Part shown: in pieces, positions 1 to 64,000 of the stretch
Layout: each line of letters opens with the position of its first letter
Position numbering within the stretch: position 1 is the first letter of the stretch
NCBI GenBank assembly: GCA_965602015.1
Contig: OZ271918.1
Location: 32,001-96,000, forward strand
DNA length: 64,000 nucleotides
Direction of reading: 5' to 3'
Origin: Salinispira sp.
GTDB taxonomy: Bacteria > Spirochaetota > Spirochaetia > DSM-27196 > Salinispiraceae
Program-made: the position numbers and the translations under genes
Notes under the pieces: model-generated
Database searches by the model: none
What the model was told of the DNA's origin: nothing
Seen by the model: the letters and a program-made list of their open reading frames with translations, nothing else

Positions 1-249
1 GAGTCCTGAGTGTCCCGGCTGGACAAAGGCCTCCCAAAAAAACTCCCATTCACCCCGTAATTCCGCCATGGCTTGCCGGGTGAAAGAAAAATCCCTCAGG
101 TCCAGCACTCCTTCCCGGGCTTCGGGCTTGAGAGCCTCAGGGATGAGCTCCGGGCTTTCGGCAAGCCCGGCTGCGAACAAGCCGGAGCTTATCAGTAGTA
201 GTAAAATAACGAGTGCGTTGCGTCTTCCGCCGGCCGGCTTGCGTATCAT
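1..249 (-). CDS. N-terminal fragment of an exported-sensor signalling protein (7TM-DISM-type sensor of a cyclase/kinase); runs off the window edge
   Basis: Manual translation from ATG 249 (GAGGA upstream): MIRKPAGGRRNALVILLLLISSGLFA...EGVLDLRDF...LRGEWEFFWEAF. Signal peptide plus the GVLDLR / L.GEWEF.W pattern; no stop before position 1. Confidence 0.6.
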   Translation of the reverse strand, partial: MIRKPAGGRRNALVILLLLISSGLFAAGLAESPELIPEALKPEAREGVLDLRDFSFTRQAMAELRGEWEFFWEAFVQPGHSGL

Positions 250-317
250 GGCATTCCTCGGTAAGGACTTACTTGTGTTTTCGGCGATAATTATATCATA
301 ATAAGTGCGGGGGAGAA

Positions 318-1784
318 TTGCGGAAGAATAGCATTCAGCAACAGGTAAACGTCTCTCACTTCTTCCAAGTCAGCGAAGTCCTTTTTTATCTCACGAACCT
401 CTTCGTTTTTGTCGGCCTGATAATATACACCGCGAAAGACATCGCAAATTTTTTCATACCCCTGGGGCTGGCGGATCTCATCGTGCTTTTTATTCAGCTT
501 CTGCTGCTTTTTTTGGTCATTGCCGGGGTCGTCAGCAGGAATACCGCGATGGCCACCCTCCTCATCCTGTCGATTTTCCTCTTTCAGTTGTCGGCCTTTG
601 TGAACAGCAGCGCCGGCGGAAACGTTTCGCTTCAGATCGCCATAACCACGTTTATTTCCCTGCTTTTCGCCTCCCTGGCGGCGTTTACCGTTAGCAAATA
701 CATGGCGCTTGCGGTGGGTACCGTCAATCTCGTCTTTTTTATTACCATCACCCTGGTGTACCAGGACCGCAGGATGATGGATGATCTGGTGTTCTTTTCC
801 ATAATCATCGTCGGGTATTCAGTTGCCATGTACTATTACCGGCACTCGCTGGAAAACCTCGCCGAAAGTCTGTACGCCTCCTATCAGACAGTCAAAAAGC
901 AAAAGGTCGAGCTGGAAACCCTCAAGGAAAAGGCCGAACAGATCAACGAGGTAAACCGGCCGTTTGTCGTGTTTGGAAGGAACACCAGCGGTCTTGTACA
1001 CGACTTTAAAAATGAAATCGGACTGCTTGATTCAAGCAGGCAGCTGCTCAGAAAGAAAATAGACGGAGAGGTGCCTGTGAGCGCCGCCGATATCGATGAT
1101 TTGGACAGTCATATCCAGCGGCTCAGCGAGCGGGTGGATACTATAAAATTCGTGGTGACCGCAGGAAATTCCCGGGAAGCGGAAAACATTGCCGTGTCAA
1201 AACTGATAAATGCCGCCCTGTATCCATTCAGACTCACCAGCGAGCTCAAGGATCGCATCGTATTCGAGGAGCTGCTGGAGGGGGACGCGGTCATCACCGC
1301 CCCGCGTTACCGGCTTGTACAGATTCTTGAAAACCTCATTCGGAACTCTTGCGAGGCAATTGTCGATGATCAGGACGACCAGGCCGGTTCTGATGGACAT
1401 AAAGATAATGAGGCGCCGGGAAGCATCGAACAGCTGCTGGCCCAGCAAAGCCGCTACGGAAAGGTCAGGGTAGAGGGCAGGCGGATTGAGGGGGGCGTGC
1501 TGTTGGCAGTCGAAGACAACGGACCGGGAATCGGTTTCTGCCAGGAATGCCCCTCGGGCAACTGTATTGACTGCGCGCACTTTGAGATCGGTAAAACGAC
1601 CAAGCCCTACGGCAGCGGCATTGGAATGGTGTCGGTTTTGGAAGCCATCGATCAGCTCAGGGGCGGCATACGCATTACATCCTCTCCGGACCGGGGAACA
1701 CGGGTTGAAATACTTCTCCCGCCGAATCCCGATGAGGAGCTTTCGGAACACCTTGTGCAAAGCCTTGGCTTTGCCCGTCGTTGA
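318..1784 (+). CDS. Membrane-bound sensor histidine kinase
   Basis: About 6 hydrophobic N-terminal segments, coiled coil, H-box VHDFKN, N-box QILENLIRNS, G1 VEDNGPG, G2 GSGIGM. TTG start uncertain. Confidence 0.85.
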   Translation: MRKNSIQQQVNVSHFFQVSEVLFYLTNLFVFVGLIIYTAKDIANFFIPLGLADLIVLFIQLLLLFLVIAGVVSRNTAMATLLILSIFLFQLSAFVNSSAGGNVSLQIAITTFISLLFASLAAFTVSKYMALAVGTVNLVFFITITLVYQDRRMMDDLVFFSIIIVGYSVAMYYYRHSLENLAESLYASYQTVKKQKVELETLKEKAEQINEVNRPFVVFGRNTSGLVHDFKNEIGLLDSSRQLLRKKIDGEVPVSAADIDDLDSHIQRLSERVDTIKFVVTAGNSREAENIAVSKLINAALYPFRLTSELKDRIVFEELLEGDAVITAPRYRLVQILENLIRNSCEAIVDDQDDQAGSDGHKDNEAPGSIEQLLAQQSRYGKVRVEGRRIEGGVLLAVEDNGPGIGFCQECPSGNCIDCAHFEIGKTTKPYGSGIGMVSVLEAIDQLRGGIRITSSPDRGTRVEILLPPNPDEELSEHLVQSLGFARR

Positions 1785-1795
1785 TTCTTATGGAG

Positions 1796-1816
1796 TGCCC
1801 CGAAAACAGCTGATTT
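1796..1816 (+). repeat. Solo copy of the MITE terminal inverted repeat
   Basis: tgccccgaaaacagctgattt is a 21/21 match to the TIR of the elements at 2344 and 29025; no internal element sequence follows. Confidence 0.75.
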
Positions 1817-1897
1817 CTGTAACTATGATTCCTGCCGCGAAGGTTCCTGCTGCTTATGGTTTGCCCGACCCACTTCACCAAAGGCGCCAGACCGGAC

Positions 1898-2311
1898 TTA
1901 TGCCCTGGTGTCTTTTATTACCCACAATGCGGCCAGAATGACTGCATCCTCAGTGAGAGGGGCGAACCAGTTTAGGAAGTCCGGCTCCATGAAATTCCCC
2001 AGGAAATGCGTCATAACGACGTAGGCAGCCCAAGCGCCGAAAATCACCAGCTTGACGATCATCATGGTGTTTTCGCGGATTGGAAGGAATACGTCGATGA
2101 GCAGCACCACGCCGATAATGAGCTGGGCTATGGCGACGATGAGGGCGAAGGTGCTGTTTCCCCCGCGGCCCACTATGGAGCTTATGGCTCTGCCGAGCTG
2201 ATTCGCCGGGTTATCGTAGTTCATGATCGAGATAAAACCGGTGATGATAAAAAACAGCGCAAGGGCGATTGTCAGTATCAAAAGATTCGTTCTGTGTGAT
2301 TTGCTGGACAT
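1898..2311 (-). CDS. Hypothetical 4-TM membrane protein
   Basis: ATG with GGAGG RBS; four hydrophobic segments; 137 aa. Confidence 0.75.
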   Translation of the reverse strand: MSSKSHRTNLLILTIALALFFIITGFISIMNYDNPANQLGRAISSIVGRGGNSTFALIVAIAQLIIGVVLLIDVFLPIRENTMMIVKLVIFGAWAAYVVMTHFLGNFMEPDFLNWFAPLTEDAVILAALWVIKDTRA

Positions 2312-2343
2312 TGAGCCTCCGTTTGAGTTGTGGATTATATAGT

Positions 2344-2494
2344 GTACTGCCCCGAAAACAGCTGATTTAAATCATTTTATCCGTTTGTGGAAAACAATTT
2401 ACCCCCGTCTCACTGCAAGCATCGCCCACCTTCACTTTAGTCGTTCTCATATAATGGTTTATTGCAGTAAAATCAGCTGTTTTCGGGGCAGTAC
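2344..2494. mobile_element. MITE (non-autonomous element), copy 1, 151 bp
   Basis: Perfect 25-bp terminal inverted repeats gtactgccccgaaaacagctgattt...aaatcagctgttttcggggcagtac; no coding capacity; second copy at 29025-29175. Confidence 0.85.
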
Positions 2495-2563
2495 CATTAT
2501 ATTGTAGCCAATCCCCGTCGGGACTACAAGAACGGCAGCGTTGTTAGTATATTCTCCACCACT

Positions 2564-3409
2564 ATGAAAAATGAATTTCCCCAGTCGCGGACGAATTTAC
2601 AGCGATTCATCGACCAGCAGGGTCGGTACCGCCTCCTTATTTTGGCCGGAGGAGCCCTCGGGCCAGCGCTTGCCGATGCTCATGGTTTGCGGGACGGTTT
2701 CAGAACCCTGTTTGTTCAGGCTGTGCATGCCGCGGCCCTGCAGTCTGCGGACCTCAAGCAAACCATGCGTCAGGTCCTGCAGATTAAATGGCCGGATGGT
2801 GGATTGTCGGTGGAAGCCGGCTGGCAGGGACATATCAGGGGCTACGCCAGGAATCCCGAAAAAATCGAGGAGCAATTTCAAAGCGATGAGGTCCTCGGGG
2901 GAACGATGGCACTTATACGCCTTATCGGTTCCCACCCGGGGTATACGGGCTACGGCAGCATTTTCGGGTTTAATCTGGCATCCGCCCTCCAGAGTCATTA
3001 TTCTACCTCGGAGCAACGGGAAAGCTATTTCCATTTTGCCGATGATTTTGCCGCCATGATTCAGCGTTTGCCGGATACCGGAGGTAATGCCGGTACGCAA
3101 AAGCATACGCCCGATGAAATACTCCTGCAAGAGCACTTCGAGGCGCTGGTTCCCCGGCTGAATGCCGTTCTCACTGCCGATGATAAGCTTCTCGCGTCGG
3201 ATTTTTCCCTTACCCGGCTCAGCAGCGAAGAGCGGCTTATCAGTTGCGGATGCAGCCGGGAAAAAATATCTGCCTATGTGCGCGGTCTGGAAAGAACAGA
3301 ATTACAATCCATGTATGAAGAGGGTCCGTGGCCGGTGGTGGTGAACTGCGACAACTGCGCCTCGTCCTATGAGTTCAGCCGGGATGAAATTCGGGACTTC
3401 CTGGAATAG
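2564..3409 (+). CDS. hslO: Hsp33 family redox-regulated chaperone
   Basis: C-terminal zinc-switch CGCS...CDNC (CxC-x~30-CxxC); GHIRGY motif; YxxxSEQ motif. Confidence 0.8.
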   Translation: MKNEFPQSRTNLQRFIDQQGRYRLLILAGGALGPALADAHGLRDGFRTLFVQAVHAAALQSADLKQTMRQVLQIKWPDGGLSVEAGWQGHIRGYARNPEKIEEQFQSDEVLGGTMALIRLIGSHPGYTGYGSIFGFNLASALQSHYSTSEQRESYFHFADDFAAMIQRLPDTGGNAGTQKHTPDEILLQEHFEALVPRLNAVLTADDKLLASDFSLTRLSSEERLISCGCSREKISAYVRGLERTELQSMYEEGPWPVVVNCDNCASSYEFSRDEIRDFLE

Positions 3410-3537
3410 CAGGTTTAGGTCCATGCATGGTGCTCAAGTCTTTGCCGGCAAAGCGTGCCGGTGGGACTGCCGAAAAGCAGACACAATGAGTTCACGTGCC
3501 GCGTTTGGGAGGCGCTTATGGGATGATCAGTTGACGA

Positions 3538-4500
3538 TTATTGGGCGATGATGAGGCTTAGAATCTGGCCCGAGGTTGCTGCGGCGCTGAAGAGCAAAAA
3601 TATCGCGCTGATTCCGCCCATGGCAGGGCCTTTGTTTTTCTGAATCAGTCCCATCGCCAGCATTTTACGGTAGCGCTGCATTGCGGGAATCAGCAGTATC
3701 AGAGCCGGCAGCGATGCCAGGGGATGAAGCCCCCCCAGATTCTCCATAGCCAGGACGGCCAAGAGCAAAAATGCCGCGGCGATTAATACGCCGACTACCC
3801 CGGCCGAGGCAGTCCGCCCTATTACAATGCTCAGTGTCCGTCTTCCGGCAGCCTTGTCGGCTTCCAGGTCGCAGCTATTGTTTACCGTCAGTATGGAGGC
3901 GATTACCAACGCTGAAGGCAGGGACAGCAGCAGCCACAATCCCCAGCGGGGCGCGGCTTCTGACATAAGGATATACTGTACGACAATAAAGAGCACGCTG
4001 CCCAGAAAGCCCCCGGCAAACAGTTCGCCCAGGGGCGTATGGCTAATGGGCCGCTTTCCCCCGCTGTAGAGCATACCCACGACCAGGCTTGCCGCGCCGA
4101 GAAGCAATACCGGCCATCCTCTGGTAATGATGAAATATCCGCCAATGGCAGCGGCTCCGGCGAACAGGCCGAGCGCGCTGATCAGGGCAGCGCCTGCAGG
4201 AACCTTCTGATGCACCAGTACCTTTTCCTTCTCCCTGTTCAGGCTTTGGTGATCAACGCCTTTGACGAAGTCGAAAAAACTGTTGAAAGCTGTGGTGCCC
4301 ATATCGACCATCAAAACGGACGCAAAAAGCAGGATTGCCGCAATGTCCGGCTGCCCCCCCTGGAGATATACATACAATAAAGAAATGAGAAACGTGGAAA
4401 CCGAAACGATTTTTGTGCGGATCTCTACAATTGACAGAAACTGGGCAAAAGTCATGGCGGAAAAATCAGTAATTTTTTTTTGCTTGTCAATATAATTCAC
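3538..4500 (-). CDS. menA: 1,4-dihydroxy-2-naphthoate prenyltransferase (UbiA family)
   Basis: NSFFDFVKGVD and NNSCDLEADKAAGRRTL Asp-rich motifs; YSGGKRPISHTPLGE; multi-TM. Alternative start ATG 4455. Confidence 0.75.
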   Translation of the reverse strand: MNYIDKQKKITDFSAMTFAQFLSIVEIRTKIVSVSTFLISLLYVYLQGGQPDIAAILLFASVLMVDMGTTAFNSFFDFVKGVDHQSLNREKEKVLVHQKVPAGAALISALGLFAGAAAIGGYFIITRGWPVLLLGAASLVVGMLYSGGKRPISHTPLGELFAGGFLGSVLFIVVQYILMSEAAPRWGLWLLLSLPSALVIASILTVNNSCDLEADKAAGRRTLSIVIGRTASAGVVGVLIAAAFLLLAVLAMENLGGLHPLASLPALILLIPAMQRYRKMLAMGLIQKNKGPAMGGISAIFLLFSAAATSGQILSLIIAQ

Positions 4501-4670
4501 CGCTCTCCCCGTAGGAGCTATGTTGAACTTCGTTCAAGTATATTCCTACATTCCTGTAGGTCGATTACCTAATTCCAACATTTTTGACAGAAATACTTCT
4601 AATAATATTGCCCAGTTGTCAGAGCTGTGCTAATCTCAACGATGAGGCAACATTTCTGTAAGGAGGAAAT

Positions 4671-6485
4671 ATGAAAAAGCTTCTTGCTGCGCTTCTGGTA
4701 CTCGCAACGGTTTTCAGCCTTGTGCTGATGAGCTGTGGCGGCGGTGCCGAAGCTGCGACTACCGAAGAAACCGCTGAGGCGGTTGCTCCGGGACTTACTG
4801 TTATTAACCGCAACAGCGGTTGGGAAATCGGTCAGAAGGGCGGAGAACTTGTTCTCGGTCAGCTCGGTACCGGCCCCAAGTCTTTCAATGCTGTTCTGGC
4901 TGAAGAAACCAGCTCCACCGATATCACCAACCTCCTAGGCTCCGCCCTGGTAACCCGTGATCAGTTCACCCTCGAGTGGATTCCCAATCTCGCTACGAGC
5001 TGGGAGATTTCCGAAGACCAGAGAACCATCACTTACACTCTCCCCGACGATCTCCTGTGGTCCGACGGCGATGACCTGACTGCGTATGACTTCGAGTTTA
5101 CCGTTAACGAGCTTATCTATAACGAAGCGGTTCAGACTTCCACCCGTGACTCCCTCACCGTTGGCGGCGAGCTGTCCGAGTGGGTAGCCCTTGACGAAAC
5201 TACTCTTCAGATCACCGTGGCAAGCGTGTACGCCGGGCTGCTCAACATGAGCACCATTCAGGTTATGCCCATGCACGTCATTGAGCCCATCATCGAAGAA
5301 GAAGGTATTGACGGCTTCCTCAACCTCTGGGGTGTAGATGCCGATCCTACCACTATTCCCTCGGCGGGCGCCTGGGTAATCAGCGAATACCGCCCCAACG
5401 AGCGGATTTCCTTTGCTCCGAACCCCAACTACTGGAAGACCGATGAAGAAGGCACCCAGCTTCCCTATCTGGAAAGCATGACCTTTATCTTCACTCCCGA
5501 CACCGACACCCTGCTCCAGCAGTTCCTTGCAGGCACCGTAGATGTATACGGCGTGCGCGGTGAGGACTATGCTGTTCTCGTGGAAGAAAAAGAGAATCTC
5601 GGTTTCGAAATGTATGAAGTCGGCCCCGACACTGGTACCAACTTCATCACTTTCAACCAGAATCCCGATGAAGACGGTCCCGACGGCGAGGAAGACGCTG
5701 GTATCACCGAGCCCGAACTGACCTGGCTCAGCACTCTCGAATTCCGCCAGGCAATGGCTCACCTGATTGACCGCGAAACCTACATCAACAACATCGCATT
5801 CGGTTTCGGCTATCCCCAGTACTCCTTCATCCCCCGCTTTAGCCCCTATTACTGGGACGGCGTTGATGAAGCAGCTGCGAAATACGATCCCGTACGGGCC
5901 GCTGAAATCCTCGACGAACTCGGCTGGGTCGACAACGACGGCGACGGCTTCCGTGAAGACAGCGACGGCGTCAAAATCTCCCTGGACCTGACCACCAATG
6001 CGGGTAACCGGGTGCGGGAAGACATCGGTACTGCCTTCGCTCAGGACGCGGCAAATGTTGGTATCGAAATCAACTTCCGCCCCGTGGACTTCAACGAGCT
6101 GGTAACCCAGCTGGTGGCGACTTACGACTGGGAAATGATCCTCATCGGTCTGACCGGTTCTGTTGACCCCATCAGCGGTTCCAACGTGTATCCTTCCAGC
6201 GGTAACCTTCACATGATCGAGCCCAACCAGGAATCTCCCCGCCGCGAGTGGGAAGCCCGGGTTGATGCTGCCTGGATCCAGGCCAACGAGACCACTAATG
6301 AAGCTGACCGGGTTGCCGGTTTCGAAATCATTCAGCGCGAATGGGTAGAGAACCTTCCCTGGGTGTACACCTACAACCCGCTGATCCTGGCTGCATACGA
6401 CGCAGATTTCGGCAACGTATATCCCCAGCCCATCAACGGATACGGCGCAACCGGTATTTCCGACCGCCTGTTCCGCCGACAGTAA
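4671..6485 (+). CDS. ABC transporter substrate-binding lipoprotein, family 5 (Opp/Dpp)
   Basis: Lipobox LMSC; PNLATSWEISED; LLWSDGDDLTAYDFEFT; FRQAMAHLIDR; strong AAGGAGG RBS; very acidic sequence. Confidence 0.92.
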   Translation: MKKLLAALLVLATVFSLVLMSCGGGAEAATTEETAEAVAPGLTVINRNSGWEIGQKGGELVLGQLGTGPKSFNAVLAEETSSTDITNLLGSALVTRDQFTLEWIPNLATSWEISEDQRTITYTLPDDLLWSDGDDLTAYDFEFTVNELIYNEAVQTSTRDSLTVGGELSEWVALDETTLQITVASVYAGLLNMSTIQVMPMHVIEPIIEEEGIDGFLNLWGVDADPTTIPSAGAWVISEYRPNERISFAPNPNYWKTDEEGTQLPYLESMTFIFTPDTDTLLQQFLAGTVDVYGVRGEDYAVLVEEKENLGFEMYEVGPDTGTNFITFNQNPDEDGPDGEEDAGITEPELTWLSTLEFRQAMAHLIDRETYINNIAFGFGYPQYSFIPRFSPYYWDGVDEAAAKYDPVRAAEILDELGWVDNDGDGFREDSDGVKISLDLTTNAGNRVREDIGTAFAQDAANVGIEINFRPVDFNELVTQLVATYDWEMILIGLTGSVDPISGSNVYPSSGNLHMIEPNQESPRREWEARVDAAWIQANETTNEADRVAGFEIIQREWVENLPWVYTYNPLILAAYDADFGNVYPQPINGYGATGISDRLFRRQ

Positions 6486-6495
6486 TTATCAATGT

Positions 6496-6578
6496 CCGGG
6501 CGGAGATCTGTCTCCGTCCTGACTCTGTTTAACGGACCGCGCCGGTCTGCTTCCCATCCGGGTTCTGCAGCCGGCGCG
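6496..6578 (+). other. Intergenic stem-loops after the SBP gene (possible mRNA stabiliser or partial terminator)
   Basis: gggcggaga-tctg-tctccgtcc and cgcgccgg...ccggcgcg inverted repeats between SBP and permease. Confidence 0.45.
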
Positions 6579-6635
6579 ATCTATCTTTGATTGAGCGGAC
6601 AGCTCCATCCTTCCGTCCCTCAATAGAGGCTATTT

Positions 6636-7778
6636 ATGAAAAGTGATGCACAGTTTGACTGGCGCCTAACCTTTATTGTCGATGCGGCCTTATTTCTCTT
6701 TCTCGTATTCGCGACAAGTACAGGGATCTTCGGCGCCCTCTTGATAACAGAGCTGTTTATGTGGCTCATCCGCCTGTTCTGGATAAGTCCGGCAATGCTC
6801 CGCTACATCCTCAGGCGATTCCTTCATATGATTCCCATTTTGCTTATGGTAATCGCCATAGGCTTTTTACTGCTCCAGCTGGCACCGGGAGACAGTTTTA
6901 CCCGGCTTTACCTGGAACAGGATATTAGACAGGAAACAATCGACGCATTCCGCGCCCAGTTCGGCCTTGACAGGCCCTGGTACGTTCAGTTTTTCAGATA
7001 TATCTGGAATGTTCTCCAGCTCGACTTCGGGTTCTCAGCGGAATATAAAATCGGTGTCTTCGAAATGGTTCGCCAACGGGCTATACCCACCCTGGAGCTC
7101 TCGCTATCCGCTCTGGTTTTTGCCTGGGGATTGAGTATTCCCATGGGCGTCTTCGCCGCCCAACGGCAGTATAAATGGCAGGACCAGACCATATCGGTAT
7201 TCGCCTTTATCGGTTTGGCAATTCCCAACTTCTTCCTGGCATTTCTCCTGCTGTACTTTGTCACCGCCACATCAGGAGGCATACAAGGAACCTGGCTTCC
7301 AATCGGCGGCCGGACGAGCATCGACCACTCCAGCATGACCTGGATTCAGCAGCGGCTCGATATTATCCGCCATCTGATACTTCCGGTTTTTGTACTAGGT
7401 ACCGGTGCCATGGCCGGTCTCACCCGTATTATGCGGGCCAATATGCTTGAAATCCTCAACCAGCAATATATTGTAACCGCCAGGGCCAAGGGCCAGAGCG
7501 AGAAAAAGGTTGTTTTTCGGCACGCCCTGCGCAATGCCATAAACCCCATGATTACCATCCTCGGGTTCCAAATTGCCAGCATTCTCGGCGGCGCCGCGTT
7601 GACCGAGGCGGTATTGAGCTGGCCGGGACTTGGGCAGCTGGTTCTTCAGGCCATCCTGGCCCAGGACATGTTCCTGGTTATAGGGACCCTGATTTATTCG
7701 ACGGTGCTGTTGGTTGTCGGTAATCTTATGGCCGATATTCTGTTGGCCGTCACCGACCCGCGAGTGAGGATAGGCTGA
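6636..7778 (+). CDS. Peptide ABC transporter permease (OppB/DppB-like)
   Basis: FGLDRPWYVQFFRY; YIVTARAKGQSEKKVVFRHALRNA EAA loop; extra N-terminal TM pair. Confidence 0.92.
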   Translation: MKSDAQFDWRLTFIVDAALFLFLVFATSTGIFGALLITELFMWLIRLFWISPAMLRYILRRFLHMIPILLMVIAIGFLLLQLAPGDSFTRLYLEQDIRQETIDAFRAQFGLDRPWYVQFFRYIWNVLQLDFGFSAEYKIGVFEMVRQRAIPTLELSLSALVFAWGLSIPMGVFAAQRQYKWQDQTISVFAFIGLAIPNFFLAFLLLYFVTATSGGIQGTWLPIGGRTSIDHSSMTWIQQRLDIIRHLILPVFVLGTGAMAGLTRIMRANMLEILNQQYIVTARAKGQSEKKVVFRHALRNAINPMITILGFQIASILGGAALTEAVLSWPGLGQLVLQAILAQDMFLVIGTLIYSTVLLVVGNLMADILLAVTDPRVRIG

Positions 7779-9268
7779 TGTTAAAACGATTTTTATTTCC
7801 CCGGAGCCTGTTCGCCGCCGACAAGGGCGACTCCGATAACCAGGCTCCCAGCGGCGCCCAGCAGATGGTGGCCGACAAGACCATGCAGCGCGAGGGTATG
7901 GGGGAGAAACCCGAATCCATGTGGTCCAACTATGTCCGCCGTTTTCGCAAACACAAGCTGGGCATGGTCGGGCTGGTAATTCTTCTGTTCTTTTATTTCC
8001 TCGCACTCTTTGCGGATTTTTTCTCACCGTACACCATGGTGTGGGGCGACAAGACCAAGCCCTATCACGGACCAAGCATTATTAATTTTATCGCTGAGTC
8101 CCCAGACGGCGAAGGCCGGTCCTTCAGGCCCTATGTGTATGAAGAAATCATAACGAATATGGCCTTGAGGACCTACGAGCCGATTCCCTCCCACTCACTC
8201 CGGGCAATCGGAATCGAGGACCGGGTCAGGGTAAACGAAATGAGGGTATTCGCCCTCTCGGAATCCTCGACCAGAAGGGAATCGGAAATAATTGCCGGCG
8301 TTCTCAGGCATTACCGGATTCCCACTGACAGCCCAATGGTCGATGAGCTTCGGCGGGCCATCCGGGACATCGAAGCTGATCAGGATCCCAACGCCAGACG
8401 GGTGCTCGAACTCGGAGAAAACGTTATAAACAACGTTCCCACACCGGTGAATATCATCCTGGCCAAGGGGAACAAGAACTTCTTGAGTTTCTTCTACCGT
8501 GGCGTTCCCTACCGCTTCCTGGGAATGGACGGGGTGAGAAGCAACGTTCACTTTTTCGGATCGAGGACCGGGGGCTACTTCCCCCTCGGCACTGACAAAA
8601 CCGGCCGGGATATGGCCAGTCGCCTGCTGCACGGTTCCAGAATCTCCCTGACCGTCGGTATTTTCGGTTCGCTGATATCTCTCACCCTCGGTCTGATGAT
8701 TGGCGGGCTTGCGGGATATCTGGGCGGAGTGGTGGACAACATCCTGATGCGATTCACCGAGGTGTTGATCTCCATACCCAGTATTTACTTTCTGTTCGCC
8801 CTTCGGGCGGCGCTTCCGACGGACCTGCCGAGTACCTCGGTGTATTTTATTATCGTCATTATTCTGTCCCTTACCGGCTGGTCGACCATCGCGCGGGTTA
8901 TCCGGGGGCAGGTACTGTCCATAAAAACCGAGGACTTCGTGCTCAGCGCCCGAACCATGGGCCTGAACCGTTTCAAAATACTCGTTCGGCACGTCCTGCC
9001 CAACACCATGAGCTACGTGATCATCCAGCTGACCCTTTCCATACCCGGGTATATTCTGGGTGAGAGCGCCCTGAGTCTCCTGGGGCTCGGAATTACCGAA
9101 CCCCAGTCCAGTTGGGGACTTATGCTGGCAGTCGCGCGAAACTTCCGAGTTGTCCGGGATTTTCCCTGGGTTCTTTTTCCGGGATTCCTCATCTTCCTGG
9201 CGATACTCGCGTGGAACTTCTTCGGCGACGGCGTTCGCGACGCCCTGGACCCCAAGAGCAAACACTAA
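7778..9268 (+). CDS. Peptide ABC transporter permease (OppC/DppC-like) with large periplasmic insertion
   Basis: PLGTDKTGRDMASRLLHGSRISL; EDFVLSARTMG; FGDGVRDALDP; TGATG coupling to the upstream gene. Confidence 0.92.
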   Translation: MLKRFLFPRSLFAADKGDSDNQAPSGAQQMVADKTMQREGMGEKPESMWSNYVRRFRKHKLGMVGLVILLFFYFLALFADFFSPYTMVWGDKTKPYHGPSIINFIAESPDGEGRSFRPYVYEEIITNMALRTYEPIPSHSLRAIGIEDRVRVNEMRVFALSESSTRRESEIIAGVLRHYRIPTDSPMVDELRRAIRDIEADQDPNARRVLELGENVINNVPTPVNIILAKGNKNFLSFFYRGVPYRFLGMDGVRSNVHFFGSRTGGYFPLGTDKTGRDMASRLLHGSRISLTVGIFGSLISLTLGLMIGGLAGYLGGVVDNILMRFTEVLISIPSIYFLFALRAALPTDLPSTSVYFIIVIILSLTGWSTIARVIRGQVLSIKTEDFVLSARTMGLNRFKILVRHVLPNTMSYVIIQLTLSIPGYILGESALSLLGLGITEPQSSWGLMLAVARNFRVVRDFPWVLFPGFLIFLAILAWNFFGDGVRDALDPKSKH

Positions 9269-9279
9269 GAGGCCTTATT

Positions 9280-10395
9280 ATGAAACCATTATTGGATATA
9301 AAAGATTTACGGACCTACTTCTTTATGCCCGGCTATGTTGTCCGGGCAGTGGACGGTATCTCCCTCACCGTCCATGAAGGGGAAACCGTCGGAATAGTCG
9401 GTGAGTCGGGTTGCGGCAAAAGCCAGACCTCCATGTCCGTCATGGGGTTGGTTCCCTCTCCTCCGGGTCGAATTGTTTCCGGTGAAATAAACTTCGGAAC
9501 CCGTGGCGACCTTACGAAGCTGGATGAAGAGGAGTACCGGAAGGTCCGGGGAAATGATATTTCCATGATTTTCCAGGAGCCCATGACTAGCCTTAACCCG
9601 GTGTTCACCATCGGTTTTCAGATTACCGAAGCCCTGCTTCTTCACCGCAATATGAGCGAGGCGGACGCAATGGAAGAGGCCGCCCGGCTCCTGAAGCTGG
9701 TGGGCATTTCCGATGAAAAAGAACGGTTGAAGGAATATCCCTTCCAGCTCTCCGGCGGCCTGCGACAGCGGGTCATGATCGCCATGGCAATGGCCTGCCA
9801 GCCCCGACTGATGATCGCCGATGAGCCAACCACGGCCCTTGACGTAACCATTCAGGCACAGATTCTCCGGTTGATGAAGCAGCTCACTGAAGAGCAGAAC
9901 ATGGCCACCATGTTTATTACCCATGACCTTGCGGTAATCGCCAGTTTTACCCAACGGGTGGTCGTTATGTACGCCGGGGTAATAGTCGAGGATTCGCCGG
10001 TCATGGAAATCTTCAAAAAGCCGCTGCATCCCTACACCCAGGGACTTCTGGGTTCCATACCGGTTCTCGGACAGGGCAGCAGGGATGAAATGGGCAAGCG
10101 CAAGCTCCTCAAGGCGATTCCCGGCAGTCTCCCCGACACCCGTCAGCTCACCAAGGGCTGCAAATTCGCTTCCCGCTGTCCCAAGGCAATGCCGAAGTGC
10201 TGGGAAGCCGAACCGGCCCTTGTTGAGGTTGAAAACGGCCGTAAGGTGCGTTGTTACCTCTACAGCGACGAGGTGAGGGAAAGTCAGTCCATTACTGATA
10301 TCGATACGCTTACGGATTTCGGCGGGCGGGCCTGGCGCAACGAATACGACCGCCAGGAGAAAAAACGAGAGAAAAAATCGGAGGCCCGGTCGTGA
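9280..10395 (+). CDS. Peptide ABC transporter ATPase (OppD/DppD-like)
   Basis: GESGCGKS Walker A; LSGGLRQR; IADEPTTALD; HPYT and CKFASRC C-terminal module. Start moved to ATG 9280 after GAGG. Confidence 0.93.
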   Translation: MKPLLDIKDLRTYFFMPGYVVRAVDGISLTVHEGETVGIVGESGCGKSQTSMSVMGLVPSPPGRIVSGEINFGTRGDLTKLDEEEYRKVRGNDISMIFQEPMTSLNPVFTIGFQITEALLLHRNMSEADAMEEAARLLKLVGISDEKERLKEYPFQLSGGLRQRVMIAMAMACQPRLMIADEPTTALDVTIQAQILRLMKQLTEEQNMATMFITHDLAVIASFTQRVVVMYAGVIVEDSPVMEIFKKPLHPYTQGLLGSIPVLGQGSRDEMGKRKLLKAIPGSLPDTRQLTKGCKFASRCPKAMPKCWEAEPALVEVENGRKVRCYLYSDEVRESQSITDIDTLTDFGGRAWRNEYDRQEKKREKKSEARS

Positions 10396-11549
10396 GCACG
10401 GATAACGCATACAAAGATACGGTGCTGAAGGTTCAGCGGCTGGAGAAGTATTTCCCCGTCAAGGCCTCGTATTTCTCAAATCAGAGCCTCATTCTCAAAG
10501 CCGTCGACGGTGTCAATTTTGATCTCCGCAGAGGAGAAACCCTGGGGCTTGTCGGCGAATCGGGCTGCGGAAAAACAACCGTGGGCCGGTCGGTCCTGCG
10601 CCTCTATGATCCCGACGAAGGGAGGGTGTATCTCAATCCCCAAAGCTCAGTTGTGGATCAGGTCGACGCCCTTGACCTCGAGCGACTGACCATCAGGGAC
10701 GAATACAACACCCGCTTTGCCGACGGCGAAAGTGCCGCCGCCTTGCGGCCGCTTAAGGGCAAAATGAAGAGCCTCAAGAAGCAGGCTGATGAGATAGCCC
10801 GGGAAACCGACCTTCTCACCATGAACAGTGAAAACTTAAAGGCTGCCAGACGCCAAATTCAGATGATCTTTCAGGATCCCTGGGCGAGCCTGAATCCCCA
10901 TATGATGGTTAAAGACATCATCGGCGAGGGACCCAAAGAGTTCAATCTTCACCGGGGCAGCAGCCTTGACGGCTGGGTTATGGAGCTTCTCGACCGGGTG
11001 GGCCTTCCGAAGGCCGCGGCAAACCGCTACCCACATGAATTTTCCGGCGGGCAGCGTCAACGTATTTGCATAGCACGGGCACTGGCCCTGACGCCTAACG
11101 TGGTTGTGTGCGACGAGCCGGTTTCAGCTCTGGACGTATCTATCCAGGCCCAGGTATTAAACCTGCTTATCGGACTGCAACAGGATTTTGACCTCACCTA
11201 CCTGTTCATCGCTCATGACCTGTCAGTGGTCGAGTATATTTCCGACAGGGTCTCTGTTATGTACTTGGGCAAGATGTCCGAGACTGCCACTTCCAAACAG
11301 CTTTACAGTAATCCCCGGCATCCATACACCCAGAGCCTGTTGTCTGCGGTTCCCGTCGCCGACCCTACGGTGCAAAGCGCAAACACCCCCCTGACCGGCG
11401 ATGTGCCGAGTCCGGTGAATCCGCCGAGCGGCTGCAGCTTCCACACCCGCTGCCCCTATGCGACTGATGTCTGCAAAGAGGTGACGCCCACGCTTGAAAA
11501 GGATCAGGACGGACACCGCATAGCCTGTCATAACCCGCCGAACGGTTGA
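10392..11549 (+). CDS. Peptide ABC transporter ATPase (OppF/DppF-like)
   Basis: [46 protein letters not shown]. Confidence 0.93.
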
Positions 11550-11561
11550 GCGACTTTATAT

Positions 11562-11591
11562 AAACGGCCCTGTATTTCGGGGCCGTTTTTT
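11562..11591 (+). terminator. Rho-independent terminator of the ABC operon
   Basis: aaacggccc-tgtatttcg-gggccgttt followed by Ts, about 12 bp after the stop. Confidence 0.75.
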
Positions 11592-11605
11592 CGTATTATA
11601 GTGCC

Positions 11606-12166
11606 ATGATCAGAATACGCAGCCGCATCGCCGCTGCTCACAGTAAAAACGGCGACTTCGTGATTCAAAGAAAATTGCTCGGCAGGCTTTTTAACGGAGC
11701 CATGGTTCTTGTGCTCAGTATTGCGGTGTTGCTCGCCCTGCTAAATGGTGAATCAATCAGCAATGCGGGAATAGTTATTTTTGGCATTATCTTCCTGGCA
11801 ACCCTGTTTAATGCCGGAGAGAACAAGGTGTACCGCTTTTCCGGGAGCGAAGGCCGCCTGACTATTACCCACAGTTTTCTTGGCCTGCGCTTGAAGAGGG
11901 TCGATATTCCCCTTTCAGCCCTCATGCGTGTTATGGTAACCGGGGTTGAATTCAACAGTTTTTCTCCCCGCCGTAAGAATCCCGGAATTTACAAACTGCA
12001 GGTCAGGATCGACCTTGAACGGCTTGAGGACAATACCGGACGGTTGGCCGGCAAGCTGACCCTTGAAGACTCCACCGATGCCCTTGAGCTTCATAACAGC
12101 GGCTCGGCGCTTGCTTCCTACCTCGACATCGATTTCGAATCAGAGTACCAAAGTCCCGGGGTATAG
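11606..12166 (+). CDS. Hypothetical membrane protein (2 TM plus beta-rich soluble domain)
   Basis: 186-aa ORF with two hydrophobic helices. Confidence 0.6.
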   Translation: MIRIRSRIAAAHSKNGDFVIQRKLLGRLFNGAMVLVLSIAVLLALLNGESISNAGIVIFGIIFLATLFNAGENKVYRFSGSEGRLTITHSFLGLRLKRVDIPLSALMRVMVTGVEFNSFSPRRKNPGIYKLQVRIDLERLEDNTGRLAGKLTLEDSTDALELHNSGSALASYLDIDFESEYQSPGV

Positions 12167-13279
12167 AAGGGAGAAAACAGCCCCCTTTCCGGGCTCTGAT
12201 TCGAACTCCACGGCAGCCCCGAGCTCATTGGCGAAGTCCCTGCAGATAATCAACCCGATTCCCGTTCCCTTCTCCTTCTCGGTTCCCTGAGTGGTCGGAT
12301 TTTTCTCGATATCAAAGAGATCATCTTTGACCAAAGGATCTACGCCGATTCCCCGGTCTTTCACGCACACCGCCAGGCCGCCGTCGCGCTTTTGGTCGAA
12401 TATCTCGATGTTACCGCACCGAAATGAGAATTTAACCGCGTTACTGACAAAGTTCCTGATAATGAGGGAACTGAGAACCTCATCGCTTTGCACAAAAACC
12501 GCGGGATCGATGTTGATTTCCAGAGTGAGCTCTTTGCTTTCCAGGGTATGGTACATACTGTTGAGAATCTCCTGGGCCAGACTGTACAGATGAAGCTTCT
12601 GACTGCGGATCTTAAGTTTTCCCCGCTGGTTCTTCGACCATGTAATGAGGTTGTCGAACAGTTCGCGGGTCTCGGTTAGCCCGCTGCTCAACTGTCTGAG
12701 GTGGTCCGCAAGGCTTTCGCGGTTCATTGACTTAACATCGTCGTTGAATAGCTCATAGACAGAAATGAGGGACGAGAACTGATTGCGTATTTCATGGGCG
12801 ATTATTGAGAGGACCCGGTCCTTGATTCCTATTTGACTGTCCAGCTCCCGGCGCTGGGCGATTATCCGCAGATGTGATTCGACCCGGCTGAGCATTTCGT
12901 ATCTGCTGAACGGTTTGGGAATGTAATCAACGGCTCCCAGTTCGAATGCCCGGGCCACCGAGTCATCATCGCCCTTGGCAGTTATAAAAATGACTGGGAT
13001 GTCTTTTGTCGCGGAGTTTTTTTTGAGTTGCGCGCATACCTCGAACCCGTCGCTTCCCGGGAGAATGATGTCCAGAAGAATGAGATCGACGCTGCCCGAA
13101 ACGGCTATATCGATCCCCCGTTCTCCGTCCGGAGCGCTTATACAGTCGATGCCCTGATCCTGGAGGATAACCCTTATCAGTTCTATGACATCTGGAGCAT
13201 CATCAACAATGAGGACGGTAAATGCCTGATTAAAAATAATAATCGTCCTCCCGCTTTGCCTGAGCTCACCACTCACCAC
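12140..13279 (-). CDS. Hybrid response regulator / histidine kinase (REC-HisKA-HATPase)
   Basis: LIVDD, LILLDIILP, DYIPKPF; IIAHEIRN; NFVSNAVKF, DRGIG, GTGIGL. Start uncertain. Confidence 0.9.
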   Translation of the reverse strand: MVSGELRQSGRTIIIFNQAFTVLIVDDAPDVIELIRVILQDQGIDCISAPDGERGIDIAVSGSVDLILLDIILPGSDGFEVCAQLKKNSATKDIPVIFITAKGDDDSVARAFELGAVDYIPKPFSRYEMLSRVESHLRIIAQRRELDSQIGIKDRVLSIIAHEIRNQFSSLISVYELFNDDVKSMNRESLADHLRQLSSGLTETRELFDNLITWSKNQRGKLKIRSQKLHLYSLAQEILNSMYHTLESKELTLEINIDPAVFVQSDEVLSSLIIRNFVSNAVKFSFRCGNIEIFDQKRDGGLAVCVKDRGIGVDPLVKDDLFDIEKNPTTQGTEKEKGTGIGLIICRDFANELGAAVEFESEPGKGAVFSLLYPGTLVL

Positions 13280-13369
13280 TCACCGTTCACCAGGCGTCGG
13301 TAATCTGTTCCCGGCCGGTGTGCTGGCTAAACCAAGTATAGTTCAGGGCGACGGCGATCGCCAGAATGA

Positions 13370-14872
13370 TTACAGGAGCTCACGGCGAAGCCGTTCTTTT
13401 TCGACTTCGGTCGATTCATCGTGCGATGGACCGTTTTTCTCGTTCTGTATGATGGCGGACAGACGGGAAAGCTTGTCCCTGTTTAGCGGATACTTCCTGA
13501 TGAGGAAATACAGCATCCCCAGGATTACTATGGGCATGACAATCATGAGAGCCTGAATTGCGCCTATGGCGTTATACGGTTGTGCTATGGCACCCGTGGC
13601 AGGGCTTATCACATTTGCCCCGCTCTGCGCTGTTTGGTAACCGGATAGGTGGAGGGTAAGTCCCGCAGCAAGCACGGCGCCAGCCCGGGATATTCTGCGC
13701 AGGGTTCGGATCAATACGGTCAGGCCGCGGGGTATTCGTTTTTGAGCCGTCAATGAGAACACGCGTACCAGATCCCTATACATAAGATTGGGCAGGGAAA
13801 TAGTCCCGCCGCTGCCAAAGCCTGCCAGGGCTGCTGCCCCGCCCACCGCCCATGACGGCCACTGGGAATTAATTCTCGAGAGGGCGAATATACCGGCGAG
13901 CCAGATAAGTAAAAAGGCCGCCAAGGTCTCAGGCTTGTCCAATTTGCTCGCCAACGGAGCAGATAGCGCCGCTGCCAACACGGTACCTAGTGCCAAGGCT
14001 CCAAGGGCAAGTTCCACGTTATCCGGTCGTCCCTGCGAGCACTGCACATAGTACGTGAAGACCGAGGAAGTGAGCATGTGAATCAGCGAGATACAGACCA
14101 GTATTCCGGCAAACAGCCTGAAGCTCTTTACGCGGAATGGCTCGAACAGGCTCCTCATGCGGACTCTGCTGCCAGGTATCCGGGAATACCCTTTATTCTG
14201 AGGTAAAACGGCAATAACCAGAAAGGGTAAGGCCAACAGTGCGCCGATGAGTATTGCCGGAAGCTGGAGATTGCCGTGCGCATTTTGAAAGCCTGACAGA
14301 ATACGCCAGGCAAAAACGGCGGTGAACATAGCTGATAGAGCGCGTACAACATGCCTGCCGTTGACAAAGAAGGTTTGCGTTAAGCCGCCGGTATGCATGC
14401 TCCTGCCAAATGGCAGGTACGGCGTGGTCACCATTGAGTACGCGCTTGAGTACAACAGGAAAGCCAGTAATGCCGTGACTGTCTGTGCTGTCGAACTGGA
14501 CATTTCTGCAGGAAGGGCCAAGAGGAGAAACGAAATCGGTATGAGGAGGGCACCGGCGGCCATTATGTACGTGCCGGAAAGCATGTTGCCGCGGCGGCTG
14601 CGGATTGCAGACCTCAGCATGATGTCCGCGCCTAGGCTCCACAACATGGCCAAAGCTGCAATAATCCCGGAAATATGGGCGCTGATTCCAACGCCGTCGG
14701 TGAGGTAACGAAGGGAGAACAGGCCTGTCAGGCTCCAAGATGCTCCGACAAACGCTTCCCCGGCTATAACAGGCAGTTCCGCGCGTGTGCCTGAATCCTG
14801 TGCTTTATGGCGGCGTACAATGATAATTCGCCTCCTTTTGTCTGGGGTTTTGCTTAGCGCCGAGGCTGGCAT
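13370..14872 (-). CDS. MFS transporter, GPH/MelB-like
   Basis: About 12 TM; YLTDGVGISAHISG, YSMVTTPY, LSGY and KYPL patterns of the MFS_2 family. Start set at ATG 14872 to avoid overlap with the divergent gene. Confidence 0.7.
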   Translation of the reverse strand: MPASALSKTPDKRRRIIIVRRHKAQDSGTRAELPVIAGEAFVGASWSLTGLFSLRYLTDGVGISAHISGIIAALAMLWSLGADIMLRSAIRSRRGNMLSGTYIMAAGALLIPISFLLLALPAEMSSSTAQTVTALLAFLLYSSAYSMVTTPYLPFGRSMHTGGLTQTFFVNGRHVVRALSAMFTAVFAWRILSGFQNAHGNLQLPAILIGALLALPFLVIAVLPQNKGYSRIPGSRVRMRSLFEPFRVKSFRLFAGILVCISLIHMLTSSVFTYYVQCSQGRPDNVELALGALALGTVLAAALSAPLASKLDKPETLAAFLLIWLAGIFALSRINSQWPSWAVGGAAALAGFGSGGTISLPNLMYRDLVRVFSLTAQKRIPRGLTVLIRTLRRISRAGAVLAAGLTLHLSGYQTAQSGANVISPATGAIAQPYNAIGAIQALMIVMPIVILGMLYFLIRKYPLNRDKLSRLSAIIQNEKNGPSHDESTEVEKERLRRELL

Positions 14873-14928
14873 AAGCGCTGTTTCTGTATAATACTTATAG
14901 CCTAAAATACTAATCAAAAGGTAGCCGC

Positions 14929-15282
14929 GTGGTTCTCGTCGCCGAAGATGAAGCAATAAACAGAATGTATATATGTTCCCTGCTCCACCGAAGGAATATC
15001 AGCTACCGGGAGGCTGCCAGCGGCCAGGCAGCCCTCGAACTGGTTACGGGGGGCGAGTACGAGCTTCTCCTCCTGGATCTTGGTCTGCCCGATATGGACG
15101 GATATGATTTGCTTGCTCAAATTCGCCTCGCCGGCATTGCCGCTCCTGCGGTTGCGGTCACCGGCAGGGATTATCCCGAAGATCAGGATGCAATGCAGAA
15201 AGCGGGATTTCAGGGAATCATTGCCAAACCCATACAGGAATACGTATTTTGGGATGAGATAGAGAAACATCTCACAACCTGA
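14929..15282 (+). CDS. Single-domain response regulator (CheY-like)
   Basis: VLVAEDE, LLLLDLGLPDMDG, AVTG, IAKP. Confidence 0.85.
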   Translation: MVLVAEDEAINRMYICSLLHRRNISYREAASGQAALELVTGGEYELLLLDLGLPDMDGYDLLAQIRLAGIAAPAVAVTGRDYPEDQDAMQKAGFQGIIAKPIQEYVFWDEIEKHLTT

Positions 15283-15293
15283 TGGAGGCAATT

Positions 15294-15791
15294 ATGGTTA
15301 CATTTCACGGAGAAGGCGTTCAATTCAGCGGCACATTCCCCGGCAAGGGGGATGCCCTAACGGATTTTCATTTGACCGACAGTTCTCTCGCGGATCACCG
15401 GCTCAGCGATTTTGCGGGTAAAACCCTTATACTCAATATCTTCCCCAGCGTGGACACCGGCGTGTGCGCAGCATCGGTCCGGGAGTTCAACAAGCGGGCT
15501 GCGGCCCTCGGCGATAATGTGCGCGTACTGTGCATTTCCAAGGATCTGCCCTTCGCCCATGCGAGGTTTTGCAGCGCAGAGGGAATTGAAAACGTCCTCA
15601 GCCTCTCGGCCTTCCGGGATCCGGATTTTGCCAAGCGCTACGGGCTGGAAATGACCAATACCAAATTAGCGGGACTCATGGGCCGGGCGGTTATTGTGGC
15701 CGGCGCCGACGGAACCGTTACATACACCGAACTTGTTCCGGATATCGGACAGGAGCCGGATTATGAAAAGGCCCTGGCTGCCGCTAAGTGA
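15294..15791 (+). CDS. tpx: Thiol peroxidase (atypical 2-Cys peroxiredoxin)
   Basis: NIFPSVDTGVCAAS, CISKDLPFAHARFC, EPDYEKAL; GGAGG RBS before ATG 15294. Confidence 0.95.
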   Translation: MVTFHGEGVQFSGTFPGKGDALTDFHLTDSSLADHRLSDFAGKTLILNIFPSVDTGVCAASVREFNKRAAALGDNVRVLCISKDLPFAHARFCSAEGIENVLSLSAFRDPDFAKRYGLEMTNTKLAGLMGRAVIVAGADGTVTYTELVPDIGQEPDYEKALAAAK

Positions 15792-15834
15792 GAGGACCTT
15801 GCTTCAAGCATAGTGATCCGGTAAGCTTCACAGC

Positions 15835-17001
15835 ATGAATCCCTCAGCCTTTAATTACCGCGATTACATAAAGCATACGTTGCGGAATCTCTTTTGCGCC
15901 CCTGATACCCGGATACGGAGCCATCGCCTCCATACGACGTGGACGCTGGTTCAGGTTTTTGGCTTCCCAGTTTTTCAGATATGGAATTGGACCTTTTTAT
16001 ATCTCGACAGGATATTCAGGCGAGGCGTTGAGAGCCTGGAAATACAGAAACCGGTGTATATTATCGGGAGCTTCCGTTCCGGATCAACCTTCCTTCAGCG
16101 CCTTATGGGGATGGATGAACAGACCTTTTCATCGGGCACGACCTGGGAGATGATGTTTGCGCCGTCGGTGCTTCAGCGTCAGCTGGTAAAGGGACTGTTT
16201 ACCGTCGATAAATGGCTGGGCAAACCGTTAAGAAGATTGCTGTACATCGCCGAAGGCGAGGTGTTTCACGAGAAATCCGCTCACAAAATGGGTCTTTTAC
16301 ACCATGAGGAGGATGAAGCATTTCTCATCCACAACTACGCCAGCTGCTTCCTCCTGTTCGTGAATCCATATCTGGAGGATGCGCTGAAATACTACCGCTT
16401 TGACAGCAGCGTTGACCGGCACCAGCGTAAGCTGGATATGGATTTTTATCACGGAATGATACAGCGTCACATGTTCGCCCACCCGGAATCAAAGCGGTAT
16501 CTTTCTAAGAGCCCGACGTTTAGTTCCCGGTTCCTGAGTCTGTACGAGTTGTACCCCGACGCCCGCTTTGTCTATCTGGCCCGTCATCCCCTGGATGTCA
16601 TACCGTCGCTGATGAACTGGTTCACCCAGGTGTGGAACAGCATAGAAAAGCCCAATGTCCGCTTCCCGTTCCGGGATTTTGTCGTTGATTTCGTCGAGCA
16701 TTGGTATGTCGATGCCCTGGAAGCCTTGAGAGCTATTCCCGAAGATCAGGTAAAAATCGTCGCCTACGATGATCTGGTCGGCGACCCGTTTCACACTGTG
16801 GAGTCCATATACGCGTTTATCGGGGAACCCATGCCAGACGAGTACCGTGATACCCTGTCTCACGAAAAAGCCCGGGCAAAGCGCACATGGAAGCCGAAGA
16901 TTCACAGCCTGGAGATAGACGATTTGGATCCCCATGAAATCCGCCGGCGCTTCGAACCGGTGTTTGAACGCTTCGGATTTACCCTCGAGGAGTATGTCTG
17001 A
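15835..17001 (+). CDS. Sulfotransferase family protein
   Basis: 5'-PSB loop PVYIIGSFRSGSTFLQ; LSKSP; 3'-PB motif YLARHPLDVIPS. Confidence 0.85.
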   Translation: MNPSAFNYRDYIKHTLRNLFCAPDTRIRSHRLHTTWTLVQVFGFPVFQIWNWTFLYLDRIFRRGVESLEIQKPVYIIGSFRSGSTFLQRLMGMDEQTFSSGTTWEMMFAPSVLQRQLVKGLFTVDKWLGKPLRRLLYIAEGEVFHEKSAHKMGLLHHEEDEAFLIHNYASCFLLFVNPYLEDALKYYRFDSSVDRHQRKLDMDFYHGMIQRHMFAHPESKRYLSKSPTFSSRFLSLYELYPDARFVYLARHPLDVIPSLMNWFTQVWNSIEKPNVRFPFRDFVVDFVEHWYVDALEALRAIPEDQVKIVAYDDLVGDPFHTVESIYAFIGEPMPDEYRDTLSHEKARAKRTWKPKIHSLEIDDLDPHEIRRRFEPVFERFGFTLEEYV

Positions 17002-17059
17002 GGGTAAAACCCTTCACCCTCAGATGGGACAATAAAAACCGTAAATCCGAACCGGCTTC

Positions 17060-17099
17060 GCTCATTGCATAATCAAAGTGCTCATTGCAATATCAAGGT
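17060..17099. repeat. Imperfect 20-bp tandem duplication
   Basis: gctcattgcataatcaaagt followed directly by gctcattgcaatatcaaggt. Confidence 0.6.
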
Positions 17100-18439
17100 A
17101 ACGTCGCTTGCCACTCTGCTTCGATATTTTCCATCTGAGTTTGTGTCATTTCCGTAATGGACTCAATCCTGATGAGCGCATATCCGTAATCGGTCCGGAC
17201 TCCGAACACCTGACCGGGAACCGCCTCGAGGGTGACACCCCAGTTCCAGCCGTAGGCAGCCTCAATTAACTGAGAGCTTAAATCGAAATCTTCGGTCAGC
17301 GGGTCACTGATGCCTGCCTCAGTCAGGTCCATAATCCGACCGGCATTTCCAACTGTGTACGCCATGGTTCGAAAGCTCGCAGTGAAATCGTCGTAGTAGC
17401 TATTCATTCTGAAACCGATTTCCTGCTGCGAATCGAAGTAATACTCATTGAGTCTGTCGGCTAAATACGGGTCGCCAATGCTGTCATAATAGTAATCGGC
17501 CAAATTATAATCGGTAAAATCGTAGCGGCTGACAGTGTTTATCTCGTTGCCCGATGAAAAACCGCTTCCTGCGGAGAAATTACCGTCGGCGGAAGAGAGG
17601 AAGCTAAAACCGATAATGCGGTTTGCATACAGATTAAATTGACCTAAATCTACGCTGTTCTGGCCATGCAGGGATTCATATTCAATTTCTTCCTGGCCTT
17701 CATTGTAAAAATTTTTTTTCACATAAAAGCTCAACCAATCGGAGTTGGGCAGATCGGCTTCTCTCTCAATGGTATGAATACTTTCGAGGGTTTCTGTGAA
17801 ACCGGTGGCGGACAGGTTGTCCGGCGAATTATAAACCGTATACCCGTAAGAGGAGTTTTGATTCACATGATGATAGGCGGTTATCTGAAATTTGTAGTCG
17901 ACAAGGGGATTTCCCTGATCATCGACGGCAGTTCCGCTGAAATCAATAGACCGCCCATTGGAACCGCTCTCCCAGTGCCTGATGGTTTCCCGGTAAAGAA
18001 AAATGCTGTTGACCTCATCGACTACTTCGTAGGGCGTGCGGGTGTCCATATTCACTTCCCGATACCACGGCTCTACTTCCTTTATAAGACCGAGGGCCGA
18101 ATCGCCTGCGGAATTTAGAAAGTCCAAGGTGACAGTGTTGCTGCCGTAGGCGCTGAGATCGACCCAGGCGCTCCACTCGGTGGTACCGGTGACATTCGAA
18201 TTTCCGGCTTCCATTTCGACATCAATTATCCGGTCATCACCATCATTGGTGACCCGAAGGGTAATCGGACCGGCTGGAGTGATGTCGTCGATGGTGATAA
18301 TTTCAATATCGAGCCGGGAGTTTAGGGGGAAGCTGCTCGGCTCGCTGTCGTCAATGGGCGCCGGTGGAAGCAGGTCACATGAAGCCATGATAGCGACAAT
18401 TAAGCTTAGTATTATTATAAAGAATAATGCTTTTTTCAT
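17093..18439 (-). CDS. Hypothetical lipoprotein
   Basis: AAGGAG RBS; MKK-hydrophobic-MASC lipobox; acidic and beta-rich; visibly more AT-rich than its neighbours. Confidence 0.75.
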   Translation of the reverse strand: MKKALFFIIILSLIVAIMASCDLLPPAPIDDSEPSSFPLNSRLDIEIITIDDITPAGPITLRVTNDGDDRIIDVEMEAGNSNVTGTTEWSAWVDLSAYGSNTVTLDFLNSAGDSALGLIKEVEPWYREVNMDTRTPYEVVDEVNSIFLYRETIRHWESGSNGRSIDFSGTAVDDQGNPLVDYKFQITAYHHVNQNSSYGYTVYNSPDNLSATGFTETLESIHTIEREADLPNSDWLSFYVKKNFYNEGQEEIEYESLHGQNSVDLGQFNLYANRIIGFSFLSSADGNFSAGSGFSSGNEINTVSRYDFTDYNLADYYYDSIGDPYLADRLNEYYFDSQQEIGFRMNSYYDDFTASFRTMAYTVGNAGRIMDLTEAGISDPLTEDFDLSSQLIEAAYGWNWGVTLEAVPGQVFGVRTDYGYALIRIESITEMTQTQMENIEAEWQATLP

Positions 18440-18582
18440 TAAAATCTCCTTTACATGTGGGAATTATATGGCGAGTTATGAGATATGTCTAAAAGTACAT
18501 CCGGATTATTTGTAAATTTCATTGGCGATATAATACGCTATTTGATATCTTTTACCACAGTTAACTATACAGGAGCAGTCGC

Positions 18583-19053
18583 ATGATTCTCGACATTCTT
18601 ATAAATCTCGCCATTGTAATTGGCGCTGCCGTAGGCATGGAGTTCGTCGCGTGGTTTACCCACCGGTACATTATGCACGGCGCCTTGTGGTCACTCCACA
18701 AGGATCATCATCATCCTCACAAGGGGAAATTCGAAAAGAACGATTTATTCGTTATTTGGTTCGCCACTCCGGCGGTTGCGGCTCTGGTTATCGGCATCAA
18801 TCAGATGATATGGCCCCTGATATCCGCGGGCATCGGCATAACCCTTTACGGAATCGGCTATACGCTTTTTCACGATATCATGTTCCATCGCAGGATAAAG
18901 TGGATAAAGATTCCCCGAAATAAACCGTATTTCAAGCGCATCATCAACGCACACAGGGACCATCACAAAACCCTGGAGCGTTACCCTTCCGAGTCGTTCG
19001 GATTCCTCTGGGCCCCGAAAAAGTACGATAATTACGATCCCAAAAGTACGTGA
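18583..19053 (+). CDS. crtZ: Beta-carotene 3-hydroxylase (fatty-acid hydroxylase superfamily)
   Basis: MEFVAWFTHRYIMHGALWSLHKDHH, FEKNDLF, FHDIMFHRR, AHRDHH, SFGFL His-box motifs. Confidence 0.88.
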   Translation: MILDILINLAIVIGAAVGMEFVAWFTHRYIMHGALWSLHKDHHHPHKGKFEKNDLFVIWFATPAVAALVIGINQMIWPLISAGIGITLYGIGYTLFHDIMFHRRIKWIKIPRNKPYFKRIINAHRDHHKTLERYPSESFGFLWAPKKYDNYDPKST

Positions 19054-20492
19054 TATACGATATCGCAGTAATCGGCGGCGGCCCCGCGGGGCTTACGGCT
19101 GCCGGGCGCTGCGCTGAGTACGCCGAGGGCGTATCCGGCTCGTCATCCGCTGCCGGTCCGTCAATCCTTCTCATCGAGGGGAATCCTGCTCCCGGCAAGA
19201 AACTCCTGCTCACCGGCGGGGGTCGATGCAATATAACCAATGCCGGGGGCGACCCCCGTGAGCTTGCTTCGCGCTTCGGCAGCGAGGGAAGGGCTCTGAT
19301 TTCCCCGTTTACCAGATTCAGCGCGGAGGATTGCCGAAGATTTTTTTCCCGTCTCGGTCTCGAGACCAAGGTCGAGGCTGAGTCCAGGGTATTCCCCGTG
19401 GATGACTCGGCTGCATCTGTGCTCGCTTCCCTGATGAAATACTGCAAACATCCCATGATTCGCACGGTGACTTCTTCCCGGGTACGCTCCATTACCCGCT
19501 CCGGGGCTTCGGATTATTTTTGCCTGGAATTTCAGGGCGGAGATAGTCGGAGCGCGTTCAGCCCGGGCGCTGATGGCCCGGGTGCGGGCAGTCAGGGGGC
19601 AGGCAGTCCGCAGGCGGGTTCGAGTGCGGATGGCCCGGGTGTGCGAACTGTGAACGCCCGGCGGGTAATCCTGGCGACCGGCGGGTTCGCCCGGCCGGAT
19701 ACGGGTTCCGACGGTTCGGGTTTCGCCTTGGCCGAGAGCCTCGGGCACCGCATCAACCGTCCGGACGCCATGCTTGTTCCCGTCGCCGTCAGGGAAAAAA
19801 CGATTTCTTCCCTCATGGGAGTGTCCCTTCAGGACTGCGGCATCCGCGTCCTGCTGTGCTCCGGAGCTGACCCCTCCGCTGACGCCCGGGTGCTCGAACG
19901 CAGCCGCGGCAAGGTTCTGTTCACCCACTTCGGCCTGTCCGGACCGGGCATCCTGAATCTCAGCGGCCGCCTGGGAGAACTCGAGCAGCAATGGCGCAGG
20001 GAACTCTCCGCCGGCGCCCGCCTGGTCATCGAACTCAATCCCAACCCGGACTTGAGCGAGGATGAGGCCGATGCCCAGATTCGCCGACTCTGCGCAGAGC
20101 ATCCGAAAAAACTCGTGGGAAATCTCACCGGGCGGCTTTTGCACCGCAGATATCATTTTTTGTTCGGCGACGACCTTTCCCGGATCCTTGGAATACGAGC
20201 CGCCGACCTGACGAAGGGGGACCGGCGGGTCCTGGCAAGGGCCTGCGTAGGTATTCCCCTTACATTCAAAAAACGCATGCCTCCTGAAGATGCCATCGTT
20301 TCCCGGGGGGGCATTCCCATCGACCAGGTCGACTTCCGGACCATGGAAAGCAAGCGCTGCCGGGGACTCTATGTAATCGGCGACATGCTCGATATTAACC
20401 GTCCCAGCGGCGGTTTTTCCCTTCAGCTTTGCTGGGCCAGCGCCTGGGTGGCCGGGGAGTCCGCCGCTGCCTCGGTCCATGCAAAATCCTAG
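19050..20492 (+). CDS. HI0933/YhiN/BaiN family flavoprotein
   Basis: IGGGPAG; GKKLLLTGGGRCNITN; ILATGG; LFTHFGLSGP; TMESK..GLY.IGDMLDI...GGFSLQ. Confidence 0.9.
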   Translation: MIYDIAVIGGGPAGLTAAGRCAEYAEGVSGSSSAAGPSILLIEGNPAPGKKLLLTGGGRCNITNAGGDPRELASRFGSEGRALISPFTRFSAEDCRRFFSRLGLETKVEAESRVFPVDDSAASVLASLMKYCKHPMIRTVTSSRVRSITRSGASDYFCLEFQGGDSRSAFSPGADGPGAGSQGAGSPQAGSSADGPGVRTVNARRVILATGGFARPDTGSDGSGFALAESLGHRINRPDAMLVPVAVREKTISSLMGVSLQDCGIRVLLCSGADPSADARVLERSRGKVLFTHFGLSGPGILNLSGRLGELEQQWRRELSAGARLVIELNPNPDLSEDEADAQIRRLCAEHPKKLVGNLTGRLLHRRYHFLFGDDLSRILGIRAADLTKGDRRVLARACVGIPLTFKKRMPPEDAIVSRGGIPIDQVDFRTMESKRCRGLYVIGDMLDINRPSGGFSLQLCWASAWVAGESAAASVHAKS

Positions 20493-20523
20493 GCAATACC
20501 TCATACTGTGGGCAGGAGGGCAT

Positions 20524-21177
20524 ATGAGAAATACCACAATGGCTCGGGGGCTTAGCCGCTTTGCGGCGGGCATGGGCATCGCGCTATTTATCCTGGCATC
20601 GGCATCCTGCCTCGATGTTGTGCAAACCATCGAAACCCAGGGGAACACCACCACAACCCAGCTCAAAATCACCTTCAGCAAGGCGCTGATTGAGGGCGGG
20701 GCGGCGATGTCCGGCGAAGAGCCGGATTACAGCGATCTCCCGGATTTTACCGGCGAAGACGGCCTGGTTCAGACCGTAATTCCCGGAGGCAAGGTTGAAG
20801 TGGTTCAGGTGAATAATGATTCGGATATCGGCGTCCTGGTAAACGCCAGTTATACCGCCGGAAATTTAACATCATTGTCGGCGGAAGACCGGGCATTTTT
20901 CCCCCTGGTCGAGGCAAAGCGCATTGAGATACTTCTGCCTCCCAACGACGACGCCGGTGAAATGGATGAGATGGCCGCAATGTTTTTCGGATCCTCGAAA
21001 TACCGCATGCTGATTCAAAAGAGCGCCGGCCGACACTCCATAAGCCGAATACTAATAGACGGCGAGCCCGCCGATCTCCCCGTGCTGGAAATGGAAGACG
21101 TCCTGTTGATCGAGCTGCCCCTGTTGACCTGGCTGGCTGCCCGGGATGTTTTGCCGGTGGAAATTTTCTTTGATTGA
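20524..21177 (+). CDS. Hypothetical lipoprotein
   Basis: AGGAGG RBS; lipobox SASC; acidic mature part. Confidence 0.7.
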   Translation: MRNTTMARGLSRFAAGMGIALFILASASCLDVVQTIETQGNTTTTQLKITFSKALIEGGAAMSGEEPDYSDLPDFTGEDGLVQTVIPGGKVEVVQVNNDSDIGVLVNASYTAGNLTSLSAEDRAFFPLVEAKRIEILLPPNDDAGEMDEMAAMFFGSSKYRMLIQKSAGRHSISRILIDGEPADLPVLEMEDVLLIELPLLTWLAARDVLPVEIFFD

Positions 21178-21207
21178 GCGTTCAGGAATTCAATTGTATA
21201 GTGATAT

Positions 21208-21534
21208 GTGATGAAAACTATCAGGATTTTCTATTTCAAAGAAATGACCGACGAACAGCAAAAAGAACTTCTGGATCGCCGGCTCGAGGAAGTTATGGCC
21301 GAAGGCAAGGTCAATCTCCTCACGGTGATCGAAGAGGGCGGTAAAACGAACCATGTTAAAAACCACCAGCAGCGTCAGTTTTCCAAGGCCGCGGGACCAT
21401 ATGTGGAAAAATCCGCGGTGGTGGGAGCCAAGGGAATGATCAAAGTCGCTGTGGCAGGGGTGAAAATGGTTACCGGCCGGGAGATCAGGGCATTCGACAG
21501 CGAGGTCGATGCGGTCAGGTGGCTGGACTCATAA
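21208..21534 (+). CDS. SpoIIAA-like / STAS-SEC14-type small protein
   Basis: KSAVVGAKG...IRAFDSEVDAVRWL C-terminal pattern. Confidence 0.6.
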   Translation: MMKTIRIFYFKEMTDEQQKELLDRRLEEVMAEGKVNLLTVIEEGGKTNHVKNHQQRQFSKAAGPYVEKSAVVGAKGMIKVAVAGVKMVTGREIRAFDSEVDAVRWLDS

Positions 21535-22389
21535 ACATTCGCCGTCTATTGCCGCGAGCCGGTCCTTGAGGTAGTTACTGAAGCTGATTTTCGGCACGCC
21601 CTTGGCGGGCTTCGCCTCGATGCGCAGCTCTTCACCGGTTGCCGGGTGTTTGACGGTTCTCGATTTCTGGGCTTCGCGTATTTTGCGGTAAAACCTTCCG
21701 ATTTTTCCCATGGGCACCGACTCGCCCATGAGCATGCCGGTTTCAACCATGGTGAGGTAGTCATCGACAATGAGCCGGGCCTGGTTTCCCGTCAGGCCGT
21801 GCTTTTTCGCCAGATACCTGGTCATGGACTTCATGGTAAACTGATCGGGAATATTTTCCTGGCCTTCGGACAGATCCCTGTTGAATTTCATAAAGCCGGT
21901 GGTCACATAAATGCTTCCTTCCCGTATGAGCCGGTCCTGCTGATCCTTTTCCAGATCTTCCGGGCAGACCGCCAGACGGTACACCGGACTGGTTGTGCTT
22001 ATTCTCGAGTTAATGAAAACTATGGGGTGGCCGCAGCGCACCTCGCCGGGGAGGGAAATCATCTGGTCCGCAATTATATCCGGAACATCGGTGCGAAGCT
22101 TAATGGCCGAGTATTCGAGCCATTTGCCGGCGGTGTCGTCGTTGTCCGGTCCGACGGCCAGCAGGGAGCCCGAATAGCTCAGGGCCATAAAGCCCCTGCT
22201 GTCTCCGGCGGGAAGCACATCGCAGATTTCCAGCCCGCTTTGCCGTGCGTGGAGCTCGAAGAGGGATTCCTTCCTCTGCCAGACTCCGGCCATCAGTTCC
22301 AGAAAGTCCCTGTCGCCCTGTTTTCCCGCGTCCGCCGCAAGGGCCGTCAACTGCCGCTGTATTTCTCCAGATAGCTTTTCATATGACAT
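21529..22389 (-). CDS. Unnamed ~170-aa domain fused to a C-terminal HU/IHF DNA-binding domain
   Basis: C-terminus MTRYLAKKHGLT..ARLIVD...GESVPMGKIGRF...HPATGEELRIEAK...PKISFSNYLKD is HU-like; N-terminus is homologous to ORF 22537-23061. GGGAGAG RBS before ATG 22389. Confidence 0.8.
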   Translation of the reverse strand: MSYEKLSGEIQRQLTALAADAGKQGDRDFLELMAGVWQRKESLFELHARQSGLEICDVLPAGDSRGFMALSYSGSLLAVGPDNDDTAGKWLEYSAIKLRTDVPDIIADQMISLPGEVRCGHPIVFINSRISTTSPVYRLAVCPEDLEKDQQDRLIREGSIYVTTGFMKFNRDLSEGQENIPDQFTMKSMTRYLAKKHGLTGNQARLIVDDYLTMVETGMLMGESVPMGKIGRFYRKIREAQKSRTVKHPATGEELRIEAKPAKGVPKISFSNYLKDRLAAIDGECL

Positions 22390-22536
22390 ACTATGCTCTC
22401 CCGACACTAACAATAGTTCGAAAACGCAGTGTTTTCAATAATTTTTTCAAAAGATACCGAAAAATATGGAACTTTATGGAAAGGGGCGATAGAATCACCA
22501 TCGCAGCTGCAATCACACGGTATCAGGAGAGAAAAA

Positions 22537-23061
22537 ATGAGTGTACAATTTGACGAGCTTGCCCCGGAAATTCAGAGTCACATCAGGACCCTCGCCAAGC
22601 AAAACGGCGGCGGAGATGAAATGATCGAACGGCTCGCCGACGCCTGGCAGGAAAAGTTTCGGCAGTTCAGCGGGAAAACCGCTGAAGGCAATATGGAGGC
22701 TCTGGATCGCCTGGAGGTGGATGACAGCAGGGGGGTGTTGATGCTTACCTACTCCGGTTCCCTGCTTTCCGTGGGCCCGGACTCCGATGACGGCCGGAAG
22801 GTCGATTACGTCAGCATCGGGCTTCGAAGCGATGTGCCCGAATCTATCAGCGGGGAGGCGGTGAGCTTCGCTGCAAGCCCCGAATGCGGCAGGCCGGTAG
22901 AGTTTACCGCCGGACCTATCAGCAAGAGTTCGCCGATTTTTGCCATGGCTGCCACAGCGGTGGACGCCGGTGAAGAAGAAGCCCTGGAACAGCTCGAAGA
23001 GATGACGAGGATAATCAGCGATGAGTTCGCTGAAATCAATAAAACGATAATTCAGGAGTGA
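22537..23061 (+). CDS. Acidic hypothetical protein; stand-alone paralog of the N-terminal domain of the HU fusion
   Basis: AGGAG RBS; DSRGVLMLTYSGSLLSVGPD..GLRSDVP aligns with DSRGFMALSYSGSLLAVGPD..KLRTDVP. Confidence 0.8.
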   Translation: MSVQFDELAPEIQSHIRTLAKQNGGGDEMIERLADAWQEKFRQFSGKTAEGNMEALDRLEVDDSRGVLMLTYSGSLLSVGPDSDDGRKVDYVSIGLRSDVPESISGEAVSFAASPECGRPVEFTAGPISKSSPIFAMAATAVDAGEEEALEQLEEMTRIISDEFAEINKTIIQE

Positions 23062-23067
23062 TGCGCC

Positions 23068-24081
23068 GTGGAACGAGCCGAATTGAATCAACTGGAGCAG
23101 CAGCTGACGGAACGGGCCCGACTTTCCGGGCTTCCCGACCGGGTTGAGTTGGGCGGGCTGCTGGCCCAGGTGAACGGAATACTCAATTCGGAACCCGAGG
23201 ATCTCCGCCCGGCGGACCGCAGAGGTCTGCCCGGCGGCCTCGTCCTTCTGCCGGTTGCCCAGTATTACCTGGTGGTTCCCGATTTGCACGCCAGGAAGGA
23301 TTTTTTCCTCCAGGTTTTACTGCATCGCGCCGCCGGAGTTAATTCGGTGCTCGCCGACCTTGCGGAGGGCAGGGCGGTTGTGATTTGCGTCGGCGATGCG
23401 TTTCACTCGGAGCGCCGGGCCTTGAAGCGCTGGCAGGCGGCGTTTGGTGAATACATCAACGAGTTCGCCGAGCATAGGCACATGGATGAGGAAATGGCCG
23501 AAAACCTCGGCCTCCTTCAAATGATCGCCATGGTCAAGCGAGCCTTCCCCCGGAGCTTTCATTTCCTGAAGGGTAATCACGAGAACATCGCCAATGAACG
23601 GGGTGAGGGCAACTATCCGTTTATGAAGTTCGTCCGGGAGGGCGACATGGTCAAGCGATGGATGGACATGTTCGCCGGGCCCGATGTGCCCGACCTGATA
23701 TACCGCTGGGAAAAATCCCTGCCGCTTATGGCCGCCGGGGAGGATTTCCTGGTGACCCATGCTGAGCCCGGAAGGGCCCTGGAGAGGAACGAGGTCATAG
23801 ACGCCTATGGGAACCCCGAGGTGATCTACCTTCTCACCTGGGTGGGAAACGACGAAGCCGAACCCGGTTCGGTACGGAAAACCCTGGAAAACATCATCGG
23901 CCGTGGGGCCGACGGGCGGATTTTCGGCGGCCACAGACCGGTGAGCGACCGCTACGATCTGCGGCAGGACGGCCAGTACGTCCAGATCAACACCCCGGAC
24001 AATCATGTGGTCGCCAGATTTTCTACAATGAATACCTTTGATCCGGAGACCCAGATCTACCGGATACTCGGAGGTCAATAA
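23068..24081 (+). CDS. Calcineurin-like metallophosphoesterase
   Basis: VPDLH, VGDAFH, LKGNHEN, VTHAE and GGHRP metal-ligand motifs. Confidence 0.85.
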   Translation: MERAELNQLEQQLTERARLSGLPDRVELGGLLAQVNGILNSEPEDLRPADRRGLPGGLVLLPVAQYYLVVPDLHARKDFFLQVLLHRAAGVNSVLADLAEGRAVVICVGDAFHSERRALKRWQAAFGEYINEFAEHRHMDEEMAENLGLLQMIAMVKRAFPRSFHFLKGNHENIANERGEGNYPFMKFVREGDMVKRWMDMFAGPDVPDLIYRWEKSLPLMAAGEDFLVTHAEPGRALERNEVIDAYGNPEVIYLLTWVGNDEAEPGSVRKTLENIIGRGADGRIFGGHRPVSDRYDLRQDGQYVQINTPDNHVVARFSTMNTFDPETQIYRILGGQ

Positions 24082-25886
24082 TGGCAACGGCTCCGAGCCA
24101 GATAGACAAGTATCCGGTCAAGCAGCAGGTGGCCAGCGGCGGCATGAGCGCCGTGTACCTGGGCAGCCACCCAACCCTCGACAGGCCGGTTATTCTCAAG
24201 AAACTCACCCTCTCGGGAGACAAGTCCATTACCGAACGCTTTCGGCGTGAGGCCAGGCTTCTGATGGATTTCCGGCACGACCACATCGTGGATGTGTTTG
24301 ATCACTTCGTAAAAGGCAGATCGCACTATATCGTCATGGAATATGTGGACGGCATGTCGGTCAAGGAGCTCATCGAGTCCCAGCGCTATCTGGACGCCCC
24401 GGTAGCGGCGTACATCACCCTGATTACCTGCCGGGCCCTGGAGTATGCTCACCGCAAGGGCGTGGTCCATCGGGATATCAAACCGGCGAATGTGCTGTTA
24501 TCCCGGGACGGGGAAATCAAGCTCGCGGACTTCGGCATCGCCAGCGGCGGCGGGGGAGATGAAACCCTCACCAGCGACGGCGCCACCCTCGGCACGCCGG
24601 CCTACATGGCACCCGAGCAGTTCAGCAACTCCCGAACCGTTGACTTCCGCGCCGACCTGTACTCCCTGGGGGTCATGCTCTACGAGATGCTCTGCGGGCA
24701 GAAGCCGTTCCCCGGGGGGTTTACACCGGAAGTAATTCAGGCCATCCAAAAGGGACGCTATATTCGGCCGGGAAAACACAACCCTTCCATTCCCCGGGTG
24801 ATCAAAAAGCTCATACGGCAGCTCATGCTGCCGTCCAAGGACCGGCGCCTGAGCCACATGAAACGGATTCAGGAGCGTCTGGAGCGCTTTCTCAGCGCCT
24901 ACGACGGGGAAGCTGTGGTGAGCAGGCTCGGTGCCCTGGTTCGCAATGAGGAACCGACGGTCCTCGGCAGGCGGCGCCGGCCCCGCCCCCTTCTTCGCTG
25001 GGGAATCGCGGCGGCGGTCCTCCTGCTCGCCGGCCTAATCGGGGGATACGCAGCAATCACCGATGTCCATCGCGTGCTGCTCTTTCCCGGGGAGTACGGC
25101 AGGCTTCGAATAGAGTTTCAGGGAAACCGCGCGCCGGTTAGCAGCATCTTCGTCGATGACGGCCGGGAGATACCCCCGGTGCCGGCGACGGTCCGTTTTA
25201 TTCCCCAGGGCGACTGGCAGGTCTCCCTTCCCCTGGTTCTGCCCGAGGGACAGTACCGCATAAAAACCGAAAGCGGGGACCGGGTGGTGTGGAACAGCAT
25301 TTACCTGCCCTCTGCGGCCCGCAGGAGCGAAGGCAGGAGGGTGTTTATTGCCGCCGAAGAGCCCGTCGCCCGGGAATTAACGGTTCGCACCGAGGCGGCG
25401 GATATAAGCCGGGGCGGCCGGGTTAACGTGGAGGTCATAACCGAGGTGTTGCAGGGCCGAGCCTTTATTCCCATTGATCGGGCTGAATCTCTCATGAGCG
25501 GAGAAGTGCACCATTTTCGCATCCGCGCAGAGGGCTATTTTACCCAGGAGTTTGTGCTGCGCATCGACACCAGACAACGGGATGTGGTGCTGCGGGCCGA
25601 CATGGTGCCCCTGCCCGGTGAGCTCAGGGTCGCCTTTCCCGTGGGGAACCGGGATTTTCTGTTCCGTATCGACGGTGACAGCAGGGCGATGATCGTGGAA
25701 GCCGGCGCAGTCCGCCGAACCGAGCTGAATCTTGAGGCCAGGGACCGATATCCCCTGCTTCCCGGAAACTATGAACTGTTCATTTCCGGAGACGGGTGGC
25801 AGCAAAGCATCCAACTGGAGCTGGCGTCCGGCGAGAACCGGGTTCTTTTCATCAATCCGGCTGCCTCAACGGCTGAGTTGAGATAG
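24081..25886 (+). CDS. Hanks-type Ser/Thr protein kinase with TM helix and extracytoplasmic beta-sandwich region
   Basis: ASGGMSAVY, VILK, HRDIKPAN, DFG, GTPAYMAPE, DLYSLG; TM LLRWGIAAAVLLLAGLIGGYAAI; TAATG coupling to the phosphoesterase. Confidence 0.95.
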   Translation: MATAPSQIDKYPVKQQVASGGMSAVYLGSHPTLDRPVILKKLTLSGDKSITERFRREARLLMDFRHDHIVDVFDHFVKGRSHYIVMEYVDGMSVKELIESQRYLDAPVAAYITLITCRALEYAHRKGVVHRDIKPANVLLSRDGEIKLADFGIASGGGGDETLTSDGATLGTPAYMAPEQFSNSRTVDFRADLYSLGVMLYEMLCGQKPFPGGFTPEVIQAIQKGRYIRPGKHNPSIPRVIKKLIRQLMLPSKDRRLSHMKRIQERLERFLSAYDGEAVVSRLGALVRNEEPTVLGRRRRPRPLLRWGIAAAVLLLAGLIGGYAAITDVHRVLLFPGEYGRLRIEFQGNRAPVSSIFVDDGREIPPVPATVRFIPQGDWQVSLPLVLPEGQYRIKTESGDRVVWNSIYLPSAARRSEGRRVFIAAEEPVARELTVRTEAADISRGGRVNVEVITEVLQGRAFIPIDRAESLMSGEVHHFRIRAEGYFTQEFVLRIDTRQRDVVLRADMVPLPGELRVAFPVGNRDFLFRIDGDSRAMIVEAGAVRRTELNLEARDRYPLLPGNYELFISGDGWQQSIQLELASGENRVLFINPAASTAELR

Positions 25887-25918
25887 GCCAAAGACGAAAA
25901 ACCAATAAGGAATGTGAT

Positions 25919-26812
25919 ATGACCTTAACGATACGAAGATTAATCTATGTTCTTGCAGGGGTCCTGGCGGGAATACTGGCCCTGGGCGCCGTGGAGTCGG
26001 TTTTGCGTTCGGCCATCGGAAATTATGCAGTCTCCACCATTCTCCAGGGAGCGGTGATGGGGGCCTCCTTTGGTCTGGTGTTCGGATTATGCGACGGATT
26101 TTTCTTCTCGTCCTTAAAGCGCCCGGAAGTAGCGGTGAGATTTCCCGCCGCTCTGCTGACCATGGCGGCGGGAACCGGCGGCGCAGCCCTGGCCATTCTC
26201 CTTTCAGCCCAGCTGCTGCTGCTTTTTACCGGGCTTGGCAGCTCGGGGTTTCGCAATACTCCGCTGATTTTCGCCCAGATTCGGGGGTTCGCCTGGATGA
26301 TTCCCGGCGGGCTCATCGGCGCCGCCCAGGGTTTTATCCGGCGCAGTCCCGCCCGGGCTGCCGGAGGGGCTTTGGGCGGCATGGCCGGGGCTTTTCTCGG
26401 CGGGGCGGTTATGGAGCTGGCGGGAATCCTGATGCCGGCAAATATCTGGCTGAGGGCAGCGGGATTCGTCCTCATGGGGGTCTCACTGGGGTTCGCCCTT
26501 GGCTGGTTCGAAGCCCGGTTTGCCTACGGAAGGCTCAAAGTACTCAGCGGAGCGGCTAAAAATCGGGACCTGCTGCTGGTCGACCGCAGGCTCAGCCTCG
26601 GCAGCGGCAAGGGCGATCAATTGGCATTTTCCCGCTACGATGACCTGCTCCCCAGGCATGCCATCCTGCACCGCCAGGGCGACGACGTATTTATTGAAAA
26701 ACAGTCGGGCCCGGTTTCGCTGAATGTCAGGGAAATCGACCAACGCCATCTGCTTCGTTACGGCGACGTCCTTGAAGCCGGCGGCCTTCGGCTGCTGTAT
26801 CTCCCCCGTTAA
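25919..26812 (+). CDS. Gly-rich multi-TM membrane protein with C-terminal FHA-fold domain
   Basis: About 6 Gly-rich TM helices, then GRLKVLSG...LSLGS...RHAIL...LRYGDVLEAG. Confidence 0.75.
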   Translation: MTLTIRRLIYVLAGVLAGILALGAVESVLRSAIGNYAVSTILQGAVMGASFGLVFGLCDGFFFSSLKRPEVAVRFPAALLTMAAGTGGAALAILLSAQLLLLFTGLGSSGFRNTPLIFAQIRGFAWMIPGGLIGAAQGFIRRSPARAAGGALGGMAGAFLGGAVMELAGILMPANIWLRAAGFVLMGVSLGFALGWFEARFAYGRLKVLSGAAKNRDLLLVDRRLSLGSGKGDQLAFSRYDDLLPRHAILHRQGDDVFIEKQSGPVSLNVREIDQRHLLRYGDVLEAGGLRLLYLPR

Positions 26813-26833
26813 GGCAAGAATCCGGAGGATTAT

Positions 26834-28306
26834 ATGAAGCGAATAATGCAAACAAGTACACGGCGTCGGGTGCGCCAGCTTTCCACAATGCTTTTTGTCT
26901 GGGCTTGCGGCATCCTTTTCAGTCCGGGCGTATTTGCCGATGACTGGGAGATAACCCAGGTCGACAGTTCATCCCTTCTCACCGCGGGAAGCATAAGGGT
27001 GTATCTGAGGTCGCAGAATCAATCGGGTGAAACTCCGGCGCAGAACGGCGCCCAGGGGGCAGAGGATTCGGAAAGCCGCGGCGCAGCTCCTTCGGTTCGT
27101 GATTTTCGAGTCCGGGACCGCGACGCCGGCCCCCTTGAAGTGCTTTCCGCGGAGAGCGGGGTGTTGCGGGAAGAGGGAATATCGTTTTTGATGCTTCTGG
27201 ATAACTCGGGTTCCATGTACGACGAACAGTTCAACGGGCGGCGGAGGATTGACGAAGCCGTCGACGCCATCAGGGATTTTACCGGACTCACGGCCGCAAG
27301 CGGGGACCGGATGGGCATGGCCCTGTTCGACACAGGTCTTACACCGGTAGCCCTGCCCGGCGACCGTCACCGTGATATTTTGCGCACCCTGGAAACCCTC
27401 AGACGGCCTGAGCGGCAGGATGCCTATACCGAGCTCTATAATGCCCTGCTGGACAGCGCGGACGACATGGCCGATCTGACGGGACGGCGGGCCATCATCC
27501 TTTTGTCCGACGGCAGGAACCTGCCGTATTTGCTGTCCGAAGCTGAGCCCAATCCCACATGGGGCGAGCGTTTGCCCCTGGCCGGCGATGTTTCCCGGGC
27601 GCTTCTGCAGGCGGGGGTCACCCTGTATGCGGTTAATTTTTCCGACGATGAGGATCCGGGGCTGGCGCAGATTGCATCGGCCTCCGGAGGCGCGGTGTAC
27701 CGGGCGCGGTCGGGCAGCGAGCTGGCCCGGGTCTATGAAAATATCCGGAACGACATTCTCAACGAGCTTCGCCTGGAGATCCTGGCGCCGGCAATAGACC
27801 GCAGCGACCGCCAACTGATAATCGGATACGACGGCGGAGAGATTCGCGCAGACTACTACATTCCGCGAATTTTCGCTCCGGGCCGCGGCGAGGAGCCGAC
27901 GGCCTGGCCGCTTATTATCCTTTTTCTCGCCATCGCCGCGGGGGGAACCGCAATCCTGTTCCTGTTCCCCTTTGAGGGGCCGGCGAAGGCTGCCCAGCTT
28001 CGCCAGGTGGACAGCCGGCTCACCGCGGTGTTGCGCAATGACGTCACCTCCATCGGCTCAGATCCCGCCGCCGGACTGACCCTGGCGGGAAATCCCGCAG
28101 TGGAGGCCGAGCATGCCACGGTGGTCAGGGATGACCGGGGAACCTACCGCCTCGAGTCGGGAAAAATCGTCATGGTAAACAACCAGCCGGTTACCAAGAC
28201 CCGGCTTCGTCCCGGGGATGTCATTCGAATCGAGGGAACCACCCTGATTTTTGATGAGCCCGAATCCCGGCCTCCGCGCAAGACAAAGAGCGGCAAATCG
28301 GAGTAG
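26834..28306 (+). CDS. Exported vWA domain - TM - FHA-fold protein
   Basis: Signal peptide; MIDAS LLDNSGSM, YTELY, LLSDG; TM PLIILFLAIAAGGTAILFLF; C-terminal SIGS...EHATV...VNNQPV..RLRPGDVIRI. Confidence 0.85.
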   Translation: MKRIMQTSTRRRVRQLSTMLFVWACGILFSPGVFADDWEITQVDSSSLLTAGSIRVYLRSQNQSGETPAQNGAQGAEDSESRGAAPSVRDFRVRDRDAGPLEVLSAESGVLREEGISFLMLLDNSGSMYDEQFNGRRRIDEAVDAIRDFTGLTAASGDRMGMALFDTGLTPVALPGDRHRDILRTLETLRRPERQDAYTELYNALLDSADDMADLTGRRAIILLSDGRNLPYLLSEAEPNPTWGERLPLAGDVSRALLQAGVTLYAVNFSDDEDPGLAQIASASGGAVYRARSGSELARVYENIRNDILNELRLEILAPAIDRSDRQLIIGYDGGEIRADYYIPRIFAPGRGEEPTAWPLIILFLAIAAGGTAILFLFPFEGPAKAAQLRQVDSRLTAVLRNDVTSIGSDPAAGLTLAGNPAVEAEHATVVRDDRGTYRLESGKIVMVNNQPVTKTRLRPGDVIRIEGTTLIFDEPESRPPRKTKSGKSE

Positions 28307-28339
28307 ACTTGCCGGGAATACGCGAACCGGGAGTGGTCC

Positions 28340-28975
28340 ATGGCAGAAGGTTTTATCGAAAAACGCCGGGAAGAAGTGATCGATGTGCTTACCGATGCCT
28401 TCGCCCGGGATCTGATCGATACCGAGGAATACGAGCGGCGGGTGGGTAAGGCTCACGAGCTCAGCAGCATTCCCGAGCTAAACGCCCTGGCGGCGGACCT
28501 CCGTCCCTTGTTTAACGAGGACGCAAAGGCCTTGAGCCTCTACCCAGCTGCGGGAGATCTCTACCTCAAGACCTATTTCGCCAGCCAGCACTACGACGGC
28601 AACTGGCTTACCAACGAGAATGTTGAGCTTAGGGCCATAATGGGCTCCATGACCTGCGATTTCCGGCGGCCGGTTCTGGGGCCCCGGACAACGGTAAACC
28701 TGCGGGTTATTATGGGCGACGTGAAAATCATCATACCCCGGGGCTTGAGAATCAGCGTGGAAGTCACGCCGATTCTCGGTGACGTGACCAGGCAGCGGGG
28801 GGACAACCGCTTTGTGCGGCAGGTGAAGGGCATCATCAGCAGTTTTCTCGGCGGCGAAGAATCCCGGGAGCTCATTAACCCCAACTCTCATCCGGCGGCT
28901 GAAATTGTTATAACCGGCAGCATCTTTATGGGCAGCCTGAAAATTATTGAGAAGGATGAATCCCTCTTTTCCTGA
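28340..28975 (+). CDS. DUF1707 (SHOCT-like) plus LiaF/DUF2154-like protein
   Basis: REEVIDVLTDAFARDLIDTEEYERRV..A...ELNALAADL N-terminus; repeated xIMGS/xIMGD beta-strand motifs. Confidence 0.7.
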   Translation: MAEGFIEKRREEVIDVLTDAFARDLIDTEEYERRVGKAHELSSIPELNALAADLRPLFNEDAKALSLYPAAGDLYLKTYFASQHYDGNWLTNENVELRAIMGSMTCDFRRPVLGPRTTVNLRVIMGDVKIIIPRGLRISVEVTPILGDVTRQRGDNRFVRQVKGIISSFLGGEESRELINPNSHPAAEIVITGSIFMGSLKIIEKDESLFS

Positions 28976-29024
28976 ATACTATTGTGATTCTGTAATGAGA
29001 GTGGGGCAGCAGCGTAATTTTTTG

Positions 29025-29175
29025 GTACTGCCCCGAAAACAGCTGATTTTACTGCAATAAACCATTATGTGAGAACGACTAGAGTGAACGTGGGCGATGC
29101 TTGCAGTGAAACGGGGGGAAATCCTCTTCCACAAACGAATAAGATGATTTAAATCAGCTGTTTTCGGGGCAGTAC
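29025..29175. mobile_element. MITE copy 2 (151 bp, inverted relative to copy 1)
   Basis: Same 25-bp TIRs; manual comparison with the reverse complement of 2344-2494 gives 10 mismatches in 151 nt and no indels. Confidence 0.85.
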
Positions 29176-29202
29176 ATATTTTTTATCGCCTCACTCTCGC
29201 GC

Positions 29203-30465
29203 TTACTCCTGTAATTTGATAAATCCCAACTCGAGACCGATATACTCCTGGGTTTTTGTGCCCTCGGGGAACAGGCCTTCTTCCCGGAAGCCGTCTTCCA
29301 GTCCGTAGACTATCTGGGTGTCGTCGCCGAAGTGGTAGAACAAGGTGCATGATATTCTCAGGCATTCGCGGTACAGACGGCGGACCTTTTTGAGTTTTTC
29401 CCTGTCGCTGAGGTCGTAGTCTCCAAGCACCGAGTGAATTTCGTCTATTGCGGCGGAAGCCTTTTCGACGGCGTCAGGGGTTACCACGACTTCGTGCCAG
29501 CCGGCCTTTATCGGGCGGGTGGTAATTTCTCCCTTCCGTTCCATTGAACGCATTCTCAAATAGAGCTGTCTGCCGGCCTGCACCAGGAAACAGCCAGGGG
29601 GTACCCGGACTTCAAGGCGTTCGCCGTTTTCCGTGTATACAAAAAGGCCCGAGTGGGTGCCCTGGGCATGAATAGCGAAGACATCGATGTCCTGGTGCAG
29701 GGCAGCCTGGACGGTTCCCGGTTTTCGGTCTTCCCAGTAGCTGGCATAGGTAGGGGCGATTTTGTGATGTCCGTCATTCATCAGGGATGTAAAATAGTCT
29801 TCCCTGAGCCCCAGCCCCTTGGCGAGCATTTGGGAAACCCGGGTCACCGGCTCGAGCATCATAATGCCGAACTCGTTCATGATTTCCCGCCAGCTATCTC
29901 TGAGCTTAGCCGATAGCTGAGCGGGAATGATGTTCCGCTCATCGGCGACGACGCTTGTTTTGCCGTCGGCTTGGAGAACCCCGACCCGTTCCCGGGGTTT
30001 TCTTCCGGTACGGGTTATCAGGTGATCCATGAAGCGGCCTTTGTGGTCCGGGTAATCGCTTCCGGGAATGGTGAAGGGCAGGTTGCCTTCGCTGAGCCGG
30101 TCGACGAATTTTCGGCAGGCGGCGCTGCTGTCGTGCTGGGAACACAGGGCGACCTCTTCGCCGATGGGGGTCGGGCCGTACTGGTAGCCCAAATCCTTGC
30201 GGAGGTCGTCGTCGGGGATTTCTATGCGCACATCTCCTCCCCTAATCTGGACTGCGGAGCAGTAGTAATCCTGCACTGCCTTGAGAAAGCGCGTTCGCAC
30301 CTTTTTGTCGAAGGCTTGGCTCTTTACCAGAGCCAGACCGTATTTATGAAGGCAGTCGCTGAGCAGTTCGGCATCATGCGGATCCTTGGAGTCCAGGTCG
30401 ATGGGTTCCATAAAATCCCGGGTGGATCGGATATCCGGATTGAACTCGCCGGTTTTATAACTCAT
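29203..30465 (-). CDS. 2-oxoglutarate/Fe(II)-dependent oxygenase (IPNS-like fold)
   Basis: HQD (HxD), distal His in GWHEVVVT, RxS in LRISCTLF; VPPGCFLVQAGRQL. Confidence 0.75.
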   Translation of the reverse strand: MSYKTGEFNPDIRSTRDFMEPIDLDSKDPHDAELLSDCLHKYGLALVKSQAFDKKVRTRFLKAVQDYYCSAVQIRGGDVRIEIPDDDLRKDLGYQYGPTPIGEEVALCSQHDSSAACRKFVDRLSEGNLPFTIPGSDYPDHKGRFMDHLITRTGRKPRERVGVLQADGKTSVVADERNIIPAQLSAKLRDSWREIMNEFGIMMLEPVTRVSQMLAKGLGLREDYFTSLMNDGHHKIAPTYASYWEDRKPGTVQAALHQDIDVFAIHAQGTHSGLFVYTENGERLEVRVPPGCFLVQAGRQLYLRMRSMERKGEITTRPIKAGWHEVVVTPDAVEKASAAIDEIHSVLGDYDLSDREKLKKVRRLYRECLRISCTLFYHFGDDTQIVYGLEDGFREEGLFPEGTKTQEYIGLELGFIKLQE

Positions 30466-30703
30466 GGTGCATCCTCTTTCTCTGTTTTTGCGGCGGTTCG
30501 CTGAAATTTCCTACAGGCACTGTGGTGTTCATAAAAATGACCTCTATCTCCATTGTACCCCGAATTTCCTTGTTCAGCGAAAAATTTCACCTGTCCCGCC
30601 CGTTGGCTTACTGTGGGCATAGGCAGAATCGAGGGCGGCAGGCGGCTTTTTTCCCGTTTTTTCCCGGAATATGATATTATTCAGCCACCGGAGGAATTGC
30701 CGA

Positions 30704-32392
30704 ATGAGGAAAACCGTTACGCCGTTTACGCTGCAACAGGCCTGGAAAGATTTCACTGCAGAGTTCGCCGACTTGCCCGCTCTGGGTTTTGTGGACGAAG
30801 AACAGATAAGCTACGCCCAGCTTGGAGAGCGGATCGCATCCATTGCCGCCGCTTTGAAAAAACGGGGGATCAACGCCGGAGACCGGGTTGCCCTGCTCTC
30901 GGAAAACCGGCCCGAATGGGTTATGGCCTATTTCGCTATTAACAGCGTCGGCGCGGTTATTGTTCCTATCCTGCCGGATTTCCCTTCGGGAGATGTTGAA
31001 AATATCCTCCGGCACAGCGGAAGCCGGATGGTCATCGTCAGCGCGAAACTGGCGAACAGGGTGGAAGAGGCCCCCGCAGACTGCGCTGTTTTCGATATAG
31101 AAGAGCTTGCCGCAGTTGATGCGGCTCCCCTGCCTGCGGGTTTGCCGGTGGTGAAGGAAGACGACACTGCGTGCATCATTTATACATCGGGAACCACAGG
31201 TCAGTCGAAAGGCGTAATGCTCAGCAATAAAAACCTGGTGTGGAATGCCTGCGCATCCAAGGATATTCCGCCGATCCATCGCAAACACCGCATGCTTTCA
31301 ATTCTTCCTCTTTCCCATACCTACGAATGTACTCTGGGTATGATACTTCCCATGATTTCCGGCGCCCATGTGCATTATATAAAGCGGCCGCCCTCCGCCA
31401 CTGTTCTGCTGCCCGCCATGGCTCATGTTCGGCCTCACCTGATGCTTTCAGTGCCCCTGCTCATCGAGAAAATATATCGCCAGTCTGTACTGCCCCGATT
31501 TTCCGGAGACAATCTCGTTGGGCGCCTGTACAAAAAGGCCTTCTTCAGAAAGATCCTCAACGGACTTGCGGGAAAGAAACTAAAACGCATGTTCGGCCGC
31601 CGCTTGTTTTTCTTTGGCATCGGCGGCGCGGCCCTGGATCCGGAGGTTGAGCAGTTTCTACGGGAAGCAAAATTCCCCTACGCGATCGGTTACGGCCTCA
31701 CCGAAACCTCGCCGCTCATTGCCGGAGCGAATGCCAAAAAGTCCCGATACCGCTCCACCGGCCCCCTGGTCCCCGGTTTGGAAGTACGGCTGGATGACGT
31801 GAATGAAGAAGGGGTCGGCGAAATCGTGGTCAAGGGCCCCAGCGTCATGCAGGGATACTACAAAAATGAGGAAAAGACCCGGGAGGTACTGAGCGAAGAC
31901 GGCTGGTTCCGCACCGGCGATCTGGGTTCATTCGACAAGGACGGGTATTTGTACATCCGCGGGCGATTAAAAAACATGATCCTTGGCCCCAGCGGTGAAA
32001 ATATCTACCCTGAGGCCATCGAATCGCTGATTAATAACATGGAGTTCGTCGAAGAATCGCTGGTGTATCAGGAAGATACCTCCATCGTCGCCCGCATTCA
32101 TCTCAATTACGAGGCCATTGCCGAATCGCTGGACAGCCTGGCGGAGAACGCGTCGCACATTCCCCAGGATATCAGCGAGTATCTCAAACACATCCAGGAA
32201 CAGGTTAACAAACAGCTGAGTAATTTTTCCCGGCTCCATCGGGTAATCGAGCAAAAAGAAGAGTTTGAGAAAACGCCGACCAAAAAGATCCGGCGTTTCC
32301 TCTACACCCTGTCCGAACGGCTCGGCGGCGACAGCGACAAAAAACACAAGGATTCACAGGATTCCCCCGGCGACGACTCAGCTGGCGAGTAA
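30704..32392 (+). CDS. Long-chain fatty-acid--CoA ligase
   Basis: IIYTSGTTGQSKGVMLS, GYGLTETSP, GWFRTGDLG, GENIYPE, EKTPTKKIRR; GGAGG RBS. Confidence 0.92.
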   Translation: MRKTVTPFTLQQAWKDFTAEFADLPALGFVDEEQISYAQLGERIASIAAALKKRGINAGDRVALLSENRPEWVMAYFAINSVGAVIVPILPDFPSGDVENILRHSGSRMVIVSAKLANRVEEAPADCAVFDIEELAAVDAAPLPAGLPVVKEDDTACIIYTSGTTGQSKGVMLSNKNLVWNACASKDIPPIHRKHRMLSILPLSHTYECTLGMILPMISGAHVHYIKRPPSATVLLPAMAHVRPHLMLSVPLLIEKIYRQSVLPRFSGDNLVGRLYKKAFFRKILNGLAGKKLKRMFGRRLFFFGIGGAALDPEVEQFLREAKFPYAIGYGLTETSPLIAGANAKKSRYRSTGPLVPGLEVRLDDVNEEGVGEIVVKGPSVMQGYYKNEEKTREVLSEDGWFRTGDLGSFDKDGYLYIRGRLKNMILGPSGENIYPEAIESLINNMEFVEESLVYQEDTSIVARIHLNYEAIAESLDSLAENASHIPQDISEYLKHIQEQVNKQLSNFSRLHRVIEQKEEFEKTPTKKIRRFLYTLSERLGGDSDKKHKDSQDSPGDDSAGE

Positions 32393-32400
32393 TTGCCCAG

Positions 32401-32490
32401 CCGGCGGCTCGGCACGCCAATAGCCGCCCGGCCGGCGGATCTGTCGCCAGGAGGCACTACCCCCGGCGATTCGGCACGCCAATAACTGCC
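32401..32490. repeat. Two 28-bp imperfect direct repeats, 62-bp period
   Basis: ccggcggctcggcacgccaatagccgcc (32401) and ccggcgattcggcacgccaataactgcc (32463); 4 mismatches. Confidence 0.6.
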
Positions 32491-32574
32491 GGCGCGGGGG
32501 TGCCCCGGCGTGTTTGTCCATAATTCTCGGCGTGAGTATATTTACCCGGTATGAAAAAAATACCGGAGGTAAAA

Positions 32575-32922
32575 ATGTCTTTTCGCGCGCTGATTTTTCT
32601 CGTTCTCGCCGTTGTCGGCGTGATTATGCCATACAGCCAACTTCCCGCCATGCTTGAGGATGGGCAGTACTCCCTCATTGATCATTTTGCGGCGGTCTAC
32701 TCCAGTCCCGAGACCGCGTTTTTCGGTTGGGACCTTGCGGTCGCGGCCTTGGCATTTATTCCCTTTCTTATCTTTGAAACCCGGAGGCATGGGATACGAT
32801 ATTGGTGGATTTCCCTCATCGGCAGCATGGTTGTGGGGCTGTCTTTCGGTTTGCCCTTCTTTCTGTTCCTTCGTGAACGAAGCCTGGCACGGGCCGGTAC
32901 CGGGGAGGCGGCTTCATCATGA
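32575..32922 (+). CDS. DUF2834-like small membrane protein
   Basis: GGAGG RBS; FFGWDL...VGLSFGLPFFLFLRE pattern. Confidence 0.7.
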   Translation: MSFRALIFLVLAVVGVIMPYSQLPAMLEDGQYSLIDHFAAVYSSPETAFFGWDLAVAALAFIPFLIFETRRHGIRYWWISLIGSMVVGLSFGLPFFLFLRERSLARAGTGEAASS

Positions 32923-33524
32923 CTAAAAAATCTATACTTCCAGCGATTGTTATTTTTATAGCTGCATTATTTTCCGGGTCTCCTTTATCAGCTGATTCCC
33001 TGCTTATTGATGATTTTTCCCGGAATGACGGAATCGCGGCGACGGGTACGGCCTGGCAGGGTTTTACCGACCGGGTTATGGGAGGCAGATCGGACATGCG
33101 CGCCGGCTTTGTGCAAGTCGCCGGAAACCGGGTCCTGCGCATGGAAGGGGATGTGTCTCTGGAAAACAACGGCGGATTCGTTCAAGTCCGTCTCCCCCTC
33201 AACAGCAATGAGCTTTCCGCAGAATCCTACTCCGGGGTTCGCATCCGGTATCGACCGAATCTCGACGGGGACTATTATATTCATCTGCGCACCCGGGGTA
33301 ACCGGCTGCCCTGGGCATATTTTGCCGGAAGTTTGGCGGAAAATCACATTGCTTCGGACCGCCCGGGCGAACTCATCAGCGAAATTCCCTGGGAGGCATT
33401 TTCCAGCGAACCGAGGGCTTCGAGGGAACTGCGGCCTGACCTGGTAAACTCAATCGCTCTGGTGGCAACAAAGACCCCCGGTCCGGTCTCCATCGACCTC
33501 ATTTCACTGGAACTGTACCGCTAG
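32919..33524 (+). CDS. CIA30 family (CBM11-like) exported protein
   Basis: WQGFTDRVMGGRS, GDVSLENNGGFVQ; signal peptide; ATGA coupling. Confidence 0.85.
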   Translation: MTKKSILPAIVIFIAALFSGSPLSADSLLIDDFSRNDGIAATGTAWQGFTDRVMGGRSDMRAGFVQVAGNRVLRMEGDVSLENNGGFVQVRLPLNSNELSAESYSGVRIRYRPNLDGDYYIHLRTRGNRLPWAYFAGSLAENHIASDRPGELISEIPWEAFSSEPRASRELRPDLVNSIALVATKTPGPVSIDLISLELYR

Positions 33525-33602
33525 CTGGGGATTTTCGAATATTATCCCGCCTCGCCTGTACCTGTGGGTATTCCCAGGCCGTCGGGCCCACAGGAGGCAG
33601 AT

Positions 33603-35063
33603 ATGAAAATCACTAACATAGCGTTTGCGCTGGTCGCGGCTGCAAGCCTTGCATTCATCGGCTGCGCCGGAATGGCTGATACAAGCGGTGCCGCACCCGA
33701 TCTTAGAGACGCACATGAATCATCAGGTAAAGAGTCCCAGGAAACCGATCCCGCGAACTCCGGGGCTCAGGACCGTTCGCCGGCGGAATTGTCCGGCATC
33801 TGGACCGGGAATCTTGCTGTCGGTAGTGATTCGCTGCCCCTGGTTTTCCGAACGGCTCAGGATGGACAGTGGGTCATGGACAGCCCAGAGCAGGGCGTTC
33901 GTGGAATTCCCGCCGAACTGGAGCTGTCGGGCTCCAGCACAGTCCGTTTCACCGTACCAAGCGCCCAGGGCTACTTCGAAGGTGCCGTAAACGCCGAAGG
34001 CAGTATTGAGGGCTCATGGGTTCAGGCGGGATTGGAGTTTCCCCTGATTCTTATTCGAAGCGATGAAGAGTCCGCGAGTCTGCGCCGGCCTCAGGACCCG
34101 GTGCCTCCCTATCCCTACCGGTCCCAGGTAGTGAACTTTGAAAATCCGGAAGCCGGGATTATCCTTGAAGGCACTCTTAGTATTCCGGAAGGGGACGGTC
34201 CCTTTCCGGCGGTGGTGCTGGTCAGCGGGTCCGGCCCCCAAAACAGGGACGAGGAAATTCTTGGGCACCGGCCGTTTCTCGTGCTCTCAGATGCCCTGAC
34301 CAGGTGGGGTATAGCGGTTCTCCGCTACGATGACCGGGGCGTCGGGCGCAGCCAGGGGGATTTCGCATCGGCAAGCAGCGAAGATTTTGCCGGCGATGCG
34401 CTCTCTGCCCTTAACTATCTTAAAAACCGACCTGAAACCGATGAAAGCCTTACCGGTCTTGCAGGTCACAGTGAGGGCGGGCTAATTGGAATTTATCTCG
34501 GCGAGCGAAACCCCGATATTTCCTTTTTGGTATTGCTGGCTCCGTCGGTGCTTCCCGGCGACCGGCAGCTCATTCTTCAAAATGAGTTGCTCATGCGCGC
34601 CAGCGGCCTAAGCGACGCTCAAATAGAGGCAAACAGCGCTATAAACCGTAGACTATATGATCTTGCGCTGGTCGACGGCGATGAAGATCAGATTGTGAGC
34701 CGGATGACCGATGTTATGCTTTCCGCCGGCCTCTCGGCGGCTGATGCCCGTGCGCAGGCTGCGGGGCTCAGAAGCTCCTGGATGAGGTTTTTCCTGAGCT
34801 ACGATCCTTCAGCGGAGATCAACAGCCTGACGATGCCCGTGCTCGCCCTGTTCGGCGGCCTGGACGTCCAGGTCGATGCAAGGGCTAATAGCGAGCCGAT
34901 TCGCTCCGAGACCATAGAAGTGCGCGTCTACCCGGGACTCAACCATCTTTTTCAAACTGCGGAGACCGGGCTGCCTTCGGAATATGGCTCAATAAGCGAA
35001 ACCATGAATCCTCAAGTGCTTGAAGATATCGCGGACTGGATTCTCAGCCGCCAGGAGGGTTAA
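33603..35063 (+). CDS. Alpha/beta hydrolase lipoprotein
   Basis: Lipobox FIGC; SGSGPQNRDE, LRYDDRG, GHSEGG nucleophile, DVQV, GLNHLFQ. Confidence 0.88.
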   Translation: MKITNIAFALVAAASLAFIGCAGMADTSGAAPDLRDAHESSGKESQETDPANSGAQDRSPAELSGIWTGNLAVGSDSLPLVFRTAQDGQWVMDSPEQGVRGIPAELELSGSSTVRFTVPSAQGYFEGAVNAEGSIEGSWVQAGLEFPLILIRSDEESASLRRPQDPVPPYPYRSQVVNFENPEAGIILEGTLSIPEGDGPFPAVVLVSGSGPQNRDEEILGHRPFLVLSDALTRWGIAVLRYDDRGVGRSQGDFASASSEDFAGDALSALNYLKNRPETDESLTGLAGHSEGGLIGIYLGERNPDISFLVLLAPSVLPGDRQLILQNELLMRASGLSDAQIEANSAINRRLYDLALVDGDEDQIVSRMTDVMLSAGLSAADARAQAAGLRSSWMRFFLSYDPSAEINSLTMPVLALFGGLDVQVDARANSEPIRSETIEVRVYPGLNHLFQTAETGLPSEYGSISETMNPQVLEDIADWILSRQEG

Positions 35064-35126
35064 GCTTAATCTGCGGGGGCTTCATGCCTCCCGCTGCGCT
35101 AAATCAGACAGCCGGAGCAAAACCGC

Positions 35127-35972
35127 GTGGATAACTTCAGAATCAGCAAAAAACCCTATTACCTGCCGATCAAGGACGAGGTGGAAACCTTTGAAAAAGC
35201 CTGGAGCGAGCGCATTCCACTCCTTCTCAAGGGGCCGACGGGCTGCGGAAAAACCCGTTTTGTGGAGTTCATGGCCTGGAAGCTGGGGCAGAAGTACAAT
35301 CCCGAGGGTGAGAACAGCAAGGCGGGACAGCAGGGCATCGGTTCGCTCTACACCGTCAGTTGCCACGAAGATCTGACCGCCCGGGACATTACCGGGCGGT
35401 ACATTATGAAGGGGGGAGAGGCCGTTTGGGTCGACGGTCCGGGCACCCGCGCGGTTCGCCAGGGAGCGATTCTCTACCTGGACGAAGTGGTTGAAGCCCG
35501 AAAGGACGTCACGGTAGTCATACATCCGCTCACGGACTACCGGCGCATCCTCCCCATCGAGACCCTGGGTACCCAGTTAAAGGCCCCTCCTTCGTTTATG
35601 GTGGTGGTTTCCTATAATCCCGGCTATCAAAGCATCCGCAAAAATCTCAAGCCCTCGACCAAGCAGCGCTTTATTGCCCTTGATTTTGACTATCCCCCAC
35701 CCGAAAAAGAGGCAAAGATAGTGGAGACCGAGGGAGGAATAGGCGCCGCCGTGGCCGAAAAGCTGGTGCTATTAGCCAGCGATATCAGGAATATTTCCAA
35801 CATCGATCTTGAAGAGGGGGTAAGCACCCGCAGCCTGGTGCACGCGGGACGGCTTATCAAACGGGGAATGCTTGCCCGGCGCGCATGCTCCCTGGCCATC
35901 GCTCAGGCGGTGTCCGACGAGCGGGAAGAGATCGACGCTATCGAGATGATCATCGACAAGATCTTCCGATGA
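35127..35972 (+). CDS. CbbQ/NirQ/NorQ family MoxR AAA+ ATPase
   Basis: LKGPTGCGKTRFVE, CHEDLTA, YLDEVVEARKD, HPLTDYRR, SYNPGYQ, LKPSTKQRF, STRSLV. Confidence 0.92.
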   Translation: MDNFRISKKPYYLPIKDEVETFEKAWSERIPLLLKGPTGCGKTRFVEFMAWKLGQKYNPEGENSKAGQQGIGSLYTVSCHEDLTARDITGRYIMKGGEAVWVDGPGTRAVRQGAILYLDEVVEARKDVTVVIHPLTDYRRILPIETLGTQLKAPPSFMVVVSYNPGYQSIRKNLKPSTKQRFIALDFDYPPPEKEAKIVETEGGIGAAVAEKLVLLASDIRNISNIDLEEGVSTRSLVHAGRLIKRGMLARRACSLAIAQAVSDEREEIDAIEMIIDKIFR

Positions 35973-38566
35973 AGTATGCCGAGTACTATCGGGAAACCCT
36001 CAGGAAACTCAGCGAAACCAGCCCGGAACTGGTAAGACATTATGAGGAGATAAGCGCTCTACTCACCTCGCTGCAACCCCCCGATGAACAGCTAATGGCT
36101 GCCGCCGCCCGTCTTACATCGGCGTCCCGATACCAGTACCTGGCGCCGGGTTGGATTGCCATGGCCTGGCGCCGAAGAGAACTGACGCCGGTGTCCCGCA
36201 TTTGCGCGGCCCTTTCGGGAAGCCGAAGCGCCGGCGCCTTTATCAACGCCTATCCGGTGACCGGGGTTCCGGCGGCAATGCTGGAATCCGGGCTTGCGGC
36301 GCTGGACAGCCTCGGACGGGAGAAGGGGGTGACGGTTCATGCGGTGATTCCCTTCATAATGGCCCAAACGGACTCGCGTCGAGCCGTTGAGCTCCTTGAA
36401 GCCTTCGTTTCCATTCTGCGGGCGTCTCCCGAGGCAATGATGGAAGTGTATAACCTGATGCACAGCCGTCTGCGGAAAATCAGGCCTGAGCTCATGGAGC
36501 GCTGGCTGTACCGGGGAGTCGACCTGATCACCTCAGGGAGAATTGAAGAAGGCGTGGATTTCCTCCGGCTTCGAAGCCCCGACAGCCGATGGATGCTGGG
36601 AATAAAATCGGTGGTGCTGGGGGACATCCGGCGCTCCTTGAGGATATACGCGACAAGCGTCGCGGGACGCAGCATGTCCATCCATTCCCTCGAGATCAGC
36701 GCGGCGGGCATGCAGATTCCCTACAGCGATGGTCGGTCGATATTTCTCCCGGAAAGCATCAGCCTGTACCGGGACCGGCGGATTAACGAGCGGGTCTATT
36801 CCGCACTGGCGGCGATGCAGGCTGCCAGCATTTCCATGGGCAGTTTTGCCCTGAGGCTCGACGCCCTGGAGTTCATAAACGACATCAGGGAGCGCTACGC
36901 CACTGTTCTTCCGGACATAATGGATAATATACGCCGGCAGTATGCAAAAAGGGCAGAGACAATCCGGGAGCGGCCCAGCGGCGAGGTTGATGTCATTTAC
37001 CCCGGCGGCAGGACGGTGACGGTCCTCGAAACCCCTCTGGAGAAATTTTTCTACATGTTTCCCGCCCCGGACCTTGCCAGAGAGCTGTTCCGTGTCGCGG
37101 AAAACCGGCGGATCCGCTGGTCACTTTCCAGCCGCTACCCCGGACTCGATGAGGATTTTTCTCTGATGGCAAAGGGCTTTCCCCGGCTTTGGGACCCCGT
37201 GGCCGCGGCAAAGGCCAAAAGGGAGGAGCAGTTCCACTTCATCCTCGCGGGAATCGTGCAGCTGTCGGTGCAGCAGGCCTTTGACAGCTCGCTTTCCGGC
37301 GCCGTCCAGACCACCATGCTCCACATCCGGGAGGCCCTCCATCTGGTTGAGCGGCCCGGTTCCACGGTTGCCGACAGCGCCCGGGCCTGCTTCTTGATGT
37401 TCAACCAGCTCTACGAGCGCTACCCGGTCATCACCTATTGCGAGAGGCGGGATATCCGCGAGTCATTTGACTCTCCAGTTCACCCCGGCTATGCCCCTGA
37501 AATCGTATTCGACGTGAGTCCCGACCTTATTCCCGAGACGGCTCCCGGCAGACTGGAAACCGATACCAAGCAGGAAGGGGCAGCGGTAGACCTCACATCC
37601 ATGGCCGTGGAAAACCGTCGCCGCCAGGACGCCCGAAGCAGGCTATTGTCCGAGGACATCCGGTTGTACCGCTACCGGGAGTATCACAGCGGCCGCGGCG
37701 AGTACCTTCCGGGTCACTGCCTGTTGTATGAGCGGGAGCTTCTTCCCGGAAACCCCGCTGAGATTCAGATGCTCGCCCGGCGGTATGAGCAACTTCAAAA
37801 ACGCATACAGAAGCGATTTCTTATGCTCCAGCCCGAGAATCTGGAAATCAGCCGGCGCTGGGAAGCCGGCGATGAGCTACACATGGGCGACACCTTTGAT
37901 TTTCAGACCGATATCAGCCGGGGCGAGTCCCGAGATCAGAAAATATTTATCCGCCGCAGGAGGAATATCCGCGACATTGCCGTTGCCCTTCTCATCGATA
38001 CCAGCAGCTCCACCAGTGCCGAGCTGGACGGCATGTCGGTGCTCGACATCGAAAAGGCCGCCGTCATCCTCTTGGGGAACGCCCTGTGGTCCATCGGGGA
38101 CGTGTTCGGTATTTACGCATTCTATTCCCGTGGACGGAGGGAAGTGAACTTTAACGTGGTCAAGGATTTCGAGGAGACCTGGCACGATCCGGTGCGCTCC
38201 CGCCTGGCGAGCGTGGTGCCCTCCGATTCAAACCGGGACGGCTGCGCAATCCGGCATGCCGCGGCGAAACTGGCCGAACGCCGGGAAAAAACCCGGCTGC
38301 TTCTGATGCTCAGCGACGGCATCCCCGCCGATCCGGGTTACGGGGGCAGGGACGGCGATAAAACCTCATCCTATGCGATAGAAGACACCAGAAAGGCGGT
38401 TTTGGAAGCCCGGCAGGCGGGGCTTCACAGTTACTGCCTCACCATCGACCGGGAAGCCAGGGAGTATATTCCCCGGCTCTACGGCGACTTCCGCTACTCA
38501 ATCCTTAACGATGTTGAGCAGCTGCCCGAACGGCTGAGCAATCTGTATTTGAGAATTACCCACTAG
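35969..38566 (+). CDS. CbbO/NorD-type vWA adaptor protein
   Basis: C-terminal vWA with LIDTSSST, NRDGCAIRHA, LSDG, IEDTRKAVLEAR, CLTIDREAREY; ATGA coupling to the ATPase. Confidence 0.88.
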   Translation: MKYAEYYRETLRKLSETSPELVRHYEEISALLTSLQPPDEQLMAAAARLTSASRYQYLAPGWIAMAWRRRELTPVSRICAALSGSRSAGAFINAYPVTGVPAAMLESGLAALDSLGREKGVTVHAVIPFIMAQTDSRRAVELLEAFVSILRASPEAMMEVYNLMHSRLRKIRPELMERWLYRGVDLITSGRIEEGVDFLRLRSPDSRWMLGIKSVVLGDIRRSLRIYATSVAGRSMSIHSLEISAAGMQIPYSDGRSIFLPESISLYRDRRINERVYSALAAMQAASISMGSFALRLDALEFINDIRERYATVLPDIMDNIRRQYAKRAETIRERPSGEVDVIYPGGRTVTVLETPLEKFFYMFPAPDLARELFRVAENRRIRWSLSSRYPGLDEDFSLMAKGFPRLWDPVAAAKAKREEQFHFILAGIVQLSVQQAFDSSLSGAVQTTMLHIREALHLVERPGSTVADSARACFLMFNQLYERYPVITYCERRDIRESFDSPVHPGYAPEIVFDVSPDLIPETAPGRLETDTKQEGAAVDLTSMAVENRRRQDARSRLLSEDIRLYRYREYHSGRGEYLPGHCLLYERELLPGNPAEIQMLARRYEQLQKRIQKRFLMLQPENLEISRRWEAGDELHMGDTFDFQTDISRGESRDQKIFIRRRRNIRDIAVALLIDTSSSTSAELDGMSVLDIEKAAVILLGNALWSIGDVFGIYAFYSRGRREVNFNVVKDFEETWHDPVRSRLASVVPSDSNRDGCAIRHAAAKLAERREKTRLLLMLSDGIPADPGYGGRDGDKTSSYAIEDTRKAVLEARQAGLHSYCLTIDREAREYIPRLYGDFRYSILNDVEQLPERLSNLYLRITH

Positions 38567-38627
38567 TGCGAAACCGCGCTTGCCTGCCCTCTATGCCCGG
38601 TGAAGCGAGCATAAGAGGGCACTAGCC

Positions 38628-40313
38628 TCAGTCCCGGGTAAGGCTCCGGTACACAATGCGGTGGGGCCGGTCTGCGTCGGATCCCAGGCGCTTGCGCTTG
38701 TCTTCCTCGTACTCACTGTAGTTCCCGTCGAACCACCGGACCTGGCTTTCCCCCTCGAAGGCCAGGATGTGGGTGCAGATGCGGTCAAGGAACCAGCGGT
38801 CGTGGCTGATGACAACGGCGCAGCCGGCGAAACGGTCCAGGGCTTCTTCAAGGGCCCGCATGGTGTTGACGTCCAGGTCGTTGGTTGGCTCGTCGAGGAG
38901 GATAACGTTGGCTCCGCTGCGCACCATGAGGGCGAGATTCACTCGGTTGCGCTCTCCGCCTGACAGATCGCCGACTTTTTTCTGCTGGTCGGATCCGTTG
39001 AAATTGAACCAGCTCACGAAGGCCCGGCTGTTTATGTCCTTTTCGCCCAGGCGGATGATGTCCTGACCGTCGGAGAGCTGTTCCCACACGGTTTTTGCGG
39101 GATCCAGGTCGCTGCGCATCTGGTCCACAAAGCCAAGCTTCGCCGTTTCGCCGAGCCTGATGCTGCCTCCGTCGGGTTTTTCGTCTCCGGTTATCATTTT
39201 AAAGAGGGTGGTCTTTCCGGCGCCGTTAGGTCCGATGATGCCGATAACGCCTCCGGGAGGCAGGGTGAAACTAAGGTTGTCGTACAGCAGTTTGTCGCCG
39301 AAGGCTTTGCGCACCCCCTCGGCCTCGATGACGATGTCCCCGAGCCTGGGGCCTGGAGGGATGAACAGCTTGAGGTCCCTGGCCGACGGTTCCCGCCCGC
39401 CCTCGGACAGGAGCTTTTCGTAGTTGGTTATCCTGCTCTTGGCCTTGGCGTGGCGGCCCTTGGGGCTCATGTTGATCCATTCGAGCTCCCGCTGCAGGGT
39501 TTTCTGCCGCTCGCTCTCGCTTTTCTCTTCCTTGGCCAGGCGCTGCCGCTTCTGGTCGAGCCAGCTGGAATAATTGCCCTTCCATGGAATGCCTTCACCC
39601 CTATCCAGCTCGAGAATCCAGCCGGCAACGTTATCCAGGAAGTAGCGGTCATGGGTAACGGCGATGATGGTTCCGGGGTATTGCTGGAGATGCCGTTCCA
39701 GCCACGCGATAGACTCGGCGTCCAGGTGGTTGGTGGGCTCGTCCAGCAGGAGAATATCCGGCTGTTTGAGAAGAAGCCTGCACAGGGCTACCCGGCGGCG
39801 CTCTCCGCCTGAAAGGGTATCCACGGTTTGCTCCGGCGGCGGACAGCGCAGGGCATCCATTGCCAGTTCAAGCCGGCTGTCCAGATCCCAGGCGTTGGTG
39901 GCGTCCAGTTTTTCCTGTACTTCCCCCTGACGTTCAAGAAGCTTGTCCATATCGGCGTCGGGATCGCCGAAGGCTTCATTGATTGCGTCGTATTCCGCCA
40001 GCAGATCGACGGTCTCCTGAGCCCCTTCGGCCACAATATCCCTGACGGTTTTGCCGGCTTCCAGCTGGGGCTCCTGCTCGAGGTACCCCACGGAGAAACC
40101 CGGGCTGACGGATATTTCCCCGTTGTAATCCTGATCGACTCCAGCCATGATCTTCAGCAGGGTGGACTTACCCGAGCCGTTGAGACCGATAACCCCGATT
40201 TTCGCGCCGTAAAAATAGGAGAGACTGATGTCTTTTATTACCTGCCGGGTTCCGTGGTGCCGACTCACCTTGTACATGGAATAAATAACTTTTTTATCTT
40301 CACCGTTGCTCAT
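38628..40313 (-). CDS. ettA: Energy-dependent translational throttle ABC-F protein
   Basis: SLSYFYGAKIGVIGLNGSGKST, AMDALRCP, two ABC cassettes, THDRYFLDNVAGWILELDRG. Confidence 0.93.
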   Translation of the reverse strand: MSNGEDKKVIYSMYKVSRHHGTRQVIKDISLSYFYGAKIGVIGLNGSGKSTLLKIMAGVDQDYNGEISVSPGFSVGYLEQEPQLEAGKTVRDIVAEGAQETVDLLAEYDAINEAFGDPDADMDKLLERQGEVQEKLDATNAWDLDSRLELAMDALRCPPPEQTVDTLSGGERRRVALCRLLLKQPDILLLDEPTNHLDAESIAWLERHLQQYPGTIIAVTHDRYFLDNVAGWILELDRGEGIPWKGNYSSWLDQKRQRLAKEEKSESERQKTLQRELEWINMSPKGRHAKAKSRITNYEKLLSEGGREPSARDLKLFIPPGPRLGDIVIEAEGVRKAFGDKLLYDNLSFTLPPGGVIGIIGPNGAGKTTLFKMITGDEKPDGGSIRLGETAKLGFVDQMRSDLDPAKTVWEQLSDGQDIIRLGEKDINSRAFVSWFNFNGSDQQKKVGDLSGGERNRVNLALMVRSGANVILLDEPTNDLDVNTMRALEEALDRFAGCAVVISHDRWFLDRICTHILAFEGESQVRWFDGNYSEYEEDKRKRLGSDADRPHRIVYRSLTRD

Positions 40314-40393
40314 AGGGCTGAGATTATACGCCCTTCACAGCGTAAATGAAATACGCATTCCCATTTTGAGCAAATGATGGGGCAATTTATACC

Positions 40394-40438
40394 TTGATCA
40401 TGTGACGTATCATCACTAATATAGGACAAAATGTCATA
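40394..40438 (+). promoter_or_regulatory. Putative sigma70 promoter with two TGAC-N5-GTCA-like operator sites
   Basis: TTGATC-17nt-TAATAT; imperfect palindromes gtgac-gtatc-atcac (40402-40416) and aggac-aaaat-gtcat (40423-40437) just upstream of a TetR gene. Confidence 0.5.
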
Positions 40439-40450
40439 GAGGATTATGCG

Positions 40451-41065
40451 GTGATACATCAGACCTTTTTCCGTTTAGCGGAGAAAAAAAAACGGGCTAT
40501 ACTCGATGCCCTCACTGAGGAATTCACACGGGTTCCCGCAGCCGACGCCAGAATCTCACACATTGTGAAGCGTGCGGGAATCGCCCGTGGGAGCTTCTAC
40601 CAGTACTTCGACGGCACAGCCGACGCGGAACAGGCGCTTCTCAAGGACATGGGGGCTCGGCGCTTCGCGGAGCTGACGGCGATGCTGGCAGAATGCCAAG
40701 GCGATATTTTTGCATCGATCGAAAAACTCTTTGCCCGGGAACTCAAACGACTAGAGAATCCCCGGTTCGCCGATCTGCTGCGCAACCTGTCTATTCCCCG
40801 GATGGACGCCATCAGCCGGGGCGAATCTCACGACCCGCAGAAACCCGACCCCCTCGCCCTGCTTTCCGCAATGAATCTCGATTCATTTAAAGCCACCGAT
40901 GTCAGCTTTGCGATTACCGCCGTCGAGCTTGCGCTGCAATCAGTCGAACGGCTCTTATGGTCGGTGATTGACGGTCAGCTGGCTTACGCCGAGGCCCCGA
41001 TTGCCTGTCAACGAGTTCTTGAGATAATCCGCTTCGGCGCATGCCGCACAGGAGATACCCAGTGA
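40451..41065 (+). CDS. TetR/AcrR family transcriptional regulator
   Basis: TFFRLAEKKKRAILDA..EEF...ISHIVKRAGIARGSFYQYF HTH. Confidence 0.88.
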   Translation: MIHQTFFRLAEKKKRAILDALTEEFTRVPAADARISHIVKRAGIARGSFYQYFDGTADAEQALLKDMGARRFAELTAMLAECQGDIFASIEKLFARELKRLENPRFADLLRNLSIPRMDAISRGESHDPQKPDPLALLSAMNLDSFKATDVSFAITAVELALQSVERLLWSVIDGQLAYAEAPIACQRVLEIIRFGACRTGDTQ

Positions 41066-42297
41066 AAATATCCATACTAACCACCGGTTCCCGGGGGGAT
41101 ATGCAGCCGTTAGCTGCCCTCGGCGCCCAATTGGCCAAGAGGGGTGCCTCTGTCACCCTGGCTACTTCGTCCCGATATGAATCATGGTGCCGGGGCCTCG
41201 GAATGGATTTCCACAAGGTCCGGGGAGACGTAAGCGAGCTGATAAAAAGCGGCGAGCTCAGCAATGCGATAAACGCCGATAATCCCGTCAAGGCCTTAAA
41301 AGCGCTGAATGATCGGCGTTTTGCCGAACTGCTCGACCGAGCGAGCAAAGACCTCTTGGCTGCCTGCGAAGGGGCCGAGCTGATATTGCACCACCCGGGG
41401 GCGGGAATCGGCAGCATGTACGGCCGGGCCGCCGGAATTCCCGCATATGTTGCCTCGCCCTTTCCCCTGACCCCCACCGCGAACTACCCCTCATTGCTCT
41501 TTGCGCGCCTCCCGCTGCCCCGGTTCGCCAATCGCTTAACCCATGTGCTCTTCCTTCGGGCATTCTGGTGTGCCACCGGGGGCAGCGGAGTCCGGGTTGC
41601 CAGGGAAGCGGGGCTTATATCAACCCGGCGTCCGGAGAATCCCCTCCTGGGCAGCAAGCCGGTATTTGTGTCCAGCAGCGACTACGTCTTTCCCGTTGAA
41701 CGCCCATCCGTGGCGACGGGCTTCTGGTTTGTCGATGACGAACCGTTCGAACCGCCGGCGGCCCTGAAGGCCTTCCTCGAATCCGGTGATCCCCCCCTGT
41801 ACGCGGGATTCGGCAGCGTAGGGAATCCCGCCCGGGCCCGGGAAACCGGCGAAATTCTGCTTACCGCCGCCAGAAGCGCCGGCAAACGTCTGCTCATCGC
41901 CGGGGGTTACGGCGGACTGGAACTGGATTCGGATACCGGGGACGATGTGCTGTTTATCGAGTCTGCACCCCACAGCTGGCTCTTTCCCCGGGTTTCCGCG
42001 GTTATACACCACGGAGGCGCTGGTACCACAGCAGCGGGCTTGCGGGCCGGAGTGCCGTCCATCATTATCCCCCACGGCAACGACCAGTTCGCCTGGGCCC
42101 GGGCAGTCCAGCGTTTGGGAGTCGGCTGTGCTCTGCCTGGGGTAAAACGGATAAACGCCGCCGACCTGGTCCGGGCAATAAAAGCCAGCGCCGAGTCCGC
42201 CATTGGCAGGGCCGCCTCGGACCTTGGCGAAAAAATCCGTAGCGAGGCCGGGGCCCCGGCCATGGCGGAACACATCCTTAGACTCGGCGAAGGATAG
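41062..42297 (+). CDS. GT1/GT28-type glycosyltransferase (sterol-glucosyltransferase-like)
   Basis: TTGSRGDMQP, YAGFGS, PHSWLFPRVSAVIHHGGAGTTAAGLRAGVP, DQFAW; GTGA coupling with tetR. Confidence 0.9.
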   Translation: MKISILTTGSRGDMQPLAALGAQLAKRGASVTLATSSRYESWCRGLGMDFHKVRGDVSELIKSGELSNAINADNPVKALKALNDRRFAELLDRASKDLLAACEGAELILHHPGAGIGSMYGRAAGIPAYVASPFPLTPTANYPSLLFARLPLPRFANRLTHVLFLRAFWCATGGSGVRVAREAGLISTRRPENPLLGSKPVFVSSSDYVFPVERPSVATGFWFVDDEPFEPPAALKAFLESGDPPLYAGFGSVGNPARARETGEILLTAARSAGKRLLIAGGYGGLELDSDTGDDVLFIESAPHSWLFPRVSAVIHHGGAGTTAAGLRAGVPSIIIPHGNDQFAWARAVQRLGVGCALPGVKRINAADLVRAIKASAESAIGRAASDLGEKIRSEAGAPAMAEHILRLGEG

Positions 42298-42405
42298 TTT
42301 TCATCAAAGCCAAAAGAATGCCGAAATTTCTGGCTAAAACGAGGATTGTGCTTTAGGCTTAGATACAGGGTTTATCCTGATTAAGAATCAGCCTGGAGGT
42401 TTTCC

Positions 42406-43269
42406 GTGAATAAACGTCCTTACGGATCAAGCGGCATTGAGCTCTCGGTAGTGGGGTTCGGCGGCATCCGGGTCATGAACGAGAGCGCCGCCGAGTCGGA
42501 CCGGGCGGTAGGCATGGCCATCGACGCAGGCATTAACTATTTCGATGTGGCTCCCAATTACGGCGACGCCCAAAGCATGCTCGGGCCGGCGCTCAGCCCG
42601 TATCGGAAAGATGTTTTTTTAGCCTGCAAATCCCAAATCCGGGACGCCGACGGTGCCCGGAGCGAACTCGAGCAGTCGCTAAAGCTATTAAAGACCGACT
42701 GCTTCGATCTGTACCAGCTGCACGCCGTGGCCAGCAGGGAAGATGTCGAAGAGATTCTTTCCCCGGGCGGCGCCTTGGAGACCCTCGACCGGGCGAAACG
42801 GGACGGCTTTGCCCGTCACCTTGGATTTTCAGCCCACAGCGAGGAGGCCGCGCTGGCCCTCCTCGAAGCCTACGACTTTGATTCAATCCTGTTCCCGGTT
42901 AATTGGACGACCTGGTTCGCAGGAGATTTCGGGAAGAAGGTCCTTCCCGCAGCCCGGGAAAAGGGCGTAACGGTGCTCGCCCTCAAAGCCCTGGCCAAAC
43001 ACGCGGTTCCCGACGGAGAAAAAAGCCCCAGGGAGAAAACCTGGTACTGGCCGGTTGAAAGCTACCGGGAAGCCCTCGAGGGTCTGCGCTTTAGTTTGGG
43101 CATGGAGGGGGTGTGCGCCGCGGTAAGCCCGGGGGACAGCCAGTTATTTGAGTGGATGATCCGCGCGGAATCCGAGTACCGTCCGTTAGATGAAGCCGAA
43201 CTTGCAGAGCTTGAACGTCGTGCCGGTAATCGGTCACTGATTTTCGACGCAAAACACTCCCAATGGTAG
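42406..43269 (+). CDS. Aldo/keto reductase
   Basis: SVVGFGG, GINYFDVAPNYG, FLACK, DLYQLH, HLGFSAH. Confidence 0.9.
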   Translation: MNKRPYGSSGIELSVVGFGGIRVMNESAAESDRAVGMAIDAGINYFDVAPNYGDAQSMLGPALSPYRKDVFLACKSQIRDADGARSELEQSLKLLKTDCFDLYQLHAVASREDVEEILSPGGALETLDRAKRDGFARHLGFSAHSEEAALALLEAYDFDSILFPVNWTTWFAGDFGKKVLPAAREKGVTVLALKALAKHAVPDGEKSPREKTWYWPVESYREALEGLRFSLGMEGVCAAVSPGDSQLFEWMIRAESEYRPLDEAELAELERRAGNRSLIFDAKHSQW

Positions 43270-43285
43270 ACCGACGGATATCCCG

Positions 43286-44473
43286 ATGAAAAAAATCCCG
43301 TATCTCACATTACCGGTGTTCATTCTTGTATTTATGTCCGCAGGCCTTTCGGCGCAAATGGACCTGCTGCCGTTTATCTTCCGGGATATACCGCCGGAAA
43401 TCGAGCAGGGACTTCCCGAGGATATGACATTTGAGGAATTCAGCCAGCTAAACCGCAACATCGATTTTTTTACCGTCGGCATGAGCATGATAGTTCCGGG
43501 TTACGGATACTTTGCGGTTGAGCGTCCCGGGGCGGGATATTCGATTCTCGCCGGAAGACTCGCCGGATACGGGCTTATGGCTACGGCGCTTGTCCGCCAG
43601 TGGGACGATTTCCGCGATATCTGGGACAGCGCGGAAATCAGCTCGGAGGACTGGCAACGCCTTAAGGTCAACGGATTCCTCTTCGGCTCCGGCGCCATGG
43701 TGAATTTCCTGTTGTGGGGACTGGACGTGCTGGGAGCGTATCACGTCTCGGTGCAGGAACGGAACTGGGTGATATATCACCACGGTATTTCAGTTCAAAT
43801 GAGGAACACCGGAGAAGGGGATTCGGACGTCATACGGTTTTACCGGGAACAGGACGATCCGATGAGCCGTCTTTGGCTGCGCTCCCGCCTGTGGCAGCTC
43901 ATCGGCGGGTATTATGGCGAGAATCCTCCGTTGTTGGATCCTCATGAAGCATACGGCTACCTGGCGGAAATCGAACTGGGCGAGGGCCAGCCGGCCCGGG
44001 CTATGGCTCTGGTGCTGCAGGGCCTGAGTATTCCGCAGGGTACCCGTCCGGAGACTCTCCTGGGCCTGGGGATCGAAATACTCTCCCATCCCTCCCAGAT
44101 GCCATGGGAAAGCGACCGGGGGGAGCTCTGGTCAACCATGAACGCCCTGGCCGCCGGAGAGACGGACTTCCCGGCGGTAATCGAAATGGCTGTCCGGCTG
44201 ACCGATCGCTCGTTGCGACGGGAGTTGGTGGCGGCGGCAAACCGTTACCTCAAGGCGCCGAATCTGCCGGTCTCCGGGGACCGGGTGCTCATGGCGCTTG
44301 AAGCGCTCTGGCGGCAGGATGGGGAAATCCGCTTGGCGGCAATGGCCGCGGCGAAGCTAATCGCCTTCTACCCCGATAGTCCGCTGCTCAGCCGGGCGAT
44401 ATTGCAGGCGGAGAAAAACTTCGGCGAACTGGAAGATGAAATTGCTCTGGAACAGCTGCGGCAGTATTATTAA
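43286..44473 (+). CDS. Hypothetical exported/membrane protein with helical (TPR-like) C-terminus
   Basis: Signal peptide, two TM-like segments, LIAFYPDSP TPR-like end. Confidence 0.55.
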   Translation: MKKIPYLTLPVFILVFMSAGLSAQMDLLPFIFRDIPPEIEQGLPEDMTFEEFSQLNRNIDFFTVGMSMIVPGYGYFAVERPGAGYSILAGRLAGYGLMATALVRQWDDFRDIWDSAEISSEDWQRLKVNGFLFGSGAMVNFLLWGLDVLGAYHVSVQERNWVIYHHGISVQMRNTGEGDSDVIRFYREQDDPMSRLWLRSRLWQLIGGYYGENPPLLDPHEAYGYLAEIELGEGQPARAMALVLQGLSIPQGTRPETLLGLGIEILSHPSQMPWESDRGELWSTMNALAAGETDFPAVIEMAVRLTDRSLRRELVAAANRYLKAPNLPVSGDRVLMALEALWRQDGEIRLAAMAAAKLIAFYPDSPLLSRAILQAEKNFGELEDEIALEQLRQYY

Positions 44474-44476
44474 GGC

Positions 44477-45661
44477 ATGTCAAAATACAATACTACAGCC
44501 CAATCTTATCGGGATTTCTATGATGAATTACCTGAAATAAACAGTTTCGCCGGGGGACTCCAGGGAAAATCTGCCGCCCTGCCTCACGACTGGTATGTGG
44601 TGATGACCGACGTGGTCTCGTCCACACAAGCCATTGAGAACGGAAGGTACAAAACAGTCAACATCGCCGGGGCCCTTCCCATCATCGCCATAGCCCGAAT
44701 TTACGGGACTCTCAAACGGCCCTTCGTTTTCGGAGGGGACGGGATGACATTTCTTGTAGATCCCCAGCATATCGATGAGGTCCGGCTTGTTTTATCCCGG
44801 GTCCTGCGGGATATCGGCGATTTGTACGGTCTGGAAATGCGCGCTGCGGCCATTCCCGCATCCCAGCTTCACATGCGCGATGCCCAGCTCATGATTTCCA
44901 AGGTTCGGGTCAGCAGCCAGTACGTCCAGGCATTTTTTCACGGTGGGGGGATTTTGATGGCCGAAGAAATGCTAAAAGGCGATCAGGGTGAAAGCTATGC
45001 AATAGCTCCCGCGACGGACCGGGAAACCGTAAACTACGACGGATTTACCTGCCGTTGGGCCGACGTCCCAAGTCACACCGGCATCACTGCGGCGATTATC
45101 GTCGAACCCCGGGGCGATCAGGATCCCATGGAAATACTCGGCATCATGGAAGAGGTGTTGGGAGCCGATGGCGATTACCATCCCCTCCGAATCGACAACA
45201 TGCGGATGGGCGGAGCCAAGTCCGCGTGGACTGCACCCTTTTTGGCAAAGAGTCATGGACGGAAAAACCTTGCCTATTTCATAATGGCTGCCTGGGGATG
45301 GTTCGAGATATTCGTCGCCCGGATCATGTATACCCTGGGCATCCCCCTGCAGTACGGAATATATAACCTGGGCAAAGCCCGGGAACAGAATATCGAGAAC
45401 TCGGACTTCAGAAAATACGAAGGCGCTCTCAAAATGATCGTCGCCCTCGATGATTCCCAGCTCGAAGACCTGCGCGCCCGGCTTGAAAAAAAACGCCTCG
45501 CCGGATCGGTATTTTACGGGATTCACACCAGCGCCGAGGCTCACATGACCTGCATCGCAACCGTGGAAGCCGGCGACGATGTACACTTCATCGACGCGAG
45601 CAACGGCGGCTATGCCCTGGCGGCCAGGGAGCTCAAGAACCAGAAAAAGTCCGCGGCATAA
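44477..45661 (+). CDS. DUF3095 family protein
   Basis: LPHDWYVVMTDVVSSTQAIENGRYKTVN, PFVFGGDG, NSDFRKY, VHFIDASNGGYALAA. Confidence 0.8.
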   Translation: MSKYNTTAQSYRDFYDELPEINSFAGGLQGKSAALPHDWYVVMTDVVSSTQAIENGRYKTVNIAGALPIIAIARIYGTLKRPFVFGGDGMTFLVDPQHIDEVRLVLSRVLRDIGDLYGLEMRAAAIPASQLHMRDAQLMISKVRVSSQYVQAFFHGGGILMAEEMLKGDQGESYAIAPATDRETVNYDGFTCRWADVPSHTGITAAIIVEPRGDQDPMEILGIMEEVLGADGDYHPLRIDNMRMGGAKSAWTAPFLAKSHGRKNLAYFIMAAWGWFEIFVARIMYTLGIPLQYGIYNLGKAREQNIENSDFRKYEGALKMIVALDDSQLEDLRARLEKKRLAGSVFYGIHTSAEAHMTCIATVEAGDDVHFIDASNGGYALAARELKNQKKSAA

Positions 45662-45686
45662 ATGCACTGAACCGGAAGACCATCAA

Positions 45687-47162
45687 TCAGAAGAGCTGAT
45701 GGTCTTCCTCCTCCGGCCCGTCGAGAATTTCCAGGGTCTCGCCGCTTAGCGCGAGTTTGGCGCTCTCGACATAGATGCCGAAAATGTCCTGATCCATTCC
45801 CCTGATATCCACATAGCGCAGCACAATGCGGCGGTCGATTGACAGCTCCACGTACCCGCCGAACACCACCAGTTCGATTGAGAGGTTCGGCTGCTTCGAG
45901 CCGGGAAAGCGGTTGCTTTGAATGATGTTGTAATCAAAGGCGTTCTCAATATCGCCGTCGTGCCGCTCGCTCCAGAATCTCCCCTGGGCTATGCCGTTGA
46001 TGAGGTCGAGACTGATGTAGTGACCGTTTCCCTGGGGATCCTGTCGAAACACCAGGCCGGTCTTTCCAAGTCCTTCCAAATGCAGTGTGGCTGAAAAGCG
46101 GAAATCCCGGCAGCGCCGGTCAAACGCGAAGATTTCATAGCCGCTGACCGACCAGAGATGCAGGGCTTCATCATCCTTGTTTATGCCCGCGCTGGGATTG
46201 TTCAGCACCATCCGCAGGGGCCTAAGGGTTTCCCCCGGCACTTTTTCGCTCACCTTCTTGTCGAAGCCCTCGTAGCTTTTTACAAATAGCTGACCGTCTT
46301 CCTGCACGTCCAACCGGGTCGGGGGAGGAAGTATGGCCATCCGGCTCGCCGACGCGTCGTGAGAAAAGAAATTCCACAGCAGCCAGCCCTTGTCGTCCTT
46401 GGTGAGCCGGGATGCATAGTTGCCCCTGGGCAGCAGGACATTGTCCGCATAAGCCTGGTAGACGCCGAAAATCTCCGGGCTGTGCCAGTAGTGGATTTTG
46501 ATGTCCTCCCGGATATTGCCCAGGAGGTAGTAGTTCTCGCCGATGTGAAAGAGGCCGGGTACTTCAATATCGTCGTACATTCGAGGGTAGAATAATGGTT
46601 CCCTCCAGCGGAACTTCCCGGGTTCGTACTCCTGGGCGACCCCGACGCAACCCCGGCGAATAACCGGACCGTCGGGAACCCGAGCGTTCACCAGCATCAG
46701 GCGGGTATCCCCTTCCCGGTAAAAAAACGGATCCCGGCAGCTTACCCAGTGCCGTCCCTGGTCGATGGAGTCTTCATAATGTGGGCCTTCTATCGACAGG
46801 GGAAAGTTTTCATCTTTCACCTTGCGCCAACTGTACAAATCATCAGAGCGGGCCAGGCCGATGCGCTGAACCTTGCCGCTCTCCTTTCGGGACAGCCCGG
46901 TGTACAGCATGCGGAAGGCGCTGGTGCCGTCGGGGTCGGGGCTGACGTGCATGGTCCACAACATATCATCATCCCATTCTCCCGGCTCTCCGATAAACAA
47001 CGGATTCTGCACCCGCCGCCAGAGAAAGCCGTCCTTGCTCACCGCATGGGCGATATAGTCGTGATTGGGCAATACAAGATGAAACAGGTGAAACTCGCCT
47101 TTATGGACAATGACATCCACGTCCCCGAGTTCGGAGCGGGTAAATCCTCTACCGGTGTACAC
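45687..47162 (-). CDS. Glycoside hydrolase, clan J / GH32-like (beta-propeller plus beta-sandwich), cytoplasmic
   Basis: GDVDV..HLFHL, HAVSKDG..W, LWTMHV, CRDPF, DDIEVP; no signal peptide. Confidence 0.7.
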   Translation of the reverse strand: MYTGRGFTRSELGDVDVIVHKGEFHLFHLVLPNHDYIAHAVSKDGFLWRRVQNPLFIGEPGEWDDDMLWTMHVSPDPDGTSAFRMLYTGLSRKESGKVQRIGLARSDDLYSWRKVKDENFPLSIEGPHYEDSIDQGRHWVSCRDPFFYREGDTRLMLVNARVPDGPVIRRGCVGVAQEYEPGKFRWREPLFYPRMYDDIEVPGLFHIGENYYLLGNIREDIKIHYWHSPEIFGVYQAYADNVLLPRGNYASRLTKDDKGWLLWNFFSHDASASRMAILPPPTRLDVQEDGQLFVKSYEGFDKKVSEKVPGETLRPLRMVLNNPSAGINKDDEALHLWSVSGYEIFAFDRRCRDFRFSATLHLEGLGKTGLVFRQDPQGNGHYISLDLINGIAQGRFWSERHDGDIENAFDYNIIQSNRFPGSKQPNLSIELVVFGGYVELSIDRRIVLRYVDIRGMDQDIFGIYVESAKLALSGETLEILDGPEEEDHQLF

Positions 47163-47245
47163 ACAGGCCTCCTAAGCTATGGCGTATGTGTACAAGGTAC
47201 AAAGGCCTGTGGGTAATTTCCAGCGGCAATGGACATAATTACCGA

Positions 47246-50155
47246 TCAATCCACCAGTTTGATAATTTTCACCCCGTTAGTCTTGTCGGCAATAATCGCA
47301 TACCCCCCGTGAACCCGAAGCTCGATTCCGTCGAAATCGGTCCAGGTCAAGGCCTGATCCTGGACCGGTTTGGTGGCCGCAGAATGATCAAGAACTTCAA
47401 AATCGAATTCCTCATTTATGGAGAAGATGTATATGCCCTGGGCTTCGATATCGATGCCGTAGTGAATCCCGTAATGATCAGGAGGGGTCCCGGCTCCTTC
47501 CAGATATGAAGAAGAATCGGGGTCCACATCCCTCAGGTACATGGTGCCGCCCCCGGGGCCGAAGCTGTCCTGGAGAAGCATCATATCGCCCTGGAGATAC
47601 AGGTCGTGGATTTCCGCTCCCATATTCGAGATCTCGCCGACCTTGATAGGCGTCGCCGGGTCTTCAATGTTGTAGATAATGAGATCTGAGGGCCGGAAGT
47701 ATGCGGCGTCGGCGATGTACAGCAGATTATCCTTGATTGCAAAGTCATTGGCGGAAAACTGTTTGTCGTTGAATCCCAGAAAAACCGGGTTCAGGGGGTC
47801 CGCGATGTTGAACGTGGTAAGCCCGTCGTTGTTGATGGTAAAAAGCACCTCTCCCCGGATCTCGGTCCTAGCAAAACCATAGCCCTGCTCGGGCGAGCTT
47901 GTCATCGCCAGGGAATGAGGCTGGCTGATGTCGACGATACGCAGAACCGGTCCGCCGTCGGATACCAAAAGGCTATTTCCCGCCTTGGTGAGGAAGAGTT
48001 CGAATTTTGTGCCGGTGATTTCCAGATCAACGCTGTGAAGCAAAACCGGTGAAACCGGATCGGTAATGTCGTAGGATGCAAGGGAGTAATCATCGGTGCT
48101 GCCCCGGGCGACGTATAATAGACTGCCCTTTCTCGCTGTCGCGAGGGCATTGATGCCGGTAATTTCACCGTCCACCTGCAGGGCTGGCAACGCCGAGTTG
48201 CTCACGGTCTGAAGTCCCATGGGGCCGGAGGCGATAAATATTGACCTGCTGTTTACCTCGAGGTCGCGGCTGGGGCCGGGGGTGTCCCAGCCTCCGCCGC
48301 TGACAAAGGCCGGGTTCGCCGGGTCGGTAATATCAACTGTCACGTAACCCCAACCGTCTTTTATGTATACCGTGTTTCCGTAGGCACGGGGGTTGCTTGG
48401 ACTCCCGTCGACATGGCCGGGAGTCTGACCGATAATCGCCGGACCCACTGACAGGGGATCTATTACGAGGAAATCAAAAAAGGGCAATTCGGTTATTGCC
48501 GCAGCCGAGGCGGTGGCGAAAAGATATTGATCGTCATCGCTGTAGGCAAGCCGGTCGGGAAAATCCCCGTCGACTATGACCGAGGTGTTCGTCGTATAGC
48601 CCGGTGCACGGGGATCGTCGGGATGATAAACATAGCAGATAAGTACGTGTCCCCGGGAATCGAAGGTTGTGTCGTCCTGGCCGAAGAGTCCCGCGTGGAA
48701 AAACGTGTACTGCGGATCCGTCGTAGCGTTGGGTACCGCAATCGATATGGCCTGGGACGTTGTTCCCGAAGGAGCCTCAGGGGTCAGGCTGTCGTGGTAA
48801 ACCGGGGCGGCGGGGTTGCGGATATCGATGAAGTGCACCACGCCGCCTGTATCCAGAATAAACAGGTACCAGTCGTTTATCTCACAACCCGAGGGGTCGA
48901 TTGCCGGATCGATGTTCATGCTCGCGAGAAACAGTGGCGCCGCCGGATCGGCGATGTCGTAGCTGCTGATAGCGGAGTTCTCTGAAATCACAAAAAGATT
49001 ATTGCTCCGTATTTTTATATCGTGTACGTCCGGGAATGAAATCCTGCTGAGCTCCTGCAGGGAATCCGGACGGTTGACATCCATCAGCACGATTTCCCCT
49101 TCGGACAGCACTCCGGCCAGTATGCCTTCGGATTCCTCAATGTGAACCAGCTGGCCGCCGAGGGGGTAGCCGGCGATCTGGTCAAAGGAACCCGCTTCGG
49201 CAGGGAACACATCCGGGGTACCCCAGGCCGAACCGCTGAGTATGGCCCCTTCGAACACCGGGCGTATCATATAAAAATAGTCCGCCCCTTCGAAGACCCC
49301 TTCGTCCAGGAAGTGGCTGTCACCGACTTCGGTGTATTTCGTGTAGTTATCTTCGTTTCCGACACTGCGCCACACCTCGTACTCCGGGGCTCCGGGAATA
49401 TCAGTCCATTCGAGGTAAATCTGCCGGTACCCCGCTTCGATACGGGGTATTAGAGTCAAGGGTGACAGGGGAAGGGCACTGCGGTAATCCGAGATAAGAC
49501 TGCTTCCGTCAGACATTTCGCTGATGAGCTGGAAAACATGGGCTGATCCGTTTTCCAGATCGGGAATTGTGATTTCGATTTCGTTCTGATCACCTCCGGC
49601 AATTTCCTGCTCAATGCCGTACACCGCGGTGGGAAGGGCGCCGTCGGTGGTATAGCGAAGCAGGTATCGCTGTGCGTCGGATATGCCTGTCCAGCTGACC
49701 TGGGCGCTGCGGTTGCCCGAACTGACTCTGAAGGACGGCAGGACGGTTCCCGGGTCTTCGAGAACGATTTCCCGTTCGCTGCTGTTCTCGTTCCAGTCGG
49801 TCACACGAACCGTTACCCGCACATCCCCGCTGAAGCCGACGGTTTCGAAACTAAAGTCGAAGCCGCCGCTTCCGCCTAAGCTCACGGGGCTTTCCTCAAT
49901 GAGGGTCTGCACAGAATTCGATACGCTAAAGGTCAGGGACGAAATTGTTTCCGAGACGTTTGCTTCTCCGGTGATTCTTCCCGTCACCGTTACACTCTCC
50001 CGGTACTCAGTGCGGTCCTCAGGCAAGAGGATCTCCAGCACGGGAATCACGTCGTCTTTTAACCTGGTCAGCAGTTCGCTCTCCAGCGGCTGGAGACAGG
50101 AGGCCAGAAAGATGGTGCAAAAACCCAGACAGATTACTCGCAGCAGGTTTTTCAT
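47246..50155 (-). CDS. Large lipoprotein: Ig-like and FN3-like domains plus LVIVD-repeat beta-propeller
   Basis: Lipobox FLASC; LEWTDIPGAPEYEVWRS FN3 pattern; repeated xxDITDP / DISQP / NIADP / NIEDP motifs. Confidence 0.8.
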   Translation of the reverse strand: MKNLLRVICLGFCTIFLASCLQPLESELLTRLKDDVIPVLEILLPEDRTEYRESVTVTGRITGEANVSETISSLTFSVSNSVQTLIEESPVSLGGSGGFDFSFETVGFSGDVRVTVRVTDWNENSSEREIVLEDPGTVLPSFRVSSGNRSAQVSWTGISDAQRYLLRYTTDGALPTAVYGIEQEIAGGDQNEIEITIPDLENGSAHVFQLISEMSDGSSLISDYRSALPLSPLTLIPRIEAGYRQIYLEWTDIPGAPEYEVWRSVGNEDNYTKYTEVGDSHFLDEGVFEGADYFYMIRPVFEGAILSGSAWGTPDVFPAEAGSFDQIAGYPLGGQLVHIEESEGILAGVLSEGEIVLMDVNRPDSLQELSRISFPDVHDIKIRSNNLFVISENSAISSYDIADPAAPLFLASMNIDPAIDPSGCEINDWYLFILDTGGVVHFIDIRNPAAPVYHDSLTPEAPSGTTSQAISIAVPNATTDPQYTFFHAGLFGQDDTTFDSRGHVLICYVYHPDDPRAPGYTTNTSVIVDGDFPDRLAYSDDDQYLFATASAAAITELPFFDFLVIDPLSVGPAIIGQTPGHVDGSPSNPRAYGNTVYIKDGWGYVTVDITDPANPAFVSGGGWDTPGPSRDLEVNSRSIFIASGPMGLQTVSNSALPALQVDGEITGINALATARKGSLLYVARGSTDDYSLASYDITDPVSPVLLHSVDLEITGTKFELFLTKAGNSLLVSDGGPVLRIVDISQPHSLAMTSSPEQGYGFARTEIRGEVLFTINNDGLTTFNIADPLNPVFLGFNDKQFSANDFAIKDNLLYIADAAYFRPSDLIIYNIEDPATPIKVGEISNMGAEIHDLYLQGDMMLLQDSFGPGGGTMYLRDVDPDSSSYLEGAGTPPDHYGIHYGIDIEAQGIYIFSINEEFDFEVLDHSAATKPVQDQALTWTDFDGIELRVHGGYAIIADKTNGVKIIKLVD

Positions 50156-50156
50156 G

Positions 50157-52304
50157 TTATTCCTCCCCCATGAAAATTACCGAATCGTTCACGCCGGACG
50201 CCCGGGATGATCCTCCGCTTCCCAGGTGGGCAAATTCCGCGACACCGGCGGGGTCGATTTCCTCGGCTCGGGCGAAGTAGGCCCGGGAATCCTCGAACTG
50301 CTCCAGTTCCCTTAAGGTCTGGGAAATGTTTATGAGGATGGTTTGGCCTGCGGGGGTCTGCAGCTCGCCCCGATTTTCAAGCAGCTGTTCAACCCTGGTG
50401 TAGCTCTCCAGTGCCAGCGGATAGTTTTCCGTGAGATAGGCCACATTTGCGAGGTTAACCACCGGATTGATAAAATCCGGGTCATTTCTCATGCTCCGTT
50501 CGAAAATTCTCCGCGCACCGGCATAATCCCCGAAGCGGGCCAAGGCAATGCCGTACACATTGAGCAGGCGGTTGCTGTTCCCTATTCTTGACTCGATTCC
50601 CGACAGTACCCGGCTGCGGTGGTCGTTTATGCCGGAAATAAAACTCTGACGAAGCACCGCGGGGTCGCCGTAATAAAGTCCTAAATCGGTTTCCCGAAGA
50701 CCCACCGGCCGGAAGAGCCTCTGGGCATCTGCGGTGACATAGAATCCTCTTTTTTCCGAATCGCCTTCATAGCGGTTCCACTCGTTGGCTCCACGGGCCC
50801 AGGCCTCGAGGAAATCTCCGTTTCCTATCATAGTTATTTCGACGGGTATCCACAACTCGCCGTCCACTATGATGAACTGGGACCGGTCGCTGCCGAAAAA
50901 GCGGAAATCCTTGGCGGCGACGCCGGTATTAAACGCCGAGTAGATGTGTCCCGGTGTGGTTATAAAGGCCGTTGGTATGCCCAGGCTTTCCAGCAGGCTG
51001 TTGTAGAGAACGGTGAGGTCGTCGCAGTCACCGGTGCCCCGCTTCAGGGTCTCTCTGGGCAGGCTTACCGAGTCCACTGCGAACCGGTTGTTCTGCATCT
51101 CGGTAAACGGAGCCACCGGGTCGCTCTGGTACACGCAGCCGATGACCGGCAGGCCGTTATAGAGTTGCATGGCGTATTGGAACTCCCGGTAATAGCCGGG
51201 GTACATATTCCGTTCTATGCTCTGACGCAAGAAGCTTGCGTAGTTGCGGATGGCTCCGTCGTTCGGGGTGATAAAGGCGCCGGCTCGGCGGTCGTCGTCC
51301 CAGACGATTGATCGCTTGTCATAGAGGTCATAGGATACCGAGTATTCCTGCCGTGCCGGTCGGCCCCGCACGCTGTATTCCGCAATAATCTGACCGGTCA
51401 GCGGCACTATCCCTTCAACCGCGAAAATTTCGTCATTGAACGATCCCGTGAGACCGATTTCACGAGTTTCGTCCCGTCCGAGGACGGGAATTTCCGCGAC
51501 TATTGAAGGTGCATCCATATAGCCCGGCTGGTGGAAGGAAATAACCACATCGCGTATCTCCGTTCGTTCCACATTGGTGAGATTAACGCTTCCAAACGGG
51601 TTCTCCGGGTAGTAGCTCTGCATTGCGGCGAACACCGATTCGATTTCAGCAGCGGAGAAGCGGATGCTTCTGAAAATTGCATTGGCCGAGTCCGGATCGT
51701 TACCAAGTCGGTAATGGGCGGAGAAACTGATGCCTGCGCTGAAACCGTTAAAATCCGTCAATTCCGAGGAACCGGTCCGGTAGCGCAGCGACGGTCTTAC
51801 ATCAATCGCCAGGTTATACGAAGGGGTCAAGGCTATTATACCCTCGAGAATGCTGTCCCAATAGGAGACCCCGAATACTTCTTCGCCGATGTTGGAAAAC
51901 ACCGCCTGATTATATCCGCTGAGGAGGGCAAGTCCGAGTTCGAAATCCTTTGAAAACCGGTTAGTCCAGGAAGCGCCGGTCATAACTGAAAATTGATTGT
52001 GGTCCCATCGGGCGGGAAAAATCTCATCGTTGACGTCAATGGTTGTATAGCCGAGCCTGAGCGCCGGCTGAAGCTCGGGGAGGCCCGGTATGGGCACCCG
52101 AAAATCTCCGGTGATCATCCGTTCCGATGAAATCCGGCTGTCCGCCGTGAGCGGCGAGTAACTGGCATAACCCGCGCCGAATGAGAGCGGGTAGGCATAA
52201 TAGTCATTGAGCGATGCGTCCTGGCCATTGATGAAAAACGAAGAGAAGAATAAGGCTATTACCGGGACCATGCTTTTTTTGAGCAAAAGCGCAGTGTGGT
52301 TCAT
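50157..52304 (-). CDS. Exported protein: beta-barrel-like N-terminus, transglutaminase-like Cys-His-Glu domain, C-terminal TPRs
   Basis: Signal peptide; alternating aromatic strands ending AHYRL; PRETLKRGTGDCDDL, TPGHIY, WIPVE; NVYGIALARFG TPR. Confidence 0.75.
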   Translation of the reverse strand: MNHTALLLKKSMVPVIALFFSSFFINGQDASLNDYYAYPLSFGAGYASYSPLTADSRISSERMITGDFRVPIPGLPELQPALRLGYTTIDVNDEIFPARWDHNQFSVMTGASWTNRFSKDFELGLALLSGYNQAVFSNIGEEVFGVSYWDSILEGIIALTPSYNLAIDVRPSLRYRTGSSELTDFNGFSAGISFSAHYRLGNDPDSANAIFRSIRFSAAEIESVFAAMQSYYPENPFGSVNLTNVERTEIRDVVISFHQPGYMDAPSIVAEIPVLGRDETREIGLTGSFNDEIFAVEGIVPLTGQIIAEYSVRGRPARQEYSVSYDLYDKRSIVWDDDRRAGAFITPNDGAIRNYASFLRQSIERNMYPGYYREFQYAMQLYNGLPVIGCVYQSDPVAPFTEMQNNRFAVDSVSLPRETLKRGTGDCDDLTVLYNSLLESLGIPTAFITTPGHIYSAFNTGVAAKDFRFFGSDRSQFIIVDGELWIPVEITMIGNGDFLEAWARGANEWNRYEGDSEKRGFYVTADAQRLFRPVGLRETDLGLYYGDPAVLRQSFISGINDHRSRVLSGIESRIGNSNRLLNVYGIALARFGDYAGARRIFERSMRNDPDFINPVVNLANVAYLTENYPLALESYTRVEQLLENRGELQTPAGQTILINISQTLRELEQFEDSRAYFARAEEIDPAGVAEFAHLGSGGSSRASGVNDSVIFMGEE

Positions 52305-52411
52305 GGTTGTCCCCCATCTGTAATTCTATCCCGATGGAATTGCTCAGACAATGCCGATGGGGGGAATGTGTTTGGTATTGCCGGTGTTTACTCAGGAGTA
52401 CCGAGCCTAAA

Positions 52412-52446
52412 GACACACAGCCCGGCTTTCGGCCGGGCTCTCTGTC
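52412..52446 (-). terminator. Probable terminator after the PKD/PPC lipoprotein genes
   Basis: agcccggc-tttcg-gccgggct stem extended by gaca/tgtc, 20 bp past the stop at 52466; short T-run. Confidence 0.5.
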
Positions 52447-52465
52447 AAAACAGGGGATTTTGATA

Positions 52466-55096
52466 TCAGTATGCTACAATCGCGTAATCTCCTACACTTC
52501 CCGAAAGCTCGTATACTTCCACGTATACAAAGCCGTCTGCCGGAGGCGTGTAGACAAAGCGTGAATACAACCCGCTGCCACCGTCATCGTCTTCACCTAA
52601 ATAGTCTTCATTCTGGTCATAAATAATTATGTAGGTATCACTGTCGATTCCTCCGGTGCCTGAGGTTTCAATAGTGATACTGCTGTCCGCAGTTACCGGT
52701 ATTCGGTAGAAATCTCTGTCATTTGATTCTTCGAAGGCATAGTTATTCCCACCGGCTCCAACGGTCAGGAGAACCGCCTCGGCGAAGCTGTCGTTTCCGT
52801 CGCTCAAAGGTATATAGTTCTCGACGGATACTGCGTAATTTCCCGTCCCCTGATTTTCTGCGGAGACTTTGAGAAAATACGGTTCGCTTTCGAAGGCCGT
52901 GAACTGAAGGACGCCTGAGCCCAGGTTATATTGATACAATGAGTCTACGGAAAAATAGGAGCCGTCCTCCAACCTAAGCCTTATGCCACCACCAACACTG
53001 ATGTTTTCGAGAACGATGCGGTAGCTTTCCCCGGCGACAGCGTCGAATGTAAAAAAGTCTTCATCTTCAAGCGATTCAAGATCGGAGGTAACAGTTGAAC
53101 CGTCGGTAAGCAAGGATTCAGCGCTCCCGTAGTCACCATTTCCGTCAGCGGCGGTGGTAAAAGAGTCCACCGAGAGCTCATAGCTGCCCAGTTCTGATCC
53201 CCTTGGGGAAACCACGATGTAAAAACTTCCGGCCGGTGAATCTGCCTGAAAGAACGGATCCCAATCACCTCCCCATCCAATCAAAATCTGATTCTCATCA
53301 AACACCTCGTAGTTCATAGAGCCCGAACTTGAAATCTCTATAATAAAATCGTCACCGGTCTCTGCGCTGAATACAAAGTAATCCTCTTCGCCGAAGCTCG
53401 ATATTTCACTGTTCAATGGACCACCGTCGATGGCTATGGGGTCGGCGGAGGCAAAATCATTGTTGCCGTCGTCAGCAGGAGTAAACGAATCGATGGCTAT
53501 CTCGTACGACCCGGAAAGACCTCTGGCCATAAGCTCGAAGTAGTACTTGCCCGCCGGGGCATCTAAGGCAAAAAATGGATTCGAAGCAGTAAATGATTTA
53601 AAGTCGATGCGTGACATCCCCTCATCGTATACATAGTATATTGCCGTGTCCGGTCCGCTAAAGCTCACGCTGAAATTTTCACCGCCAAGGGTTTCCAGGA
53701 CGAACCAATCCGAATCGTCATATGCGCCGAAATCTCCGGAATGTGTCCCACCGCCAATGCTGAGTTGATAATCGGGGTTTGCATCGGAATCCGCCGCAGC
53801 ATCGCTGTCGTCGCTATACGGGATGTACTCCGAAACGCTGAGTACGTACACTCCGGCTGTACCACAATAGCTGTTTTCTACCTCTATGCGATAGGTGCCG
53901 ACTTCTGATCCGATGTGAACCGGTTGGTTAAGAGAAAAAAAGTCATCACCACCACCGGGATATTGAATAGTGCCTCCATTTGTTCCGCTTCCGGTCAGTT
54001 GGAGGACGAGTTGGGTGGAGCCATCACTCTCGTAGAAGAAATAATCAATGTCGTCCCCTCTGCCTATATCGACGGAAACAGGGCTGTCTAATTGGATTTC
54101 AAGAGCATCTGTCTCGCTGTCGTTGCCGTCGGTGAATATGTCCAACGAGCTCACCCGAATAGACAGGGAGCCGTCCACTGCCAATTCTGTGGTGCCGTCA
54201 ACTGGCATAAAATTCACGGCGCACAGATAATATTTTTCACCGACCACAAATCCATCATCTAAGTAATAGCTGAGGGGTTCTCCGCCATAATACTTAGATT
54301 CTTGGAAGGGGTATATTCCGCCATAATCCTCGCCGGCAGCGTTGAAAAAAATCAATGCGTGGGGAGACGGGCTAAATTCAGGAATAAAGGTGAGCTCTGT
54401 GATTGGACCCTGGTGTACAAAGCTGTACCAGCGCTCACCGCCAATTGCAGCCGGCGCGCCATTGTTATTTATATCTAAATAGGTAGGACTTATATGTACT
54501 GCAGCAGAAGGAATTCCGTTATCGAGCACCACGGGGTTGACCGGCAGCAATCGAATATGAACCGGTGTCCTTCCGTCCTGTACTACATCAAAGGGTTCGG
54601 ATGTTCCCGACAGTCCGGGTTCGGATTCTGAGGTCGGAGTATTATAGGCGTATGCTATGAGGTAGTACCCGCTGCCCGGGGCAGCCGTTAGGCTAGCGGT
54701 TGCAGAATCGTAAAAATTTGATTCTGATAATTCTGTCGTTACCGTGGCAACCAGCTGATCGGAACTGTCATACAATTCCAGAACCAGTTTGTCGGTCATA
54801 AACATAGCCCGCGATTGGGGATTCAGCGATCTTCCGACGGGCTCATCGGCGGTTTCGCTGTTGTAGGTTGAAGCTAATTTTTCGGTAATTTCTAGTAATG
54901 CCGGTGAAATCCAGGGCATTTGGATGCGTATCTCCACATTTTTATCCGACTCATCGTCTGTCGGAAGCTCAAGAGGCGATATCATGGATGAAATAAAATC
55001 GCAGCTGGTAAGCGCCAAAGCCAAGAAGAGAAGGGCAAGCACGGCGATTGGTTTTTTTCCGCCGTGAAATTTTGTGTTGTCAGTCGATAAGTACAT
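52466..55096 (-). CDS. Lipoprotein with about 5 tandem PPC-like (pre-peptidase C-terminal) domains
   Basis: Lipobox LTSC; repeated DGND..A...D.D[YF][FY].F...G.Y units; final DTYIIIYD..EDDDGGSGLYS; no catalytic domain seen. Confidence 0.75.
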   Translation of the reverse strand: MYLSTDNTKFHGGKKPIAVLALLFLALALTSCDFISSMISPLELPTDDESDKNVEIRIQMPWISPALLEITEKLASTYNSETADEPVGRSLNPQSRAMFMTDKLVLELYDSSDQLVATVTTELSESNFYDSATASLTAAPGSGYYLIAYAYNTPTSESEPGLSGTSEPFDVVQDGRTPVHIRLLPVNPVVLDNGIPSAAVHISPTYLDINNNGAPAAIGGERWYSFVHQGPITELTFIPEFSPSPHALIFFNAAGEDYGGIYPFQESKYYGGEPLSYYLDDGFVVGEKYYLCAVNFMPVDGTTELAVDGSLSIRVSSLDIFTDGNDSETDALEIQLDSPVSVDIGRGDDIDYFFYESDGSTQLVLQLTGSGTNGGTIQYPGGGDDFFSLNQPVHIGSEVGTYRIEVENSYCGTAGVYVLSVSEYIPYSDDSDAAADSDANPDYQLSIGGGTHSGDFGAYDDSDWFVLETLGGENFSVSFSGPDTAIYYVYDEGMSRIDFKSFTASNPFFALDAPAGKYYFELMARGLSGSYEIAIDSFTPADDGNNDFASADPIAIDGGPLNSEISSFGEEDYFVFSAETGDDFIIEISSSGSMNYEVFDENQILIGWGGDWDPFFQADSPAGSFYIVVSPRGSELGSYELSVDSFTTAADGNGDYGSAESLLTDGSTVTSDLESLEDEDFFTFDAVAGESYRIVLENISVGGGIRLRLEDGSYFSVDSLYQYNLGSGVLQFTAFESEPYFLKVSAENQGTGNYAVSVENYIPLSDGNDSFAEAVLLTVGAGGNNYAFEESNDRDFYRIPVTADSSITIETSGTGGIDSDTYIIIYDQNEDYLGEDDDGGSGLYSRFVYTPPADGFVYVEVYELSGSVGDYAIVAY

Positions 55097-56540
55097 CTAT
55101 TCCTCCGGAAACATCGCTGATGGTAATTGATGCGGATAATTGGTCAGTGTCTCCATCATCATCTGTTACTGTTAGGGTGACGGTGTAGTCGCCGGTGTTT
55201 GCATAGGCATAGCTGACTTTCATGCCCTGTGCGCTGTGACCGTTTCCAAAATTCCAGTGGTAGTTCGTTATGCTTCCGTCCGCATCGGAGCTTGACGATG
55301 CGTTGAAGTCGATATTTTCATCCACGAAGAATTGTGAAACCGGATTGCTGGTGAATCCTGCGGTCGGCGGGGTATTTACCTCGTCGCTGATGGTCACCGA
55401 AAAAGTTGCGCTGTCGCTTAATCCGCCGTCGTCGGTGACAGTCAGGGTGAGCATATAGGTTCCGGCTGCTGCGTAGCTGTGACTCGGGTTGACGCCGCTT
55501 CCGCTTGCCCCGTCGCCGAAGTCCCAGGCATACGAAACGATGTTGCCGTCGCTGTCCGTCGAGGCCGCTGCTGTAAAACTCAAGACTTCATCGGTAAATC
55601 CGACAGTCGGTCCTGCTATGGCTGCGGACGGCGGGTCATTGGATACGGGGGCGGCGGTAATGACAACCTCGAGGAAGCTGACGCCTTCATTCAAATCATT
55701 GTCGAGAACAGCGAGAACTACCAGGTAACTTCCCGGTTCGGCAAAGCTGTGACTGGCAACAGCTTGTTCAGCGAAATTATCGTCACCAAAACGCCATTGG
55801 TAATAAATAATTGAGCCGTCATTGTCGTATGACTGGCTTGCATCAAAAATGAGGCTTTCGCCCGTCAATCCGCTGGCCGGAGCATCAATGATTGCAACGG
55901 GATTGACGGCTGCATCCTCAACTGTCGCCTCGATGACATCACTTGCAGATGCGCCGTCATTGTCGGTTACCGTGAGATTGACTGTATATGTTCCGGCTGC
56001 TGCGTAGCTGTGACTGGGGGTGACACCGCTTCCGTTGGCGCCGTCGCCGAAGTCCCAGGAATACGAAACGATGCTGCCGTCGGTATCGTGGGAAAGCGAT
56101 GCATCAAAAGTAATAACTTCATCAACCGCAGCAAGTCGATTTCCACCGGCATTAGCCGTGGGGGCCGTGTTCCCCGGGCTTAGCGCTTCGACGGTAATGT
56201 TGAGCCAGTCTCTTGAGGACGCGCCTAAATTGTCGGTTACCTTCAAAGTGATTCTGAAAGAACCTGCATTAGCATAGGAATGTGTGGGATTCTCCTCATC
56301 GGCAGTATTTCCGTCACCGAAGTCCCATTCATAGGCAACTATTTCACCATCATCCCGGCTTTCCTCGGCGGTAAAATTTACCGTTTGACCGGTTACAACG
56401 GTGATGCGGGTTTCTGAAGTATCGACAAAGCCTGCGACAGCCTGCGGTGCCGAGTTGAATAGCAGCGATAGCAGCTGACAACTGTTCAATGAAAGAACAA
56501 GCACAAAGATCACCGCAGCCAAAACTATGGTCTTACGCAT
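55080..56540 (-). CDS. Lipoprotein with five PKD domains
   Basis: Lipobox LNSC; five WDFGDG/WRFGD/WNFGNG repeats each followed by YxxxGxY.VxLTVTD; AGGAG RBS before ATG 56540. Confidence 0.88.
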   Translation of the reverse strand: MRKTIVLAAVIFVLVLSLNSCQLLSLLFNSAPQAVAGFVDTSETRITVVTGQTVNFTAEESRDDGEIVAYEWDFGDGNTADEENPTHSYANAGSFRITLKVTDNLGASSRDWLNITVEALSPGNTAPTANAGGNRLAAVDEVITFDASLSHDTDGSIVSYSWDFGDGANGSGVTPSHSYAAAGTYTVNLTVTDNDGASASDVIEATVEDAAVNPVAIIDAPASGLTGESLIFDASQSYDNDGSIIYYQWRFGDDNFAEQAVASHSFAEPGSYLVVLAVLDNDLNEGVSFLEVVITAAPVSNDPPSAAIAGPTVGFTDEVLSFTAAASTDSDGNIVSYAWDFGDGASGSGVNPSHSYAAAGTYMLTLTVTDDGGLSDSATFSVTISDEVNTPPTAGFTSNPVSQFFVDENIDFNASSSSDADGSITNYHWNFGNGHSAQGMKVSYAYANTGDYTVTLTVTDDDGDTDQLSASITISDVSGGIDVLID

Positions 56541-56684
56541 TGAGGTCTCCTGATTTCTTATTTGCAAAGTGGTACTGAACTGTAGAATATCATGAAATTG
56601 ACAATATAACTACGATAGAGTCTATTTTATTATTATAAAATAAAATTATAATAGATATTTTGGAAAAACGTCAAAAAGAAAAGT

Positions 56685-56758
56685 TGCCCCTGGCGCGATT
56701 CGAACGCACGACCTGCTGCTTAGGAGGCAGCTGCTCTATCCAGCTGAGCTACAGGAGC
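56685..56758 (-). tRNA. tRNA-Arg (anticodon CCT)
   Basis: Reverse complement GCTCCTGTAGCTCAGCTGGATAGAGCAGCTGCCTCCTAAGCAGCAGGTCGTGCGTTCGAATCGCGCCAGGGGCA: 7-bp acceptor stem, D-loop GG, GTTCGAA T-loop; CCA not encoded. Confidence 0.95.
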
Positions 56759-56969
56759 GGATTTCAGTTAGCCAAACTGTAGCAGAGCTTTGCGCTTTTA
56801 TCAACATTATTGCACATGCATCTCCACGCTCCGTTTGCACAGAGAAAATAATTTCGCATATCTCTTGATAAGTTAATTTATTATCGATAAAATAATATCA
56901 TTATTAAAACACGGGTACCCGCGCCCGTGGCTGATCCGGCAACCGTATGTCCTTGACGAGGAGCGTTTT

Positions 56970-57407
56970 ATGGCATGTTTGCTTGTTTGTATCGATTTCT
57001 CCCCACTGACCGATAAATTAATCGACACCGCAAAGGGCATGGCCCGTTGCATGAACCTGCGCATTCACCTGGTGCATGCCCAGGGCGAACGGGCGCTGGT
57101 GCCCACGGCGGTAATTTCCAACCGGGCCCACTCGGGCCGCAAGGCCGATTCCCTCGAGCGGCGGACGAAGGTCGCCCGGCTGGGCAAGCTCTGCGCCAAG
57201 CTTGAAGACCAGGGGTTCACTGCGACCTGCGCAACGCCCTCGGGCAGGGCGGCGGATGTTCTTATCAAGGAAGCGAGAATCCACGACGCCCGGATGATGG
57301 TGATGGGCTGCCACGGAAACGGCGCGGTGCATCACCTCATGTCCGGATCCGTCGCCGAGGACGTGCTAAAAGGCTTGAGCATACCGACGGTGCTGGTTCC
57401 CGGCTAA
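56970..57407 (+). CDS. Universal stress protein
   Basis: LLVCIDFS, MMVMGCHGNG, MSGSVAEDVL, PTVLVP; GAGGAG RBS. Confidence 0.88.
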   Translation: MACLLVCIDFSPLTDKLIDTAKGMARCMNLRIHLVHAQGERALVPTAVISNRAHSGRKADSLERRTKVARLGKLCAKLEDQGFTATCATPSGRAADVLIKEARIHDARMMVMGCHGNGAVHHLMSGSVAEDVLKGLSIPTVLVPG

Positions 57408-57499
57408 TCCTAAGAATTGGCAGCATATAGCCGATTAGCCATTCAAAAAACCGATATCTTTTTCTTTTATTCCCTTAAAGCCCGTGTTACAATTCCCTC

Positions 57500-57761
57500 C
57501 AAGATTGGGGGATACACAATCTGCACGGATTTCCGGCGGGTCAGAGTTTTATGACCCGGGGATTATGGTGTTTTGTTCCGGCCGAAGGAGAGCGCTTTGC
57601 GGGAAGGGCTCTGCTGTGCAATACGGCGGATTCAGACTCCGGATATTCGTGACCGGTACATTTGACGGACTACGTCGTGCTACCTTTTTCGGTTTTGCAG
57701 TGTTCTGCAATGCCATGGGATCAGCTCCCGGTGATGTGTTACATCACCGGGAGTTTTTTTT
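57500..57761 (+). ncRNA. Candidate structured small RNA (unassigned)
   Basis: Extended -10 TGtTACAAT at 57485-57493, several hairpins, strong + strand terminator; no convincing long ORF. Confidence 0.3.
57725..57761 (+). terminator. Rho-independent terminator, + strand
   Basis: Perfect 13-bp stem ctcccggtgatgt-gtt-acatcaccgggag followed by T8. Confidence 0.85.
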
Positions 57762-57785
57762 GCGCCAAATCTCGCAGGCCTTCGT

Positions 57786-58706
57786 TTATCCCCTGTCACC
57801 GAGCTGACCGCAGGCGCCCAAAACCTGCCGGCCCTTGGTGTGGCGGACGGTGTTTGCAACGCCTCTTTCGGAAAGCATCATGGCAAAGCCGTGAACCGCG
57901 TTATCATGGGGAACCGCCATAGTCATAGCGTTTACCAGCGGAGGGGAACTTATGGGATTCCAGGGTATGACGTTTACCAGGCAATCCAGGCCGCGGCAAA
58001 AATCCGCGACCGCGTCGGCTTCCGCCGAATCGTGGTTGATTCGGTCAAAAATAACCATTTCCAGAATGATGCGCTTATTGGTTTCCCGGTGATACTCGTC
58101 CAGGGCTGCCCTGGCCAGACCCAGGAACCCGGTGCCGCTGGCGGGAATCAGCCGGTTTCGGATTTCCTCACGGGCGGAGATCAGGCTGAAGGCCAGGCCG
58201 AGAGCCGGCCGATGTGCGGCCAGCCGGCGGATTCCGAGAAGGTAGCCCGCAGTGCTTATAGTAATTCTCCGCGGGAAGATATTCCGGCCTTTCTGATCGG
58301 TCAGGATGCCCACGGCCTCCAGCACAGCGTCGAGGTTGTGAAGGGCCTCGCCCATGCCCATAAATACCGCGTTGGTGAGATCCAGGTTCCGGGCTGCAGC
58401 CCGGGCCTTTACCGCGTCGAACTGGGCGATTATCTCATCGGCGCTGCAGTTGCGCAGCAGGCCCATCTGCCCGGTGGCGCAGAAGCGGCAGCCCATGGCG
58501 CAGCCCAGCTGACTGGACAGGCAGGCGGTGGCCCGTCCCTTGTCGTTGACCAGCAGAACCGCTTCCAGGCCGGGCTGCTGCCCCTCAACCTGGCCCGCCG
58601 GTACAAATACCAGCTTTTCCGAACCGTCGTCGGCAATCAAGGTTTTTCCCAACGTCAGTCCAGCTGTTCCGGATGTGCCGGCTTGCTTTGTATGATTGCC
58701 GTTCAT
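57786..58706 (-). CDS. RlmN/Cfr-family radical SAM RNA methyltransferase (short N-terminus)
   Basis: CLSSQLGCAMGCRFCATG, VFMGMGEA, ITISTAG, VNVIPWN, GACGQL. Confidence 0.85.
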   Translation of the reverse strand: MNGNHTKQAGTSGTAGLTLGKTLIADDGSEKLVFVPAGQVEGQQPGLEAVLLVNDKGRATACLSSQLGCAMGCRFCATGQMGLLRNCSADEIIAQFDAVKARAAARNLDLTNAVFMGMGEALHNLDAVLEAVGILTDQKGRNIFPRRITISTAGYLLGIRRLAAHRPALGLAFSLISAREEIRNRLIPASGTGFLGLARAALDEYHRETNKRIILEMVIFDRINHDSAEADAVADFCRGLDCLVNVIPWNPISSPPLVNAMTMAVPHDNAVHGFAMMLSERGVANTVRHTKGRQVLGACGQLGDRG

Positions 58707-59314
58707 GATTTTCGCTTTTTATCCATTAGTATGCGGGTTCCCGCGCCTCCTGCAACGACGGAGCGCATGGTCTCCTCGAAGCTGGCGTCGACGAACTGCA
58801 CCCTGTCCGCTGTTATGTGAAACACCAGGCCGTTGGTGGGGTTCGGGCTCGTGGGCACGAATGCGGTGTACATGCCGCTCTCATCGTGCTCGTCGGTAAT
58901 AAATGCGGTCATCTGGGTTTCGTTCTCATACGGGCGGATCAGCGCGGGCCGGGTAAACAACTGGCTTCGTTTATCGGTGTTAAAAAACGGCCGCGCAGCC
59001 TCCCTGATGAGGGAGTAGCCGGGAATCCGGCGGAGGAAGTGGCGTTCCAGACTCTGATGCGCAAAGGTTCCCACCTTGGTCCGGACGATCAGCCCGATGA
59101 CGAAACATCCCACAGCAATAACGATGACCGAAAGAACGGCTGCCAGACTGACGGAAATTCCCATCAGCTGATTGAGATACAGTGAGACCGGCCGAAGGGC
59201 TTCGGTGGTCACCGAATACAGCCAGTTGAAAAAAAAGATCAGCACCACCACCGGGAAAATGACCGCCACTCCCCCGATGAACATGGTGCTGATGAATCTG
59301 CTGAGTTTCTTCAT
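58703..59314 (-). CDS. DUF502 membrane protein
   Basis: Two TMs; RIPGYSLI; AFVPTSPNPTNG; VVAGG. Confidence 0.85.
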   Translation of the reverse strand: MKKLSRFISTMFIGGVAVIFPVVVLIFFFNWLYSVTTEALRPVSLYLNQLMGISVSLAAVLSVIVIAVGCFVIGLIVRTKVGTFAHQSLERHFLRRIPGYSLIREAARPFFNTDKRSQLFTRPALIRPYENETQMTAFITDEHDESGMYTAFVPTSPNPTNGLVFHITADRVQFVDASFEETMRSVVAGGAGTRILMDKKRKS

Positions 59315-59361
59315 AAGTCCCCCCGGGCTGCCGCCCCGGATGGGAGGACCGGGTCGCGCCC

Positions 59362-60639
59362 TTACTTCTCGCTGAAACCCGCCATGGCCCGCATTTGGGC
59401 CGCCGGGCCGTCTTTCGCGTTTCTCTTGTCGTGGATGATGGCCTGGACGCCGGTGGCGAGCCCGTACAGGTTGATAAAGCCCGTGGCGTCGCTGTGGTCG
59501 TACCCCGACTCGCCGAAGCTCGCCAGGTCTTCAATATACAACGAATAGGGGCTTCTGCGGCCCACAATGGTGATATTCCCCTTGTACAGGGTGAGACGCA
59601 CTTCGCCGCTGCAGTATTTTGTCGCTTCTTCCATGTACGCGTCCATACTCTCCCGGAAATGTCCGAACCACTTGCCCGCATAGACGATGTCGGCGTATTT
59701 CAGAGCCAGGGAGTTTTTCATCGAGAGGGTGTCGAAGTCCATGGTGATCATTTCCAGTTCGCGCAGCGCCTTGTGGAGGATGGTGCCCGCGGGGGTTTCG
59801 TAGACTCCCCGGCTTTTCATTCCGACCAGGCGGGTTTCAACCAGATCCGCCCGGCCGACACCGTGTTCGCCGCCGAGCCTATTGAGAGCTTCGAGCATGT
59901 CCACTTCGCTCATTTCCACTCCGTCCAGGGCCACCGGAAATCCCTTCTGGAATTTCAAGGTCAGTTCTGCCTCCTGATCGGGGGCGTCCTTTGGATCTTT
60001 GGTGAGCTGGAACATGTCCGCCTCGGGACGGTTCCAGGGATTTTCGAGGATTCCTCCCTCGTGGCTCATGTGCCAGATATTCCAGTCCCGGCTGTAAATG
60101 TTCTGCTTGCTGATATTCCCGATCGGTATGCCGTGTTTCTGGGCATAATCTATCGCCTGCTCGCGGCTGGTAATGTCCCAGAGCCTCCACGGCGCGATGA
60201 TGTCCAGTTCCGGCGCCAGAGCTTTGTAGGTCAATTCGAAACGCACCTGGTCATTGCCCTTTCCTGTGCATCCGTGTGCCAGGGCGTCAGCGCCTTCCTT
60301 GAGGGCGATTTCCACCTGATGCTTAGCCTGGAGGGGACGGGCGATAGATGTGCCCAGAAGGTACTTGCCTTCGTAAATCGCCCCTGCCCGGAGCAAGGGC
60401 CACAGGTATTCCCGGGCGAATTCTTCCCGGGCGTCGATGATGTACAGCTTGCTGGCACCCGAAGCCTTGGCCTTGGCGTCCATGGCTTCCCAGTCCTCGC
60501 TCTGGCCCACATTTACGCAGACCCCGACAATTTCGGGGTTATCGTAATGTTCCTTGAGCCAGGGGATAATAATCGAGGTATCGAGGCCGCCCGAATAGGC
60601 GAGCACTATTTTCTTGAGGCTTTTTTTCTCCGACTTCAT
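59362..60639 (-). CDS. argG: Argininosuccinate synthase
   Basis: LAYSGGLDTS, LLGTSIARP, HGCTGKGNDQVRFE, GMKSRGVYETPAG; AGGAG RBS before ATG 60639. Confidence 0.97.
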   Translation of the reverse strand: MKSEKKSLKKIVLAYSGGLDTSIIIPWLKEHYDNPEIVGVCVNVGQSEDWEAMDAKAKASGASKLYIIDAREEFAREYLWPLLRAGAIYEGKYLLGTSIARPLQAKHQVEIALKEGADALAHGCTGKGNDQVRFELTYKALAPELDIIAPWRLWDITSREQAIDYAQKHGIPIGNISKQNIYSRDWNIWHMSHEGGILENPWNRPEADMFQLTKDPKDAPDQEAELTLKFQKGFPVALDGVEMSEVDMLEALNRLGGEHGVGRADLVETRLVGMKSRGVYETPAGTILHKALRELEMITMDFDTLSMKNSLALKYADIVYAGKWFGHFRESMDAYMEEATKYCSGEVRLTLYKGNITIVGRRSPYSLYIEDLASFGESGYDHSDATGFINLYGLATGVQAIIHDKRNAKDGPAAQMRAMAGFSEK

Positions 60640-61913
60640 GCGGTTCTCCTTTTCAAAACTCTGCGAAGTATTGATTCCAGTTCGTCTATGTCGTTGTTTT
60701 CGATAACCAGCGGCGGCGCCATGCGCAGAATGTTGGTCCCGGCCCGCAAAACAAGCAGGCCCTCTTCCATGCATTCGGCGATAAAACCCGGAAGGGCCTC
60801 TCCGTCCCGGACTGCCAGTCCCCTGAGCATGCCCCGGCCCCGGGGAGCTTCACCGGCTATGAAGAAGCCGGGGTGGTCGTCGCGGATGGCTTCCAGACGT
60901 CGTCCGAGATAGTCCGCCGTGGCGTTTACCCCCTCGAGGAATCCCGGCCGGGTTATCTCGTCCCAGACCAGGCCTGCGGCGGCGGTGGTTACCGGTCCCC
61001 CGCCGAAGGTGCTGGCGTGGTCGCCGGGTTTAATGCTTTCGTGAATTCGTTTTTTCACCAGGGTGGCGGACAGGGGAAGGCCGCCGGCCAGTGGTTTGCT
61101 TAAGGTGATGATGTCCGGCCTCAGCCCGGCGCCTTCGCTGGCGAAGAGGGTACCGCATCGCCCCAGCCCGGTCTGAACCTCGTCGGCAATCAGTACGATG
61201 TCCCGCTCTGCGCATATCTCGTTGAGGGCCCGGGCGAAATCAGGCTTCATGGCGATTATGCCGCCTTCCCCCTGAATCGGTTCCACGATAACAACGCCGG
61301 TTTTACGTCCCCGGCAACCCCGAAGCCTGCGGCGCAGATCCGCAACGTCGTTAAAAACCCCGAAACGGGCTCCGGGAATGAGGGGCTCGAAGGGCGTGCG
61401 GTATTTTTTCGTCGCGGTAACCGACAGGGCGCCCATGGTCCGTCCGTGAAAGCTGTCTGCAAAGGCCAGGATTCCCGGGCGGTTTTTTCCCTTTCTATGC
61501 TGATATCCCCGGGCGTATTTAATGGCTGTTTCGTTGGCTTCGGTGCCGCTGTTGCCGAAGTGGACCGAGGCGAAGTAACCGGGATTCCGGTCCCTGCTCC
61601 AGGGCTGATCCTCTGGCAAGGGGCTTGAGCTGCAAAACTTTTCCGCCAAATCCAGGGCGGGCCGGGTGGTGAACAGATTGCTGATATGGACCAGTTTTCC
61701 CGCCTGTCGGGAGATGAGGTCCGCGAAATCCTTCCGGCCGTAGCCCAGGGCATTAACCGCGATGCCCGACGCGAAGTCCAGGTATTCCTTGCCCGCGGCA
61801 TCTCGCAGCCGTACGCCCCGGCCTTCCTCTATTATGAGCAGCTTTTCGGCATACTGTCTGGGCAGGTGATGCTTGTCCGCATAGGCTTGTTCGCCGTGAC
61901 CAGTGGTATCCAC
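60636..61913 (-). CDS. argD: Acetylornithine aminotransferase
   Basis: DFASGIAVNALG, NSGTEANE, SFHGRT, EPIQGEGG, DEVQTGLGR, LSKPLAGG, HASTFGG; GTG start with AGGAGG. Confidence 0.92.
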   Translation of the reverse strand: MDTTGHGEQAYADKHHLPRQYAEKLLIIEEGRGVRLRDAAGKEYLDFASGIAVNALGYGRKDFADLISRQAGKLVHISNLFTTRPALDLAEKFCSSSPLPEDQPWSRDRNPGYFASVHFGNSGTEANETAIKYARGYQHRKGKNRPGILAFADSFHGRTMGALSVTATKKYRTPFEPLIPGARFGVFNDVADLRRRLRGCRGRKTGVVIVEPIQGEGGIIAMKPDFARALNEICAERDIVLIADEVQTGLGRCGTLFASEGAGLRPDIITLSKPLAGGLPLSATLVKKRIHESIKPGDHASTFGGGPVTTAAAGLVWDEITRPGFLEGVNATADYLGRRLEAIRDDHPGFFIAGEAPRGRGMLRGLAVRDGEALPGFIAECMEEGLLVLRAGTNILRMAPPLVIENNDIDELESILRRVLKRRTA

Positions 61914-61950
61914 GTTTCCTCCTTTTCCCGTGATTATGTGCTGATGTGTG

Positions 61951-62739
61951 CTATCGAGTGAATCGGCTGCCCCGGCGGCCCGAGAGCAGGTCTTCAAGGC
62001 TTGCTTCCCCGCCCATGTCGCCGATGATGACTTGTCCGGCGCCCGACTTCAAGATTTCCAGGGAGTTGCGAACCTTGGGTATCATGCCGCCGGCAATGAC
62101 GCCGTCGGAAATAAGCGTTTCCGTGCGGGACTCGTCGAGACGGGAAATAACCGCGCTTTTTGGGGAATCCGGAGGCCCGTCCAGCACCCCGGGTATGTCG
62201 GACAGAAAGACCACGGTCCCGGGCGCCAGGGCTTGTGCAAGCGCCATGGCGGCGTCATCCGCATTGATATTTAGGCCGCCGCCGTCGCCGTCCGAGCTTA
62301 CGGGGCTTATCACCGGCAGATAACCGCCGGAGAGCAGATGGTCTATTAGAGCCGGGCGGATTTCTGTCACCGAGCCCGTCCGGTTATCCGAAGCGACGGG
62401 TTCGCCGGTAAACAGGCCGGCATCTACCCCGCTGATGCCAACGGCGGGCAATCCGGCGGCCAGGGCCATCCGCAGAATCATGGTATTCATCCGGCCTGCC
62501 AGACCCATGTCGATAATGGCCATTTCGGCTTCGCTGGTCTGGCGGATGCCGTCGATGAACGTTGGTTCAATGCCGAATGCCCGGGATATCCTGCTCACTT
62601 CGCTTCCGCCCCCGTGAATCAGCACAAAACGCCGTTCGCCGGACAGACGGGATATCTCGGCAATGAGGGACTTTAGCACGGCAGGCTCCTGGGCCGGGCG
62701 GCCGCCGATTTTGATCAATATTAATTCGCGGTGTTTCAC
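61951..62739 (-). CDS. argB: Acetylglutamate kinase
   Basis: IKIGG, IHGGG, GIRQT, NINADDAA, LSDIPGVL, GGMIPKV. Confidence 0.93.
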   Translation of the reverse strand: MKHRELILIKIGGRPAQEPAVLKSLIAEISRLSGERRFVLIHGGGSEVSRISRAFGIEPTFIDGIRQTSEAEMAIIDMGLAGRMNTMILRMALAAGLPAVGISGVDAGLFTGEPVASDNRTGSVTEIRPALIDHLLSGGYLPVISPVSSDGDGGGLNINADDAAMALAQALAPGTVVFLSDIPGVLDGPPDSPKSAVISRLDESRTETLISDGVIAGGMIPKVRNSLEILKSGAGQVIIGDMGGEASLEDLLSGRRGSRFTR

Positions 62740-62748
62740 GGGCAGATC

Positions 62749-63786
62749 CTATATCTCGCCATGGAGATTCAGACCGATACTTTGGTCGACACCCATCCGG
62801 ATATTCATGTTTTGGATCGCCTGGCCCCCGGCGCCTTTGTAGAGATTATCGATTACCGAAATGAGAAACAGCTGACGCTCCTCCCGGTGGAAGGTGAAAT
62901 CGCAGCGGTTGGTCCCCCGCACCTGGGAGGTTTCGGGAATATCGCTGCGCAGCCGTACAAAGGGGCTGTTGCCGTAGGCTTGCCGGAAAATGGCGTTAAT
63001 CTCTTCGTCCGCACAGTCACGGCTGAGCGTGAGACTGGTGGTCACCTCCATGCCGTGATGTACCGGAATAAGATGAGGGGTGAAATACAGTTCGCCGGGG
63101 TACTGCCCGAGGGACTTGGCCTGGTTCGATATTTCGTTCCAGTGCCGGTGGCTTTTGCCCGGACCGTAGGCGGCGGCGTTCTCGGTCCTGCTGGTGTACA
63201 AGAGATGTTCTTTTGCTTTGCGGCCGGCGCCGGATATGCCGCTCAGTGCGTTGACGATGACCGGGCCGGCGACGAGGTTTTTCCGAAGGAGGGGAATCAA
63301 CGGAAGCAGGGTGGCCGTGGGGTAGCAGCCCGGGTTGGCGATGAGTCCTGCGCTGCGGATCTCATCGGCGTACCATTCGCTCAACCCATACACCGCCGAT
63401 TCAAGGAGGTCCGGCCGATGGGCTTCCACCCCGTAGGCCGCCCGGTAGGCGTCGGCGCTGGAAAAGCGGAAATCCGCCGAAAGGTCTATGACGACCGAGG
63501 TTGAGAAAAATGGCTCGGCCAGTTCGGCGGATTTTTTATGGGGAAGGGCGGCGAATACCACGTCGGGCTTGAGTCCGACGACTGCATTGATATCCAAAAA
63601 CCGCCCGCCGGCGGCTTCAAGCTTGGGGGCATACAGGGGAGACAGCCCCGGATCGCATTCCAGTACCTCTTTGCCCGCCGATGATGAGCTTGCCGGGAGG
63701 ACCTGGTCTATGTAGGGGTGCGAGAGCGCCAGGCGCAGGAGCACCTGACCGATGTAGCCTGTGCTACCGAGAATTGCTACGGTCAT
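62749..63786 (-). CDS. argC: N-acetyl-gamma-glutamyl-phosphate reductase
   Basis: GSTGYIG, ALPH, IDLSADFR, IANPGCYPT, SGISGAGR, IDNLYKGAGGQA. Confidence 0.96.
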   Translation of the reverse strand: MTVAILGSTGYIGQVLLRLALSHPYIDQVLPASSSSAGKEVLECDPGLSPLYAPKLEAAGGRFLDINAVVGLKPDVVFAALPHKKSAELAEPFFSTSVVIDLSADFRFSSADAYRAAYGVEAHRPDLLESAVYGLSEWYADEIRSAGLIANPGCYPTATLLPLIPLLRKNLVAGPVIVNALSGISGAGRKAKEHLLYTSRTENAAAYGPGKSHRHWNEISNQAKSLGQYPGELYFTPHLIPVHHGMEVTTSLTLSRDCADEEINAIFRQAYGNSPFVRLRSDIPETSQVRGTNRCDFTFHREERQLFLISVIDNLYKGAGGQAIQNMNIRMGVDQSIGLNLHGEI

Positions 63787-63801
63787 AAATGATATCCCGC
63801 C

Positions 63802-64000
63802 TTATTCGTCCAGATCGGGAAACTTTTCCCGGAGCAGGGCGAGCATTTGATCAGGTCCTATTCCCTCCCTGACGACGATAAAAACCGCATCGTCGCCGGC
63901 CAGGGTGCCTAAAATATCCTCGAAGTTGATGCTGTCAAGAGCCAGGGCGACAGAGCCCGCATGACCGGGAAGGGTGCGGATGACGCCCATATTGCCGGAA
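63802..64000 (-). CDS. argR: Arginine repressor, C-terminal part (5' end outside the window)
   Basis: VIRTLPGHAGSVALALD...ILGTLAGDDAVFI arginine-binding domain motif. Confidence 0.9.
   Translation of the reverse strand, partial: SGNMGVIRTLPGHAGSVALALDSINFEDILGTLAGDDAVFIVVREGIGPDQMLALLREKFPDLDE

Follow-up and report, generated by a model that had tools for sequence, protein, structure and literature searches.

Here, we describe an operon that couples an acidic protein of no known family (X) to a phosphoesterase, a Ser/Thr kinase and two membrane proteins with FHA domains, and whose standing as a genuine, conserved spirochaete operon we regard as practically certain. In the window, the whole 64-kb stretch of DNA that was analysed, all seven genes claimed in the preliminary description were found in place:

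21529..22389, minus strand: X-HU fusion, 286 aa; X domain at 1-~172, HU/IHF domain at 186-278
22390..22536, between two X start codons: divergent intergenic region, 147 bp, AT-richer (GC 0.39)
22537..23061, plus strand: stand-alone X, 174 aa, acidic, no known family
23068..24081, plus strand: calcineurin-like phosphoesterase (Metallophos, E 2e-5), 337 aa
24081..25886, plus strand: Hanks-type Ser/Thr kinase (E 1e-51) with one TM segment (308-326) and a C-terminal ectodomain
25919..26812, plus strand: TM-FHA, Gly-rich, with several TM segments and, at its C-terminus, a degenerate FHA domain
26834..28306, plus strand: vWA-TM-FHA, with a signal/anchor, a vWA domain with intact MIDAS, a TM segment and a degenerate FHA domain
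28340..28975, plus strand: DUF1707/LiaF-like gene, adjoining the operon here and not a conserved part of it
G000:C1:1239967-1240332, outside the window and 1.2 Mb away here: small canonical FHA protein

The tight, co-oriented packing that had been claimed was also confirmed, with spacings of 6, -1, 32, 21 and 33 bp from X through the DUF1707/LiaF-like gene. The 147-bp region is presumed to hold back-to-back promoters. In divergent intergenic regions, TG-x-TAxAxT-like and TGGAAT stretches were spotted by eye only.

Recurrence of the gene order among spirochaetes

Loci were sampled by a profile search of genome contigs with a 10-sequence X alignment, which returned 103 matches, of which 80 were kept; the same search with the single X sequence from the window gave no match. 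The order X, phosphoesterase, kinase, TM-FHA, vWA-TM-FHA was kept in 52 of the 59 named loci for which 5.6 kb or more of downstream sequence was available, and the phosphatase was the sole missing gene in 5 further loci of the 59. Since this order recurs across Spirochaetota, the arrangement is not a product of chance. One draw of 401 genomes of the phylum, in which related genomes were counted without independence and which partly overlaps the named loci, contained X in 54, the TM-FHA gene in 48 and the phosphatase in 84. Every TM-FHA genome of this draw carried X (48/48) and 45/48 carried the phosphatase, so that the neighbourhood proposed from one sequence holds well beyond it.

The components did not all travel together. 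X was absent from 34 of the 84 phosphatase-bearing genomes, which keep both phosphatase and kinase, and the kinase must therefore have X-independent work. Moreover, a divergent X or X-Y gene (Y being a second domain fused to X) was found alone, without TM-FHA, in 6 genomes, where these copies adjoin unrelated genes. The system is best described as two layers, namely a wider, older core of phosphatase, kinase and small FHA protein, and a layer of X, TM-FHA, vWA protein and X-HU.

Several neighbours were rejected as parts. The DUF1707/LiaF-like gene, listed in the preliminary description as a sixth co-oriented member, adjoins the operon also in one same-genus genome, but was present in only 1 of 168 loci. 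The same 168-locus comparison rejected an upstream SpoIIAA-like gene and a NorQ/NorD-like (MoxR-type ATPase) pair 6 kb off in the window, the latter with homologues in 0/168 loci. Downstream of the vWA gene, 55 genes sorted into 39 families, indicating that the operon brings no additional machine parts along. The operon was not found in the mostly open-access literature searched, spirochaete-directed work included, whose supplementary neighbourhood tables could list it.

The X domain and its fusion to HU

Stand-alone X comprises 174 aa with a net charge of -19, and is modelled as two N-terminal helices, a 7-strand beta core and a C-terminal helix. Eight residues (K40, T71, S73, S75, R87, Y91, R97 and S132) are invariant, and the same residues are invariant in the X-HU paralogue. 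The net charges of the two forms differ, with a median of -20 for free X versus -5 for the X part of X-HU, whose HU part carries +8. In agreement with its earlier designation as an unknown domain, X matched no family in Pfam, NCBIfam, PHROGs or PADLOC, no PDB sequence and, by Foldseek, no PDB or viral structure, a result that does not prove a new fold; the ESM Atlas also returned nothing for X, which carries no evidential weight. A VIA structure search with the whole X model gave weak matches at best (Z about 4.4-4.5). The beta core compared best with the N-terminal domain of NucS/EndoMS (2vld_B; Z 5.7, rmsd 4.3, 82/98 residues, 6% identity), a likeness below the trusted level, and DM10 and Sm/Lsm ranked after it. 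The NucS domain is described as PH-like.

X was found in four fusions, with HU, Y, vWA-TM and DUF2442. In P0154, a single sequence, X replaces the FHA domain behind vWA-TM; domain Y had no Pfam match. A search of longer proteins returned two matches, an HU fusion and a 341-aa protein without annotation; since it missed P0154, it says little about fusions. With one query sequence, X was not found in plasmid or phage collections.

The divergent paralogue fused to HU, as proposed, proved to be just that: X and the N-terminal part of X-HU share 37% identity across 145 aa (E 2e-31), and PF00216 matched residues 186-278 at E 7e-11, with 42.6 bits against a cut-off of 22.4. The HU arm motif [NH]PxTG, with its intercalating proline, is kept in 59 of 79 X-HU orthologues, and X-HU probably binds DNA. 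X-HU was present in 54/80 loci, and a divergent X-domain gene lay upstream of the operon in 43 of the 67 loci with room for one. In six further loci (L050, L051, L057, L061, L062 and L079) X-HU is convergent and located at the far operon end, so the link survives rearrangement. Several genomes (L023, L030, L038 and L055) carry X-HU apart from the operon, and in one locus (L043) a gene with an HU domain directly follows a divergent X. The adjacent X paralogue can also simply reflect an old tandem duplication.

Kinase, phosphatase and FHA proteins

The kinase motif HRDxKPxN is intact in 105/115 sequences. The single hydrophobic segment (308-326) is followed by an ectodomain of 270 aa, which matched nothing in Pfam or the PDB and in which no Cys is conserved. 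The kinase tree tracks host families (22 changes versus 47.5 when shuffled), and PADLOC matched only the generic kinase domain in the cluster.

In the phosphoesterase, D72, H74, D110, N170, H171, H231 and H289 are invariant in 26/26 sequences, and we take them to be the six metal ligands and catalytic His of the PPP family. PPP Ser/Thr phosphatases carry a GDxVDRG motif; here, all 26 sequences read GDxxHxE and so are without its Asp-Arg, and the invariant R47, R76 and R121 may substitute. PDB matches of the phosphoesterase profile were all PPP enzymes (BSU1, PP1, PP5 and PP2A), at weak E values of at least 0.004, and the source label of the orthologue Spith_1457 from the cultured Spirochaeta thermophila DSM 6578 begins 'Serine/threonine spec...'. 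The enzyme is therefore likely a PPP-type Ser/Thr protein phosphatase. The preliminary pairing of phosphoesterase and kinase gains from this likeness and from the recurrence of the adjoining genes, and we are fairly confident that the two are cognate. PP2C_2 (PF13672) had no match in this genome. Among phosphatase-less genomes, only three in number, one had PP2C_2; G190 and G229, which have the operon, lack this phosphatase and gave no PP2C_2 match either.

The FHA domain of TM-FHA, a protein with four segments above the hydropathy threshold, fell under the Pfam cut-off, yet its family profile matched GarA/OdhI at E 1e-9. The vWA-TM-FHA protein has hydrophobic segments at 16-34 and 360-378 and a MIDAS of DNSGSM, with DxSxS intact in 92/92 sequences, and is fused to TM-FHA in 8/80 loci. 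A role of the two membrane proteins as phosphothreonine readers is not supported, as the phosphothreonine-binding Arg/Ser/Asn triad is kept in 0/85 TM-FHA and 0/80 vWA-FHA sequences. That X works with these two proteins is quite probable.

The only FHA to keep the triad is that of the separate small protein (52/52 sequences), which has an N-terminal D/E-x-T-I threonine motif in 30/52 and is a better candidate reader and substrate than the membrane FHAs. It adjoins the operon in 26/80 loci, and the phosphatase is present in 49 of the 55 genomes that have it. In family f12, all 11 sampled loci hold small FHA, phosphatase and kinase, all without X.

A possible relay, related systems and alternatives

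We tentatively propose, while holding it a little short of probable, that the operon serves membrane Ser/Thr signalling by which a signal from the envelope reaches the chromosome, X-HU being the output at the DNA; control of X-HU by the kinase is held with the same reserve. Kinase, PPP-type phosphatase and small FHA would form the older and wider layer, in which the small FHA would read phosphothreonine and its N-terminal threonine might act as a GarA/OdhI-like switch. The periplasmic vWA and multi-TM proteins would constitute one inner-membrane complex beside the kinase, since they are fused in 8 loci. Their degenerate FHA domains could serve X as docking sites that do not depend on phosphorylation. 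X itself would be an adaptor, binding a phosphorylated ligand or a partner through its invariant Lys/Arg/Ser/Thr set. Kinase activity would then free X and X-HU or change their pairing, and so alter HU-type DNA binding. A bolder version, which we consider unlikely, makes X a new phospho-ligand fold whose partner switch with X-HU lets an envelope-sensing vWA-kinase complex directly remodel the nucleoid; the Hanks kinase and PPP phosphatase would then form a cascade that has an HU-type output of its own and has converged on the archaeal Arn network.

This Sulfolobus archaellum regulatory network (ArnA FHA, ArnB vWA, ArnC/ArnD kinases, the phosphatase PP2A and the DNA-binding AbfR1), which controls motility genes, is the closest analogue, as both systems combine FHA, vWA, Hanks kinase and a PP2A/PPP-type phosphatase. 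The FHA domain of ArnA binds phosphorylated ArnB, both proteins act on a promoter, and phosphorylation-dependent DNA binding is the output (PMC7472852; PMC5007285). Here, by contrast, the vWA is predicted to be periplasmic, the FHAs attached to the membrane proteins are without the pThr triad, a single operon contains the genes, and nothing in Arn corresponds to X or X-HU. The small FHA recalls GarA/OdhI (PknG/PknB), also small single-FHA proteins with a conserved Thr before the domain; it differs in having one Thr and not the ETTS found just N-terminal to the FHA of GarA (PMC12321487), and its gene, outside the window here, goes with those for a PPP-like phosphatase and a kinase. vWA, phosphatase and kinase genes are also neighbours in the TerY-P triad (TerY vWA, PP2C, kinase-zinc ribbon) and in GAP1-N2-associated kinase/PP2C/vWA neighbourhoods (PMC10542128; PMC7159879). 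Our loci differ in their calcineurin-like phosphatase, in a membrane kinase with TM segment and 270-aa ectodomain in place of the C-terminal zinc ribbon/OB fold, in an exported vWA with signal/anchor, TM and FHA and no stand-alone TerY-like vWA, and in containing no restriction or GTPase genes. The T6SS PpkA/PppA/Fha1 pathway likewise joins a membrane kinase, a phosphatase, an FHA scaffold and periplasmic sensing parts. In this 99.67% complete genome neither PP2C_2 nor the sheath family VipB PF05943 was matched (0/1; one family, control matched in E. coli). vWA-MoxR ternary systems have a MoxR AAA+ ATPase in the operon; in our loci, the genes from X to vWA include no ATPase. Pfam/NCBIfam, PADLOC, T6SS, tubulin-like and PP2C_2 checks together with the literature gave no named system, as had been supposed.

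HU binds DNA with little sequence specificity, which would suit a rather unlikely alternative in which the X layer is a kinase-regulated structural envelope complex for adhesion, shape, membrane remodelling or chromosome tethering, with X as scaffold and X-HU acting as a membrane tether for DNA instead of a gene regulator. The degenerate FHA domains, the Gly-rich multi-TM protein, the intact MIDAS and the TM-FHA/vWA fusions fit it, as do vWA and kinase operons tied to membrane remodelling in FtsZl1 systems (PMC2875224). Such a complex is harder to reconcile with a genome in which neither a T6SS sheath gene nor tubulin-like FtsZl PF13809 was matched (0/1; control 3/14), with the lack of homologues of the window's MoxR-type pair in 168 loci, and with the diversity of the downstream genes. 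The charge difference between free X and X-HU, together with the L043 arrangement, would instead suit free X as an acidic DNA mimic that antagonizes either cellular HU or the HU domain in X-HU, its titration tuned by phosphorylation; DMP12 (PMC3643605) and DMP19 (PMC5722371) are reported as acidic DNA mimics that bind HU. We consider this improbable, as the invariant X residues are basic or hydroxyl, not acidic, and X is also fused to the non-HU domains Y and DUF2442.

The old duplication mentioned above would leave kinase core and X-HU functionally separate, X-HU being nearby only as a copy of X. The unlinked X-HU genes, the divergent X and X-Y genes away from kinase genes, and the 34 genomes with kinase and phosphatase lacking X all favour such a separation, but adjacency persists in many families, at about 35% identity and in either of two arrangements, and the shared invariant residues further argue against it, making it decidedly improbable. 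Finally, a nucleotide-signalling or anti-phage system, with the phosphoesterase cleaving a nucleotide messenger and X as its receptor, is very unlikely. The Lys/Arg/Ser/Thr-rich set of X could bind nucleotide phosphate, and conflict systems include calcineurin-like phosphodiesterases as well as FHA and vWA domains (PMC7159879). However, the system is near single-copy, in fixed order and free of variable effectors or any cyclase in the loci; the host-tracking kinase tree, the plasmid and phage collections without X (one query), the generic kinase match as sole PADLOC result and the protein phosphatases that make up the PDB matches of the phosphoesterase all speak against this.

Under the relay that we favour, X-HU as output would be a nucleoid protein equipped with a signalling input domain. 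The literature searched contains next to nothing on Ser/Thr signalling in free-living spirochaetes, and the operon provides a complete, testable parts list in a cultured, non-pathogenic spirochaete. Its bacterial Hanks kinase is partnered by a PPP-like, not a PP2C, phosphatase, and the operon introduces a ~175-aa domain family, outside Pfam, NCBIfam, PHROG and PDB, that has been reused in four fusions.

Gene order and distribution of the operon

Annotation of the window recovered the seven genes of the preliminary description, namely those for X (a 174-aa acidic protein), a calcineurin-like phosphoesterase, a Hanks-type Ser/Thr kinase, a TM-FHA protein, a vWA-TM-FHA protein (vWA-FHA) and a DUF1707/LiaF-like protein, with gaps of 6, -1, 32, 21 and 33 bp, and the divergent X-HU gene, whose start codon lies 147 bp from that of X. 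Over 145 aa, X is 37% identical to the N-terminal region of X-HU.

22537..23061, forward strand: X
21529..22389, reverse strand: X-HU, an X domain joined to an HU/IHF domain

Spirochaetota was named in the source labels of the homologues and in 79 of 80 record titles, the remaining title reading only 'uncultured bacterium'. X was found in 45 of 61 close relatives. In a draw of 401 genomes from across the phylum, 54 carried X, 48 the TM-FHA family and 84 the phosphoesterase (34 of these 84 without X). All 48 TM-FHA genomes carried X and 45 the phosphoesterase, while the six X-only genomes carried a divergent X or an X-Y fusion (Y being a second domain); as these genomes are kin, no statistical test is claimed for the counts.

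Eighty of 103 named loci were retained, 59 of them extending 5.6 kb or more past X on its downstream side, and in 52 of these 59 X is followed by phosphoesterase, kinase, TM-FHA and vWA in that order. The other seven comprise five lacking only the phosphoesterase, one with phosphoesterase and kinase only, and one second X copy. X-HU was found in 54/80 loci; a divergent X-domain gene precedes X in 43 of the 67 loci with room, and elsewhere X-HU is placed convergently after vWA or at another site. TM-FHA and vWA-FHA form a single reading frame in 8/80 loci, joined at a signal-like hydrophobic stretch, which fits their predicted assembly into one membrane complex. One locus (L152:7133-9723, reverse strand) carries a second, inverted phosphoesterase-kinase pair immediately after the operon, either a duplication or an assembly artefact.

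The DUF1707/LiaF-like gene, previously counted with the system, is not a core part, since it matches only 1/168 loci (from a same-genus genome) and the 55 genes found 3' of vWA fall into 39 families; two paralogues of it lie elsewhere in the window's genome. Other genes in the window include a 2OG-Fe(II) oxygenase-like gene (29203-30465, reverse) with weak Pfam matches and 0 homologues in 168 related loci, and a gene pair for a CbbQ/NirQ/NorQ-type AAA+ ATPase and its NorD-like vWA partner of 893 aa (35127-38566, forward), which in relatives shows no linkage to the kinase operon. A run of large exported-type genes (45687-56567, reverse) encodes a GH32-like propeller, LVIVD repeat, transglutaminase-like/TPR and PPC domains, and a five-PKD protein.

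Domain X and its fusions

X is a small, closed family: its profile retrieved only 207 proteins at E <= 0.001 among 1.84 billion representatives; one X query found no match in plasmid or phage collections. Its confident AlphaFold model (pLDDT 88) comprises two helices, seven strands and one C-terminal helix. Fold searches returned no trusted match, the top of the core search being the NucS N-terminal domain (Z 5.7, rmsd 4.3, 82 aligned). Across 118 X and 78 X-HU sequences, K40, S73, S75, R87, S93, R97 and S132 (window-protein numbering) are fixed, and only Thr or Ser occurs at T71; X-Y and divergent X proteins retain most of the invariant residues. Free X is acidic (median net charge -20) and the HU part basic (+8). 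The C-terminal Thr170, present in 100/118 X, is a candidate phosphosite. In the window's X-HU, residue 172 is Asp, possibly a natural phosphomimic, where 94% of X-HU proteins have Thr/Ser (NRT/S motif).

X-Y fusions (11 aligned proteins, 4/401 genomes) carry a Y domain of about 120 aa, helical by pattern, with a conserved YKWxESEKKxFDIGL and no match in Pfam (P0147 and ten relatives; loci L049 and L161-L163; P0154). None of the four X-Y loci seen adjoins kinase genes. Seen once each were an X-DUF2442 fusion and, in P0154, X behind vWA-TM at the place of the FHA. At L043:10104-12026, a divergent X lies immediately 5' of a gene whose 372-aa product begins with an HU domain, so that the X-HU link is present here in split form.

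Enzymes, FHA domains and two layers

The kinase motifs are largely kept (HRDxKPxN in 105/115, DFG in 111/115), as is the vWA MIDAS (DxSxS, 92/92); the kinase ectodomain had no match in family or PDB searches. In the phosphoesterase, D72, H74, D110, N170, H171, H231 and H289 are invariant (26 sequences). Its PDB matches were PPP phosphatases only, but weak and spanning about 30 residues. PPP phosphatases carry a GDxVDRG motif, at whose place the phosphoesterase has GDxxHxE. The window's genome encodes two Hanks kinases and has no PP2C_2 match. Two genomes (G190, G229) carry the operon but lack both this phosphoesterase and a PP2C_2 match, which counts against a strict phosphatase requirement.

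FHA domains bind phosphothreonine through an Arg/Ser/Asn triad. This triad is present in 52/52 small FHAs (a separate single-FHA protein), 0/85 TM-FHAs, of which 14 retain Gly-Arg, and 0/80 vWA-FHAs. In a Sulfolobus FHA, R164, S178 and N200 are reported to be required for kinase binding (PMC5007285). The small FHA gene, which probably completes the system, lies far from the operon in the window's genome, is adjacent in many relatives and falls within 26/80 loci.

G000:C1:1239967-1240332 (L169; G000, the window's genome), reverse strand: small FHA gene, canonical FHA with an N-terminal HDTI motif

A D/E-x-T-I-type motif occurs N-terminally in 30/52 small FHAs, the rest being mostly one class without it. 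The Thr-bearing class spans 55 genomes, 49 with the phosphoesterase, a partly circular figure as all 14 seed sequences came from phosphoesterase loci. In one genome, an FHA-LuxR HTH fusion gene (L056:5509-6096, reverse) lies about 0.9 kb from X-HU, another phospho-readable DNA-binding protein by the operon.

Family f12 loci came from 11 of 29 phosphoesterase-positive genomes, selected for being without X; all 11 carry small FHA-phosphoesterase-kinase without the other operon genes. Of nine loci from three other families, six have the phosphoesterase 5' of the kinase and three have it alone. Kinase, phosphoesterase and small FHA thus make up a wider core, with X, X-HU, TM-FHA and vWA-FHA as a second layer, present or absent as a set. 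A maximum-likelihood tree built from 62 kinase domains, with a quick search rather than a careful one, gave 22 changes for 22 family labels versus 47.5 when shuffled, which fits mostly vertical descent; family f1 does not form one clade.

Known systems and a proposed mechanism

By its definition, the T6SS pathway does not include the operon, and PADLOC matched only a generic kinase domain. The operon also falls outside TerY-P (PMC10542128), the vWA-MoxR and GAP1 systems (PMC7159879) and FtsZl1 operons (PMC2875224); it has a predicted GarA-like switch (PMC12321487), and its predicted working most resembles that of the Sulfolobus Arn network (PMC7472852, PMC5007285). The portions seen of the main texts of PMC5898192 and bioRxiv 10.64898/2026.10.19.760177 contain nothing on it. 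The operon is real and conserved, a kinase/phosphatase/FHA/vWA signalling variant that includes a new domain family and is apparently undescribed in the main-text literature.

The mechanism proposed in the preliminary description, in which kinase and phosphoesterase switch phosphorylation of X, is retained in modified form: reading and being phosphorylated would probably fall to the small FHA, while TM-FHA and vWA-FHA, the membrane FHAs, would serve as scaffolds and X would act as an adaptor, not just as a substrate. A nucleoid output through X-HU is plausible. We propose, as a possibility a little short of probable, that this membrane Ser/Thr kinase operon relays an envelope signal to the chromosome via X-HU.
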